In this document: positions 1 through 36,962 of the stretch, piece after piece
How positions within the stretch are numbered: position 1 is the first letter of the stretch
Layout of the letters: every line of letters begins with the position of its first letter
From: a virus
IMG/VR virus record: IMGVR_UViG_3300027715_000021
DNA length: 36,962 bases
Reading direction: 5' to 3' (one strand)
Notes under the pieces: model-generated
Databases searched by the model: none
Told to the model about the DNA's origin: nothing
The model's input: the letters and a program-made list of their open reading frames with translations, nothing else
Program-made: the position numbers and the translations under genes

Positions 1-225
1 TGGAGGAGATGAGTTAGATGAAACTAATAATACACAATAAAACAAATTTAAAAAATAGTGAAATAGTAAAATATATAAATCAAGCTTTATTCGAAATTGA
101 AAATAATGATGCAAAAGATAATTATAAATGGAGAATATTTGAATTTAAAGATGGTATGAAACTAGAAACTTGTTTGAATAAAAAAAGTAGAACATTTTTA
201 TTACATGAATAAAGGAGTTGAGTTA
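1..225. repeat. Terminal direct repeat or circular-assembly overlap, identical to 36738..36962
   Basis: The window start tggaggagatgagttagatg recurs at 36738 and matches through to the window end. ORF 18..212 equals ORF 36755..36949 (offset 36737). Confidence 0.95.
18..212 (+). CDS. Hypothetical small phage protein (64 aa)
   Basis: ORF with a GGAGG-type RBS upstream. No recognisable motif. It is the same gene as 36755..36949 because of the overlap. Confidence 0.6.
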   Translation: MKLIIHNKTNLKNSEIVKYINQALFEIENNDAKDNYKWRIFEFKDGMKLETCLNKKSRTFLLHE

Positions 226-226
226 G

Positions 227-526
227 ATGAATGCTAAAACTATGTTTGAAAAGTTAGGATATAAATTGATTGGAACAAGTTCTTTATTCCAATATAGAAA
301 AGAATATAACGATGCTTGGGATAGATTACACTATGAAGATATTATATTTAATAATAATCTAAAAGGTTATATAACTTTAGCCTGGTATAATGAATTAAAT
401 GACAAAGGAACTTTTAAAAATAAAAGTTATGATGCTATATATATTACTATTGAATTGAACAAAGCAATACAACAACAAATAAAAGAATTAGGATGGTTAG
501 ATGCGAAAAAAGGATTGGAGGAATAA
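227..526 (+). CDS. Hypothetical small phage protein (99 aa)
   Basis: ORF preceded by an aaaggag RBS and tightly packed with its neighbours. No diagnostic motif. Confidence 0.6.
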   Translation: MNAKTMFEKLGYKLIGTSSLFQYRKEYNDAWDRLHYEDIIFNNNLKGYITLAWYNELNDKGTFKNKSYDAIYITIELNKAIQQQIKELGWLDAKKGLEE

Positions 527-528
527 AT

Positions 529-810
529 ATGGATAAATTAGATGAATATGATATATTACTTGGCATAAGTATAATTGGGCTTATATTTATTATTATATGT
601 ATGATTTATGGTTGTTTTTTTTACAAAAACGAATTTGATGAAATATTAGCAACTAATAATTATAAAGTAATAGCGCATGATGTAACAAGTTCAAAATATG
701 GACCTAGTTATGTATTAACTATACAAGATAATACAACAGGAAAAATAATAAGCCAACAAGTAGATGGTACAGGATATTATACAGTATTAGAAAATAATAA
801 AATTAAATAA
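529..810 (+). CDS. Small membrane protein (one N-terminal TM helix)
   Basis: The track ORF is 493..810. The internal ATG at 529 follows a ggagg RBS and the stop of the previous gene. Hydrophobic stretch ILLGISIIGLIFIIICMIYGCFF. Confidence 0.6.
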   Translation: MDKLDEYDILLGISIIGLIFIIICMIYGCFFYKNEFDEILATNNYKVIAHDVTSSKYGPSYVLTIQDNTTGKIISQQVDGTGYYTVLENNKIK

Positions 811-827
811 AAATTGGGGGTGTAGAA

Positions 828-1244
828 ATGAAAAAATATATAATAGGTTTAATAATAGTAACTTTATTATTAACTTTCAATACAATATGTTTTGCAAAAG
901 GTTCAGTAGGACATAGTAGTAGTCATTCATCAGGAGCTAGAAGCTCATCAACATCTCATGGAACAACAAGTAAACCAAGTTCAAGTTCTAAATCAAGCTC
1001 GAGTTCAACGAGTTCACATATAACAACAAGTTCAACATCATCACATATGAGTAATCCATTTTTATGGTTTATGATAGGCGGAGCTGCAGGACATGCAACA
1101 AATGATAATAATGATGTTAATATCTATGGTGAACAACAACAACAAAATTTACAATTAGATAAGAAAAAAATAATTATAACTTTAATTATAATAGCAGTAA
1201 TTATTATAATTGGATTTATTTTAATAAAATTAAATAAAAATTAA
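828..1244 (+). CDS. Ser/Thr/His-rich exported protein with signal peptide and C-terminal TM anchor
   Basis: The N-terminus MKKYIIGLIIVTLLLTFNTICFA is signal-like. It has a long low-complexity S/T/H tract and a C-terminal IIITLIIIAVIIIIGFILI anchor. RBS ggggg upstream. Confidence 0.7.
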   Translation: MKKYIIGLIIVTLLLTFNTICFAKGSVGHSSSHSSGARSSSTSHGTTSKPSSSSKSSSSSTSSHITTSSTSSHMSNPFLWFMIGGAAGHATNDNNDVNIYGEQQQQNLQLDKKKIIITLIIIAVIIIIGFILIKLNKN

Positions 1245-1262
1245 CAAATTTAATAAAAAGTG

Positions 1263-1290
1263 TTGACACTTGACTTAGATATGTTATAAT
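1263..1290 (+). promoter_or_regulatory. Sigma-A type promoter (TTGACA, 16-nt spacer, TGtTATAAT extended -10)
   Basis: TTGACA at 1263..1268 and TATAAT at 1285..1290, with TG at 1282..1283. It lies in an ORF-free tract. Confidence 0.7.
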
Positions 1291-1296
1291 AAGTAT

Positions 1297-1389
1297 AAGT
1301 GATAAGTGCCTCAGGAAATTAACTAACATTTGAGGGTACTTATCTAGAATAGGTCTAAAGAACATATAATAAAAATATGTTCTTTTTTT
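1297..1389 (+). ncRNA. Candidate small RNA of about 93 nt (promoter, long hairpin, intrinsic terminator)
   Basis: A 13-bp bulged hairpin pairs 1301..1313 with 1331..1344 (17-nt loop). The terminator stem 1358..1384 and a T-run follow. No ORF. Confidence 0.45.
1358..1389 (+). terminator. Rho-independent terminator
   Basis: A 10-bp stem aagaacatat/atatgttctt with 7-nt loop aataaaa, followed by ttttt (1385..1389). Confidence 0.7.
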
Positions 1390-1708
1390 ATGTGTTGGTG
1401 ATAATACAGGGTGATATTATTAATGAGTACAGAAATGATAAACTAACAGCCAACAAAGATATTACTATGCATTTAGTATCTAAATATGCAGTGACGGAAT
1501 AGGTAAACGTTTTATGGCGAAATGCCGGTTGAGTTTTAGTGTCAAACCAGGTGACCTACCCCAAAATTATTTGGGTGATATAGTTTAGAGAACTATCTCA
1601 TATAAGGTGCAAATCCTTATCTACATAAATATTTACTATACATTAATATCTAAATTCGATCATGAATGTTTCAAAGGTGGTGAACTGGGAAATTCACTAC
1701 CAAAATAT

Positions 1709-1784
1709 CGCAGATTAGAGAAACGGATATCTCGTTGGGCTCATAACCCAAAAATAGTCAGTTCAACTCTGACATCTGCTACCA
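1709..1784 (+). tRNA. trnM(CAU): tRNA-Met (anticodon CAT), initiator-type, with encoded CCA
   Basis: Manual cloverleaf. The acceptor pairs 1709..1715 with 1774..1780. D arm is gaga/tctc with the GG in its loop. Anticodon stem is ttggg/cccaa with loop cTCATaa. The variable loop is 5 nt. T arm is gtcag-ttcaact-ctgac. Discriminator A is followed by CCA. Confidence 0.9.
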
Positions 1785-1904
1785 GCTATTATATAGCAAA
1801 AGGTGATTACTGCCTCCAATGTGCACAGGTATTAGGAAAAAGAGTAATATGTATTATTCCAGTCTGAATAATCCTTGTACGTTAGGGTTAAACGTACTGC
1901 ATAT

Positions 1905-1949
1905 GTAGATATTGGTATTATAACAGTTCAATTCTGTTAATCTGCACCA
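1905..1949 (+). other. tRNA-like minihelix or tRNA 3-prime half ending in ACCA
   Basis: Canonical T arm aacag-ttcaatt-ctgtt (1922..1938), then aatctgc-a-cca. The 5-prime strand gtagat (1905..1910) pairs with atctgc (1940..1945), including one G-U. No D or anticodon arm could be built. Confidence 0.4.
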
Positions 1950-2000
1950 AAAGATATAATAAAATATATCCTATAAAATAATTTTTTAAGGAGAACCAAA

Positions 2001-2180
2001 ATGAAATGTAATTTATGCGAACAGCACGAACAAAAGCACGAATATTATTTGTGTGATGGAAGTAAAATCTTCATTTGTGAAGAATGTGGAGAAAAACTGT
2101 ACGGTAAATTATTCATTCCAATCATTGACAGTAGACTATTTCATATAATTATGTTATTAGAGTATGTTGAGAAGAATTAA
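2001..2180 (+). CDS. Small Cys-rich (zinc-ribbon-like) protein, 59 aa
   Basis: ATG at 2001 after an aaggag RBS. It has CxxC and CxxC pairs (CNLCEQ ... CEECGE). A GC hairpin at 2181..2195 follows. Confidence 0.55.
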   Translation: MKCNLCEQHEQKHEYYLCDGSKIFICEECGEKLYGKLFIPIIDSRLFHIIMLLEYVEKN

Positions 2181-2324
2181 AGGGCTATATGCCCTATTGT
2201 GAGCTAATAGAATAATCTATTTTATATATAAAGGAAGTGTTGATATGAAATTTAAAAGTTTAAAAGAAGCATGTGAGTATTATAAGAAATATATATTGAA
2301 TAAATAAACGAAAGAAGAATTAAT

Positions 2325-2483
2325 ATGAAAAATTGTGAGCATTGCATATACTATGATTTTAAAGATAGAGAATGTACATTATCAATTGAAACAAAAAAAT
2401 GTGAAAGATATATAAGTATATTTGACTGTTGCACTCAAAATTGCTCTAATTGTAAAAGAAAGTGTGATAAGTATGATAGATAG
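2325..2483 (+). CDS. Small Cys-rich protein, 52 aa
   Basis: ATG at 2325. It has ten Cys residues, including CEHC and CSNC pairs. It falls below the track length cutoff. Confidence 0.45.
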   Translation: MKNCEHCIYYDFKDRECTLSIETKKCERYISIFDCCTQNCSNCKRKCDKYDR

Positions 2484-2572
2484 AATAATAGAACATATAA
2501 AGGATAAACTTGTTATTTGGCAAGGTAAGAGATACTGTAAGAAGTATCATGGTAGAGATTTGAGGTTTTAGA

Positions 2573-2773
2573 ATGAAAGAATTTAAAATTGATATAACTA
2601 TAGATAAATATAAATATAATAACGACATAGTTAAAAGTTTATTAAATGAAATTATATTACAGAATAATCTTGATATAAATAAATTTGATATAAAAACTAA
2701 TGTAGAACATAATTATAAATATATTGATAAAGTATTAATAAATTTTATATTTAATTTAAAGGAAGTGATATAA
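2573..2773 (+). CDS. Hypothetical protein (66 aa)
   Basis: Track ORF whose stop overlaps the TerS start. Confidence 0.5.
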   Translation: MKEFKIDITIDKYKYNNDIVKSLLNEIILQNNLDINKFDIKTNVEHNYKYIDKVLINFIFNLKEVI

Positions 2774-3144
2774 TGCTAACACCTAAACAAAGTATGTTTG
2801 TTAAAGAGTACTTGATAGATTTAAATGCAACACAGGCTTGTATAAGATGTGGATATAGTTCTAATACAGCTAAAGAGCAAGGTTGCAGATTGTTAACCAA
2901 TGCTAACATAAAAGAAGCTATACAAAAAGGTATGGATAAAAGAGCTAATAAAACAGAAATAACAGCTGAATGGATACTCAATGGAATAAAAGATGTTATT
3001 AATAATAGTACGCAAGAAAATAGCAAATTAAAAGGCTATGAATTACTTGGAAAACATCTTAAACTATTCACAGAAAAGCAAGAAGTTATTTCAGATACTA
3101 CATTAACAGTCAACTTTAATATACCAAGACCAAAGGAAGAATAA
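2773..3144 (+). CDS. terS: Terminase small subunit
   Basis: The N-terminus LTPKQSMFVKEYLIDLNATQACIRCGYS..TAKEQGCRLL is the typical Terminase_2 HTH signature. It lies directly upstream of TerL. Confidence 0.85.
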   Translation: MLTPKQSMFVKEYLIDLNATQACIRCGYSSNTAKEQGCRLLTNANIKEAIQKGMDKRANKTEITAEWILNGIKDVINNSTQENSKLKGYELLGKHLKLFTEKQEVISDTTLTVNFNIPRPKEE

Positions 3145-3146
3145 TT

Positions 3147-4553
3147 ATGCAAATAGATATAGACTATAAACCTAATAATAAACAAGAATTATTTCATTCC
3201 TGTAATGCAGATGAATGTGTATATGGAGGAGCTAAAGGTGGAGGTAAGAGTTGTGCATTAGTTATGGAAGCATTAGCTTATGGATTAGAAAATCCAAGAG
3301 CTGATATGTATATATTTAGGGAAACATATGATGATTTAGAAGCAAATATAATAAAAGAATGGAAAGCTAAAGTTTCTAAAGAATTATATGAGTTTAATGA
3401 AACAAAACACTTTGCTACACTAATAAATGGAACTACAGTAAAATTTAGATATATAAGAAATTTTATAGATGCAGAAAGTTATCAAGGACGTTCAATGGAT
3501 TGGATAGGAGTTGATGAATTAACTAAGCATGAAAAAAGAAGTATACAAATATTACTTTCTTGTTTAAGGTCTGCTAAAGGATTCAAACCAAGATTTAGAG
3601 CAACTTGTAATCCAGGCGGTATTGGACATGCTTGGGTTAAAGAAATGTATATAGATGCTACCAACTATGGATTAAATCCAGTAATAGATGAATTAACAGG
3701 ATTAAATAGAGTATTTATTCCTGCTAAAGTGTATGATAATACTATTCTTGTAAAAAATGACCCTAATTATATTAAAAGACTTGAAAATCTACCTGAAAAT
3801 CAAAAGAAAGCTTTTTTATATGGCGATTGGGATATATTTGAAGGACAATACTTTACAGAGTTTAAAAGAGATGTACACGTTATACAACCTTTTGTAATAC
3901 CAGAGCATTGGAATAGATACATTGCACTTGATTATGGGCTTGACATGTTAGCATGTTTATGGATAGCAATAGATGAACAAGACAGAGCTTATGTATATAA
4001 AGAACTATACCAAAATAATTTGATAATATCTGAAGCAGCTGCTAGAATACTTGAAGTAACAGACAAAGATAAAATAAAGAAAAGATACGCACCACCAGAT
4101 TTATGGAATAGAAGACAAGAGACAGGAGATAGTGCAGAAGACATATTTAGAAAGAATGGTGTAGTTTTACACAAAAGTAATAATAATCGTGTTATGGGCT
4201 GGTATGCAGTCAAAGAACACTTAAAGATAGAACTAAGTAGAGATGAACAAACAGGTAAAGAAATAGAAACATCTAAACTGAAGATATTTAGTAACTGTAC
4301 TAACTTAATAAGAACATTACCTCAGTTGCAGCATGATGAACGTAATCCAAATGATGTAAGTAACACACCACATGAACTAACACACATAAATGATGCATTA
4401 AGAGGTTTTTGCATAGAAAGAACACATCCTACTAAAACAGTAATTGAAGATGAGTTGTATGAGATTAATAAAGCTAAGAACAAATACAGAGATAAAGTAA
4501 AAGGATTAGCAGGTAAGAGTGCTAGTAGAAGTTTTATAAACTATGGGGGTTAA
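3147..4553 (+). CDS. terL: Terminase large subunit
   Basis: Walker A GGAKGGGKS, Walker B WIGVDELT, and a C-terminal RNaseH-like nuclease region (IALDYGLDMLACLW). Confidence 0.95.
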   Translation: MQIDIDYKPNNKQELFHSCNADECVYGGAKGGGKSCALVMEALAYGLENPRADMYIFRETYDDLEANIIKEWKAKVSKELYEFNETKHFATLINGTTVKFRYIRNFIDAESYQGRSMDWIGVDELTKHEKRSIQILLSCLRSAKGFKPRFRATCNPGGIGHAWVKEMYIDATNYGLNPVIDELTGLNRVFIPAKVYDNTILVKNDPNYIKRLENLPENQKKAFLYGDWDIFEGQYFTEFKRDVHVIQPFVIPEHWNRYIALDYGLDMLACLWIAIDEQDRAYVYKELYQNNLIISEAAARILEVTDKDKIKKRYAPPDLWNRRQETGDSAEDIFRKNGVVLHKSNNNRVMGWYAVKEHLKIELSRDEQTGKEIETSKLKIFSNCTNLIRTLPQLQHDERNPNDVSNTPHELTHINDALRGFCIERTHPTKTVIEDELYEINKAKNKYRDKVKGLAGKSASRSFINYGG

Positions 4554-4554
4554 T

Positions 4555-4713
4555 ATGTTAGATAAGATATTTAAAAGATTTGGATATATTAAAGAAAATA
4601 AAAAAGAAGACTTGGAAATAATAGAAAAGAAAAAGAGTTTAGAAAAACAATTTAATGACTTAATGCATTACTCTTTAAAGAATTCTATAAAAGGAGGCAC
4701 TAATGGAAGATAA
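4555..4713 (+). CDS. Small hypothetical protein (52 aa)
   Basis: The ATG lies 1 nt after the TerL stop, and the ORF overlaps the portal start by 11 nt. It falls below the track cutoff. Confidence 0.4.
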   Translation: MLDKIFKRFGYIKENKKEDLEIIEKKKSLEKQFNDLMHYSLKNSIKGGTNGR

Positions 4714-6532
4714 AGTAACAAAGGACTGGGCTTTATACGAAGCAGGTAAGCAATATAATCAAACTATAGTTGGAGTTAATGATATTAGTTACTATGATAT
4801 GGTAGATTCTTGTTTAGCCTTTTATGGTGGAAATCAATGGCGTAATGTTCAGGGAGAAGATTTACCTAAACCAGTTTTTAATTTTATTAAAAGAACGTTA
4901 TCATTTTTTATAGCAAGTATAACATCGACTAACATAGCAATAAACTTTGAGAAGTTAGAGTATACAGAAGATGATGAAGATGAAACAGTTGAAATGATAA
5001 ACGCAGAAGTTAAAAATATACTTGAAAAAATGAAGATAGAAAATAGAACAAGAGATTTGCTTTTTGATGCAGGAATAACAGGAGATGCATGTTTGCATTT
5101 TTACTTTGACCCAAACAAGAAAGTATATAAAGGAAAAGGCCAAATAATAAGTGAAATAGTAGATGGTAGCAATGTAATGTTTGGAAATGCTAACAATCCT
5201 AATGTAGAAGCACAACCTTATATAATAATTACAGGTAGAGATATGGCAAAAAACTTACAAGAAGAAGCTAAAGAATATAAAGAGATTACAGAAGTTGAAA
5301 GTGATACAGACTACGAATACATGCCGGATGATAATGGTAAGATTGAAGTAGAAACAGATGACTATGGTAAAGCATTGTATATACTTAAATACTATAAAAA
5401 GAAAATTAAGACTAAAGTAAATAAATTTAATTCAGTAACTGGTAAAAATGAAGAAGTAGAAGAAGAAGTTACGCGTGTATTTTGTAGTAAGTCAGTTAAA
5501 AAAGGATTTATATATCAAGATATAGATACAGGTTATGAATATTATCCTATTGCTTGGTTAAACTGGGAAAAACAAAAAAGTCAATATCATGGTAAAGGTA
5601 TAGTTATAGATATGATACCTAATCAAATAAGTATTAATAAGATGTTTGCTATGGTTATATATCATTTAATGTTAACATCATTTCCTACTGCAATATACAA
5701 TGCAGATAAAGTGAGTGGTTGGAGTTCTGAAATAGGTGCACAAATAGAATTAACAGATTTAGATCCTGGAGATAGTATACGTAACGTTGCTGGATATCTT
5801 GAACCTGCAAGTATGAGTGGACAAATAATAAATGCAATTGATATGGCTATAAAATACACTAAAGAAAGTGTCGGAGTATCAGACGCTGCACTTGGTTCAG
5901 TAGATCCTAAAAATACAAGTGCGATAATAGCAGTTCAAAAAAGTTCAGTTGTGCCTTTAGAAAATATTAAATCTAATTTATATGAATTTATAGAAGATGT
6001 AGGAAGAATATTATTAGATATAATAGGAACTAAATATGGTAAAAGAACTGTATTGATAGAAAATGAAGATGGTAATAAAATAAGTAAAGAATTTGATTTT
6101 AGCACATTAAAAGACCAATGGCTAAATGTACGTGCTGATGTAGGTTCAAGTGCTTATTACAGTGAAGTTGCTTCATTACAAACTCTAGATAACTTACTTA
6201 TGAGTGAGAAGATAGACTTTATACAATACTTAGAAAGAATACCTAAAAACTTAATACCTAATAGTGATAGTTTAATAGAAGAACTAAAACAAAAAATGGG
6301 AATATTACCTAAAGAAAAACTTATTGAATATGAAGATATGGCTAGATTTATTGAAACATTACCAATAGATGAACAAAACTTTTTAAGAAGTTTACCAGAT
6401 GAAAAAATGGAAGAAGAAGTTATGATGCTTATGAAACAACAACCACAAGTTGAACAACCAATTATGAATGAAGATACAATGAATAACGAGTTAATGAAAA
6501 ATGAATTGATGAATAATTTGGAGGTGCAATAA
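4703..6532 (+). CDS. Portal protein
   Basis: 609 aa, immediately after TerL. It has an N-terminal portal-type motif (AFYGGNQWRNVQGEDLPKPVFNFIKR). Confidence 0.85.
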   Translation: MEDKVTKDWALYEAGKQYNQTIVGVNDISYYDMVDSCLAFYGGNQWRNVQGEDLPKPVFNFIKRTLSFFIASITSTNIAINFEKLEYTEDDEDETVEMINAEVKNILEKMKIENRTRDLLFDAGITGDACLHFYFDPNKKVYKGKGQIISEIVDGSNVMFGNANNPNVEAQPYIIITGRDMAKNLQEEAKEYKEITEVESDTDYEYMPDDNGKIEVETDDYGKALYILKYYKKKIKTKVNKFNSVTGKNEEVEEEVTRVFCSKSVKKGFIYQDIDTGYEYYPIAWLNWEKQKSQYHGKGIVIDMIPNQISINKMFAMVIYHLMLTSFPTAIYNADKVSGWSSEIGAQIELTDLDPGDSIRNVAGYLEPASMSGQIINAIDMAIKYTKESVGVSDAALGSVDPKNTSAIIAVQKSSVVPLENIKSNLYEFIEDVGRILLDIIGTKYGKRTVLIENEDGNKISKEFDFSTLKDQWLNVRADVGSSAYYSEVASLQTLDNLLMSEKIDFIQYLERIPKNLIPNSDSLIEELKQKMGILPKEKLIEYEDMARFIETLPIDEQNFLRSLPDEKMEEEVMMLMKQQPQVEQPIMNEDTMNNELMKNELMNNLEVQ

Positions 6533-7198
6533 ATGGATAACAAATTTATATATGAGTACTTAACTAAACTAACAGAAAAATTAAATACTAAACAAGAAAA
6601 ATTTATTGATAAACAAGAAAAAGTGTATGATAAATTAGAAACACAGTTAATAAATAATATAAAAGATATAAAAAAAGAATTAGATGATAAAACACAACAC
6701 AAAGAAATATTTATGTATAGACTTATGGAAAAAATGAAAAACTATCATATAAAAGATGGTTATTGGTATTACGAAGATAAAAAACTAGTTAAAGCGGAAG
6801 CGACAGATGGTAAAGATGGTATTAATGGCAAAGATGGTAAAGATGGATTAAACGGTAAAGATGGGCGTAATGGAGTAGATGGAAGAAACGGAAGAGATGG
6901 AAAAGATGGAAAAGATGGAAAAAAAGGTGCTGATGGATTAAACGGTGCTGATGGACTAACACCAGTTTTTACTGAAACAGAAACTGAAACTTTAACAGCA
7001 TATGAAAAAGCGAAGGTTGAAATAATAAAAAATAATAATAAATATAAATTAAAATTTTCTATACCTAAAGGATTAGCTGGACATAATGGACCAAAAGGCG
7101 ATTCTGTAAAATATGAAGAAATAACATACGAAGAATGGTTATCAAGGAAAAATGCTGGAACTTTAGATGAATTTACAATTTATTATGAAGGGTTGTGA
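6533..7198 (+). CDS. Collagen-like repeat protein (fibre stalk)
   Basis: Seventeen uninterrupted G-X-Y triplets (residues 93..143, nt 6809..6961), an N-terminal coiled-coil-like region and a C-terminal PKGLAGHNGPKGD. Confidence 0.85.
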   Translation: MDNKFIYEYLTKLTEKLNTKQEKFIDKQEKVYDKLETQLINNIKDIKKELDDKTQHKEIFMYRLMEKMKNYHIKDGYWYYEDKKLVKAEATDGKDGINGKDGKDGLNGKDGRNGVDGRNGRDGKDGKDGKKGADGLNGADGLTPVFTETETETLTAYEKAKVEIIKNNNKYKLKFSIPKGLAGHNGPKGDSVKYEEITYEEWLSRKNAGTLDEFTIYYEGL

Positions 7199-9087
7199 TA
7201 AATATGCTGAAAGCAATAGGAAATACTGAAGTAGGTAAACTTATGCTTGGAAATTTAACAAGATGTAAATATTTAGCACAATATAATCAAATATTATATA
7301 GAGAAATAGTTAAAATAGCAACAGGAATTGATATAGAAATATTAGATACTAAAAATGATTATGCTAATATAACAAAAATAGAAGGAAATAGTACACAAAC
7401 AACAAGTATTGCTAATAAAAATTTATTTGATAAAAACAGAGCAATAGTAGGTGCTTTTATAGATCGTAATACTGGTGGATTAACTGCATTTGCTACTGCT
7501 TATTTTAGTGATTATATACTTGTTAATTCTTCAACTTCATATAAATTTAGTGGTAATGAACAACCTACAAACACTCCTTATGCTTGGTATACAGAAGCTA
7601 AAGTTTATATTTCAGGTGGTTTAAATGTTGCTAATGCAATAACAAGTCCTAGTAATGCAAAATATATAAGATTTACCATAAATAGCAGTGCTGGATTACC
7701 AACTATTCAAATAGAACAAGGAACAACTGCTACAAGTTATGAAGCATTTGTTCCAAATAGTCCAAGCTCTAATTACCCAAGCCCAATCATAAATTCAGGT
7801 GATGGTGGAACAGTAACATTATGGTCGCATAAAAAGAATTTGTTTAGTTGTAATTTGGAAAGTGGAACTATGAATAGTTTAAATCAATTAATAGAAAATA
7901 ATACTAGATTAAGAACTGCTGATTTTATAAAAGTTTCAGAAAATACAACTTATTATTTAAAAGTAAAAGAAACAAATATACAATGCACTATATTTTATTT
8001 TAATAAAGAAAGTACAACTGCTATAAGTTTAACTTCATTTTTAAATGTACCTTTAAGTATAACTACTCCTACTAACACTTATAGAATAAAAATAGTATTT
8101 AAAAAAATAGATAATTCAATTATTAATATAAGTGATATATCAGAAATACAACTAGAATTAGGTACAACAGCAACAGCATATGAACCATATCAAGGTGCAG
8201 AGTACCCTATAACATTACCAAGTGGCTACATAGGTGGTAGTTTACCAAATTTAACTGCGGATAGTTATGAATATGTAACAGGTGGTAAGAATTTGTATAA
8301 TAAAACGACTGTTACTTTTGGTAAATATCTTAATAATTTAGGACAAGAAGTTACTTTATCAAGTTGGTATATATCCGACTATATAAACATATCAAATTTA
8401 AAAGATATTACATTATCACCTGTTACTGGAACGAGTGCTGCATTGTGCTTTTATGATTCTAATAAAGTATTTTTATCTGGTACGGCTTATGGTGGAGATA
8501 AATTATTTATGAGTTTTAATGTACCAAATAATGCCAAATATACTAGGTTTTCTATTTACACATATAGTGTTAATAATACTCAATTAGAAATTGGCACTAT
8601 TGCTACAGATACACAACCTTATGGATTACAAAGTGGTAAATATTTAGTTAAAAGAATAGGGAAATTAATTTTAAATGGTAGTGAAATTTATTCTGAACTT
8701 GCTAATTCTACAGATGGTTATAAAAGGTTTGGATTAACAAATACATTAATAAAAATATGTGATTTTAATAAAATATGTTGTTATTGTGATAAATTTTTAG
8801 GGGTTAGCATGGCAAATAATTCTAGTACCGTAATAGGTTATAAAAATTTGGTTTCGGTTGTGAATGCTTCAGGAATGTTAGCTTTTAGGACAACTAGTAC
8901 AACTTATACAACTACAGATTTTAAAAATTTATTAGCAAATAATAATATAATAGTACAGTATCCTTTAGCTATGCCAATATATATAGATACAACTTTACCA
9001 CAAATACAAACATATTTAGATAATACTATAATAACTAGTTTAAGTAATCCTAAACCTAATTTAACATTAGAATATTTAGAAAGGTAG
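7195..9087 (+). CDS. Fibre or receptor-binding-type protein with three CBM-like modules
   Basis: Three modules end in the same motif: IQIEQGTTATSYEAF, IQLELGTTATAYEPY and TQLEIGTIATDTQPY. The N-terminus is of the fibre-like type GNTEVGKLMLGN. An alternative ATG start is at 7204. Confidence 0.6.
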   Translation: MINMLKAIGNTEVGKLMLGNLTRCKYLAQYNQILYREIVKIATGIDIEILDTKNDYANITKIEGNSTQTTSIANKNLFDKNRAIVGAFIDRNTGGLTAFATAYFSDYILVNSSTSYKFSGNEQPTNTPYAWYTEAKVYISGGLNVANAITSPSNAKYIRFTINSSAGLPTIQIEQGTTATSYEAFVPNSPSSNYPSPIINSGDGGTVTLWSHKKNLFSCNLESGTMNSLNQLIENNTRLRTADFIKVSENTTYYLKVKETNIQCTIFYFNKESTTAISLTSFLNVPLSITTPTNTYRIKIVFKKIDNSIINISDISEIQLELGTTATAYEPYQGAEYPITLPSGYIGGSLPNLTADSYEYVTGGKNLYNKTTVTFGKYLNNLGQEVTLSSWYISDYINISNLKDITLSPVTGTSAALCFYDSNKVFLSGTAYGGDKLFMSFNVPNNAKYTRFSIYTYSVNNTQLEIGTIATDTQPYGLQSGKYLVKRIGKLILNGSEIYSELANSTDGYKRFGLTNTLIKICDFNKICCYCDKFLGVSMANNSSTVIGYKNLVSVVNASGMLAFRTTSTTYTTTDFKNLLANNNIIVQYPLAMPIYIDTTLPQIQTYLDNTIITSLSNPKPNLTLEYLER

Positions 9088-9095
9088 TGAATTTA

Positions 9096-9251
9096 ATGAA
9101 AGAATGCGATGAAAAAGAATATGAAATTGAAGAAGATGCTAGAACTTTAATGGAGTATCAAAAATTAATGAAAGACAAAAGTAGAATGAAAATGGCAAAA
9201 GAAAAACTTTTAAAGAAAATGAAAGAAATTAAAGAAGTGGTAGGTGAATAA
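9096..9251 (+). CDS. Small charged protein (51 aa)
   Basis: ATG at 9096, ending directly before the ATG at 9252. It falls below the track cutoff. Confidence 0.4.
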   Translation: MKECDEKEYEIEEDARTLMEYQKLMKDKSRMKMAKEKLLKKMKEIKEVVGE

Positions 9252-9488
9252 ATGAGATACATAGTTAAAAAAATAAAAGAAGATTATGAGTTTACACATA
9301 TAGACCAAGTAAAAACATTAGATGGTAAAGATGTGGAGTATATCAAAGGTAAAAATGTAATAAAAAAAGATATACTTATAAGAGAACTAGAACAACTTAA
9401 AGTTGAAAGAAAAGAAAATTTTGATATAATAGATAATAACATAACAGAATTAGAAAAAATGTTAGTAGCAATAGAAGAAGTAGAATAA
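9252..9488 (+). CDS. Hypothetical protein (78 aa)
   Basis: Track ORF in the structural operon. Confidence 0.5.
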   Translation: MRYIVKKIKEDYEFTHIDQVKTLDGKDVEYIKGKNVIKKDILIRELEQLKVERKENFDIIDNNITELEKMLVAIEEVE

Positions 9489-9556
9489 TATTTTGTCTTT
9501 TAGTATAGACATTAAAGAATACATATCGCCAACCAAAGCGAAGAAGGAGAATTAAT

Positions 9557-10396
9557 ATGGAAAATGCAGAAATTCAAGATACACCAATCGAAAATGAAGG
9601 AGCAGAAGAATTAAATTTAAATGAATTTGATTCAGGTTTTGGAATTGAAACTAATAGTTCAGAAGAAGAAACACCAACTGAAACTGAAACTATAGAAGAA
9701 AATGAAGAAGCAGAAGAATTTGACTATTCACCATTTTTAGAAAATTTATCAAAAAAAATTAAATATAATGGAGAAGAAGTTAAAATTGATAATTTAGAAG
9801 ATGTAATTGCTAATTATCAAAAAGGAAAAAATTATGACAAAGTTCAAGAAAAATTAAACTCATTAGAAAATAGTGAAGAGTTACAATATATAGAACAACT
9901 TGCTAAACAAAACGGAATGACTAGAACTGAATATATAAAAGCAGTTAAAGAAGAACAATCTAAACAAGAATTACAAGCTGAACAAGATAGAATTGCTGAA
10001 ATGGTGTCTAATAATGTTCCTGAAGAAGTTGCAAAAGAAGTTGTAGAAACTGCTAGATTAAGAAAAGAATATAATGAAAAATTACTAAAACTTGAACAAG
10101 AAAAAAATATCACAAAAGAAAAAGAAAAACAAAATGCTGAATATGATGAATTTTTAAATGCTTATCCAGATATAGATTTAGAAAAAATACCTAAAGAAGT
10201 ATTTGTTGATGCAAAAGAAAGTAATTTATTAACAGCATATACAAAATATCAATTAAAAATAGCACAAGAAGAATTAAAACAATTAAAACAAAATGAAAAA
10301 ATTAAAAGAAGTTCACCTATAAAAGGTGTTACTGAACATGGTGGTACAATCAACGAAAAACAAGACCCATTCTTAATGGGATTTAATTCTGATTAG
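9557..10396 (+). CDS. Scaffolding protein (putative)
   Basis: Acidic, helical and coiled-coil-rich, 279 aa, directly upstream of the capsid gene. Strong aaggag RBS. Confidence 0.65.
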   Translation: MENAEIQDTPIENEGAEELNLNEFDSGFGIETNSSEEETPTETETIEENEEAEEFDYSPFLENLSKKIKYNGEEVKIDNLEDVIANYQKGKNYDKVQEKLNSLENSEELQYIEQLAKQNGMTRTEYIKAVKEEQSKQELQAEQDRIAEMVSNNVPEEVAKEVVETARLRKEYNEKLLKLEQEKNITKEKEKQNAEYDEFLNAYPDIDLEKIPKEVFVDAKESNLLTAYTKYQLKIAQEELKQLKQNEKIKRSSPIKGVTEHGGTINEKQDPFLMGFNSD

Positions 10397-10419
10397 CACC
10401 AAAGAAAGAAGGTATTAAT

Positions 10420-11259
10420 ATGGCTATAAATTTAGCAACAAACTACGAAGCGAAAGTAGACGAAAAATTTAAACAATTATCATTATCAAAAGCATTCACT
10501 AATTCAAGTTACACTTGGTTAAATGCAAGTGCAATCGTTGTAAATGGAAGAACAACAGTAGCAATGAACGATTATTCATTAACTGGTTCTACTAGATACG
10601 GTACTGCATCAGAATTAGGTAACACTGTTCAAACTATGTTACTTACAAAAGATAGAAGTTTCACATTTACAATAGATAAAAAATCTAAAGATGACACTAA
10701 TGGAACAATATTCGAAGCAGGTAAAGCTTTAAAAGAACAACAAGAACAAGTAATTGTACCTGAAATAGATGCATATACATTTGGAGTAATGGGTACAGCT
10801 GCTGTTGCAAATGGTGGTACTGCTACTGCTGCAATAACTGCTAGTAATGCATACGAAAAATTCTTAGATGGGCAAATATTCTTAGGAAATAATTTAGTTC
10901 CAACTGAAGGATTAGTTGCTGCAATATCTTATAGTTTTTATAAATTTATAAAATTAGATTCTAGTTTTATGTTAGCATCTGAAATTGCAATGGAAAAAAG
11001 AATAAATGGTATGGTAGGTGAAGTAGATGGAGTTAAACTTGTAAAAGTTCCTAGTTCTAAATTACCAACTAACTGTGCATTTATAATTGCACATCCAATG
11101 GCTACTGTAGCTGCTAATAAATTAGAAGATTTTACAATTCATCAAAATCCACCAGGAATATCTGGAAGTTTAGTTGAAGGTAGAGTAAGATATGATGCAT
11201 TTGTTTTAAATAACAAAGTAAACGCATTATATATGCACTTAACTGCTGTAGTATCTTAA
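10420..11259 (+). CDS. Major capsid protein (putative)
   Basis: The position after the scaffold gene, a strong RBS, non-biased composition, and a stabilising hairpin after the stop codon. Confidence 0.7.
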   Translation: MAINLATNYEAKVDEKFKQLSLSKAFTNSSYTWLNASAIVVNGRTTVAMNDYSLTGSTRYGTASELGNTVQTMLLTKDRSFTFTIDKKSKDDTNGTIFEAGKALKEQQEQVIVPEIDAYTFGVMGTAAVANGGTATAAITASNAYEKFLDGQIFLGNNLVPTEGLVAAISYSFYKFIKLDSSFMLASEIAMEKRINGMVGEVDGVKLVKVPSSKLPTNCAFIIAHPMATVAANKLEDFTIHQNPPGISGSLVEGRVRYDAFVLNNKVNALYMHLTAVVS

Positions 11260-11270
11260 TTTATACCTTG

Positions 11271-11288
11271 AGGGAGTGAAAACTCCCT
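11271..11288 (+). terminator. GC-rich hairpin with GAAA tetraloop after the capsid gene (attenuator or mRNA stabiliser)
   Basis: agggagt-gaaa-actccct forms a 7-bp stem. There is no T-run, so it is probably a partial terminator or processing barrier. Confidence 0.45.
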
Positions 11289-11312
11289 TAATAATAAGTT
11301 AAGGAGGATTAT

Positions 11313-12230
11313 ATGTATAAAGATAAAACAATTTTAATAACAGGTGGTACAGGAAGTTTTGGACAAGCTATGACTGAAAGGTTATTACAAGAAGAAGTAA
11401 AAGAAATAAGAATATTTTCTAGAAATGAAAAAAATCAATGGGAAATGAAAAAGAAATTTAACGATAGCAGATTAAAATTTATAATTGGAGATATTAAAGA
11501 ATATAATGCAGTAAATAAAGCGGTAGAAAATGTAGACTATGTATTCCATTCAGCTGCTTTAAAACATGTCTTAATATGTCAAGAAAACCCTTTTGAGGCT
11601 ATAAACACTAATGTATTAGGTAGTGAAAATGTTATACTTGCTTCTATAAAAAACAAAGTAGAAAAATTAGTATGCTTAAGTACAGATAAAAGTGCAAATG
11701 CAAGTACAACTTATGGAAGTACAAAGTATTTAATGGAATGTATGTGTAAAGATATAGATAGTAAAGATACTAAAATCATATTAACAAGATATGGCAACGT
11801 ATTAGGCTCAAGTGGTAGTATAATACCGCTGTTTAAAGAACTTAAAAGGCAAAATAAACCACTTACAATAACTAATAGAAACAACACACGTTTTTTTATG
11901 CAAATGCATGAAGCTATTGATTTAGTATTGTATGCTTTAGAAAATGGAAATAATAAAGATATGTTTGTTTATAATAATAAAAGTGCAGATGTTGGAATGG
12001 TTGCAGATTGTATAAGTGATAATCAAATAATAATAGGTAGTGAATGTATAGAAAAAACAGATGAAGCATTACTTACAGTATCTGAACTTAATCATAGTGA
12101 ATTAGCTGATAATTATTTTAGAATAAATGAAAATATAAAATCTAATATAAAATATACAGATTCATTAACAAGTGATAATGCACCAAAATTTAATAAAGAA
12201 GAACTAAAAACTATAATAGATAGTTTATAA
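11313..12230 (+). CDS. NAD(P)-dependent UDP-sugar 4,6-dehydratase (PseB/FlaA1/CapD-like SDR)
   Basis: Rossmann motif ILITGGTGSFG, the motifs IRIFSRNEKNQ, DYVFHSAALKHV and LSTDKS...YGSTK (YxxxK), and TRYGNVLGSSGSIIPLF. All are typical of polysaccharide-biosynthesis dehydratases. Confidence 0.8.
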   Translation: MYKDKTILITGGTGSFGQAMTERLLQEEVKEIRIFSRNEKNQWEMKKKFNDSRLKFIIGDIKEYNAVNKAVENVDYVFHSAALKHVLICQENPFEAINTNVLGSENVILASIKNKVEKLVCLSTDKSANASTTYGSTKYLMECMCKDIDSKDTKIILTRYGNVLGSSGSIIPLFKELKRQNKPLTITNRNNTRFFMQMHEAIDLVLYALENGNNKDMFVYNNKSADVGMVADCISDNQIIIGSECIEKTDEALLTVSELNHSELADNYFRINENIKSNIKYTDSLTSDNAPKFNKEELKTIIDSL

Positions 12231-12239
12231 GGAGGATTT

Positions 12240-14585
12240 ATGGATACATCAGTTGTAATAATCAGTTGCGATAAAAATAAAGATATACACGAACCTTTTT
12301 ATAAATTATATAGTAAATATTGGAAACATAATTTTAAAACTTATATTGTAATGGAAGAACAAAACTGTGAATATTTTAATACAATAAAAGTGAAAGGTAG
12401 TTGGACATCAAGAGTTAGACAAGCACTTGAACAAATTGACACAAAATATGTTATATTTTTGTTAGATGACTTCTTTTTTCATAATAAAGTAGATAATAAT
12501 AAAATAATAGAAATTTTGAAGTCCTACGATGACAATACAGCCGTTTATAATTTAGAATTGAGCAATCACACTAAAGATACTAAAAAGTCTTTAAATGGCT
12601 TTATAAAGCGAAATAACAAGGAGCCTTATTTAAACAGTTGTCAACCTAGTATTCATGATAGAATTAAGTTAATTGAGAGACTTAAAGAAGATAAAACGCC
12701 TTGGGAATGGGAATTAACAGAAGTAGACAGTAAATATGATTTTTATATAAATAACAAAGAGTTAATATTTGATATTGGATATAATGAAACTAAAAAACCA
12801 TGGTGTTTAGTACAAGGAAAATGGAGTATTGAAACTAAAAACTTATTTGAAAAAGAAAATATAAAAGTAGATTATAGTAAACGTGGATTTATAGATTATG
12901 ATTTGTCAATTATAATACCATATTATAAAACAAAAGAATTAACAATTGAGTTATTAGATAACTTGACTAAACAACTTAAACCTAATGTTGAAATTATTTT
13001 AATAGATGATGGATGTAATGAAAAAGCATTTGATAAGTATCCTATAAAAGTAATACATCAAGAAAATAGTGGTGTATCGAGTGCTAGAAATAAAGGTATT
13101 GATATATGCAAAGGTTATAATGTAGTATTTATTGATTCTGATGATAATGTAAGTGAAAACTATATAGATAAAATATTAAATAAAATTAATAAAAATGAAT
13201 TTGATTATTGTTATTTTAGTTGGAAATCAATTGGAGTTACTAAAGAAGATTTTATTATAAATGATAAACCACCTGAATGGAACACATCAGTTTGGAATTG
13301 CATATATAAAAGAGATTTAATAGGAAATATTAGATTTAATGAAAATAAAACGATGTCTGAAGATACAGAATTTAATGAAAAAGTATTAAAAGGCAAAAAA
13401 GAAAATATAACTGATATACTTTACTATTATCATAATGGTAGAGAAAATAGTTTAACTAGTAGATATAGAAATAACGAAATAACTATGAATGAAACTATAA
13501 AATCACAAATAATAGTATACCGTTCATATACAAGTAAAATTGGTGGTGTTGAAACTGCTATTTATAATATGTGTAATTTATTAAGAGATAAATATGAAAT
13601 AATGTTTGTATATGATAATGCTGACCCTATACAATTAAATAGATTAAAAAAATTAGTTAAATGTGTTAAATTTATTGGTCAAAATTTTAAATCTGATTTA
13701 TTTTTAATTTATAGTTTTAATGATTGTACTATTTTAAACAATGTAGTATCAAAAGAATTTATACAACATATTTGTTGCAATGTAGAAGAATTAAGTCAAC
13801 CATATATTAAACATGATAAAATAACTAAGTTTACATCTGATAGTATAGCTGGAGCTAAAGCATTTAAAAGAAAATTTGGTATAGAATGTGATTTATTGCA
13901 TAATTTATTTGATTGTACAGAACCTAAAAAAGTATTAAATTTAATGAGTGCTACAAGACTTAGTTCTGAAAAAGGCTATTATAGAATGAAAGCACTGGCT
14001 AAAAGAATGAACGAAAGAGGACTTTTATTTGAATGGACAGTTTTTACTAATGATTTACCAGATGAAATAATAGATGGTTTTGTATTTAGAGAACCAAGAC
14101 TTAATGTAGTAGATTATATGTGGAATAAAGACTATATATTACAACTTAGCGATAGTGAAAATTGGGGTTGTACAATAACTGAGAGTTTAGATAGAAATGT
14201 TCCAGTAGTTGTAACCGACTTTAATAGTGCATATGAACAAGTAGAAGATAAAGTTAATGGATTTATACTTAAAAGAGATTTAAGCAACTTAGATGAAGTA
14301 ATTGACAACATGTATAGTAAAGACTTAAAAGGCTATAAACATATAAAAAAATATAATGTATCTGAATGGTTATATTTATTAAAAAACTTAAAAGAAACTA
14401 AAAGTAATTATGTATATAATCCAGAAGAAATTGAAGTTGATACATATAACACTTATATAACATTAGCATTAGTAAGAGATGAACAAGGTAATCAAATAGA
14501 ACCTAATAATGAAATAAATATACGAAATATCTCAAGAGTAAGAGAATTATTACGATTTAATTTAATAAAAAGAAAGGAGTTGTAA
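12240..14585 (+). CDS. Multidomain glycosyltransferase: N-terminal GT-A-like domain, GT2 domain, GT4/GT1 domain and a short C-terminal tail domain
   Basis: The N-terminal domain has the DXD-like motif FLLDDFFF. The GT2 core is LSIIIPYYK...ILIDDGCNE...SSARNKG...FIDSDD. The GT4 EX7E motif is ENWGCTITE, followed by VPVVVTD. Confidence 0.85.
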   Translation: MDTSVVIISCDKNKDIHEPFYKLYSKYWKHNFKTYIVMEEQNCEYFNTIKVKGSWTSRVRQALEQIDTKYVIFLLDDFFFHNKVDNNKIIEILKSYDDNTAVYNLELSNHTKDTKKSLNGFIKRNNKEPYLNSCQPSIHDRIKLIERLKEDKTPWEWELTEVDSKYDFYINNKELIFDIGYNETKKPWCLVQGKWSIETKNLFEKENIKVDYSKRGFIDYDLSIIIPYYKTKELTIELLDNLTKQLKPNVEIILIDDGCNEKAFDKYPIKVIHQENSGVSSARNKGIDICKGYNVVFIDSDDNVSENYIDKILNKINKNEFDYCYFSWKSIGVTKEDFIINDKPPEWNTSVWNCIYKRDLIGNIRFNENKTMSEDTEFNEKVLKGKKENITDILYYYHNGRENSLTSRYRNNEITMNETIKSQIIVYRSYTSKIGGVETAIYNMCNLLRDKYEIMFVYDNADPIQLNRLKKLVKCVKFIGQNFKSDLFLIYSFNDCTILNNVVSKEFIQHICCNVEELSQPYIKHDKITKFTSDSIAGAKAFKRKFGIECDLLHNLFDCTEPKKVLNLMSATRLSSEKGYYRMKALAKRMNERGLLFEWTVFTNDLPDEIIDGFVFREPRLNVVDYMWNKDYILQLSDSENWGCTITESLDRNVPVVVTDFNSAYEQVEDKVNGFILKRDLSNLDEVIDNMYSKDLKGYKHIKKYNVSEWLYLLKNLKETKSNYVYNPEEIEVDTYNTYITLALVRDEQGNQIEPNNEINIRNISRVRELLRFNLIKRKEL

Positions 14586-14588
14586 AAA

Positions 14589-14780
14589 ATGGCTAAAAAA
14601 GTAGTTAAAACAGAACCTATAATAAAAACAGAAACTGTTAAAATAGAAACAAAATATATAACATTAACTATGGTAAGAGATGATTTAGGAAATCAAATAG
14701 AAGAAAATAAAGAAATAATTAATTTATCAAAAGATAGAATAAAATTATTATTAAGTTTTAATTTAATAAAGGAGGTATAA
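14589..14780 (+). CDS. Small protein (63 aa), a paralogue of the C-terminal tail of the glycosyltransferase
   Basis: KYITLTMVRDDLGNQIEENKEIINLSKDRIKLLLSFNLIK aligns with TYITLALVRDEQGNQIEPNNEINIRNISRVRELLRFNLIK at the end of 12240..14585. Confidence 0.6.
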   Translation: MAKKVVKTEPIIKTETVKIETKYITLTMVRDDLGNQIEENKEIINLSKDRIKLLLSFNLIKEV

Positions 14781-14781
14781 A

Positions 14782-15678
14782 ATGACAGCACAAGAAATAT
14801 TTAATATATCAATGAATTTAATTGATGTTGATCCAACAAATGCTACAGAAACATTAACATATCAAACTAAATCAATAAATTTAATAAATTTAATTCAAAA
14901 TGATATATGTAAAACAGCACCAATATATAAAACATTAGATATACCTATGCAATCAGTTACACCAATTAATTCAATAATAGATTATAAAGAACATAATGAA
15001 GAAGATGAAATACTAGAAAGTACAGTTGCAAAAGCATATTCATTTGATATTATAGGACCTGCTACTGTATATGTAGAAGATACAATTGATAGCATTACTT
15101 GGAATATATTAGACACTTTAACAATAGCAAATACAGTTACTACTTATACTAATTATAAAGGTAGTATATTACCAACAATTGGAGCTGTTAAGACAAGAAT
15201 TAGATTTAGCGGAAGTTATTTTTATACATATACAAACGTAGCATTATATAAAGAAAACTTTTATACTGTACCTAAATTTGGAAGTTATAAAAAGGTTGAA
15301 TTACCAACAGATTTTTTAAGTATATATAAAGTATATGAAGAATATACACCTGGACAATATAGACTATATGATAAATTTAAATTAGAAAATACAAGTGATT
15401 TATATATACCATATGAATTTAAAGGGAATATAAGATTAGTATATAGATTTATACCTACTTTTATATCTGAATTAACTGAAACGATAGCATTTAATGACCA
15501 AATATGTTCAACAGTAATAGCTACAGGATTAGCATTTTATTTATTTATAAACGAAAATACAAATGTTGCTAATTTTTATAATCAACAATATGAAGTAATG
15601 AAAAGTCAAATTAAATTTAAACAACCAGTTGGTATTTCAAATAAAAAAGATTATTACGATGCTAAACTAAGTTTTTAG
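14782..15678 (+). CDS. Virion structural protein (function unknown, 298 aa)
   Basis: Track ORF translationally coupled within the late operon. No diagnostic motif. Confidence 0.5.
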   Translation: MTAQEIFNISMNLIDVDPTNATETLTYQTKSINLINLIQNDICKTAPIYKTLDIPMQSVTPINSIIDYKEHNEEDEILESTVAKAYSFDIIGPATVYVEDTIDSITWNILDTLTIANTVTTYTNYKGSILPTIGAVKTRIRFSGSYFYTYTNVALYKENFYTVPKFGSYKKVELPTDFLSIYKVYEEYTPGQYRLYDKFKLENTSDLYIPYEFKGNIRLVYRFIPTFISELTETIAFNDQICSTVIATGLAFYLFINENTNVANFYNQQYEVMKSQIKFKQPVGISNKKDYYDAKLSF

Positions 15679-15687
15679 GAGGATATT

Positions 15688-16251
15688 ATGGCACAAGTAC
15701 AAAGAGCTATATCAAAAGGTGGTAAACAATATTTAACTAGTCCATTAAGTGAATTTATTTTTGATAGTGGTGGTTGGAAAGAAATTGGTTGGCTTAATTC
15801 AGGTGGTAGTATATCAAAAAAAGATGCTACTATAAGTATATTTATACCTGAAAATATAAATATAAAAAGTGCTACATTAAATATAAATCTAGCATCTAGA
15901 AAATTAACAGGTGGAAGTGGTGCTGGTATTCCTGATGGTTATTATTGTCCTACTAATATTAAACTTTATAATGGGCTTGAAGGAGATGAAGTATATTTTA
16001 ATTATCCATTCGCGAGTGAACCTGCAATAGTTACTCCTGGAGGATTGTTAAATATTAATTTTGGCACTTGGAATACAACTGGATTAAGTACAGTACAATT
16101 TAAAACTATTGATTTAACTAATGATATAATAAAAGGCCAAAGATATGAAATAAAATTAACAGGTGGAACAGATTCTTATGTACTTAATGGAGAATATACT
16201 GATGGTGGAATTATAAAAATAGAATTTATAGTATTAGGAATTGTAGAATGA
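15688..16251 (+). CDS. Virion structural protein (function unknown, 187 aa)
   Basis: Track ORF with an aggagg RBS in the late operon. Confidence 0.5.
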   Translation: MAQVQRAISKGGKQYLTSPLSEFIFDSGGWKEIGWLNSGGSISKKDATISIFIPENINIKSATLNINLASRKLTGGSGAGIPDGYYCPTNIKLYNGLEGDEVYFNYPFASEPAIVTPGGLLNINFGTWNTTGLSTVQFKTIDLTNDIIKGQRYEIKLTGGTDSYVLNGEYTDGGIIKIEFIVLGIVE

Positions 16252-16260
16252 GGTGAATAA

Positions 16261-18087
16261 ATGGCTATATTAAAACAAACAAATACAAATAAACCACTTA
16301 CAATAGATAAGTTTTTAGGTATTAATCTAACTAAAGCAGGAGATACACAACTAGAACTTGGAGAAAGTGGTAACATGAAAAATTGTTATATAACTAAAGA
16401 TTATGATTTAGCTAAAATAGAAGGATATTTGCAATTATTTACTTTGAAATACAATAAACCTATACAAGGTATGTGGTATGGGACTTTAGATAATAAATTA
16501 ACATTTATTTTTGCTTTAAATGGTTCTATATATAGACTAAATGATAATTATTGGTTAGATGATACTTTATGGGGTTCATTTGATGATTGTGTAACTAATT
16601 TAGGAAACTTAACTGATAGTTTGACTAATTTCTTTTTATTTAATAATATATTATATATAATTAATGGATATGAATATAAAAAATATATTGGTACAGGGAC
16701 TATTCAAACAGTAACTGGATATATACCTAAAACATATATAGGTTGTAAGCCTTCAACTGGAAGTGGAACTGCTTTTGAAGATATAAATTTATTGACAGGT
16801 AGTAAAAGAGTTACATTTAACGGAGATACTACAAGTACATATAAATTATTAGAACAAAATATTGATAGTATTGATTTTGTTAAAGTAGATGGAGTAACTA
16901 AAACTATAACTACACATTATACTGTAAATTTAACAACTGGAATAATAACATTTACTTCTGGAAATATACCAGCAGTAGGTATAAATAATGTAGAAATAGA
17001 ATGGACTAAAGGAACAGGTACAAGAGAATTAGTAGAAAAAAATAGATTTGCTGAATTATTTGGAGAAGCTTCAGATAATAGAGTGTTTTTATATGGACAT
17101 ACTGATAATATAAATCAAAGAATAAACTCAATTTTAGCAGATGGAATACCGAGTGCTGAATATTTTAGTGCAACTAATATCGATTTAATAGGTTCAAGTG
17201 ATTTTGCTATAACTGATATAAAACAACAACAAAAATCTATGCTAGTATTTAAAGAAAATGAAACATACTATTCTTATTATGATATAGTTAATTTAGATGG
17301 TGTTGATATAGTTAATTTCCCTATATATAAAATAAATGACACACGTGGAAATTTGCCATATGGACAATCACAATTACTTAATAATAAAATATATACTATA
17401 GATACTACTTTGATAAATTGGACTACTACACAAATAGTAGATGAAAGAAATATGAAAGAAATAGGTATTAGAATTCAAAGAGATTTAAATAATAATGATT
17501 TAAGTTTAGCTAAAACTGTAGATTATCAAAGTAAATTCGAAATGTGGATATCAATAGGTAAACAAGTATGGATATATAATTATTTATTAGATACTTTTTC
17601 AAGACTTACATTAGAAGATGAGCCGACTTGCTGGATATTAATTGGAAGTGAATTATATTTCGGAACTACTGATGGTAGAATAATGAAAATAAGTGAAAAT
17701 TATATAACTTTTAATGGAGTTGCTATTGAATCTCATTGGGAAATGAATATGTTTAACTTTGGAACTGATTATTTAACTAAATCATTAACTAAAGCTTGGA
17801 TAACATTAGCTTCACAAACAAAATCTTCTTGTGATATTAAATTTGTAACAGATTCTAGTATAACACCAACAACTGAGAGTATAGATAGAAGTATAATAAC
17901 ATTTGGAAATGTAGATTTTAGTAATTTTACATTTACAACAAATTATAATCCAAAAACTTTTAGACTTAAATTAAGAGCTAAAAAATTCACTTATTTAAAA
18001 TTAGTTTTAGATAGTAATGAAATAGATACTAGTTTTGTAGTATTAAACTTTACATTAAAAACCGAAACAGGAAGTGAAACTAAATAA
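16261..18087 (+). CDS. Large virion or tail-associated structural protein (608 aa)
   Basis: Its size and position fit a tail hub or nozzle-type protein. No motif is recognised with certainty. Confidence 0.5.
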   Translation: MAILKQTNTNKPLTIDKFLGINLTKAGDTQLELGESGNMKNCYITKDYDLAKIEGYLQLFTLKYNKPIQGMWYGTLDNKLTFIFALNGSIYRLNDNYWLDDTLWGSFDDCVTNLGNLTDSLTNFFLFNNILYIINGYEYKKYIGTGTIQTVTGYIPKTYIGCKPSTGSGTAFEDINLLTGSKRVTFNGDTTSTYKLLEQNIDSIDFVKVDGVTKTITTHYTVNLTTGIITFTSGNIPAVGINNVEIEWTKGTGTRELVEKNRFAELFGEASDNRVFLYGHTDNINQRINSILADGIPSAEYFSATNIDLIGSSDFAITDIKQQQKSMLVFKENETYYSYYDIVNLDGVDIVNFPIYKINDTRGNLPYGQSQLLNNKIYTIDTTLINWTTTQIVDERNMKEIGIRIQRDLNNNDLSLAKTVDYQSKFEMWISIGKQVWIYNYLLDTFSRLTLEDEPTCWILIGSELYFGTTDGRIMKISENYITFNGVAIESHWEMNMFNFGTDYLTKSLTKAWITLASQTKSSCDIKFVTDSSITPTTESIDRSIITFGNVDFSNFTFTTNYNPKTFRLKLRAKKFTYLKLVLDSNEIDTSFVVLNFTLKTETGSETK

Positions 18088-18099
18088 GGAGGAATAACA

Positions 18100-18978
18100 A
18101 TGTCATTAACTAAACCAACATTTGCAACTAATAATATAGCTTCGCTAAGCGAAACACCAAATATAACAGAAGGATTAAGCGCATTACAACTACAACAATT
18201 ATTTGATAAAGTTGGAGTTGATATAAAATCATACTTAACAAGTACATTAACAACTGAACTTGATACACAACTAACTAATTTAAATAATGGATGGGTATCT
18301 TTAGATAATGTTTTAACATTTTCATCATTAAATACTAGAACATCAATAGTTACAACAAGTATAGATTTAACTTCTATGCTTTCTATTGGTATGAAAATAA
18401 AATTAACACAAACTACTACAAAATATTTTATTATAACTGGAATATCAGAAACTACTTTAACATTATATGGAGGTACAAATTATACTTTAATAAATGCTGC
18501 TATTACTAATATATCTTATAGTAGTCAAAAATCACCTTATGGATTTCCTATAAATCCAGATAAATGGGATATTATAGTAAAAGATACTTCTGGATTAGCG
18601 CAATCTAATCCAACAGCAGGAACTTATTATAATATAGGAACATTTAAAATTGATTTAGAACCTGGTTCGTGGGATTTAGGTTATGATTTGATAGCTGAAG
18701 GTGCTATTGCTTCAGGAACACAAGCTCAATGTCAAGTAACTTTATCTACATCAAATAATTCAGTAAGTGATGCTGATTTTAACTCTTTAGCTAGAATTAT
18801 AGGTGCTTCAGGTGCATTAACTATAACTGAAAAACAAAATAAATCTAAAAATATTACTGTTAATGTGAAAACACCATATTATTTATTAGCAGTTACAGGT
18901 GTTGCAGGACAAAGTTCTATAGGATTTAAAAGTGCAACAGGTACTACAATTTTAAAAGCTAAATGTGTTTATTTGTAA
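18100..18978 (+). CDS. Tail fibre or appendage-like protein (292 aa)
   Basis: The N-terminus TEGLSALQLQQLFDKVGVDIKSYLTSTL resembles the conserved N-termini of Firmicute phage fibres or appendages. Confidence 0.45.
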   Translation: MSLTKPTFATNNIASLSETPNITEGLSALQLQQLFDKVGVDIKSYLTSTLTTELDTQLTNLNNGWVSLDNVLTFSSLNTRTSIVTTSIDLTSMLSIGMKIKLTQTTTKYFIITGISETTLTLYGGTNYTLINAAITNISYSSQKSPYGFPINPDKWDIIVKDTSGLAQSNPTAGTYYNIGTFKIDLEPGSWDLGYDLIAEGAIASGTQAQCQVTLSTSNNSVSDADFNSLARIIGASGALTITEKQNKSKNITVNVKTPYYLLAVTGVAGQSSIGFKSATGTTILKAKCVYL

Positions 18979-18988
18979 AGGAGCAAAA

Positions 18989-19192
18989 ATGGAAAATTTA
19001 AAAAAACAAATAATAAAAGAAATTGATACTAGTAAAAATACAGTTATAAAAATGCTTATATTTGTAATATTATCTATAACATTTATGTTTAGTGCTACAA
19101 TATGCTATATTACATATCAAACTTATAACTACGATTATGAAGTTCCACAAATAGAAAATAAAAATACTAATACAAATAATAATAATAATTAG
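18989..19192 (+). CDS. Small membrane protein (67 aa, one TM)
   Basis: The track ORF is 18965..19192. The internal ATG at 18989 follows an aaaggag RBS. TM stretch VIKMLIFVILSITFMFSATICYI. Confidence 0.5.
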   Translation: MENLKKQIIKEIDTSKNTVIKMLIFVILSITFMFSATICYITYQTYNYDYEVPQIENKNTNTNNNNN

Positions 19193-19208
19193 AAAGGAAG
19201 TGTTTTAA

Positions 19209-19259
19209 ATGGCAAGAAAACAACCTAAACAACCCAAAGCTAGAAAGCCAAGAAAATAA
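19209..19259 (+). CDS. Micro-ORF encoding a 16-aa highly basic peptide (MARKQPKQPKARKPRK)
   Basis: ATG 7 nt after an aaaggaag RBS. Half of its residues are Lys or Arg. It is too short to be sure it is translated. Confidence 0.3.
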   Translation: MARKQPKQPKARKPRK

Positions 19260-19273
19260 CGGAGGATAAAATT

Positions 19274-19486
19274 ATGGATAATCAAATTATTGTGTATCTA
19301 TTACCAACCATTATAAGTATAATCACAATAGGTGCACCAGTAATCAAATTAAATTCTACTATTACAAATTTAGATAACACATTAAAAAATGTTGTAAAAA
19401 GGCAAGATGAAGATAGAAGTAAATTAGAAAAAAGTTGTGATAAGTTAGAAACACATGAGATAAGATTAACAAAGTTAGAAAAGTAG
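19274..19486 (+). CDS. Small membrane protein (70 aa, N-terminal TM plus charged helix)
   Basis: TM stretch IIVYLLPTIISIITIGAPVI followed by a coiled, charged tail. ggagg RBS. Confidence 0.5.
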   Translation: MDNQIIVYLLPTIISIITIGAPVIKLNSTITNLDNTLKNVVKRQDEDRSKLEKSCDKLETHEIRLTKLEK

Positions 19487-19494
19487 GTGAAAAT

Positions 19495-19734
19495 ATGAAA
19501 GAAAAAATATTAATGATATTAAAAAGATTTGACAGTAAAGGAACTTGGATTGGTATTGCTTCAATTATAGTTTTAATATTCTCTACTGCTGGTGTTGATA
19601 TAAATACTATTACTAGTTGGAGTTTATTAGGTAAAACTATATTAGATATAATATCTAATCCTGCTACTATATTTGCAATAGTTGGTGCAATATTTGCATT
19701 TTTAAATAATCCAACAGATAAAGAAAATTGGTAA
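19495..19734 (+). CDS. Holin-like protein (79 aa, two TM helices)
   Basis: Two hydrophobic helices (WIGIASIIVLIFSTAG and IFAIVGAIFAFL) with a charged C-terminus. A hairpin at 19742..19762 follows. Confidence 0.5.
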   Translation: MKEKILMILKRFDSKGTWIGIASIIVLIFSTAGVDINTITSWSLLGKTILDIISNPATIFAIVGAIFAFLNNPTDKENW

Positions 19735-19786
19735 ATAATATAGGCACTATATAAAAGTGCCTTAAATCTATCATTAAGGAGGAATT

Positions 19787-20569
19787 ATGGATAATTACGA
19801 ACAACAACTAGCAAATTTAAAAGAAGAACAAAAAAACATTGCTAGGCAAAAACTTGAAAATGCAAAAAATGAAGCTTTAACTCAAGTTTCTAGAGAAGAA
19901 TCTAAACTAATGCCAACATTTACGCAACAAAAACAACAAGCTGATACTACAAGTCAAATAAAAGCTAAAAACTTTGCTGAATTTTTAAGTAATCGTGGAC
20001 AAACAAATGCTGGAATTTCTGCAGCAGCTGAAATGTCAAGACAAAATGTGCTAGGTAGAGATATAGGAAATATACAAACTGCTGAAAATACTGCTAAAAC
20101 TGGATTTACACAAAGTAGAACTGATTTAGAAAAAAGTATGCAAAATAATTTATCAAGTCAATATGGAAATATAGAACAAACATATGCACAAAATTTATTA
20201 CAATATAGAGAGCAAAAAAGACAAGAAGAATTAGCTAGACAAGAACAACTACGTAAAGAAGAATTAGCTAGACAAGAACAATTAAGACAAGAGGCTGTTG
20301 CAAGACAAAATGCTGAATTAGAATATCAAAGAAGTCTTAACTTAGCAAGAGCAAAATCAAGTGCTTCTGCTTCTTCTTATTCACCTTATACTGAAAGTTC
20401 AAGTCCAAATCAATCTCCAGTAATAACAAAATTAAATGCTAATACAATTTTAGTCAAAAAACCAAATGGAAGTGCTGCAACTTTAACTATAACTCCAAAT
20501 TCTACTAATGACCAAATTTTAAATTGGGGTAAAAGACAAGGCGTTGATTTAAGTTCTTATATAAGTTAG
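19787..20569 (+). CDS. Gln/Arg-rich coiled-coil virion protein (260 aa)
   Basis: It contains an internal duplicated EELARQEQLR unit and a Ser-rich C-terminus. It precedes the 1364-aa protein. Confidence 0.5.
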   Translation: MDNYEQQLANLKEEQKNIARQKLENAKNEALTQVSREESKLMPTFTQQKQQADTTSQIKAKNFAEFLSNRGQTNAGISAAAEMSRQNVLGRDIGNIQTAENTAKTGFTQSRTDLEKSMQNNLSSQYGNIEQTYAQNLLQYREQKRQEELARQEQLRKEELARQEQLRQEAVARQNAELEYQRSLNLARAKSSASASSYSPYTESSSPNQSPVITKLNANTILVKKPNGSAATLTITPNSTNDQILNWGKRQGVDLSSYIS

Positions 20570-20581
20570 GAGGTATATAAA

Positions 20582-23500
20582 ATGGGTTTTAATTTTGATA
20601 AACTTGAAAAAGATAAATCATACAATGATACTAACGATATAAAAAATATGATTAAAACAGTACGTTCTAAACCTATAAATGAAACTATTACAAAACCAAA
20701 AATTAATGAAACGCCTCTTTATACTGGTAAAAAAGCTAGTACATTTGAAAAGATAACATTACCTTTTAGTAGTTTATTAGGTGGTGCTACTGCTGGATTA
20801 AGAGGATTAATAAATTTACCAAGTACTATAGCGGGAACGGATCCTACAATAGGAAATATAACTACATTTGAAGAAAGAGTTAAACAGATACAAGATCAAG
20901 TATCTTCACCTTTAAAAATAACTTCTGAAGTTACAGGTGGCATTGGACAAATGGTACCTTCAATTGGGGCTGCTTTTATAAATCCAGTGTTAGGTATTGC
21001 AACAGGCGCTGGAACTTCTGCTGGAGAAAATTATAGAACATCTATAGAAGAAGGTAAAACTAAAAATCAAGCTAGGGCTTATGGATTAGCTACTGGGGTT
21101 TTAGAAGGAACTTTACAAAAAGCACTTGGTGGAATAAATGTATTTGGAAAAAGTGGTGCTAGTAAATTAATTGGCAAAGAATTAGATGATGTAATTTCTA
21201 AAATCGCTAAAACAAATACTGGTAAAGAAATTGCAAAAGGACTTGCTAGTTCTGGGAGTGAATTTTCTCAAGAATATATTCAATCTGCTATTAATCCAGT
21301 TGTTAGAAATTTAACTTTAGATGAGAATAATGAATTTAAACCAGTATCTAAAGAGGCTTTGTATAGTGGAGTATTAGGTGCACTTACTTCAGGAGTATTA
21401 AATTCTCCTGGAATTTCTAAAAAAATAAAAACAGGAATACAAACAGATATACAAAATAAACAAACATTAAAACAATCTCAAATACCTTTAATACAACCAC
21501 AAATCCAATCTAATCAAGTTTTATCTATAAATAAACAAACTACTCAACAACCTTTACAAAACGCTTTAAATAATGATATAGTGCAACCTCAAGTAAAACA
21601 AACTGATAAAGTTGCTCAACTATTAACTAGTAAACCAAAAGAAATAAAACCAACAATAGGTCAAGAAATTGACAAAACATATCAAGCATTAGTAAATAAA
21701 GGCGCCCCAGTTGATAAACTTGCAAAAGAAACTGGACAAAAAGAACTTAAATTTGCTTATGATAAAATGTTAGGTTCAGAGGGGGAAGGACAAAATACTA
21801 TTGGGAATTTTCAAACTAATTTACAAGGTAACAAAATAGGTAAATCTATAAAAGAAATATGGGAACCTATAAATGAAAGTGGAAAAACACAAGAATTTAG
21901 TGATTATTTATTGCATAAACATAATATTGATAGAATGGTACAAGAAAAACCAGTATTCGGAGAAAATGTTACAGCTCAAGATAGTGCTAATATAGTATCA
22001 AATTATGAGAAAACTAATCCTGAATTTATTGAATGGTCTAAAGATATTAACAACTTTAATAAAAATGAACTTCAAAATATGGTAGATGCGGGAATAACAA
22101 GTAAAGAAATTCAAAATTACTTAAATGAAACTTATGATAATTATGTTAGAATACAAAGAGAACAAACTAAAACACAAGGTCCAGTTGGATATACACAAAC
22201 AGGAGTTAAAGTAAATAATCCTATACAAAAAGCAAAAGGTGGTAATCAAAATATATTACCATTAGAACAAAGTATGGCTGAACAAGCTTTAAAAACTAGA
22301 AATGCGATAAGAAGAAATCTATTTGGTAAAGAACTATTAAAAGTAACTGGTGGAGTAAAAACAGATACAACAGATGTAACTAGTCCAGTAAATGAAAAAA
22401 ATGGAGAATATACATTTACAGTATATGAAAATGGTCAACCGGTAGTGATACCACTTAGTAAAGAATTATATGATAGTATAAAACCTAAAGTTAAGAGTGG
22501 AGTAGAAGATTTAACTGCTGTAAAAGCAGTGCAAGGTTTAAGTAGATTACAAAGAGATTTAATAACTGCTAAAAATCCTATATTTACTATAACTAACTTT
22601 TTAAAAGATTTTCAAGATGGTATATTTAATTCTAAATATCCAACTAGTTTTGTTAAAAATTATCCTAAAGCTGCTTATGAAATGCTTACTAAATCAGATA
22701 ATTGGCAACAATATGAAGGCCTTGGAGGCTCACAAAATACATTTTTTGATTATGATACAGGGATTGTTAAAGATAAAGGCGTAATTGGAACTTTAGGACA
22801 ATGGATTGAAAAAGCAAATAACTTTGTAGAACAAGCACCAAGATTTAGTGAGTTTTTAAGTACATTAGAAAAAGGAAAGTCTTTAAATGAAGCAATGTAT
22901 AATGCTGCTGAAGTAACAACTAATTTCAAACGTGGTGGAGATATTGCTAAAGCAATAAATAGAAATGGTGTTAACTTTTTTAATGCATCTATACAGGGTT
23001 TTGATAAATTTAGAAGAAACTTTACAGAATTAGAAAATGCTACTGATTATATAAAATTATTATCTAAAGTAGCTATTATTGGTGTTGGACCCGCTTTAAT
23101 TAATGATATACTTCTTTCTGATAATGAAGAATACAAAGATTTAGATGATAGAACAAAAGATGGATATTATTTATTTCCACAAGGAAATGGTAAGTTTATT
23201 AAAATACCTAAAGGAAGAATGTTAAGTATATTTGGAAGTGCTGCTAGAAGAACTTTAGAAGCATCAAAAGGAAATGAACAAGCATTTAAAGGTTTTGGTG
23301 GATTTGCAACTCAACAAGTGGCACCTATTAATCCATTTGAAAGTAACTTATTATCTCCAATTGCTCAAGTTTCTACTAATAAATCTTGGATGGGTACACC
23401 AATAGTATCACAATCATTACAAAATTTATATCCAGGCATGCAATCTGATGAAAAAACATCAAGTTTAGCTAAAAAAATAGGTGAAAGTTTAAATATATCA

Positions 23501-24676
23501 CCTAAAAAAATAGATTACTTAATTAAAGGATATACTGGAGGTATTGGACAAGTAGTTATGCCTAAATTAACACCTCAAGCTGAACAAGGAATATTAACAA
23601 ATAAATTTCAAACTGATAGTGTTTATAGTAGTAAAACTGGTAGTGATTTTTATGATACTTTAGATAAAAAAAATACTGAGAGTGCTAATGAAAAAATAAA
23701 GAAAAATCTTGAAAAAGGAACTACTACTTATACTAGTTTAGAAAGTAAATATTTAACTTCTAAAAGTTCTGAAATATCTGATTTATATAAACAAAAAAAA
23801 GCAATTCAAAATTCTGATATTACTGATAAAGAAAAACAAGAACAAACAAGAAAAATACAAATAGAAATAAATAAAAAAGAAAAAGAAGCATTAAATGAAC
23901 TTAAAAATCCTGATAGAGTAGATTACTTTAAAAAATTACCTGAAATAGAAAATTCTAAAACAGATGAAAACAAAACTGTTTTAAAAGGAAAATTAATATT
24001 AGATAGTAATTATTCTAATAAAAACAAAATAGAATTTATGGATGAAATGTTATCTGATGAACAAAAAAAAGAAGTTAATATATTAGGTAATAAATTAAAT
24101 ATACCAATTTTAGATTCTTATAGAGTAATATCTACTATTAAAAATGCTTCAGGAGATAAAGATAATGCAGATAAAACAATAAGCGGTTCATCTACCGCTA
24201 AACAAGTTTTAGGTGTGTTAAATATGAATTTAGATAATAATAAGAAAAATGAAATATTAGATTATTTAACTGATTCTAAAGAACCAATAAAAATAGAACA
24301 AATAGATAATATAAAAAAAGATGAACAAACTTTAACAAATTATTTTAGTTTATCTAAAGAGGCACAAAATAAAGTATCTAATAATAAATTATTAGGAATA
24401 GATGAAAATGAATCAATTGATTATTTTAAAAAAATAAGTGATATTAAATCTGATAAAGATATTAATGGTAAAACTATAACTAACAGTAAAAAAAATAAAG
24501 TGAAAAAATTAATTGGTAGTTTAAATTTATCCGTACCACAAAAAATAATATTAGAAAAACAATCTGGTTATGATAACAAATCTAATTATGGGACTATTTA
24601 TAATTATATTGGTAAATTAAATATTAGTAATACTGAAAAAAATAAAATATTAAAAGATATGGATATTATAAAATAA
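20582..24676 (+). CDS. Giant virion protein (1364 aa), of tape-measure or internal-ejection type
   Basis: The N-terminal part has Gly/Ala-rich hydrophobic segments (GGATAGLRGLI, GGIGQMVPSIGAAFINPVLGIATGAG), followed by a long helical Lys-rich C-terminal half. It is the largest ORF of the genome. Confidence 0.55.
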   Translation: MGFNFDKLEKDKSYNDTNDIKNMIKTVRSKPINETITKPKINETPLYTGKKASTFEKITLPFSSLLGGATAGLRGLINLPSTIAGTDPTIGNITTFEERVKQIQDQVSSPLKITSEVTGGIGQMVPSIGAAFINPVLGIATGAGTSAGENYRTSIEEGKTKNQARAYGLATGVLEGTLQKALGGINVFGKSGASKLIGKELDDVISKIAKTNTGKEIAKGLASSGSEFSQEYIQSAINPVVRNLTLDENNEFKPVSKEALYSGVLGALTSGVLNSPGISKKIKTGIQTDIQNKQTLKQSQIPLIQPQIQSNQVLSINKQTTQQPLQNALNNDIVQPQVKQTDKVAQLLTSKPKEIKPTIGQEIDKTYQALVNKGAPVDKLAKETGQKELKFAYDKMLGSEGEGQNTIGNFQTNLQGNKIGKSIKEIWEPINESGKTQEFSDYLLHKHNIDRMVQEKPVFGENVTAQDSANIVSNYEKTNPEFIEWSKDINNFNKNELQNMVDAGITSKEIQNYLNETYDNYVRIQREQTKTQGPVGYTQTGVKVNNPIQKAKGGNQNILPLEQSMAEQALKTRNAIRRNLFGKELLKVTGGVKTDTTDVTSPVNEKNGEYTFTVYENGQPVVIPLSKELYDSIKPKVKSGVEDLTAVKAVQGLSRLQRDLITAKNPIFTITNFLKDFQDGIFNSKYPTSFVKNYPKAAYEMLTKSDNWQQYEGLGGSQNTFFDYDTGIVKDKGVIGTLGQWIEKANNFVEQAPRFSEFLSTLEKGKSLNEAMYNAAEVTTNFKRGGDIAKAINRNGVNFFNASIQGFDKFRRNFTELENATDYIKLLSKVAIIGVGPALINDILLSDNEEYKDLDDRTKDGYYLFPQGNGKFIKIPKGRMLSIFGSAARRTLEASKGNEQAFKGFGGFATQQVAPINPFESNLLSPIAQVSTNKSWMGTPIVSQSLQNLYPGMQSDEKTSSLAKKIGESLNISPKKIDYLIKGYTGGIGQVVMPKLTPQAEQGILTNKFQTDSVYSSKTGSDFYDTLDKKNTESANEKIKKNLEKGTTTYTSLESKYLTSKSSEISDLYKQKKAIQNSDITDKEKQEQTRKIQIEINKKEKEALNELKNPDRVDYFKKLPEIENSKTDENKTVLKGKLILDSNYSNKNKIEFMDEMLSDEQKKEVNILGNKLNIPILDSYRVISTIKNASGDKDNADKTISGSSTAKQVLGVLNMNLDNNKKNEILDYLTDSKEPIKIEQIDNIKKDEQTLTNYFSLSKEAQNKVSNNKLLGIDENESIDYFKKISDIKSDKDINGKTITNSKKNKVKKLIGSLNLSVPQKIILEKQSGYDNKSNYGTIYNYIGKLNISNTEKNKILKDMDIIK

Positions 24677-24687
24677 GGAGGTTTAAT

Positions 24688-25674
24688 ATGGATAATTTTG
24701 ATAGAATAACAATAGGAAATACTATAACCGAAAGATTTTTAGAAGATAATAGAACTATTTTATTTGAATCTATTGGAAAAGAATATGATCTAAAATACAG
24801 ATCAGATTTAATTTCAAATCAAGCTGATTTCAAATTAGATAATGATAATAGTAAAGTATATGAAGTTATTGAAACTTATTCTCAAAAAATAGAATATAAT
24901 CAAACAAATGGTAAACAAAAAACAATAATAGTTGATAGCGAAAATAATATAATAGAATCTACTAGAAATGCTTTAAATGTATCAATACAAGATCCCGAAA
25001 ATATTTCAGTAAACTATTATTTTTATCAATTAAAAGCGACAACAAACCCAACTCAAAGTTATACAACTGGTTCTAGTATTATAAATGTTGCTAATGCAAC
25101 AGGAGCAATACAAAATAACGTTATAAATATTAAAACAGCAACAAGATTTTATCAAGGGCTTATTAAAACTATAAATGGTACTGCTATTACTATAAGTCCG
25201 AAGATTAATTTTGATATAACAAGTAGTACAATAGTTGAATTTGGTGATTACAATATGAATAAAAACGGAAGCGTTACACCAGTTGAATTTATACTAGAAA
25301 CACCAATTAATACTACATGGCATGTTAAAACTATGAATTTTAGTATATTAGACCAAACTGAAATGGATGATGCTAAATTTGGAGGATTAACAGCTTTAAC
25401 GAATGGATTATCTTTAACAAAAGAAGATGGAGTTATTGAAAATTACTGGTTAATATATTCAAATATCGGTTTTGAAGAAAATGGATATACAACTAAATAT
25501 TCATCAAAAGCACCAGCTGGCTATTATGGTTTCAACGGTAGAAAAGATATCATTCAAGTAAATGGTACAATATTAAAACTAGAAAATGGAGAACAACTAA
25601 AAATAGTTGTTAATGATGATTTAACAGGACTTAACAAAATGGTGTTTACAATAAATGGTCATATAATAATATAA
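24688..25674 (+). CDS. Virion structural protein (328 aa)
   Basis: Track ORF with an aggagg RBS between the giant protein and the lysis gene. Confidence 0.5.
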   Translation: MDNFDRITIGNTITERFLEDNRTILFESIGKEYDLKYRSDLISNQADFKLDNDNSKVYEVIETYSQKIEYNQTNGKQKTIIVDSENNIIESTRNALNVSIQDPENISVNYYFYQLKATTNPTQSYTTGSSIINVANATGAIQNNVINIKTATRFYQGLIKTINGTAITISPKINFDITSSTIVEFGDYNMNKNGSVTPVEFILETPINTTWHVKTMNFSILDQTEMDDAKFGGLTALTNGLSLTKEDGVIENYWLIYSNIGFEENGYTTKYSSKAPAGYYGFNGRKDIIQVNGTILKLENGEQLKIVVNDDLTGLNKMVFTINGHIII

Positions 25675-25695
25675 ATATGTTTAGGAGGTATTAAC

Positions 25696-25830
25696 ATGGA
25701 AGAAAAAGAAATTCAAATAATAGAATTTGATGAAGAATTATATAAAAAAAATATACAAGAAAATGATTTTTCAGAAAAAATAATAGATGGGATCGGAACT
25801 GATAAAGAAGAAAGTGTTGGTGAAGGTTAA
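25696..25830 (+). CDS. Small acidic protein (44 aa)
   Basis: ATG after an aggagg RBS. Its stop overlaps the endolysin ATG (TAATG). Confidence 0.4.
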   Translation: MEEKEIQIIEFDEELYKKNIQENDFSEKIIDGIGTDKEESVGEG

Positions 25831-26750
25831 TGGAATATACAAAAGTTAATTGTCCTACAAATAAATACAATATAAAATGTCCTTATACAATGATACCAAC
25901 AGGTATAGTGGTACATAATACTGCAAATGATGCTTCTGCTATGTCTGAAATATCATATATGTTAGGTAATAATAATACAACTTCTTATCACCTAGCTATA
26001 GATGATTATAGAGCTGTACAAGGTATTAGTTATAACAGGAACACTTGGAATGCAGGAGATGGTATAAATGGAAATGGAAATAGAAATAAAATATCTATTG
26101 AAATTTGTTATTCTAAATCTGGTGGTCCTAGATATAATCAAGCAGAAAATAACGCTGTAGAATTTATAGTTGGTATATTAAAGCAATATGGGTGGGGTAT
26201 AGATAGAGTATCTAAACATCAAGATTACTCAGGTAAATATTGTCCTCATAGAATATTAGATAATAGCTGGCAAAACTTTATAAATAAAATAGCATTAAAA
26301 CTTAATGGTACTAATCCAATTTCAGTACAACCTACTAACAAATATAGTGCTGGTGGATATCAAGTAAATACAACTGCTGGACTTAATGTAAGAAGTGGTG
26401 CAGGTACTAGTTATAATAGAGTTGCTTATCTTACTAATGGATCTAAACAGGGTATAGATAGAACAGAAGGTAACTGGGGACATTTAATGAACAATGCTGG
26501 CTGGATTTGTTTGGATTATTGTTTTAGATTACAAGATAATCAACCAGCGACAAATGGATATACTCCAGGAAGTTATCAAACAAACTCAAGTTCAGGCTTA
26601 AATGTAAGAAGTGGACCTGGAACTAATTACAATAGAGTTGCAACTATAGGTAATAATTCAAAACAAGGTATTGATAGAGTGCAAGGAAGTTGGGGACACT
26701 TATCTAATAACATTGGTTGGATATGTTTGGATTATTGTATTAAAATATAG
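25830..26750 (+). CDS. Endolysin: N-acetylmuramoyl-L-alanine amidase (Amidase_2/PGRP) with two SH3b cell-wall-binding repeats
   Basis: Catalytic region VVHNTAND...SYHLAIDD...ISIEICYS...HQDYSGKYCPHRIL. The SH3b module is duplicated (YQVNTTAGLNVRSGAGTSYNRV.. and YQTNSSSGLNVRSGPGTNYNRV..). Confidence 0.9.
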   Translation: MEYTKVNCPTNKYNIKCPYTMIPTGIVVHNTANDASAMSEISYMLGNNNTTSYHLAIDDYRAVQGISYNRNTWNAGDGINGNGNRNKISIEICYSKSGGPRYNQAENNAVEFIVGILKQYGWGIDRVSKHQDYSGKYCPHRILDNSWQNFINKIALKLNGTNPISVQPTNKYSAGGYQVNTTAGLNVRSGAGTSYNRVAYLTNGSKQGIDRTEGNWGHLMNNAGWICLDYCFRLQDNQPATNGYTPGSYQTNSSSGLNVRSGPGTNYNRVATIGNNSKQGIDRVQGSWGHLSNNIGWICLDYCIKI

Positions 26751-26779
26751 TTGACAAGTAATTAAATTAGATATATAAT
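26751..26779 (+). promoter_or_regulatory. Perfect consensus sigma-A promoter (TTGACA, 17-nt spacer, TATAAT)
   Basis: TTGACA at 26751..26756 begins 1 nt after the endolysin stop. TATAAT is at 26774..26779. Confidence 0.7.
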
Positions 26780-26818
26780 ATAACAAAACACACTATTTTT
26801 AATAAAGGAGTGGCTAAA

Positions 26819-27100
26819 ATGGGTAAACGTAATGATAATAATGCAAAACCTGTGAAAAACTGGTTATTTGAAACTTTTGGTACATATTGTATGTGCTGTG
26901 GTAAAAAATTCAAGAGATGCGAATTATTTTTACATCATTTAAAAAAATGGGAACATACTCATAAAACTACAAAAGAACATTCAGGATTAGTGTGTGATTG
27001 CTGTCATAAACGGATACACAATTTTGAACGGACTAACGAGCGAGAGTATTTAATATTAAACAAATCAATATACCAATTTAAAGAGGATAATCTTAATTGA
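26819..27100 (+). CDS. HNH-type endonuclease-like zinc protein
   Basis: The CMCCGKKF...LHHL...CDCCHKRIH arrangement (CxxC ... HH ... CxxCH..IH). The ATG at 26819 lies 8 nt after AAAGGAG. The track uses GTG at 26810. Confidence 0.6.
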   Translation: MGKRNDNNAKPVKNWLFETFGTYCMCCGKKFKRCELFLHHLKKWEHTHKTTKEHSGLVCDCCHKRIHNFERTNEREYLILNKSIYQFKEDNLN

Positions 27101-27117
27101 TTACCCTCTCTTTTTTT
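27082..27117 (+). terminator. Rho-independent terminator at the convergence of the late and leftward operons
   Basis: An 11-bp stem (one mismatch) pairs 27082..27092 with 27099..27109, followed by ttttttt (27111..27117). The HNH stop codon lies in the hairpin, spanning the last loop base and the base of the 3-prime arm. Confidence 0.75.
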
Positions 27118-27500
27118 AACTTATTAATTCTTTTATTTCTTTTTTTATAACACTTTCTTTTTTATCAAAATTATCTGCTATTTTTTTAAATGTATATTCT
27201 AGTATATAATGTTGTATTAATATATTTTTAGAATATTCACTTAAATTATTTAGATAATCTTCAACTGCTCTTATTTCATAATTTAATTTTATATTTTCAA
27301 TTTCAAGTTTAGATATAGTATCTACTTTTTTTATTACTTTATTTTCTAAGGCTATACTAACAAGTCCGTTTCGATGTAGGTATACCTGAAAAACTAGATG
27401 TAGATGCTTCTCCTTCTATTTCTTTTAACCTTTTTATTATATTTACATTATTCTTTAAAATTCTTTTATTTTCATTATAATTTTTTAAATAATTTTTCAT
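27116..27500 (-). pseudogene. ArpU/RinA/sigma-region-4-like transcriptional regulator, interrupted by a +1 frame change
   Basis: The N-terminal part (ATG 27500, ggagg RBS) reads MKNYLKNYNENKRIL...SSFSGIPTSKRTC and stops at TAG 27357..27359. The +1 frame continues as NGLVSIALENKV...LSEYSKNILIQHYILEYTFKKIADNF... down to TAA 27116..27118. Confidence 0.55.
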
Positions 27501-27510
27501 ATATTCCTCC

Positions 27511-27753
27511 TTAGTTCAATAACTTTGCTTCTTTTAGTTGTATAGCATCAAAACTACCTCTTAAATCTATTTCATTTACACAATGATATATTTTTCTTAG
27601 ATCACCTGATATTTGTTTTATAGTCCAATTATGATATTGTAGATAAAATATATCTCCTAATTTATAATTGTCTATTTTATAATACATATTACTATTTAAA
27701 TTTTTGTCTAATTTATTATATTTTTTTGATTGTTCAATATCTTTAACTATCAT
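27511..27753 (-). CDS. Hypothetical protein (80 aa)
   Basis: The track ORF is 27511..27819. The internal ATG at 27753 has a ggagg RBS 6 nt upstream. Confidence 0.5.
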   Translation of the reverse strand: MIVKDIEQSKKYNKLDKNLNSNMYYKIDNYKLGDIFYLQYHNWTIKQISGDLRKIYHCVNEIDLRGSFDAIQLKEAKLLN

Positions 27754-27868
27754 ATTCAACCTCCATAATTTCACACCATAAATTTTTATTATGAGTTTGT
27801 AAGTAATTATCGTAAGCATCTTCTAATGCTACAGTTTTTTGTATCATAAACTTTGTTTCTTCACTCAT
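27743..27868 (-). CDS. Small hypothetical protein (41 aa)
   Basis: ATG at 27868 after a ggagg RBS. Its stop overlaps the next start. It falls below the track cutoff. Confidence 0.4.
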   Translation of the reverse strand: MSEETKFMIQKTVALEDAYDNYLQTHNKNLWCEIMEVEYDS

Positions 27869-28116
27869 ATTTAACCTCCTATAAAATAAAAAAATAGAAT
27901 ACAAAATATTAACTCAATATAAACTATAAATACAATATTAGAAAAAAATATAAATTCTTTTATTTCATTTTCTAATATTTTAGCTTCATTTGCTAATTTT
28001 TCTAATTCATCAGTCACATTTAACCTCCTATAATATAAATTAAACTTAAAATTCCTTTAAAAGTAAGTATTACAAGTCTCCAAGAAATTAAAGTTAAAAT
28101 TATTATTAATATTAAT

Positions 28117-28539
28117 TTATCTCTCATTGTCTACCTCCAAAATTTCAACTTCTAATCTTTCAATTTCTGCATATTGTTTGTGTACTATTAACTCGCATAT
28201 CTGACTATCATCTTTGTATGCTACTCCATTTAAACTATCAGCAACTATTTTTGCTATATTATCAGTATCGAGCTTCTTTAAATGTGGTTTACCGATTAAC
28301 TCTTTATATTTCTTCTTTGAAAGGCTATTTGCTGGTTCAAAATAAGCCCATATAACCATTTTTATTGCTCCGGGATATTCTTTATTTAAAACATCTTTAC
28401 AATCTCTTAAACAGGCTAATTTTATTAATTGTTCATAATCTGTTGTTTTACGTGTATTATATGTTCTAACAAATGCACCTTGTCTTACAAATCTAGGTCT
28501 ATCTTTACCCTATATTTTCCCTAATAAAACAAATTTCAT
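28117..28539 (-). pseudogene. rusA: RusA-family Holliday-junction resolvase with an in-frame amber codon at codon 10
   Basis: ATG at 28539 (ggagg RBS) reads MKFVLLGKI-TAG-GKDRPRFVRQGAFVRTYNTRKT... It stays in frame with track ORF 28117..28359 (...DTDNIAKIVADSLNGVAYKDDSQI...). The GK.RPRF motif is typical of RusA. Confidence 0.7.
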
Positions 28540-28770
28540 TTAGTTTCCTCCTAAATTTATTCCACAATGTCTACAAAATATATCATTTTCATTTATATCA
28601 GTACCACATTCGCATTTTAATTTGCTATGTTTTTTTAATATTATAGTATTCCCTTCAGTATAAATTTCTAATCCATCTTTTATATTTATATTTAAAACTT
28701 TTCTTAATTCACTTGGTAGCACTATTCTACCTAAATCATCTATTTTACGTATTATTCCAGTTGATTTCAT
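28540..28770 (-). CDS. AbrB/SpoVT-family DNA-binding protein with a C-terminal zinc ribbon
   Basis: GIIRKIDDLGRIVLPSELRKVLNI..GLEIY is the swapped-hairpin AbrB signature. The C-terminus is CECG...CRHCG. Confidence 0.8.
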   Translation of the reverse strand: MKSTGIIRKIDDLGRIVLPSELRKVLNINIKDGLEIYTEGNTIILKKHSKLKCECGTDINENDIFCRHCGINLGGN

Positions 28771-28907
28771 TATTTTACCTCCACTAAATAAATCACATTT
28801 TTAATTGGTTCATTATTGACTATTGTCAATGTTATTGCTAAACTAATTAATATAAATATAACTAATATTAAACTTATAAATAATTTATCCCATTGTTTTT
28901 CACTCAT
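28770..28907 (-). CDS. Small membrane protein (45 aa)
   Basis: Its ATG overlaps the upstream stop (ATGA). TM stretch LFISLILVIFILISLAITLTIV. Its stop overlaps the AbrB-like ATG. Confidence 0.45.
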   Translation of the reverse strand: MSEKQWDKLFISLILVIFILISLAITLTIVNNEPIKNVIYLVEVK

Positions 28908-29109
28908 TATTTTTACTCCTTTTTAAAACTATAAATTGACATATTCCTAAAACTAAAAATAGAAAAATTATAAATATTGATGGTATAATTATAGGGCTTA
29001 ATACCCAAAACCAAGACCAAGTTATTACTTTAAGTAATTTTAATGTTATAAATACTATTGTTAATAGTCCTAAAAATCCTATACTATTGTTTTTATTATC
29101 TTTTTCCAT
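28900..29109 (-). CDS. Small membrane protein (69 aa, two TM)
   Basis: Track ORF with two hydrophobic helices and a ggagg RBS. Confidence 0.55.
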   Translation of the reverse strand: MEKDNKNNSIGFLGLLTIVFITLKLLKVITWSWFWVLSPIIIPSIFIIFLFLVLGICQFIVLKRSKNNE

Positions 29110-29120
29110 TTTAATTCCTC

Positions 29121-29396
29121 CTATAAATAATTTTTACCAAATATTTTCATAAATTCTTCTCTTGTATATGTTTCTTCAAACTTTTTTTGTGCTATTTGCT
29201 TTAATTCATTATCTAAAACTATATTATTATGAACTGCTATATTTGAAGTTCTATGATATTTATTTGTTAACCAAACTTTTAATCCATATTTTTCACTTAA
29301 TTTTCTATTTTTACCAAAGAATATATGATGTTCTTCTAAGTTATACTCTGATTCTGATATATAACATTTCTTTTTATCTTGTATTATACTTTTTAT
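29121..29396 (-). CDS. Conserved small His/Cys phage protein without a canonical start codon (ATA at 29396 or ATT at 29411)
   Basis: The open frame reads IKSIIQDKKKCYISESEYNLEEHHIFFGKNRKLSEKYGLKVWL..KYHR..IAVHNN...EEFMKIFGKNYL. A gaggtgg RBS lies 4 nt before ATA. There is no in-frame ATG, GTG or TTG near the 5-prime end. Confidence 0.5.
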   Translation of the reverse strand: MKSIIQDKKKCYISESEYNLEEHHIFFGKNRKLSEKYGLKVWLTNKYHRTSNIAVHNNIVLDNELKQIAQKKFEETYTREEFMKIFGKNYL

Positions 29397-29397
29397 A

Positions 29398-29916
29398 TTA
29401 CCACCTCGAATTCATTTTTTCAAGTTCCGCTGGAGTTAAAGTTTCGATATTTTGTAACTTACAATCTTCAACTATATTATTTATTAACTTTGACATTTGA
29501 CTTCTTGAATAAGTTGAACTTCCATAATACGCTTTTAAAATAACTTTATTATCTTCTGTAATATCTATCTGTTCACAAATCCACCCAATTCCAAGCATCT
29601 CCCAAGCGGTTTTAAATGTTTTAGCCTCTTCTTCTTCTAAAGTAAATTGTTTATATATATTCAATTCTTTTATATGTTCTTTATATACTTCTAAATCAGT
29701 TATTTCTAATTTATCAGCTAGTTTTTGACATAAAATCCATAAATACGAGTTAGAGTTTAAAGAACGTTTTTTACTATATTTTTTTATTGTTATATCTAAA
29801 TCAATATCTTTAAACTCTTCTATTAACTTTAAGTCATTTTTATTATCTAAAGTAAAACTTACTATTGCATTTTTAGTTTTGTAATCTATACTTATATTTT
29901 CAAGTTTACATTTCAT
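29398..29916 (-). CDS. ninB: NinB/Orf-like recombination mediator (putative)
   Basis: KKRSLNSNSYLWILCQKLA and GSSTYSRSQMSKLINNIVE resemble lambda NinB motifs. It sits in the same operon as ERF and RusA. Confidence 0.5.
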   Translation of the reverse strand: MKCKLENISIDYKTKNAIVSFTLDNKNDLKLIEEFKDIDLDITIKKYSKKRSLNSNSYLWILCQKLADKLEITDLEVYKEHIKELNIYKQFTLEEEEAKTFKTAWEMLGIGWICEQIDITEDNKVILKAYYGSSTYSRSQMSKLINNIVEDCKLQNIETLTPAELEKMNSRW

Positions 29917-29917
29917 A

Positions 29918-30359
29918 TTATACCTCTAATTTATATATTGTTATATCATAATCATCAAATATGTTTATAATGATATCTTCTACTATTTCCCAATTTCCAT
30001 TTGCAATACCACAACCATATTTATATGGCATACATATACTTAATTCATTTTCAATTGCAAATTCTTTTATTTCTTTAAAACACTTTTTTATCATTTCATA
30101 ATCTGTATCATAATTAGGTTTTTGACTAAAACAATTTGCTATAATTTTATTATCTTTATAATAATGAACTGTTCCTTTTAAATTATTGTAACTATGCTTA
30201 AAATTATTACAATATAAACTATAAAATTCTACTAAAGATTTATTTTTATTTGCTAATTGTTTAGCCACTCCTCCTCCGCATATGACCATTAATATTAACT
30301 TGATGACATATAATATCTTCTTTAGATTCTAACAAATCATCTTTAATTATTTTAATCAT
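29918..30359 (-). pseudogene. Macro-domain (ADP-ribose binding or hydrolase) protein, interrupted by a +1 frame change inside the conserved N-terminal motif
   Basis: ATG at 30359 reads MIKIIKDDLLESKEDIICHQVNING, then HMRRRSG and a stop at 30261..30263. The +1 frame gives VICGGGVAKQLA...SICMPYKYGCGIANGNWEIV (track ORF 29918..30289). Confidence 0.6.
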
Positions 30360-31431
30360 TATTCACCTCACAAAATTCATTATCTTTTAATATATAAAAA
30401 GTATCTTCTTTTATTTTAATACCATCTACTTTTTCGCATTTTACATTTTTAGGAAAATAATAACCTTCTTTATTTCTATCATATTCTGCTAATACTAACC
30501 AAGTACCTTTTATACCTTTTGATTTACCTTTGTATCCAATATTAGCACCTATTCCATATTTACCATTGATTTCAACCTTTGAAGAGTCTCCTGAAGTAGC
30601 AACCTGTGAATAGTATCCTGAAGTAGCAACCTGTGAATAGTCTCCTGAAGTAGCAACCTGTGAAGAGTATCCTGAAGTAGCAACCTGTGAATAGTATCCT
30701 GAAGTGGCAACCTGTGAATATTTTCCTGAAGTAGCAACCTGTGAATAGTCTCCTGAAGTGGCAACCTTTGAAGAGCCTCCTGAAGTGGCAACCTTTGAAT
30801 AGTTTCCTGAAGTAGCAACCTTTGAAGAGTTTCCTGAAGTAGCAACCTGTGAAGAGCCTCCTGAAGTGGCAACCTTTGAATAGTATCCTGAAGTAGCAAC
30901 CTTTGAATAGTTTCCTGAAGTAGCAACCTTTGAATAGTTTCCTGAAGTAGCAACCTTTGAATAGTTTCCTGAAGTAGCAACCTTTGAATAGTTTCCTGAA
31001 GTAGCAACCTTTGAAGAGTCTCCTGAAGTAGCAACCTGTGAAGAGCCTTCATTATATTTTATATTATCAGAATCAGTTTTTTCTATTTTACATTTATTCC
31101 AAATAAAATTAAAACTTGCTTTTATAAATAATGATAAATCTAATTTAGCATTTATTTTTATTTTATTAGTACTTATTTTAGTATCTTCATCACTATTTCT
31201 ATCTATTTTACCTAAAGATTCCACTTCTGTAAAAACACAATCGTTTAAATCATAATAGTTTAATGTGTCAAGTGGGTTTTCACAAAAATGAAATCCATTA
31301 TCGCATATACTAGGAGATTCATCTTGTTCATAAATTTTACCTACTTCATATTGAAAATCTCTACAAGTCATATCTTTATTCATTGCTTTATAACCTTTTA
31401 TTTTATCCATTTTAATTCCTTCTCCTTTCAT
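30352..31431 (-). CDS. Repeat protein: conserved N-terminal globular domain plus about 18 tandem 9-aa repeats
   Basis: The N-terminus GYKAMNKDMTCRDFQYEVGKIYE...CDNGFHFCENPLDTLNYY is followed by (S/Y)S(K/Q)VATSGx units. An alternative start is at 31410. Confidence 0.8.
   Translation of the reverse strand: MKGEGIKMDKIKGYKAMNKDMTCRDFQYEVGKIYEQDESPSICDNGFHFCENPLDTLNYYDLNDCVFTEVESLGKIDRNSDEDTKISTNKIKINAKLDLSLFIKASFNFIWNKCKIEKTDSDNIKYNEGSSQVATSGDSSKVATSGNYSKVATSGNYSKVATSGNYSKVATSGNYSKVATSGYYSKVATSGGSSQVATSGNSSKVATSGNYSKVATSGGSSKVATSGDYSQVATSGKYSQVATSGYYSQVATSGYSSQVATSGDYSQVATSGYYSQVATSGDSSKVEINGKYGIGANIGYKGKSKGIKGTWLVLAEYDRNKEGYYFPKNVKCEKVDGIKIKEDTFYILKDNEFCEVNND
30562..31044 (-). repeat. Coding tandem repeat of 27 nt, 17 full copies plus 1 partial
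   Basis: Near-identical 27-nt units (plus-strand form tcctgaagtagcaacctttgaatagtt). Variation is confined to 3 codon positions per unit. Confidence 0.95.
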
Positions 31432-31432
31432 A

Positions 31433-32176
31433 TTAAGCCTCGTAATGTTCTTTTAATTGCACTATTATATCACTTCCATAGTCATTTTCGCATATTTCTA
31501 TAAATTCTTTTACTGTAAAGTTTTCTTTTAAATCTATGTCTTTATTTTTAACAAAACTTTCTCGTCCCATTTCACAACTTCCTGTTAATAAACTATGCCA
31601 ATCATAAAATAATTCTCCAATATATTTTTCATCTTTTTTAAATATTTCTGTAAATTCTTTTATTTTTTCTTCTATATTCATATTAGTAAATATTTTATTT
31701 CTTAAACTTTCTACTGATTCTCTTAAAGTTTTTCCATGAGAGAATAAATTTTTACCTTTTGAAATATAACAACTTTCTAAAGTTAAATCATTATTTACTA
31801 TAAAAGCTTTTGCTACGTTATTTTTTATTTTTGTTATTATAGTAGGTATATAATCTACTATATATATTAATTCTCCATTTATAGATTTTACGCCAGAGCC
31901 AGAGCCATAGCCATCGCCATAGCCATCGCCAGAGCCAGAGCCATAGCCAGAGCCAGAGCCATAGCCATCGCCAGAGCCAGAGCCATAGCCATAGCCATAG
32001 CCATAGCCATCGCCATAGCCATAGCCATCGCCAGAGCCAGAGCCATAGCCAGAGCCAGAGCCATCGCCAGAGCCATCGCCAGAGCCATCGCCATAGCCAT
32101 CGCCAGAGCCAGAGCCATCGCCATAGCCATCGCCATAGCCAGTTTCTATTTTTAAAAATTCTTCTATTTTAGTCAT
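31433..32176 (-). CDS. Protein with an N-terminal (Gly-Tyr/Asp/Ser) dipeptide-repeat tract and a C-terminal globular domain
   Basis: The ATG at 32176 lies 8 nt after an aaggag RBS (the track uses GTG at 32185). The 41 G-X dipeptides are followed by VKSINGELIYIVDYIPTII... Confidence 0.75.
   Translation of the reverse strand: MTKIEEFLKIETGYGDGYGDGSGSGDGYGDGSGDGSGDGSGSGYGSGSGDGYGYGDGYGYGYGYGSGSGDGYGSGSGYGSGSGDGYGDGYGSGSGVKSINGELIYIVDYIPTIITKIKNNVAKAFIVNNDLTLESCYISKGKNLFSHGKTLRESVESLRNKIFTNMNIEEKIKEFTEIFKKDEKYIGELFYDWHSLLTGSCEMGRESFVKNKDIDLKENFTVKEFIEICENDYGSDIIVQLKEHYEA
31892..32140 (-). repeat. Coding 6-nt periodic repeat (GGC-TAT / GGC-GAT / GGC-TCT), about 41 units
   Basis: The plus strand reads as runs of gccata, gccatc and gccaga hexamers. 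It is the most GC-rich tract of the genome. Confidence 0.95.
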
Positions 32177-32188
32177 TTTAATCACTCC

Positions 32189-32485
32189 TTATTTTTTCCA
32201 ATTAATAACTTTTTTTATTGATTGTTCAGCTTTTTCTGTGCAAGGTATTATTTCTATAACTCCAAAAATTTCAATTTTTTCAACTGTAACTGTAAACTTG
32301 CAATCATTAGATCTTAAAGTTCCATCAACTGCTAATTGTGATATACTACAAGCACCATCCCAATACCATAATCTTCTTGCATTTTTTAATATAACTTCTT
32401 GTCCATTTCTGCTTTCTATATTTCCAGCAAATATTCCTGCTCTGTCACTTCTTATTATTACATATTCATTATTATATTCTTTCAT
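32189..32485 (-). CDS. Hypothetical protein (98 aa)
   Basis: Track ORF packed between the XRE gene and the repeat protein. Confidence 0.55.
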   Translation of the reverse strand: MKEYNNEYVIIRSDRAGIFAGNIESRNGQEVILKNARRLWYWDGACSISQLAVDGTLRSNDCKFTVTVEKIEIFGVIEIIPCTEKAEQSIKKVINWKK

Positions 32486-32506
32486 TTTAATTCCTTCTTT
32501 CCGAGC

Positions 32507-32698
32507 CTATTGCTCTATTTCAAATAAATCTGTTATTTCTTTATTTTCATCATACATTTTAGTTATAGCGTAAGCTGTCATTTTACTACAACTTCTACCA
32601 TTCTGTATTTGGCTAAAAAACTCTGGTGTTATTCCTACTTTTTCAGCAAATTCTACTTGTGTTATTTTTAGTTCTAGTCTTTCTTTTAGTTTATACAT
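32507..32698 (-). CDS. XRE/Cro-type helix-turn-helix regulator
   Basis: ITQVEFAEKVGITPEFFSQIQNGR is a classic HTH_3 motif. Confidence 0.75.
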   Translation of the reverse strand: MYKLKERLELKITQVEFAEKVGITPEFFSQIQNGRSCSKMTAYAITKMYDENKEITDLFEIEQ

Positions 32699-32869
32699 TT
32701 AATACCTCCATAATTCTTTTTTCATATCAAGTAATTGTTCTCTTAATAAATCTATTCTTTTATTTACATATGCTTTACTACCAAATCCTTTAACAAATCC
32801 AATACTCGAATACGATTCGTTTGTTATTTTTTCAAATCCTTTTTCTATTTCATTTAATAACTCTTTCAT
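32699..32869 (-). CDS. Small hypothetical protein (56 aa)
   Basis: ATG at 32869 after a ggagg RBS. Its stop abuts the XRE ATG. It falls below the track cutoff. Confidence 0.45.
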   Translation of the reverse strand: MKELLNEIEKGFEKITNESYSSIGFVKGFGSKAYVNKRIDLLREQLLDMKKELWRY

Positions 32870-33054
32870 ATTAATACCTCCTTTAACTTAATTTAATTTT
32901 ATCACAAACGAAAATATATTACAATACTTTTAACATATATTTTTTATATTTTATTTAATACTCTTTTTAAATGATAAACAAGACACTTAAAGTGATTATA
33001 CTATTTTATTATATAAGTGCCTTATTTAACCTGTTTTGTTTTAATATGTACTAT

Positions 33055-33705
33055 TTAATATTCATTATAGTGATGTTTATCTTTAGTATCGTTTAAATCT
33101 TTAGTTAATGTATCTTTACTAAGTTCTTCTAATATTTTGTTAAAGTCTGATACTTTTATATCTTTACTATCTGAATAACCATATTTTGTTAAAACTGATT
33201 TAGCTAATTCAATTTTACCTTTACCTTTTACAAATAATAATTTTTGTTGTGCTTCTGATATAACTTTATCAATTTTATCTGTTTTATCTATTGTTTCATA
33301 AGTTTTTTCAGTATATTCATCTGTATCTGCATCTTTTGTATCATCAATATTAAATAATCCATTTAAAGCATATTTTCTAGCATAACTTGAAGCAGTTCCT
33401 GTAATTTGACTTCCGTCCATACCTTTTTTGGTTTCTTCTTCTCTAGCAAATGCAGTATTACAAATCATTTCCTCTGTTTTATCTATATTTATTAAATTAG
33501 CAGATGCTTGAATATAATATCTTCCATTTTTTTCTACTATTTCATCTGATATAATTAATACAGTTCTATTTTTAAAACATATAGGTTTTAATGTTTCAAG
33601 TATATCTTCACAACTTCTATATTTATAATTACCAAACGTATTTTTTTGATTTTTTGGAACTTTTAATTCATTTTGTATTAAACTCAATTTTTCGTATATA
33701 TTCAT
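33055..33705 (-). CDS. erf: ERF-family single-strand annealing recombinase
   Basis: FGNYKYRSCEDILETLKP, YYIQASANL and AFAREEETKKGMDGSQITGTASSYARKYALNGLF are ERF superfamily signatures. Confidence 0.85.
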   Translation of the reverse strand: MNIYEKLSLIQNELKVPKNQKNTFGNYKYRSCEDILETLKPICFKNRTVLIISDEIVEKNGRYYIQASANLINIDKTEEMICNTAFAREEETKKGMDGSQITGTASSYARKYALNGLFNIDDTKDADTDEYTEKTYETIDKTDKIDKVISEAQQKLLFVKGKGKIELAKSVLTKYGYSDSKDIKVSDFNKILEELSKDTLTKDLNDTKDKHHYNEY

Positions 33706-33706
33706 T

Positions 33707-33925
33707 TTAATAACCTCCCAAATAGCTATTAACTATTTTAAACTTTTCTTTTATTTCTTTATTTTCTAAAAGTAGTTTTTCTATTTCATTATTTTTATTT
33801 ATAATATCTCTTTCTAGGTTAGTAATATAACCTAGTATTGTTTTTCCTGCTTCTTTAGTATCTTGTTTTATTTGTGGAATACTTTGTATTTCATGCATCC
33901 ACTTTTTAAGTTGTTCAATATCCAT
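33707..33925 (-). CDS. Small coiled-coil protein (72 aa)
   Basis: Track ORF coupled to the flanking genes. Confidence 0.5.
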   Translation of the reverse strand: MDIEQLKKWMHEIQSIPQIKQDTKEAGKTILGYITNLERDIINKNNEIEKLLLENKEIKEKFKIVNSYLGGY

Positions 33926-34177
33926 TTAATCCTCCAATCCGACATAATCTTTTATATATATACCATCAATTAATTCATCTATATATTTTATTTCTTCTAT
34001 TTCAAAGTTTTCTTTAATTATATTTTTAAAACGCTCTTGAATTTCTTTTTTGCATTTATTACAAAATATTTCATCTTGTATTTTAGAACTACAATTTTCA
34101 CATTTTTTATATTCTTCTTCATCGTATTCATCTACAAATGGCATATCGAATATATCTATATTATTTCTATTTATCAT
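33926..34177 (-). CDS. Small zinc-ribbon protein (83 aa)
   Basis: CENCSSK...CNKCKK cysteine pairs and an acidic N-terminus. Confidence 0.5.
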   Translation of the reverse strand: MINRNNIDIFDMPFVDEYDEEEYKKCENCSSKIQDEIFCNKCKKEIQERFKNIIKENFEIEEIKYIDELIDGIYIKDYVGLED

Positions 34178-34355
34178 TTTCTATTCCTCCTACTAATTCT
34201 TTTAATTTTCTATTTAAGAAACCATTAAAAGTTTCTCCATTTTTTTTAATTTCTACTTTCGCTTTTTCGTATAATTCTATTGGTACTACCAAAGAACTAG
34301 TTTTATAATGTTTCTTTTTATATTCCTTTTGGTATTTAATATAATCATATGCCAT
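34167..34355 (-). CDS. Ribbon-helix-helix-like small DNA-binding protein (putative early regulator)
   Basis: ATG at 34355 after an aaggggg RBS (the track uses GTG at 34364). The pattern KKKHYKTSSLVVPIELYEKAKVEIKKNGETFNGFLNRKL resembles RHH proteins. Confidence 0.4.
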   Translation of the reverse strand: MAYDYIKYQKEYKKKHYKTSSLVVPIELYEKAKVEIKKNGETFNGFLNRKLKELVGGIENDK

Positions 34356-34357
34356 TC

Positions 34358-34492
34358 TTAACACCCCCTTAAAAAATAATATAATATAATATATAATGTA
34401 TAACTTGTAAATATAAATAGTGTCATTCCTCCAAAGTATTTAAAATCTGTTTTAAAATCTTCTTTAGTATATTCTTTTAAAAATTTAATCAT
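34358..34492 (-). CDS. Small membrane protein (44 aa), first gene of the leftward operon
   Basis: ATG at 34492 lies 8 nt after a ggagg RBS. TM stretch MTLFIFTSYTLYIILYYF. It falls below the track cutoff. Confidence 0.4.
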   Translation of the reverse strand: MIKFLKEYTKEDFKTDFKYFGGMTLFIFTSYTLYIILYYFLRGC

Positions 34493-34567
34493 TTATATAA
34501 CCTCCTTTATAACTATATAAAACAGTGTTTTTAATTTGCTTCTCTGCAATTTGTTTTTGATAATCCT

Positions 34568-34596
34568 ATTATACAACATATTATACTATATGTCAA
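34568..34596 (-). promoter_or_regulatory. Perfect consensus sigma-A promoter for the leftward early operon
   Basis: On the minus strand, TTGACA is at 34596..34591, the spacer is 17 nt, and TATAAT is at 34573..34568. Confidence 0.7.
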
Positions 34597-34694
34597 CATT
34601 TTTTATTAAATTTGTTAAACTTATTTTAATAAAACCTTGTAATCTTACTCGCTCTAGTAAATAAATTTTTATTTAAATATTGTAGTTAAAAGTA

Positions 34695-34723
34695 TTGACT
34701 TTATATTATTAATGTTGTATAAT
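34695..34723 (+). promoter_or_regulatory. Sigma-A promoter for the rightward early genes
   Basis: TTGACT at 34695..34700, a 17-nt spacer, and TATAAT at 34718..34723. It lies 27 nt upstream of the HTH gene. Confidence 0.65.
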
Positions 34724-34749
34724 GTTAATATAGAAAGGAAGTGATATAT

Positions 34750-34911
34750 ATGATGACTAAGCAAGAACTTGCTGATTACTTAAAAGTTGGTGTTATTACA
34801 ATAGAAAGAAATGTTAAAAAAGGGATGCCTAACTATAAACTACCACAAGGTTCAATAAGATTTAAAATTGAAGAAGTAGAAGAATGGATGAAAAATAATT
34901 CTAATAAATAG
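34750..34911 (+). CDS. Excisionase/MerR-type helix-turn-helix DNA-binding protein (53 aa)
   Basis: MTKQELADYLKVGVITIERNVKKGMPNYKLP...RFKIEEVEEWM is the typical Xis/AlpA-type HTH_17 pattern. Confidence 0.6.
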   Translation: MMTKQELADYLKVGVITIERNVKKGMPNYKLPQGSIRFKIEEVEEWMKNNSNK

Positions 34912-34926
34912 AAAGGAACGAATTAA

Positions 34927-35610
34927 ATGGCTAAAAGAAGAATGTTTAGTTTAAATGTTATAGATACAGATATATTTATTGAAATGCCACAAAGTAGTAG
35001 ATTATTATATTATGAACTTTGTATGAGAGCTGATGACGATGGATTTGTTTCAAGTCCTAAAAAAATACAAAAAATGGTTGGTTGTAATGAAGATGATTTT
35101 AAAATATTAATAACAAAACAATTTATATTGCCTTTTGAAAGTGGAATAATAGTGATAAAACATTGGAAATTACATAATTATATACAAAAAGATAGATATA
35201 CTTCTAGTATTTATACTACCGAAAAAAATATATTAGAACAAGATGAAAACGGAGTGTATACAAAATGTATACAAGATGGATACGAAATGGATACACAGGT
35301 TAGGTTAGGTAAGGTAAGTAAAGATAAGGATAGTATAGATTATATAGTTGATGAAAAAAAAGAAACTAAAAAAACTTATGGAGAATATAAACGAATAAAA
35401 CTAACTGATACTGAATATAATAAACTTATAACAGATTTTGGAGAATATAAAATAAAAGAACAAATTGAATTAATGGACCAATACATAGAAAGTAATAATA
35501 ACAAAAATAAATATACTAATTTTAATTTAGTAATAAGAAAAAGTCTAAAAGAAAATTGGTTTAATAAAACTAAAAATTCTAAAGAAATAGAGGAGTGGTT
35601 AAATGAATAA
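34927..35610 (+). CDS. Replication initiation or replisome-organiser protein (putative)
   Basis: The N-terminal block RRMFSLNVIDTDIFIEMPQSSRLLYYELCMRADDDGFV...IIVIKHWKLHNYIQKDRY matches a widespread Firmicute phage and ICE replication-protein N-terminus. Confidence 0.55.
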   Translation: MAKRRMFSLNVIDTDIFIEMPQSSRLLYYELCMRADDDGFVSSPKKIQKMVGCNEDDFKILITKQFILPFESGIIVIKHWKLHNYIQKDRYTSSIYTTEKNILEQDENGVYTKCIQDGYEMDTQVRLGKVSKDKDSIDYIVDEKKETKKTYGEYKRIKLTDTEYNKLITDFGEYKIKEQIELMDQYIESNNNKNKYTNFNLVIRKSLKENWFNKTKNSKEIEEWLNE

Positions 35611-35839
35611 TGCAAAAGTTGAAATAGAATTAGGATACTATAAAGAATTAATTGAGAAAAGTTTTATTTATAATAAAATAGAAAATATTATAATACAAAA
35701 CACTGAATATGATGGAATACAAGATATAAAAAAAGATGATATAACAACTTTAATGATACCAAAAAGAAAATGTTTTAATAGTTCTAGTATATTAGATTTA
35801 ATAGCAACAGAATATAATATATTATTAGAGGAAGAATAA
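35603..35839 (+). CDS. Hypothetical protein (78 aa)
   Basis: Track ORF overlapping the upstream stop. Confidence 0.5.
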   Translation: MNNAKVEIELGYYKELIEKSFIYNKIENIIIQNTEYDGIQDIKKDDITTLMIPKRKCFNSSSILDLIATEYNILLEEE

Positions 35840-35840
35840 T

Positions 35841-36113
35841 ATGGATAAAATAGAATTTTTTAAAATATTTAAAGAACTATGTATATATTATAATAACAAA
35901 ACATATGAGAACAAGAAATTAACTGGATTATACTATAATAAAGTCCAAAACAAGACTATAGAAGAACTTAAAAATTATATAGTAAAACTTATATCTAATA
36001 ATATATATATGCCTAAAGTGGCTGAATTTGGAAGTATAACAAAAAATAAGAGAGAAGCTAATTTTGAACAAAGAGAATATACAGAAGAGTTTATTAATAG
36101 CTTTTATGATTAG
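35841..36113 (+). CDS. Hypothetical protein (90 aa), possibly a helicase-loader-like accessory
   Basis: It lies after the replication protein. The resemblance to G39P-type loaders is weak. Confidence 0.35.
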   Translation: MDKIEFFKIFKELCIYYNNKTYENKKLTGLYYNKVQNKTIEELKNYIVKLISNNIYMPKVAEFGSITKNKREANFEQREYTEEFINSFYD

Positions 36114-36122
36114 GAGGAATAG

Positions 36123-36302
36123 ATGTATAAAGAAATAATCTATTATTATAGTTGTGAAAAATGTAAATATTATATTAATAACATGACATATAAACCTAAG
36201 ATAGTTTCATATGAATCAGGAGAATTTTCAAATTTAATGAAATGTCCAAATTGTAAAACTAAAAATTTTATTTATAGCAAAATTAAATTAAAGGAGAATT
36301 AA
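36123..36302 (+). CDS. Small zinc-ribbon protein (59 aa)
   Basis: CEKCK ... CPNCK pairs. ATG after an aggagg RBS. It falls below the track cutoff. Confidence 0.5.
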   Translation: MYKEIIYYYSCEKCKYYINNMTYKPKIVSYESGEFSNLMKCPNCKTKNFIYSKIKLKEN

Positions 36303-36303
36303 T

Positions 36304-36549
36304 ATGAAATTAAAAGAATTGGAAAAGTTTGGGTTTGAAAAACAAATAGATCATAATGTGATTTATTATTTAAAAGAAAATATTTATGATGATAATATGG
36401 AAATAGCAGATTTGAAAATTTCAGAAAAAGATAGAATAATTACAACTCTTTTTATGAGCAAAGAAAATATGGGTTATCCTAGTTTTAATATTGAACACGA
36501 TGATACAATATACGACTTAATAAAAGCTGATTTAGTAGAGAAGGTGTAG
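36304..36549 (+). CDS. Hypothetical protein (81 aa)
   Basis: Track ORF with an aaggag RBS. Confidence 0.5.
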   Translation: MKLKELEKFGFEKQIDHNVIYYLKENIYDDNMEIADLKISEKDRIITTLFMSKENMGYPSFNIEHDDTIYDLIKADLVEKV

Positions 36550-36550
36550 T

Positions 36551-36754
36551 ATGAAATATAAAGAGATCACATTAATACTACTAAAAAATATAGATATTGA
36601 ATGTGTAGATAGCGAACGATATAAAAATTGCAAATGGAATAAGAAAGCAAAATATAATGAAAATGGAATTTGCATAAATGCACATGATTTAGAAGATATT
36701 TGTGGAAAATGTTTGTTGAAAAATATAAAAGAAGTTATGGAGGAGATGAGTTAG
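36551..36754 (+). CDS. Hypothetical Cys-containing protein (67 aa)
   Basis: Track ORF, tightly coupled to its neighbours. Confidence 0.5.
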   Translation: MKYKEITLILLKNIDIECVDSERYKNCKWNKKAKYNENGICINAHDLEDICGKCLLKNIKEVMEEMS

Positions 36755-36962
36755 ATGAAACTAATAATACACAATAAAACAAATTTAAAAAATAGTGAAA
36801 TAGTAAAATATATAAATCAAGCTTTATTCGAAATTGAAAATAATGATGCAAAAGATAATTATAAATGGAGAATATTTGAATTTAAAGATGGTATGAAACT
36901 AGAAACTTGTTTGAATAAAAAAAGTAGAACATTTTTATTACATGAATAAAGGAGTTGAGTTA
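36738..36962. repeat. Terminal direct repeat or circular-assembly overlap, identical to 1..225
   Basis: See the feature at 1..225. Confidence 0.95.
36755..36949 (+). CDS. Hypothetical small phage protein (the same gene as 18..212)
   Basis: Identical sequence inside the terminal overlap. Confidence 0.6.
   Translation: MKLIIHNKTNLKNSEIVKYINQALFEIENNDAKDNYKWRIFEFKDGMKLETCLNKKSRTFLLHE

Follow-up and report, generated by a model that had tools for sequence, protein, structure and literature searches.

The phage genome analysed here, a stretch of 36,962 nt referred to below as the window, encodes a single tRNA, and this tRNA belongs to the initiator class of CAU-reading tRNAs rather than to the elongator tRNA-Met or tRNA-Ile2 classes. 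The gene, at positions 1709–1784 on the plus strand, appears to be intact and maintained by selection, and a close sister phage lacks it, which suggests an optional accessory gene. Its most likely role would be to supplement the initiator pool of the infected cell; readings as a genomic passenger, as a means of toxin evasion, as an RNA-processing element and as an aid to lysogeny are weighed against this below.

Identity and initiator class of the tRNA

When applied to the whole 36,962-nt window, ARAGORN returned a single tRNA-Met(CAT) call at exactly 1709–1784 (+). RF00005 was the sole Rfam family over the gathering score in the window, with a match at 1709–1781 (54.2 bits, E 4e-9). No further credible match emerged when positions 1300–2100 were scanned with Rfam under permissive settings. 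The gene sequence is CGCAGAUUAGAGAAACGGAUAUCUCGUUGGGCUCAUAACCCAAAAAUAGUCAGUUCAACUCUGACAUCUGCUACCA. C1 lies opposite U72, a combination flagged as non-standard in the Rfam (cmscan) alignment, and is followed by G2:C71 and C3:G70. The D stem contains A11:U24 and carries a 7/8-nt D loop, the anticodon stem contains G29:C41, G30:C40 and G31:C39, and the canonical 7-nt anticodon loop is CUCAUAA, with the ARAGORN anticodon, cat, at position 34. The 3′ end consists of A73 and a genomically encoded CCA. The minimum free energy fold (−20.9 kcal/mol, z = −3.3) is a cloverleaf in which position 1 stays unpaired, and only 1 of 200 shuffles folds as well; all 20 of 20 stem pairs are Watson–Crick. The preliminary description had presented this gene as the only canonical tRNA of the phage and had listed its initiator hallmarks. 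On the first point the single ARAGORN call and the single Rfam family agree with it. The hallmarks were likewise confirmed, the C1/U72 mismatch by the sequence, the Rfam alignment and the fold, A11:U24 and the pairing of G29–G31 with C39–C41 by numbering of the sequence, and the CAU anticodon with encoded CCA by the sequence and ARAGORN. Identity rules of the RajBhandary type assign initiator roles to positions 1:72, 2:71, 3:70, 11:24 and 29–31:39–41, and G2:C71, C3:G70 and A73 are determinants for formyltransferase and MetRS.

The class assignment was examined against other tRNAs with the same anticodon. In E. coli genomes the tRNA matched at a median of four places per genome, and the best match fell in the interval from argG to rimP, where the initiator gene metY lies. 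Pairwise alignment gave 55/77 identities to metY with one gap of 1 nt, compared with 39/76 to ileX, which is of the lysidine type; the elongator genes metT and metU could be aligned to the phage tRNA only with many gaps. The co-segregation of the hallmarks was assessed in the retrieved loci, which contain 189 distinct CAU tRNAs. Where the three G:C pairs were present (n = 163), A11:U24 was found in 146 and a 1:72 mismatch in 139, and the exceptions were mostly of the archaeal type. In the 26 without them the pattern was reversed, with C11:G24 in 25 and a paired 1:72 in 23. Profile HMMs (nhmmer) for initiators and for other CAU tRNAs (elongator and Ile2), both built from the other tRNAs, scored the phage tRNA at 38.9 and 22.4 bits, respectively. 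The corresponding control scores were 70.9/39.1 for metY, 13.9/61.3 for metT and 16.6/58.1 for ileX, each control scoring higher with the profile of its own class. A tRNA-Ile2 was consequently rejected on the basis of the low identity to ileX, the low non-initiator profile score and hallmarks opposite to the Ile2 pattern of a paired 1:72, Y11:R24 and an anticodon stem lacking GGG/CCC. An elongator tRNA-Met, for which a Watson–Crick 1:72, Y11:R24 and fewer than three such G:C pairs would be expected, was rejected on the basis of the gappy metT/metU alignment and the lack of the initiator hallmarks in the 26 non-initiator CAU controls. In combination with the metY match, these results place the phage tRNA solidly in the initiator class at the level of sequence, as had been proposed. 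The initiator profile score is modest, and the tRNA is therefore best described as a divergent initiator.

Relative to metY, both sides have changed in six pairs (4:69, 6:67, 7:66, 13:22, 28:42 and 52:62), one pair has changed on one side only, from G·U to A:U, and no pair is broken. The GC content of the tRNA is 43%, compared with 26% for the genome, and the remaining G:C pairs are those with known roles (2:71, 3:70, 29–31:39–41, 10:25 and 53:61). In the same sub-type, 14 initiator tRNAs borne by phages display compensatory change in 10 of 20 pairs, and a single cell is broken. The 20 intact Watson–Crick pairs, together with the six two-sided changes and the lack of any broken pair, argue that the gene is under structural selection; it thus appears intact, with structure and identity under purifying selection despite strong AT pressure, and does not fit the pattern of a pseudogene. 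Still, the phage tRNA carries A4:U69, A6, A13:U22, A45, A46 and A48 where cellular initiators have a near-invariant G4:C69, G6, C13:G22, G45, G46 and C48. Conservation at these core positions is at least 99% in 75 cellular initiators and approximately 81–96% in viral ones, counting U72-type tRNAs among the matches listed. Such positions are typical of the initiator family without defining it. The combination of A45, A46 and A48 with A4:U69 and A13:U22 could therefore entail some reduction in folding, stability or efficiency.

The frequency of the C1×U72 combination was assessed by scanning cellular genomes and viral contigs for stretches in which an initiator anticodon arm precedes G70 C71 U72 A73 with the correct spacing. 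This yielded at least 120 matching stretches in cellular genomes and at least 120 in viral contigs. The cellular matches listed comprise 76 C×U, 32 U×U and 14 archaeal-type A:U combinations, C×U being the commonest 1:72 combination among the listed U72-type cellular initiators, and they derive from Actinomycetota, Bacteroidota, Chloroflexota, Planctomycetota, some Pseudomonadota and others. C1×U72 is common in cells and therefore not a phage-specific alteration. Bacillota account for only 1 of the 120 listed cellular U72 loci, a C×U tRNA in a Lachnospiraceae MAG, and an attP-like initiator 3′ half in the Ruminococcus phage NatCom_29429 has A72. On these grounds U72 may still be unlike the initiator of this phage's own host.

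Among the viral matches listed, at least 71 loci carry exactly one tRNA in the stretch retrieved, and in at least 26 of these lone-tRNA loci (each of at least 8 kb) the tRNA lies 1 kb or more from either end. A second scan, based on the D-stem and anticodon-stem signature, returned 17 viral loci, many of them AT-rich with a single tRNA, in which the 1:72 combination is C×U, U×U, A×A, C×A or U:A. Among the matches listed, the one most similar to the phage tRNA is viral (locus L186, 62/73), with 55/73 for the best cellular match. Exact copies of the tRNA core numbered zero in the viral contigs scanned, and none was present in the 16 loci with related large terminase (TerL) genes described below. 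The tRNA-Met of Lactobacillus phage 3-521, considered for comparison, was set aside as it has only two anticodon-stem G:C pairs and is not a clear initiator. As a separate observation, the acceptor stem of viral initiator tRNAs varies at positions where cellular ones hardly vary at all. By the count of single-tRNA viral loci, a lone initiator tRNA on a phage-sized contig is not unusual. The argument in the preliminary description that such a gene does not fit codon-usage compensation is sound as inference, an initiator tRNA being unable to serve that purpose. Small phages with an initiator as their sole tRNA are under-described rather than new in kind, and the repeated occurrence of initiator tRNAs on viral contigs, frequently as the sole tRNA, points to a benefit that recurs.

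Genomic setting and a sister phage without the tRNA

The window contains a 225-nt terminal direct repeat, from which a complete genome of 36,737 nt is deduced. The tRNA lies in a non-coding gap ahead of the packaging genes, with those for TerS, TerL and a P22-like portal protein immediately downstream. Other genes encode an Amidase_2+SH3 endolysin, an Erf recombinase, NinB, RusA, DnaD-like loaders and an AbrB/SpoVT-type regulator. The last of these, at 28540–28770, was called an antitoxin by PHROGs, but NCBIfam assigns it to the AbrB/SpoVT family of regulators and it was dropped as support for a toxin-related role. Neither an integrase nor a repressor was found with Pfam and PHROGs among all ORFs of at least 100 aa and most of the shorter ones in the early and replication regions. 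Megablast of positions 1–8000 of the window against deposited phages gave no match, and a TerL tblastn search of deposited phages returned nothing above 42% identity. The named TerL relatives (58–69% identity) are all Bacillota and mostly Clostridia (Aminipila, Anaerovorax, Dehalobacter, Christensenellaceae and Acetanaerobacterium), with one Paenibacillus. Together with the Amidase_2+SH3 endolysin, these relatives indicate that the host is probably a low-GC, Clostridia-like member of the Bacillota. The phage itself has been assembled at 100% identity in three other datasets, with one such ENA contig spanning the tRNA, and exact matches to the endolysin and to a capsid-region protein were found only in 100% identical assemblies of the same phage. 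For TerL, TerS, orf828 and the portal protein, no exact match is on record.

The tRNA is not a fixed feature of this locus. No tRNA was found near TerL in any of 16 viral contigs with a related TerL (50–72% identity), covering flanks of up to 6 kb on each side and less on short contigs. One of the 16, L011, is a close sister, representing the same phage as L290 and L291; its flanking genes are 93–100% identical at the amino-acid level and its flanking DNA blocks 75–99% identical. No tRNA is present in L011, L290 or L291. In blastn and junction alignments, the L011 equivalent of window position 1393 abuts the equivalent of position 1902, with the intervening 1394–1901 missing, which delimits an accessory segment of approximately 508 nt carrying the tRNA. 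The edges of this segment are imperfect direct repeats, consisting of ATG followed by TGTTGGTGATAATACAG on the left and ATG followed by TAGATATTGGTATTATAACAG on the right; these repeats would be compatible with insertion of the segment as well as with its deletion via repeat recombination. Since a close sister phage exists without it, the tRNA gene appears to be a dispensable, optional accessory gene rather than part of the core phage functions. A lineage search of viral and metagenome contigs with a conserved 3′-fragment probe retrieved only the one sister phage. The tRNA-plus phage and its tRNA-minus sister, IMGVR_UViG_3300042808_000015, consequently represent a natural test pair for the fitness value of an initiator tRNA, be it in supply or in counter-defence.

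The surroundings of the gene contain further structured elements. A decayed partial tRNA copy, comprising the T arm, the 3′ acceptor strand and CCA (CAGTTCAATTCTGTTAATCTGCACCA), is located at 1923–1950 (+), 138 nt downstream of the tRNA. Its local alignment score of 26 was reached by 4 of 2000 shuffles and by 0 of 322 real windows, and it lies within a 45-nt block kept almost perfectly in the tRNA-less sister L011. An upstream tRNA-like piece (approximately 1566–1640) was rejected, as 724 of 2000 shuffles reach its score and its folding z is −0.8, and relaxed ARAGORN settings applied to the flanks returned mostly noise. The idea that the region is built from three tandem, diverged 170-nt units is marginal, with 3–8% of shuffles reaching the observed scores. 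Directly ahead of the tRNA, a stable 9-bp hairpin at 1676–1702 (+) (−12.3 kcal/mol, z −4.45, 0 of 200 shuffles as stable) ends 6 nt upstream of the tRNA 5′ end, and may form part of the precursor leader.

With regard to expression, a consensus scan located a sigma-70-type promoter at 1263–1290 (+), TTGACA-16-TATAAT with 12/12 consensus positions and a TG before the −10 element, which is directed toward the tRNA region and conserved in L011. Between this promoter and the accessory segment lies a terminator-like, AT-rich hairpin at approximately 1361–1392 (+) (GAACATAT..ATATGTTC, then T7). It was recognized by eye and is conserved in L011; the terminator scanner requires at least three G:C pairs and does not list it. 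A weak terminator-like hairpin with a T-rich tail was also noted in the consensus scan at 1515–1537 (+), inside the accessory segment and upstream of the tRNA. Neither consensus scan nor reading of the sequence gave a convincing promoter between these two terminator-like sites and the tRNA.

Candidate roles during infection

The reading we favour, with moderate confidence, is that the tRNA supplements or sustains the initiator pool during infection and that the gene is an optional fitness gene. The tRNA would be transcribed during infection and its 5′ leader removed by host RNase P, while 3′ maturation would be simple owing to the encoded CCA. Host MetRS would charge it with methionine via the CAU anticodon and A73, host formyltransferase would formylate it by virtue of the 1:72 mismatch, G2:C71, C3:G70 and A11:U24, and the three G:C pairs would direct it to the ribosomal P-site. 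The predicted outcome is a raised or sustained pool of initiator tRNA for phage protein synthesis.

A somewhat unlikely alternative is that the gene is a passenger or relic. The locus is non-coding and hypervariable on this reading, and the tRNA would either have come in with a small repeated segment that bears it or be the one unit of that segment still intact; it would now be decaying with little fitness value. Such an origin would agree with the lack of the tRNA in the sister phage and near TerL in all 16 relatives, with the imperfect direct repeats at the segment edges and the decayed partial copy nearby and, marginally, with the tandem diverged units. The departures at the near-invariant core positions G45, G46 and C48, as well as an initiator profile score of only 38.9 bits relative to 70.9 for metY, could likewise be read as signs of decay. 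However, the tRNA retains all 20 stem pairs with six compensatory changes and none broken, and every functional determinant has been kept under strong AT pressure. The neighbouring copy at 1923–1950 displays what decay looks like at this locus, and the tRNA does not resemble it.

The preliminary description had instead raised the idea that a phage copy with altered identity elements could serve during infection as a replacement or decoy for a host initiator targeted by GNAT toxins or VapC-type PIN nucleases. A toxin-resistant replacement or decoy, with AtaT-type GNAT or VapC-type PIN toxins as the inactivating agents, is in our view unlikely, and a role in toxin evasion is possible but unsupported. 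VapC-type nucleases cleave the initiator anticodon stem-loop (PMC4705866, PMC10264068), and this target region is unchanged in the phage tRNA: the loop CUCAUAA and pairs 29–31:39–41 match the consensus, and positions 29–41 are identical to the 99–100% consensus of cellular and viral initiators, which may not be that of the host. As the anticodon arm is unaltered, the published signature of nuclease evasion, mutation of the anticodon loop, is absent. The acceptor stem is a different matter. E. coli AtaT discriminates tRNAfMet mainly via G4G5G6:C67C68C69, and a purine at position 72 has been suggested to aid its catalysis (Yashiro et al., PMC7595197). The phage acceptor stem differs at these positions (A4:U69, G5:C68, A6:U67 and U72); two of the three G:C pairs are thus replaced and position 72 is U, although AT drift predicts the same pattern. 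The claim of altered identity elements is not supported, C1×U72 being a common cellular variant and the anticodon arm equal to the consensus; the differences at the positions read by AtaT are one point in favour of the earlier idea.

Several further observations could be taken in favour of escape. Evasion of host tRNA-targeting enzymes by phage tRNAs is a published general hypothesis (PMC10264068), and U72 is seemingly rare in Bacillota, the likely host phylum, given the 1 in 120 cellular U72-type loci listed. Moreover, GGG at positions 4–6 is kept in 71 of 75 cellular bacterial-type initiators compared with 41 of 68 viral ones (Fisher p 4e-7; U72-type tRNAs only, among the matches listed, with the sequences phylogenetically non-independent). 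Retention of GGG is independent of contig GC, and viral retention is equal in high-GC contigs. Against this, the acceptor changes run from GC to AT, a direction shared by all the remaining stems of the tRNA in this 26% GC genome, with A:U drift in every non-determinant stem pair, and at many conserved positions beyond 4–6 constraint is looser in viral than in cellular initiators. C×U is a normal cellular variant, found in a Lachnospiraceae MAG too, and the phage gene first taken for an antitoxin is the AbrB/SpoVT-type regulator. The acceptor-stem differences would therefore fit escape, but they are accounted for equally well by AT drift and by the loose constraint seen in phage tRNAs generally. 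There is a slim chance that phage initiators, this one included, have been selected for difference in the part of the acceptor stem (4–7:66–69 and 72) read by GNAT toxins and other acceptor-end enzymes. If so, translation initiation could proceed even where the host shuts off its initiator as an abortive-infection response.

It is very improbable that the tRNA acts mainly in RNA processing or regulation, either by marking a cleavage site for RNase P/RNase Z or by forming a structured leader that governs the stability or expression of the packaging-gene transcript. The arrangement would suit such a function, as the tRNA lies in a non-coding leader of approximately 640 nt upstream of small ORFs and terS–terL, all on the same strand, with a very stable hairpin next to its 5′ end, and the terminator scan returned none on the plus strand between the tRNA and the next genes. 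A processing signal would, however, need no full set of initiator identity elements, and the sister phage appears to express the same downstream genes without the tRNA. A link to lysogeny, in which the phage integrates into a host initiator tRNA gene and complements its loss or in which the tRNA itself is the attP, has a next to negligible chance of being correct: tRNA-dependent lysogeny is established for actinobacteriophages (PMC10865867), a tRNA 3′-end fragment lies 138 nt downstream, and attP-like initiator 3′ halves occur in phage genomes such as that of Ruminococcus phage NatCom_29429, but no integrase, recombinase of that kind or repressor is present among the ORFs searched with Pfam and PHROGs, the recombination genes that are present are Erf, NinB and RusA, and the 225-nt terminal repeat is typical of a free phage genome.

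Comparison with known systems

One of the closest known counterparts of the phage tRNA is the bacterial initiator, for example E. coli tRNAfMet (metY/metZWV), with which it shares the CAU anticodon in a CUCAUAA loop, a non-Watson–Crick 1:72, G2:C71, C3:G70 and A73, as well as A11:U24 and the three G:C pairs 29–31:39–41. It differs from the E. coli tRNA in having U72 for A72, although U72 itself is common in many bacterial phyla, in the A:U pairs at 4:69, 6:67, 7:66, 13:22, 28:42 and 52:62, in its 7/8-nt D loop and in being phage-encoded. Relative to cellular initiators more generally, it carries A45, A46 and A48 where these have at least 99% G, G and C.

The same hallmarks recur in other viral initiators (IMG/VR L186, L208 and L270–L284), which also share the GAGA/UCUC D stem and the UUGGG/CCCAA anticodon stem with the phage tRNA. 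As here, they are often the sole tRNA in AT-rich loci and display variable 1:72 mismatches. The phage copy nevertheless has no close homologue among the matches listed (62/73 at best), and it is more AT-shifted with a more divergent core. In contrast to those loci, it is found in a complete genome for which a tRNA-less sister genome is available. In the literature, tRNA-fMet is mentioned for jumbo phages, from Erwinia and from wastewater (PMC7760394, PMC10747093), whereas a large survey made no distinction between initiators and Met (PMC6409571). In surveys of phage tRNAs, CAU tRNAs are usually all called Met, and phage initiator tRNAs are consequently barely discussed. Taken alone, the gene is of a kind to be expected among phage accessory genes; what the present genome provides is a clean example, in which one intact initiator tRNA is found in a complete small genome with a close sister lacking the tRNA.

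Two described uses of phage tRNAs other than codon supply invite comparison. In tRNA-dependent lysogeny (Guerrero-Bustamante and Hatfull 2024, PMC10865867) a small phage likewise carries a single complete tRNA for a purpose other than codon supply, but that system depends on a tyrosine integrase together with an attP that overlaps a same-isotype host tRNA, and no integrase was detected here among the ORFs searched. The tRNAs analysed by van den Berg et al. 2023 (PMC10264068) and the T5 tRNA acting against PARIS (PMC11464382) resemble the present case in that the phage brings a copy of a tRNA species that toxins can inactivate, and the phage tRNA does differ from the canonical cellular versions at some AtaT-read positions. 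Those cases, however, concern elongator tRNAs with anticodon-loop changes or demonstrated rescue, whereas the anticodon loop is unchanged here. Shigella phages, for their part, are reported to avoid tRNA-fMet in general (van den Berg et al. 2023, PMC10264068).

Genome ends and gene content

The first 225 nt of the window (1-225) recur exactly as its last 225 nt (36738-36962), and this terminal direct repeat therefore identifies the contig as a complete genome of 36,737 nt, which is circular or terminally redundant. The DUF7666 gene at 30352-31431 contains, at 30573-31048 (- strand), a tandem-repeat array whose period is 27 nt and whose identity is ~90%; an independent ENA assembly of the phage stops inside this array.

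The structural gene block includes, within 11313-14585 (+), a 305-aa NAD-dependent epimerase/dehydratase-like gene and a 781-aa double glycosyltransferase (GT2 + GT1), which may have a role in the modification of virion or host-surface glycans. A collagen-repeat protein at 6533-7198 (+) adjoins the portal gene, and a 1364-aa protein at 20582-24676 (+) has an LPD38 domain, of the large polyvalent protein type. On the opposite strand, 28540-28770 encodes a 76-aa protein assigned to the antitoxins by PHROGs but to the AbrB/SpoVT regulator family by NCBIfam; no toxin gene adjoins it. Its SpoVT-like similarity fits a spore-forming Bacillota host.

The region upstream of the tRNA

Comparison with the close sister phage that lacks the tRNA (L011) showed that the small genes orf227, orf493 and orf828 (window 229-1183), all three upstream of the tRNA region, are swapped for unrelated sequence in the sister (3974-4684). 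The entire stretch from the replication to the packaging module is a hypervariable accessory locus.

A small RNA may be encoded at window 1263-1392 (+). A consensus scan places at its start a promoter that is perfect at 12/12 positions and has the TG, and the ~70 nt 3' of this promoter hold a CCUCA...UGAGG hairpin, followed by an AT-rich hairpin and T7. In the alignment to the sister, conservation covers the promoter and the terminator-like hairpin but not the middle part. The 'tRNA-Phe(aaa)' at 1322-1400, which overlaps the candidate gene, is a dubious call obtained under relaxed ARAGORN settings.

Initiator tRNAs in phages and cells

A group of AT-rich viral contigs (L270, L271, L274, L279, L281 and L283) has initiator-type tRNAs whose 1:72 mismatch is A1xA72 (AGCG...CGCAA); the combination was absent from the cellular hits, which came from a scan restricted to U72 that was unable to detect it. 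An unannotated 3' half of an initiator tRNA, CTCATAACCCGAAGGTCGTCAGTTCAAATCTGGCTCCCGCAACCA, with A72, is present at ~1408-1460 of Ruminococcus phage NatCom_29429 (L287, PV036441.1), where it overlaps small 'hypothetical protein' CDSs. This half resembles the core of an attP site that would direct integration into a host tRNA-fMet gene.

Among the U72-type matches listed (L020-L259), G4G5G6 is kept in 71 of 75 cellular bacterial-type initiator tRNAs, whatever the GC content of the genome, but in only 41/68 viral ones, high-GC contigs included (Fisher p 4e-7, with the sequences treated as phylogenetically independent). In this U72-type sample, the loosening in the viral initiator tRNAs is strongest at positions 5-7:66-68.

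Follow-up and report, generated by a model that had tools for sequence, protein, structure and literature searches.

Directly behind the major capsid gene of an uncultured phage lies a cassette that consists of a nucleotide-sugar dehydratase and a fusion of three glycosyltransferase (GT) modules. The cassette is an accessory and elsewhere mobile module; the chance is somewhat better than even that it is self-contained and adds O-linked sugars to a virion protein, the most likely candidate being the capsid protein, modified at its C-terminal serine or close to it. The window analyzed here, a stretch of 36,962 nucleotides whose features are all given on the plus strand, holds a complete genome of 36.7 kb with a 225-nt terminal repeat at its ends and a G+C content of about 26%. 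All that is known of the phage comes from metagenome contigs. The initial annotation spoke of Clostridium-type phages; related MAG contigs are labelled variously as Bacilli, Erysipelotrichaceae, Tenericutes and Clostridia, which does not establish this assignment.

Organization of the cassette and its enzymes

The major capsid protein gene (10420..11259, 279 aa) matches PHROG 422, major head protein, with an E-value of 1.7e-54. It is followed on the same strand by the dehydratase ORF (11313..12230, 305 aa), the triple-GT ORF (12240..14585, 781 aa) and a 63-aa ORF (14589..14780). Dehydratase and GT are 9 nt apart, a gap of 3 nt precedes the 63-aa ORF, and one of 1 nt follows it. Virion genes resume at 14782..15678, the right edge of the insertion, and the cassette is located between the capsid gene and connector-like genes. 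The anatomy described earlier, with a dehydratase, three GT modules and their motifs, a hairpin and one transcription unit, is borne out. The hairpin, first noted at 11271..11288, is real and larger. It extends over 11255..11303, straddles the capsid stop codon and ends at the ribosome-binding site of the dehydratase, with a folding energy of -22.3 kcal/mol (z -5.5) that none of 200 shuffled sequences reached. Four related phages (L004, L005, L107 and L108) have a hairpin of different stem sequence at the same position. No U-tract is present at the hairpin of the window, which is probably a partial attenuator or an mRNA-stabilizing element. Other genes of the phage code for a collagen-like protein and for a protein (30352..31431) with about 21 copies of a Ser/Thr-rich 9-aa repeat.

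The ORF at 11313..12230 is predicted to encode an intact UDP-HexNAc 4,6-dehydratase of the CapE/FnlA/PseB family. Residues 7–271 align with positions 1–291 of the 293 positions of the Pfam Polysacc_synt_2 profile (PF02719; E 4.6e-77, 259.5 bits against a gathering cut-off of 20.2), which is the whole catalytic domain, and the nearest solved structures are FnlA-type 4j2o (6e-79), CapE (1e-68) and FlaA1/PseB (7e-54), in agreement with the PseB/CapD-like family named initially. The profile score, the Rossmann motif (TGGTGSFG at 10–17), the (S/T)DK dyad within S123-T124-D125-K126 and the YxxxK pair (Y134-x3-K138) place the protein among the Polysacc_synt_2 short-chain dehydrogenases. The STDK and YGxxK segments are kept in all 13 phage homologues, three of which are partial ORFs, and the Rossmann motif varies among them between TGGTGSFG and T-GNGSFAN. 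CapE/FnlA/WbjB and PseB/FlaA1 belong to the same Pfam family and can be aligned with the phage enzyme over about 280 residues, and CapE shares the catalytic STDK and xGxxK segment (CapE numbering), but the phage enzyme is about 35–40 residues shorter at the C-terminus and has Tyr134 where CapE and FnlA (4j2o) have Met. This tyrosine, together with NCBIfam equivalog scores below the cut-offs for both FnlA (276 bits against 730) and PseB (242 bits against 407.75), limits the assignment to the family, without product stereochemistry. The partner enzymes of the CapE/FnlA and PseB pathways, CapF/G and PseC/H, are not encoded in the complete genome, and profile searches of it found no aminotransferase, reductase, acetyltransferase or other sugar-pathway gene. 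The earlier statement that the phage carries only the first enzyme of such a pathway therefore holds.

Profile searches and structure prediction for each module uphold the fusion of three GT modules. The AlphaFold model of the 781-aa protein has four globular domains, a mean pLDDT of 91.9 and no membrane segment. The N-terminal module (12240..12884, aa 1–215) had been described as GT-A-like with a DDFF motif; the fold and the acidic motif (DDF, aa 76–78) stand, whereas no curated GT family matches. The module stays below every curated Pfam and NCBIfam cut-off for glycosyltransferases, including Glyco_tranf_2_5 (E 0.002, 18.3 bits, cut-off 27) and TIGR04440 (E 8e-4, 19.2 bits, cut-off 70), and the term GT-A-like is thus valid at the fold level only, where it derives from AlphaFold and Foldseek. 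The model is confident (pLDDT 91.8, pTM 0.90), with D76-D77 behind strand 70–75 and E39 behind strand 33–38, and matches the GT-A-fold proteins SpsA (E 4e-6), B4GALNT1, GT6 enzymes and Mimivirus R699 with TM-scores of 0.4–0.54. Since nucleotidyltransferases (IspD) are matched as well (E about 1e-4), transferase chemistry is presumptive, and the module is best regarded as a predicted GT-A-fold enzyme unclassified by sequence. Its uncurated family has 1,573 cluster representatives at E<=1e-3, ten of which were scanned and contain no Pfam family; E39, R58, D77, F79, Y130 and E158 are invariant. The module is a separate gene in L110 and L027 and is exchanged for a second GT2 in P0010 and P0011.

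The two following modules are classified more easily. The GT2 module (12903..13484, aa 222–415), of GT-A fold and inverting type, matches PF00535 over aa 223–344 (E 9e-21, 74.9 bits, cut-off 23.3) and carries the DXD motif recognized initially as DSDD (aa 299–302). Q245, R283, D299, D301 and F378 are invariant in 64 homologues. Its profile finds the C-terminal GT of dGT1/GalT1 (6e-23), K4CP (2e-21) and TarS (4e-21) in the PDB, and its fold matches TarS, TarP and 6p61 with an rmsd of about 3 Å over about 200 columns, and also RmlT. The GT-B module (13497..14384, aa 420–715), with two Rossmann-type halves in the AlphaFold model, matches PF00534 (E 9e-10, 38.8 bits, cut-off 26.4) and has conserved R573, E577-K578-G579 and E640-x7-E648. 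On the basis of profile, motif and fold, the GT4-type module with an EX7E motif of the initial annotation is retained as GT4-like, a designation short of a CAZy family. Its profile matches GtfA (2e-10), TarM (2e-8), BshA and WbaZ. In BFVD, the best fold matches to the GT protein include multi-GT proteins of giant viruses.

The GT protein ends in a mini-domain of about 45 aa (14442..14582, aa 735–781) that was missed in the first reading. It is modelled as strand-strand-helix-strand, contains an invariant R766 and has no Pfam or PDB match. Phage lineage is a better guide to its sequence type than to the identity of the catalytic domains. The mini-domain always accompanies the GT-B module, even where the genes are split, and may belong to the architecture of the enzyme instead of serving to target it. 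The 63-aa ORF is a free-standing paralogue (45% identity to GT aa 718–777, E 8e-12), which the window shares with its 92%-identical relative only and which is absent from L005, L107 and L108; its dN/dS of 1.3 against L004 is derived from 10 substitutions. All enzyme modules are under purifying selection, with dN/dS values of 0.13–0.14 against the 92%-identical relative.

Capsid tail and distribution of the cassette

The last codons of the capsid gene (11239..11256) encode LTAVVS, and the protein ends in ...LYMHLTAVVS. A three-residue C-terminal extension of the type hydrophobic-hydrophobic-Ser is present in all 12 contigs with a capsid gene of this family and an adjoining GT, against 0 of the 69 distinct homologues that have no GT beside them, a correlation that reflects few independent lineages, about three or four. 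The tails of the cassette-linked capsids are LTAVVS, GIGVIS, GTNILS, GVGVIS, GSNIIS, ANGAVS, GKALLS and AVGVIS. The homologues without the cassette end in Ala in 59 of 69 cases (mostly HK[ST]A) and in Ser in one. In a neighbour-joining tree of the capsid built without the last 15 alignment columns, cassette-bearing capsids occupy three separate places, and one of them, from L195, is just 41–45% identical to all others. The extension is proposed, from these sequences, to be an acceptor or recognition site. The capsid protein has no Ser/Thr-rich stretch apart from the short tail, which counts against its O-glycosylation. As the capsid gene and the cassette adjoin each other, the C-terminal codons could also move together with the cassette by recombination, without functional coupling.

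The cassette is not a fixed component of this phage group. Eight contigs (L113, L117, L131, L136, L144, L165, L166 and L186) share the portal, scaffold, capsid and downstream virion genes with the window and lack the cassette; in these, the capsid gene is followed directly by the homologue of 14782..15678. The insertion is thus placed exactly at the junction between the capsid gene and the next virion gene. In L221–L223, an unrelated capsid gene of 272–275 aa is directly followed by a protein with GT2, GT-B and mini-domain. Adjacency to a capsid gene is not required, because the gene pair also occurs upstream of terminase genes in siphovirus-like contigs and among nucleotide-metabolism genes in large phages. 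For the same reason, the late co-expression proposed initially cannot be generalized to every occurrence of the cassette; in the window, it forms one transcription unit with virion genes. Some variant cassettes also encode enzymes for glycan tailoring: methyltransferases in L193 and L194, a nucleotidyltransferase-methyltransferase fusion in L194 and a polysaccharide pyruvyltransferase in L006. The cassette was found in no cultured phage of the collection searched.

Possible acceptors of the glycan

The correlation of the tail with the cassette suggests that the capsid protein is the acceptor. The virion glycosylation proposed initially gains support from the insertion at the junction, the recurrence and the Ser-ended tail, which together form a correlation and not chemistry. 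In the pathway that would follow, glycosylation takes place in the cytoplasm during late infection. The dehydratase would convert UDP-GlcNAc, or a related UDP-HexNAc, to UDP-4-keto-6-deoxy-HexNAc, and this sugar would be used directly or after reduction by the dehydratase itself or a host enzyme. The soluble 781-aa enzyme would then assemble a short chain of three or more sugars. For the first step, a retaining transfer to an acceptor hydroxyl, the GtfA/TarM-like GT-B module is the strongest candidate, and the GT2 and N-terminal GT-A modules may extend the chain. The C-terminal mini-domain may keep the enzyme on a phage-specific target, and the hairpin behind the capsid gene would keep the downstream genes expressed at a lower level than the capsid protein.

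O-glycosylation of the capsid is favoured, as moderately probable, over an unlikely modification of a host wall glycopolymer (wall teichoic acid, secondary cell-wall polysaccharide or a capsule precursor) from the cytoplasmic side. Such modification could mask the receptor, preventing loss of progeny on debris and infected cells, or exclude competing phages. It is retained since the nearest GT neighbours comprise teichoic acid GTs (TarS, TarP, TarM) as well as protein O-GTs (GtfA, dGT1). Taken as a single domain, the GT2 module has TarS, prophage-encoded TarP and RmlT among its best fold matches, TarS and TarM are profile matches of GT2 and GT-B, and NCBIfam gives weak matches to TuaG, EpsD and similar proteins. 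Moreover, CapE/FnlA-type dehydratases normally supply capsule and O-antigen pathways, and pyruvylation, suggested by the pyruvyltransferase of one variant, is typical of secondary wall polymers. TarS, TarP, TarM and RmlT are GT-A or GT-B enzymes, soluble and cytoplasmic like the phage protein, with similar fold and sequence scores, but they are separate single-GT enzymes and not a fusion. TarP, a lysogenic-conversion gene of a temperate phage, demonstrates that enzymes of this kind can be phage-borne. The cassette does not resemble a lysogenic-conversion locus of the TarP or Gtr type, since profile searches of the scanned ORFs of the complete genome recognized no integrase and no repressor or lysogeny module, and the cassette lies inside the virion gene block. 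A wall polymer as the target would also leave unexplained the Ser-ended extension and the recurrence behind two unrelated capsid genes, and the pair is conserved in very different phages, whose hosts are expected to differ in their wall polymers.

Rather doubtful, too, is another acceptor, such as a tail fibre, the collagen-like fibre, the repeat protein at 30352..31431 or a host protein, or a polymerase activity without a fixed acceptor, which would yield a repeating polysaccharide, either free or lipid-primed. The collagen-like and Ser/Thr-rich repeat proteins would be plausible substrates, and the distance of the pair from recognized capsid genes in large phages points the same way, but the other cassette-bearing loci examined, which cover only part of each genome, showed no such repeat protein, and the C-terminal correlation favours the capsid protein. 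The top full-length Foldseek matches are tandem-GT bifunctional polymerases, namely K4CP (E 6e-16), PmHS2 and the Actinobacillus pleuropneumoniae capsule multienzyme; the alignment with K4CP (rmsd about 16 Å) arises from the tandem arrangement of two GT-A domains and not from a common polymerase architecture.

Hypermodification of phage DNA against restriction, by addition of sugar to hydroxymethylated or hydroxylated pyrimidines, is very improbable, even though TarP is the nearest solved structure to GT-A enzymes that modify phage DNA as well (Pyle et al., bioRxiv 10.1101/2023.12.21.572611), the pair has dUTPase, thymidine kinase and SHMT genes as neighbours in L009–L011, and a GT-B homologue adjoins SSB and CMP glycosidase genes in Butyrivibrio phage Arawn. 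Epimerases and secondary GTs can be part of DNA-glycosylation clusters (same source), which are recognized by a co-occurring ThyS-like hydroxymethylase, or by 5mYOX/TET with a C5-methyltransferase (same source). None of these is recognizable in the complete genome, every unannotated ORF of suitable size included, nor in the siphovirus-like loci, and a text search for 4,6-dehydratase in the papers on phage DNA glycosylation that were consulted found no use of the term.

Relation to known glycosylation systems

Capsid glycosylation by the cassette would have counterparts in several systems. By sequence profile, the closest solved relatives of two modules come from the streptococcal serine-rich repeat adhesin system, with GtfA as the best PDB match of the GT-B module and the C-terminal GT of dGT1 as that of GT2. 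GtfA/GtfB, Gtf3 and dGT1 are soluble and glycosylate Ser/Thr stepwise in the cytoplasm, and dGT1 contains fused GT modules. However, the match to GtfA spans only its C-terminal half (residues 267–471), no GtfB partner or DUF1792 module is seen here, and the adhesin acceptors are long Ser-rich repeats rather than the single C-terminal tail proposed here. In chloroviruses and mimiviruses, a virus-encoded 4,6-dehydratase and multidomain GTs decorate the virus's own capsid independently of host glycosylation; PBCV-1 has the multidomain GTs A064R and A111/114R together with virus-encoded GDP-mannose and UDP-glucose 4,6-dehydratases. These are giant viruses of eukaryotes whose double-jelly-roll capsids are unrelated, and their GT families and domain orders differ too. 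The likeness is one of logic, not of ancestry.

Among phages, capsid and tail-tube subunits of mycobacteriophages are glycosylated at their C-termini (Freeman et al. 2023, Cell Host Microbe 31:1216, as related in PMC12619734). The actinobacteriophages Che8, Corndog and their relatives encode cytoplasmic GTs, sometimes with methyltransferases, in accessory genes like those of the cassette. A Che8 glycosyltransferase matches the GT described here at the fold level (Foldseek E 1e-9), with 14% identity and no sequence-level homology. In contrast to these systems, where glycosylation is demonstrated, the cassette is known from genes alone, belongs to a low-G+C phage, and has its three GT modules fused and paired with a nucleotide-sugar dehydratase. 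To our knowledge, a sugar coating of the capsid has so far been shown only for phages of actinobacteria. O-glycosylation of the capsid by the cassette is a directly testable prediction.

Genome context and insertion site

Bases 1-225 of the window recur exactly as a direct repeat at 36738-36962, and the record is therefore a complete phage genome (a circular assembly or one with a terminal repeat), with 36,737 bp of unique sequence and a G+C content of ~26%. A plus-strand block encodes the small and large terminase subunits, a P22-type portal, a scaffold-like protein and the major capsid protein (10420..11259, plus strand; PHROG 422, E 1.7e-54), followed by the cassette, the remaining virion proteins and an amidase endolysin. 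Between the portal gene and the gene for a 630-aa fibre- or neck-like protein, in which the motif (I/L)E.GT.AT.Y.P(Y/F) occurs three times, sits the gene for a collagen-like protein of 221 aa (6533-7198; Gly-X-Y repeats at 6787-6954; Pfam Collagen, 2.7e-09). A 1,364-aa protein of the virion block (20582-24676) contains an LPD38 (large polyvalent protein) domain, and its large homologues in related contigs (L108) match ART-PolyVal and DUF3990 weakly. The window lacks a tape-measure gene and the phage is therefore probably podovirus-like. Profile searches recognised neither integrase or lysogeny genes nor a DNA-base-modifying enzyme in the complete genome.

The proposal of the initial annotation that the cassette had been inserted directly behind the capsid gene was borne out by synteny. 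The portal, scaffold, capsid and later virion genes of the window have counterparts, at 30-60% identity, in eight IMG/VR contigs that do not have the cassette; in all of them the capsid gene is joined, across 70-190 nt, to a homologue of 14782..15678. The cassette is thus accessory and its insertion site is precise. In Clostridium phage XP41-N3 (L001 6984-9431) the same junction is occupied by the gene for an 815-aa protein, which was considered as a glycosyltransferase (GT) and rejected; it carries a BppU_N domain and is perhaps a head fibre. In another contig, L193 (767-2445), an inserted HNH/NUMOD4 homing-endonuclease gene splits the capsid gene into ORFs of 137 and 166 aa, possibly as an intron or a split gene, and the C-terminal part retains its ...GSNIIS end.

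The GC hairpin noticed earlier at the left edge of the cassette is real, but its extent had been underestimated, as it is part of a larger stem-loop at 11255..11303 (-22.3 kcal/mol, z -5.5) that has no U-tract. Four related phages have hairpins at the same position with other stem sequences, and the structure is read as an attenuator or stabiliser that would set the ratio of capsid to downstream expression. Promoter-like sites within the cassette are no commoner than in shuffled sequence and its genes lie 1-9 nt apart, so that a single transcription unit, as in the operon first proposed, is plausible.

The dehydratase and the fused glycosyltransferase

The 305-aa ORF at 11313..12230 matches Pfam Polysacc_synt_2 (4.6e-77), in agreement with its initial description as a PseB/CapD-like 4,6-dehydratase, and aligns across ~280 residues with the FnlA-type structure 4j2o (6e-79), CapE (1e-68) and FlaA1/PseB (7e-54). 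It retains TGGTGSFG, S123-T124-D125-K126 and Y134...K138, and the catalytic segments are unchanged in 13 phage homologues. Tyr134 occupies the position of a Met in CapE and FnlA, and the protein misses the NCBIfam equivalog cut-offs of both FnlA and PseB by a wide margin. The protein is therefore named at group level only, as a predicted UDP-HexNAc 4,6-dehydratase of the CapE/FnlA/PseB group, and no product stereochemistry is assigned. As had been claimed, only the first enzyme of the sugar pathway is carried, no further one having been found in the complete genome, and phages of very different kinds likewise keep the dehydratase beside the GT and encode no later enzyme of the pathway. Direct transfer of the 4-keto-6-deoxy sugar and a bifunctional enzyme are thus two possibilities to consider.

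A model of the 781-aa protein encoded at 12240..14585, built from an alignment with 64 homologues (mean pLDDT 91.9), predicts four globular parts and no membrane segment. An N-terminal module (aa 1-215) is followed by a GT2 module (aa 222-415; PF00535, 9e-21), whose DSDD motif includes the invariant D299 and D301, a GT4-like GT-B module (aa 420-715; PF00534, 9e-10) with E640-x7-E648 and R573/E577-K578-G579, and a C-terminal mini-domain (aa 735-781) of the order strand-strand-helix-strand. The triple fusion with GT2 DSDD and GT4 EX7E motifs was accordingly recovered. The GT-A-like character attributed to the N module holds for its fold, but every curated family cut-off was missed. Modelled alone (pLDDT 91.8, pTM 0.90), the module matches a set of GT-A-fold enzymes, namely SpsA (4e-6), B4GALNT1, GT6 enzymes and Mimivirus R699, with an invariant acidic residue, E39, after strand 2 and an invariant DDF after strand 4. 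It belongs to a large family, with 1,573 representatives of clusters at E<=1e-3, and none of ten scanned members matched a curated Pfam model. Some homologues have a second GT2 module in its place or encode the N module as a separate gene, which fits an exchangeable transferase module. All modules have dN/dS values of 0.13-0.14 in comparison with the 92%-identical relative, L004.

The mini-domain, which has one invariant Arg (R766), gave no match in Pfam or in a PDB profile search, and its profile found nothing significant among 5.8 billion proteins. It goes with the GT-B module even where GT-B is a separate gene, and its sequence type tracks the phage lineage. The GT-B core of the window is closest to those of three homologues, P0002-P0004 (61-64%), and P0002, the one whose context was examined, has a tail of another type and is encoded on a siphovirus-like contig. 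Such a pattern fits, and does not prove, a partner-specific role for the mini-domain. A free-standing copy, 45% identical, is encoded with its own Shine-Dalgarno sequence by ORF63 (63 aa, 14589..14780), which is restricted to the window and L004. Its dN/dS between the two is ~1.3 (8.5 non-synonymous and 1.5 synonymous, 10 substitutions), unlike that of every neighbouring gene, and these 10 substitutions give no sign of purifying selection. The idea that ORF63 is a conserved small post-capsid gene from which the GT borrowed a capsid-binding module was rejected in that form, because the small ORFs of Javan246, Dulem virus 31 and XP41-N3 fail to align and because the tail profile matches only GT-B C-termini and ORF63.

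Distribution and variants of the cassette

Full-length relatives of the GT (~780 aa) form ~35 clusters at 35-92% identity and, like the many ~560-aa forms without the N module, were found exclusively in metagenomes; the longer contigs are mostly 10-60 kb and reach 127 kb. Deposited phages contain no near-identical DNA, and tblastn against 50,697 phage records found neither the fused GT nor this dehydratase at full length; the dehydratase matches labelled 'Staphylococcus phage' are presumably bacterial cap loci. Among cultured phages, the nearest relative of the GT-B module (31% identity over ~290 aa) is a stand-alone gene of Butyrivibrio phage Arawn (L111 5061-6140), located between the SSB gene and early genes near a 'CMP glycosidase'. 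This neighbourhood hints that some members of the GT-B group may serve another purpose.

In most of the loci examined the dehydratase gene adjoins that of the GT, but the place of the pair differs. It lies behind the capsid gene in the lineage of the window (L004, L005, L107, L108, L193, L194 and L027). Siphovirus-like contigs (L006, L008, L109 and L110) have it directly upstream of the gene for the small terminase subunit, and in the large phages L009-L011 its neighbours are genes for dUTPase, thymidine kinase and SHMT. Variants gain methyltransferases, a nucleotidyltransferase-methyltransferase fusion (L194 2757-4004), a polysaccharide pyruvyltransferase together with an FrhB/FdhB-like protein (L006 8222-9998), or extra GTs, as with the two stand-alone ones at L011 10350-12031. 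In L195 (3099-6346), L211 (3911-6179) and L221-L223 a GT follows the capsid gene without the dehydratase. The last three contigs are podovirus-like and have a capsid protein of an unrelated family; a protein with GT2, GT-B and mini-domain is encoded directly after a capsid protein ending ...FPVATGSL, and is preceded by an ORF of 166-197 aa, in L222 a small GT2-like protein and in L221 and L223 unassigned. The varied positions and added enzymes thus mark the unit as a mobile module for building glycans, with optional tailoring.

The capsid C-terminus and the acceptor

A search for capsid homologues gave >547 matches, of which the best 80 were examined. Sequences without the cassette mostly end K(S/T)A after a conserved ...IY(V/A)H, with a terminal Ala in 59 of 69 distinct cassette-free sequences and a terminal Ser only in XP41-N3 (...LCATPS). 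Where a window-family capsid gene adjoins the GT, the protein has three extra residues and ends hydrophobic-hydrophobic-Ser in 12/12 contigs (LTAVVS in the window; GIGVIS, GTNILS, GVGVIS, GSNIIS, ANGAVS, GKALLS and AVGVIS elsewhere), a correlation in which the cassette has physical linkage to the 3' end of the capsid gene, independent lineages are few and a few 'cassette-free' contigs run out shortly beyond the capsid gene. With the last 15 alignment columns left out, a neighbour-joining tree distributes the capsids that go with the cassette over three distinct positions, at one of which the sister group is cassette-free; the L195 capsid is only 41-45% identical to everything else. Other extended ends that contain Ser (YTALSA, FTSGSM and FTSYSG) occur in relatives that encode a different GT upstream of the terminase, and the capsid of the siphovirus-like lineage ends ...TNTSTSI.

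In PDB profile searches the GT2 module matched the C-terminal GT of dGT1 (6e-23) and TarS (4e-21), and the GT-B module matched GtfA (2e-10) and TarM (2e-8), for which the profile was needed since the single sequence had no PDB match. Foldseek gives a concordant picture, with K4CP and other tandem-GT polymerases as additional matches. By sequence, both catalytic modules appear to lie between two kinds of soluble cytoplasmic enzymes, the protein O-glycosyltransferases of serine-rich adhesins (dGT1 and GtfA) and the wall teichoic acid glycosyltransferases (TarS and TarM), and therefore homology alone gives no decision on the acceptor. On balance we infer that the cassette acts on the capsid protein, because no lysogeny genes were recognised, because it lies inside the virion block, and because the capsid-tail correlation comes together with a precedent in mycobacteriophages, whose capsid and tail-tube subunits are reported to bear glycans at their C-termini (Freeman et al. 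2023, as summarised in PMC12619734). Modification of a host wall polymer, to which the TarS and TarM resemblances would equally point, is considered less probable. Glycosylation of DNA is unlikely here, because clustering of DNA-modifying GTs with enzymes that form a hydroxylated base is the rule (bioRxiv 10.1101/2023.12.21.572611) and the complete genome has no such enzyme.

Beyond the capsid tail, no convincing Ser/Thr-rich acceptor stretch was found in virion proteins. On the minus strand, a 359-aa protein (30352-31431) has an N-terminal DUF7666 followed by ~21 tandem Ser/Thr-rich 9-aa units, S-K/Q-V-A-T-S-G-x-x, from 27-nt tandem repeats at 30451-31129, and can be speculated to be a glycosylation substrate. 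The adjacent 250-aa protein (31433-32185, minus strand) has no family match; its low-complexity N-terminus of ~100 residues is a Gly-Ser/Asp/Tyr array (GDGYGSGS...) from 12- and 18-nt repeats at 31838-32183.

With the capsid as the favoured acceptor, a more complete scheme can be offered tentatively, in which the cassette is a portable and self-sufficient capsid-glycosylation module of low-G+C phages whose hosts are of the Firmicutes type and live in the gut or rumen. A minimal dehydratase, working without its customary partners, would supply a donor of the 6-deoxy-HexNAc type, and a single tri-modular enzyme would both start and lengthen a glycan on the three-residue, Ser-ended tag that the capsid protein gains together with the cassette, and the 45-aa C-terminal mini-domain may serve as the capsid-recognising adaptor.

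Glycosyltransferases of phages, glycosylated virions of actinobacteriophages and giant viruses that glycosylate themselves are already known. The pairing of a fused tri-modular enzyme with a lone dehydratase, the recurrence of the GT behind capsid genes of low-G+C phages and the Ser-ended capsid tail co-varying with the cassette are new, and no description of this cassette was found in the literature searched. Virion glycosylation alters antibody recognition of phages and possibly their recognition by host defences, and to our knowledge it has been demonstrated only in actinobacteriophages and eukaryotic giant viruses. If the proposed function is true, this would be the first such system outside those two groups and a defined tag-enzyme pair transplantable for coating other phage capsids; a compact two-gene system with a three-residue tag might also serve as a shield for therapeutic phages. 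If the capsid is glycosylated, the phages of low-G+C bacteria would have in self-glycosylation a widespread accessory trait.
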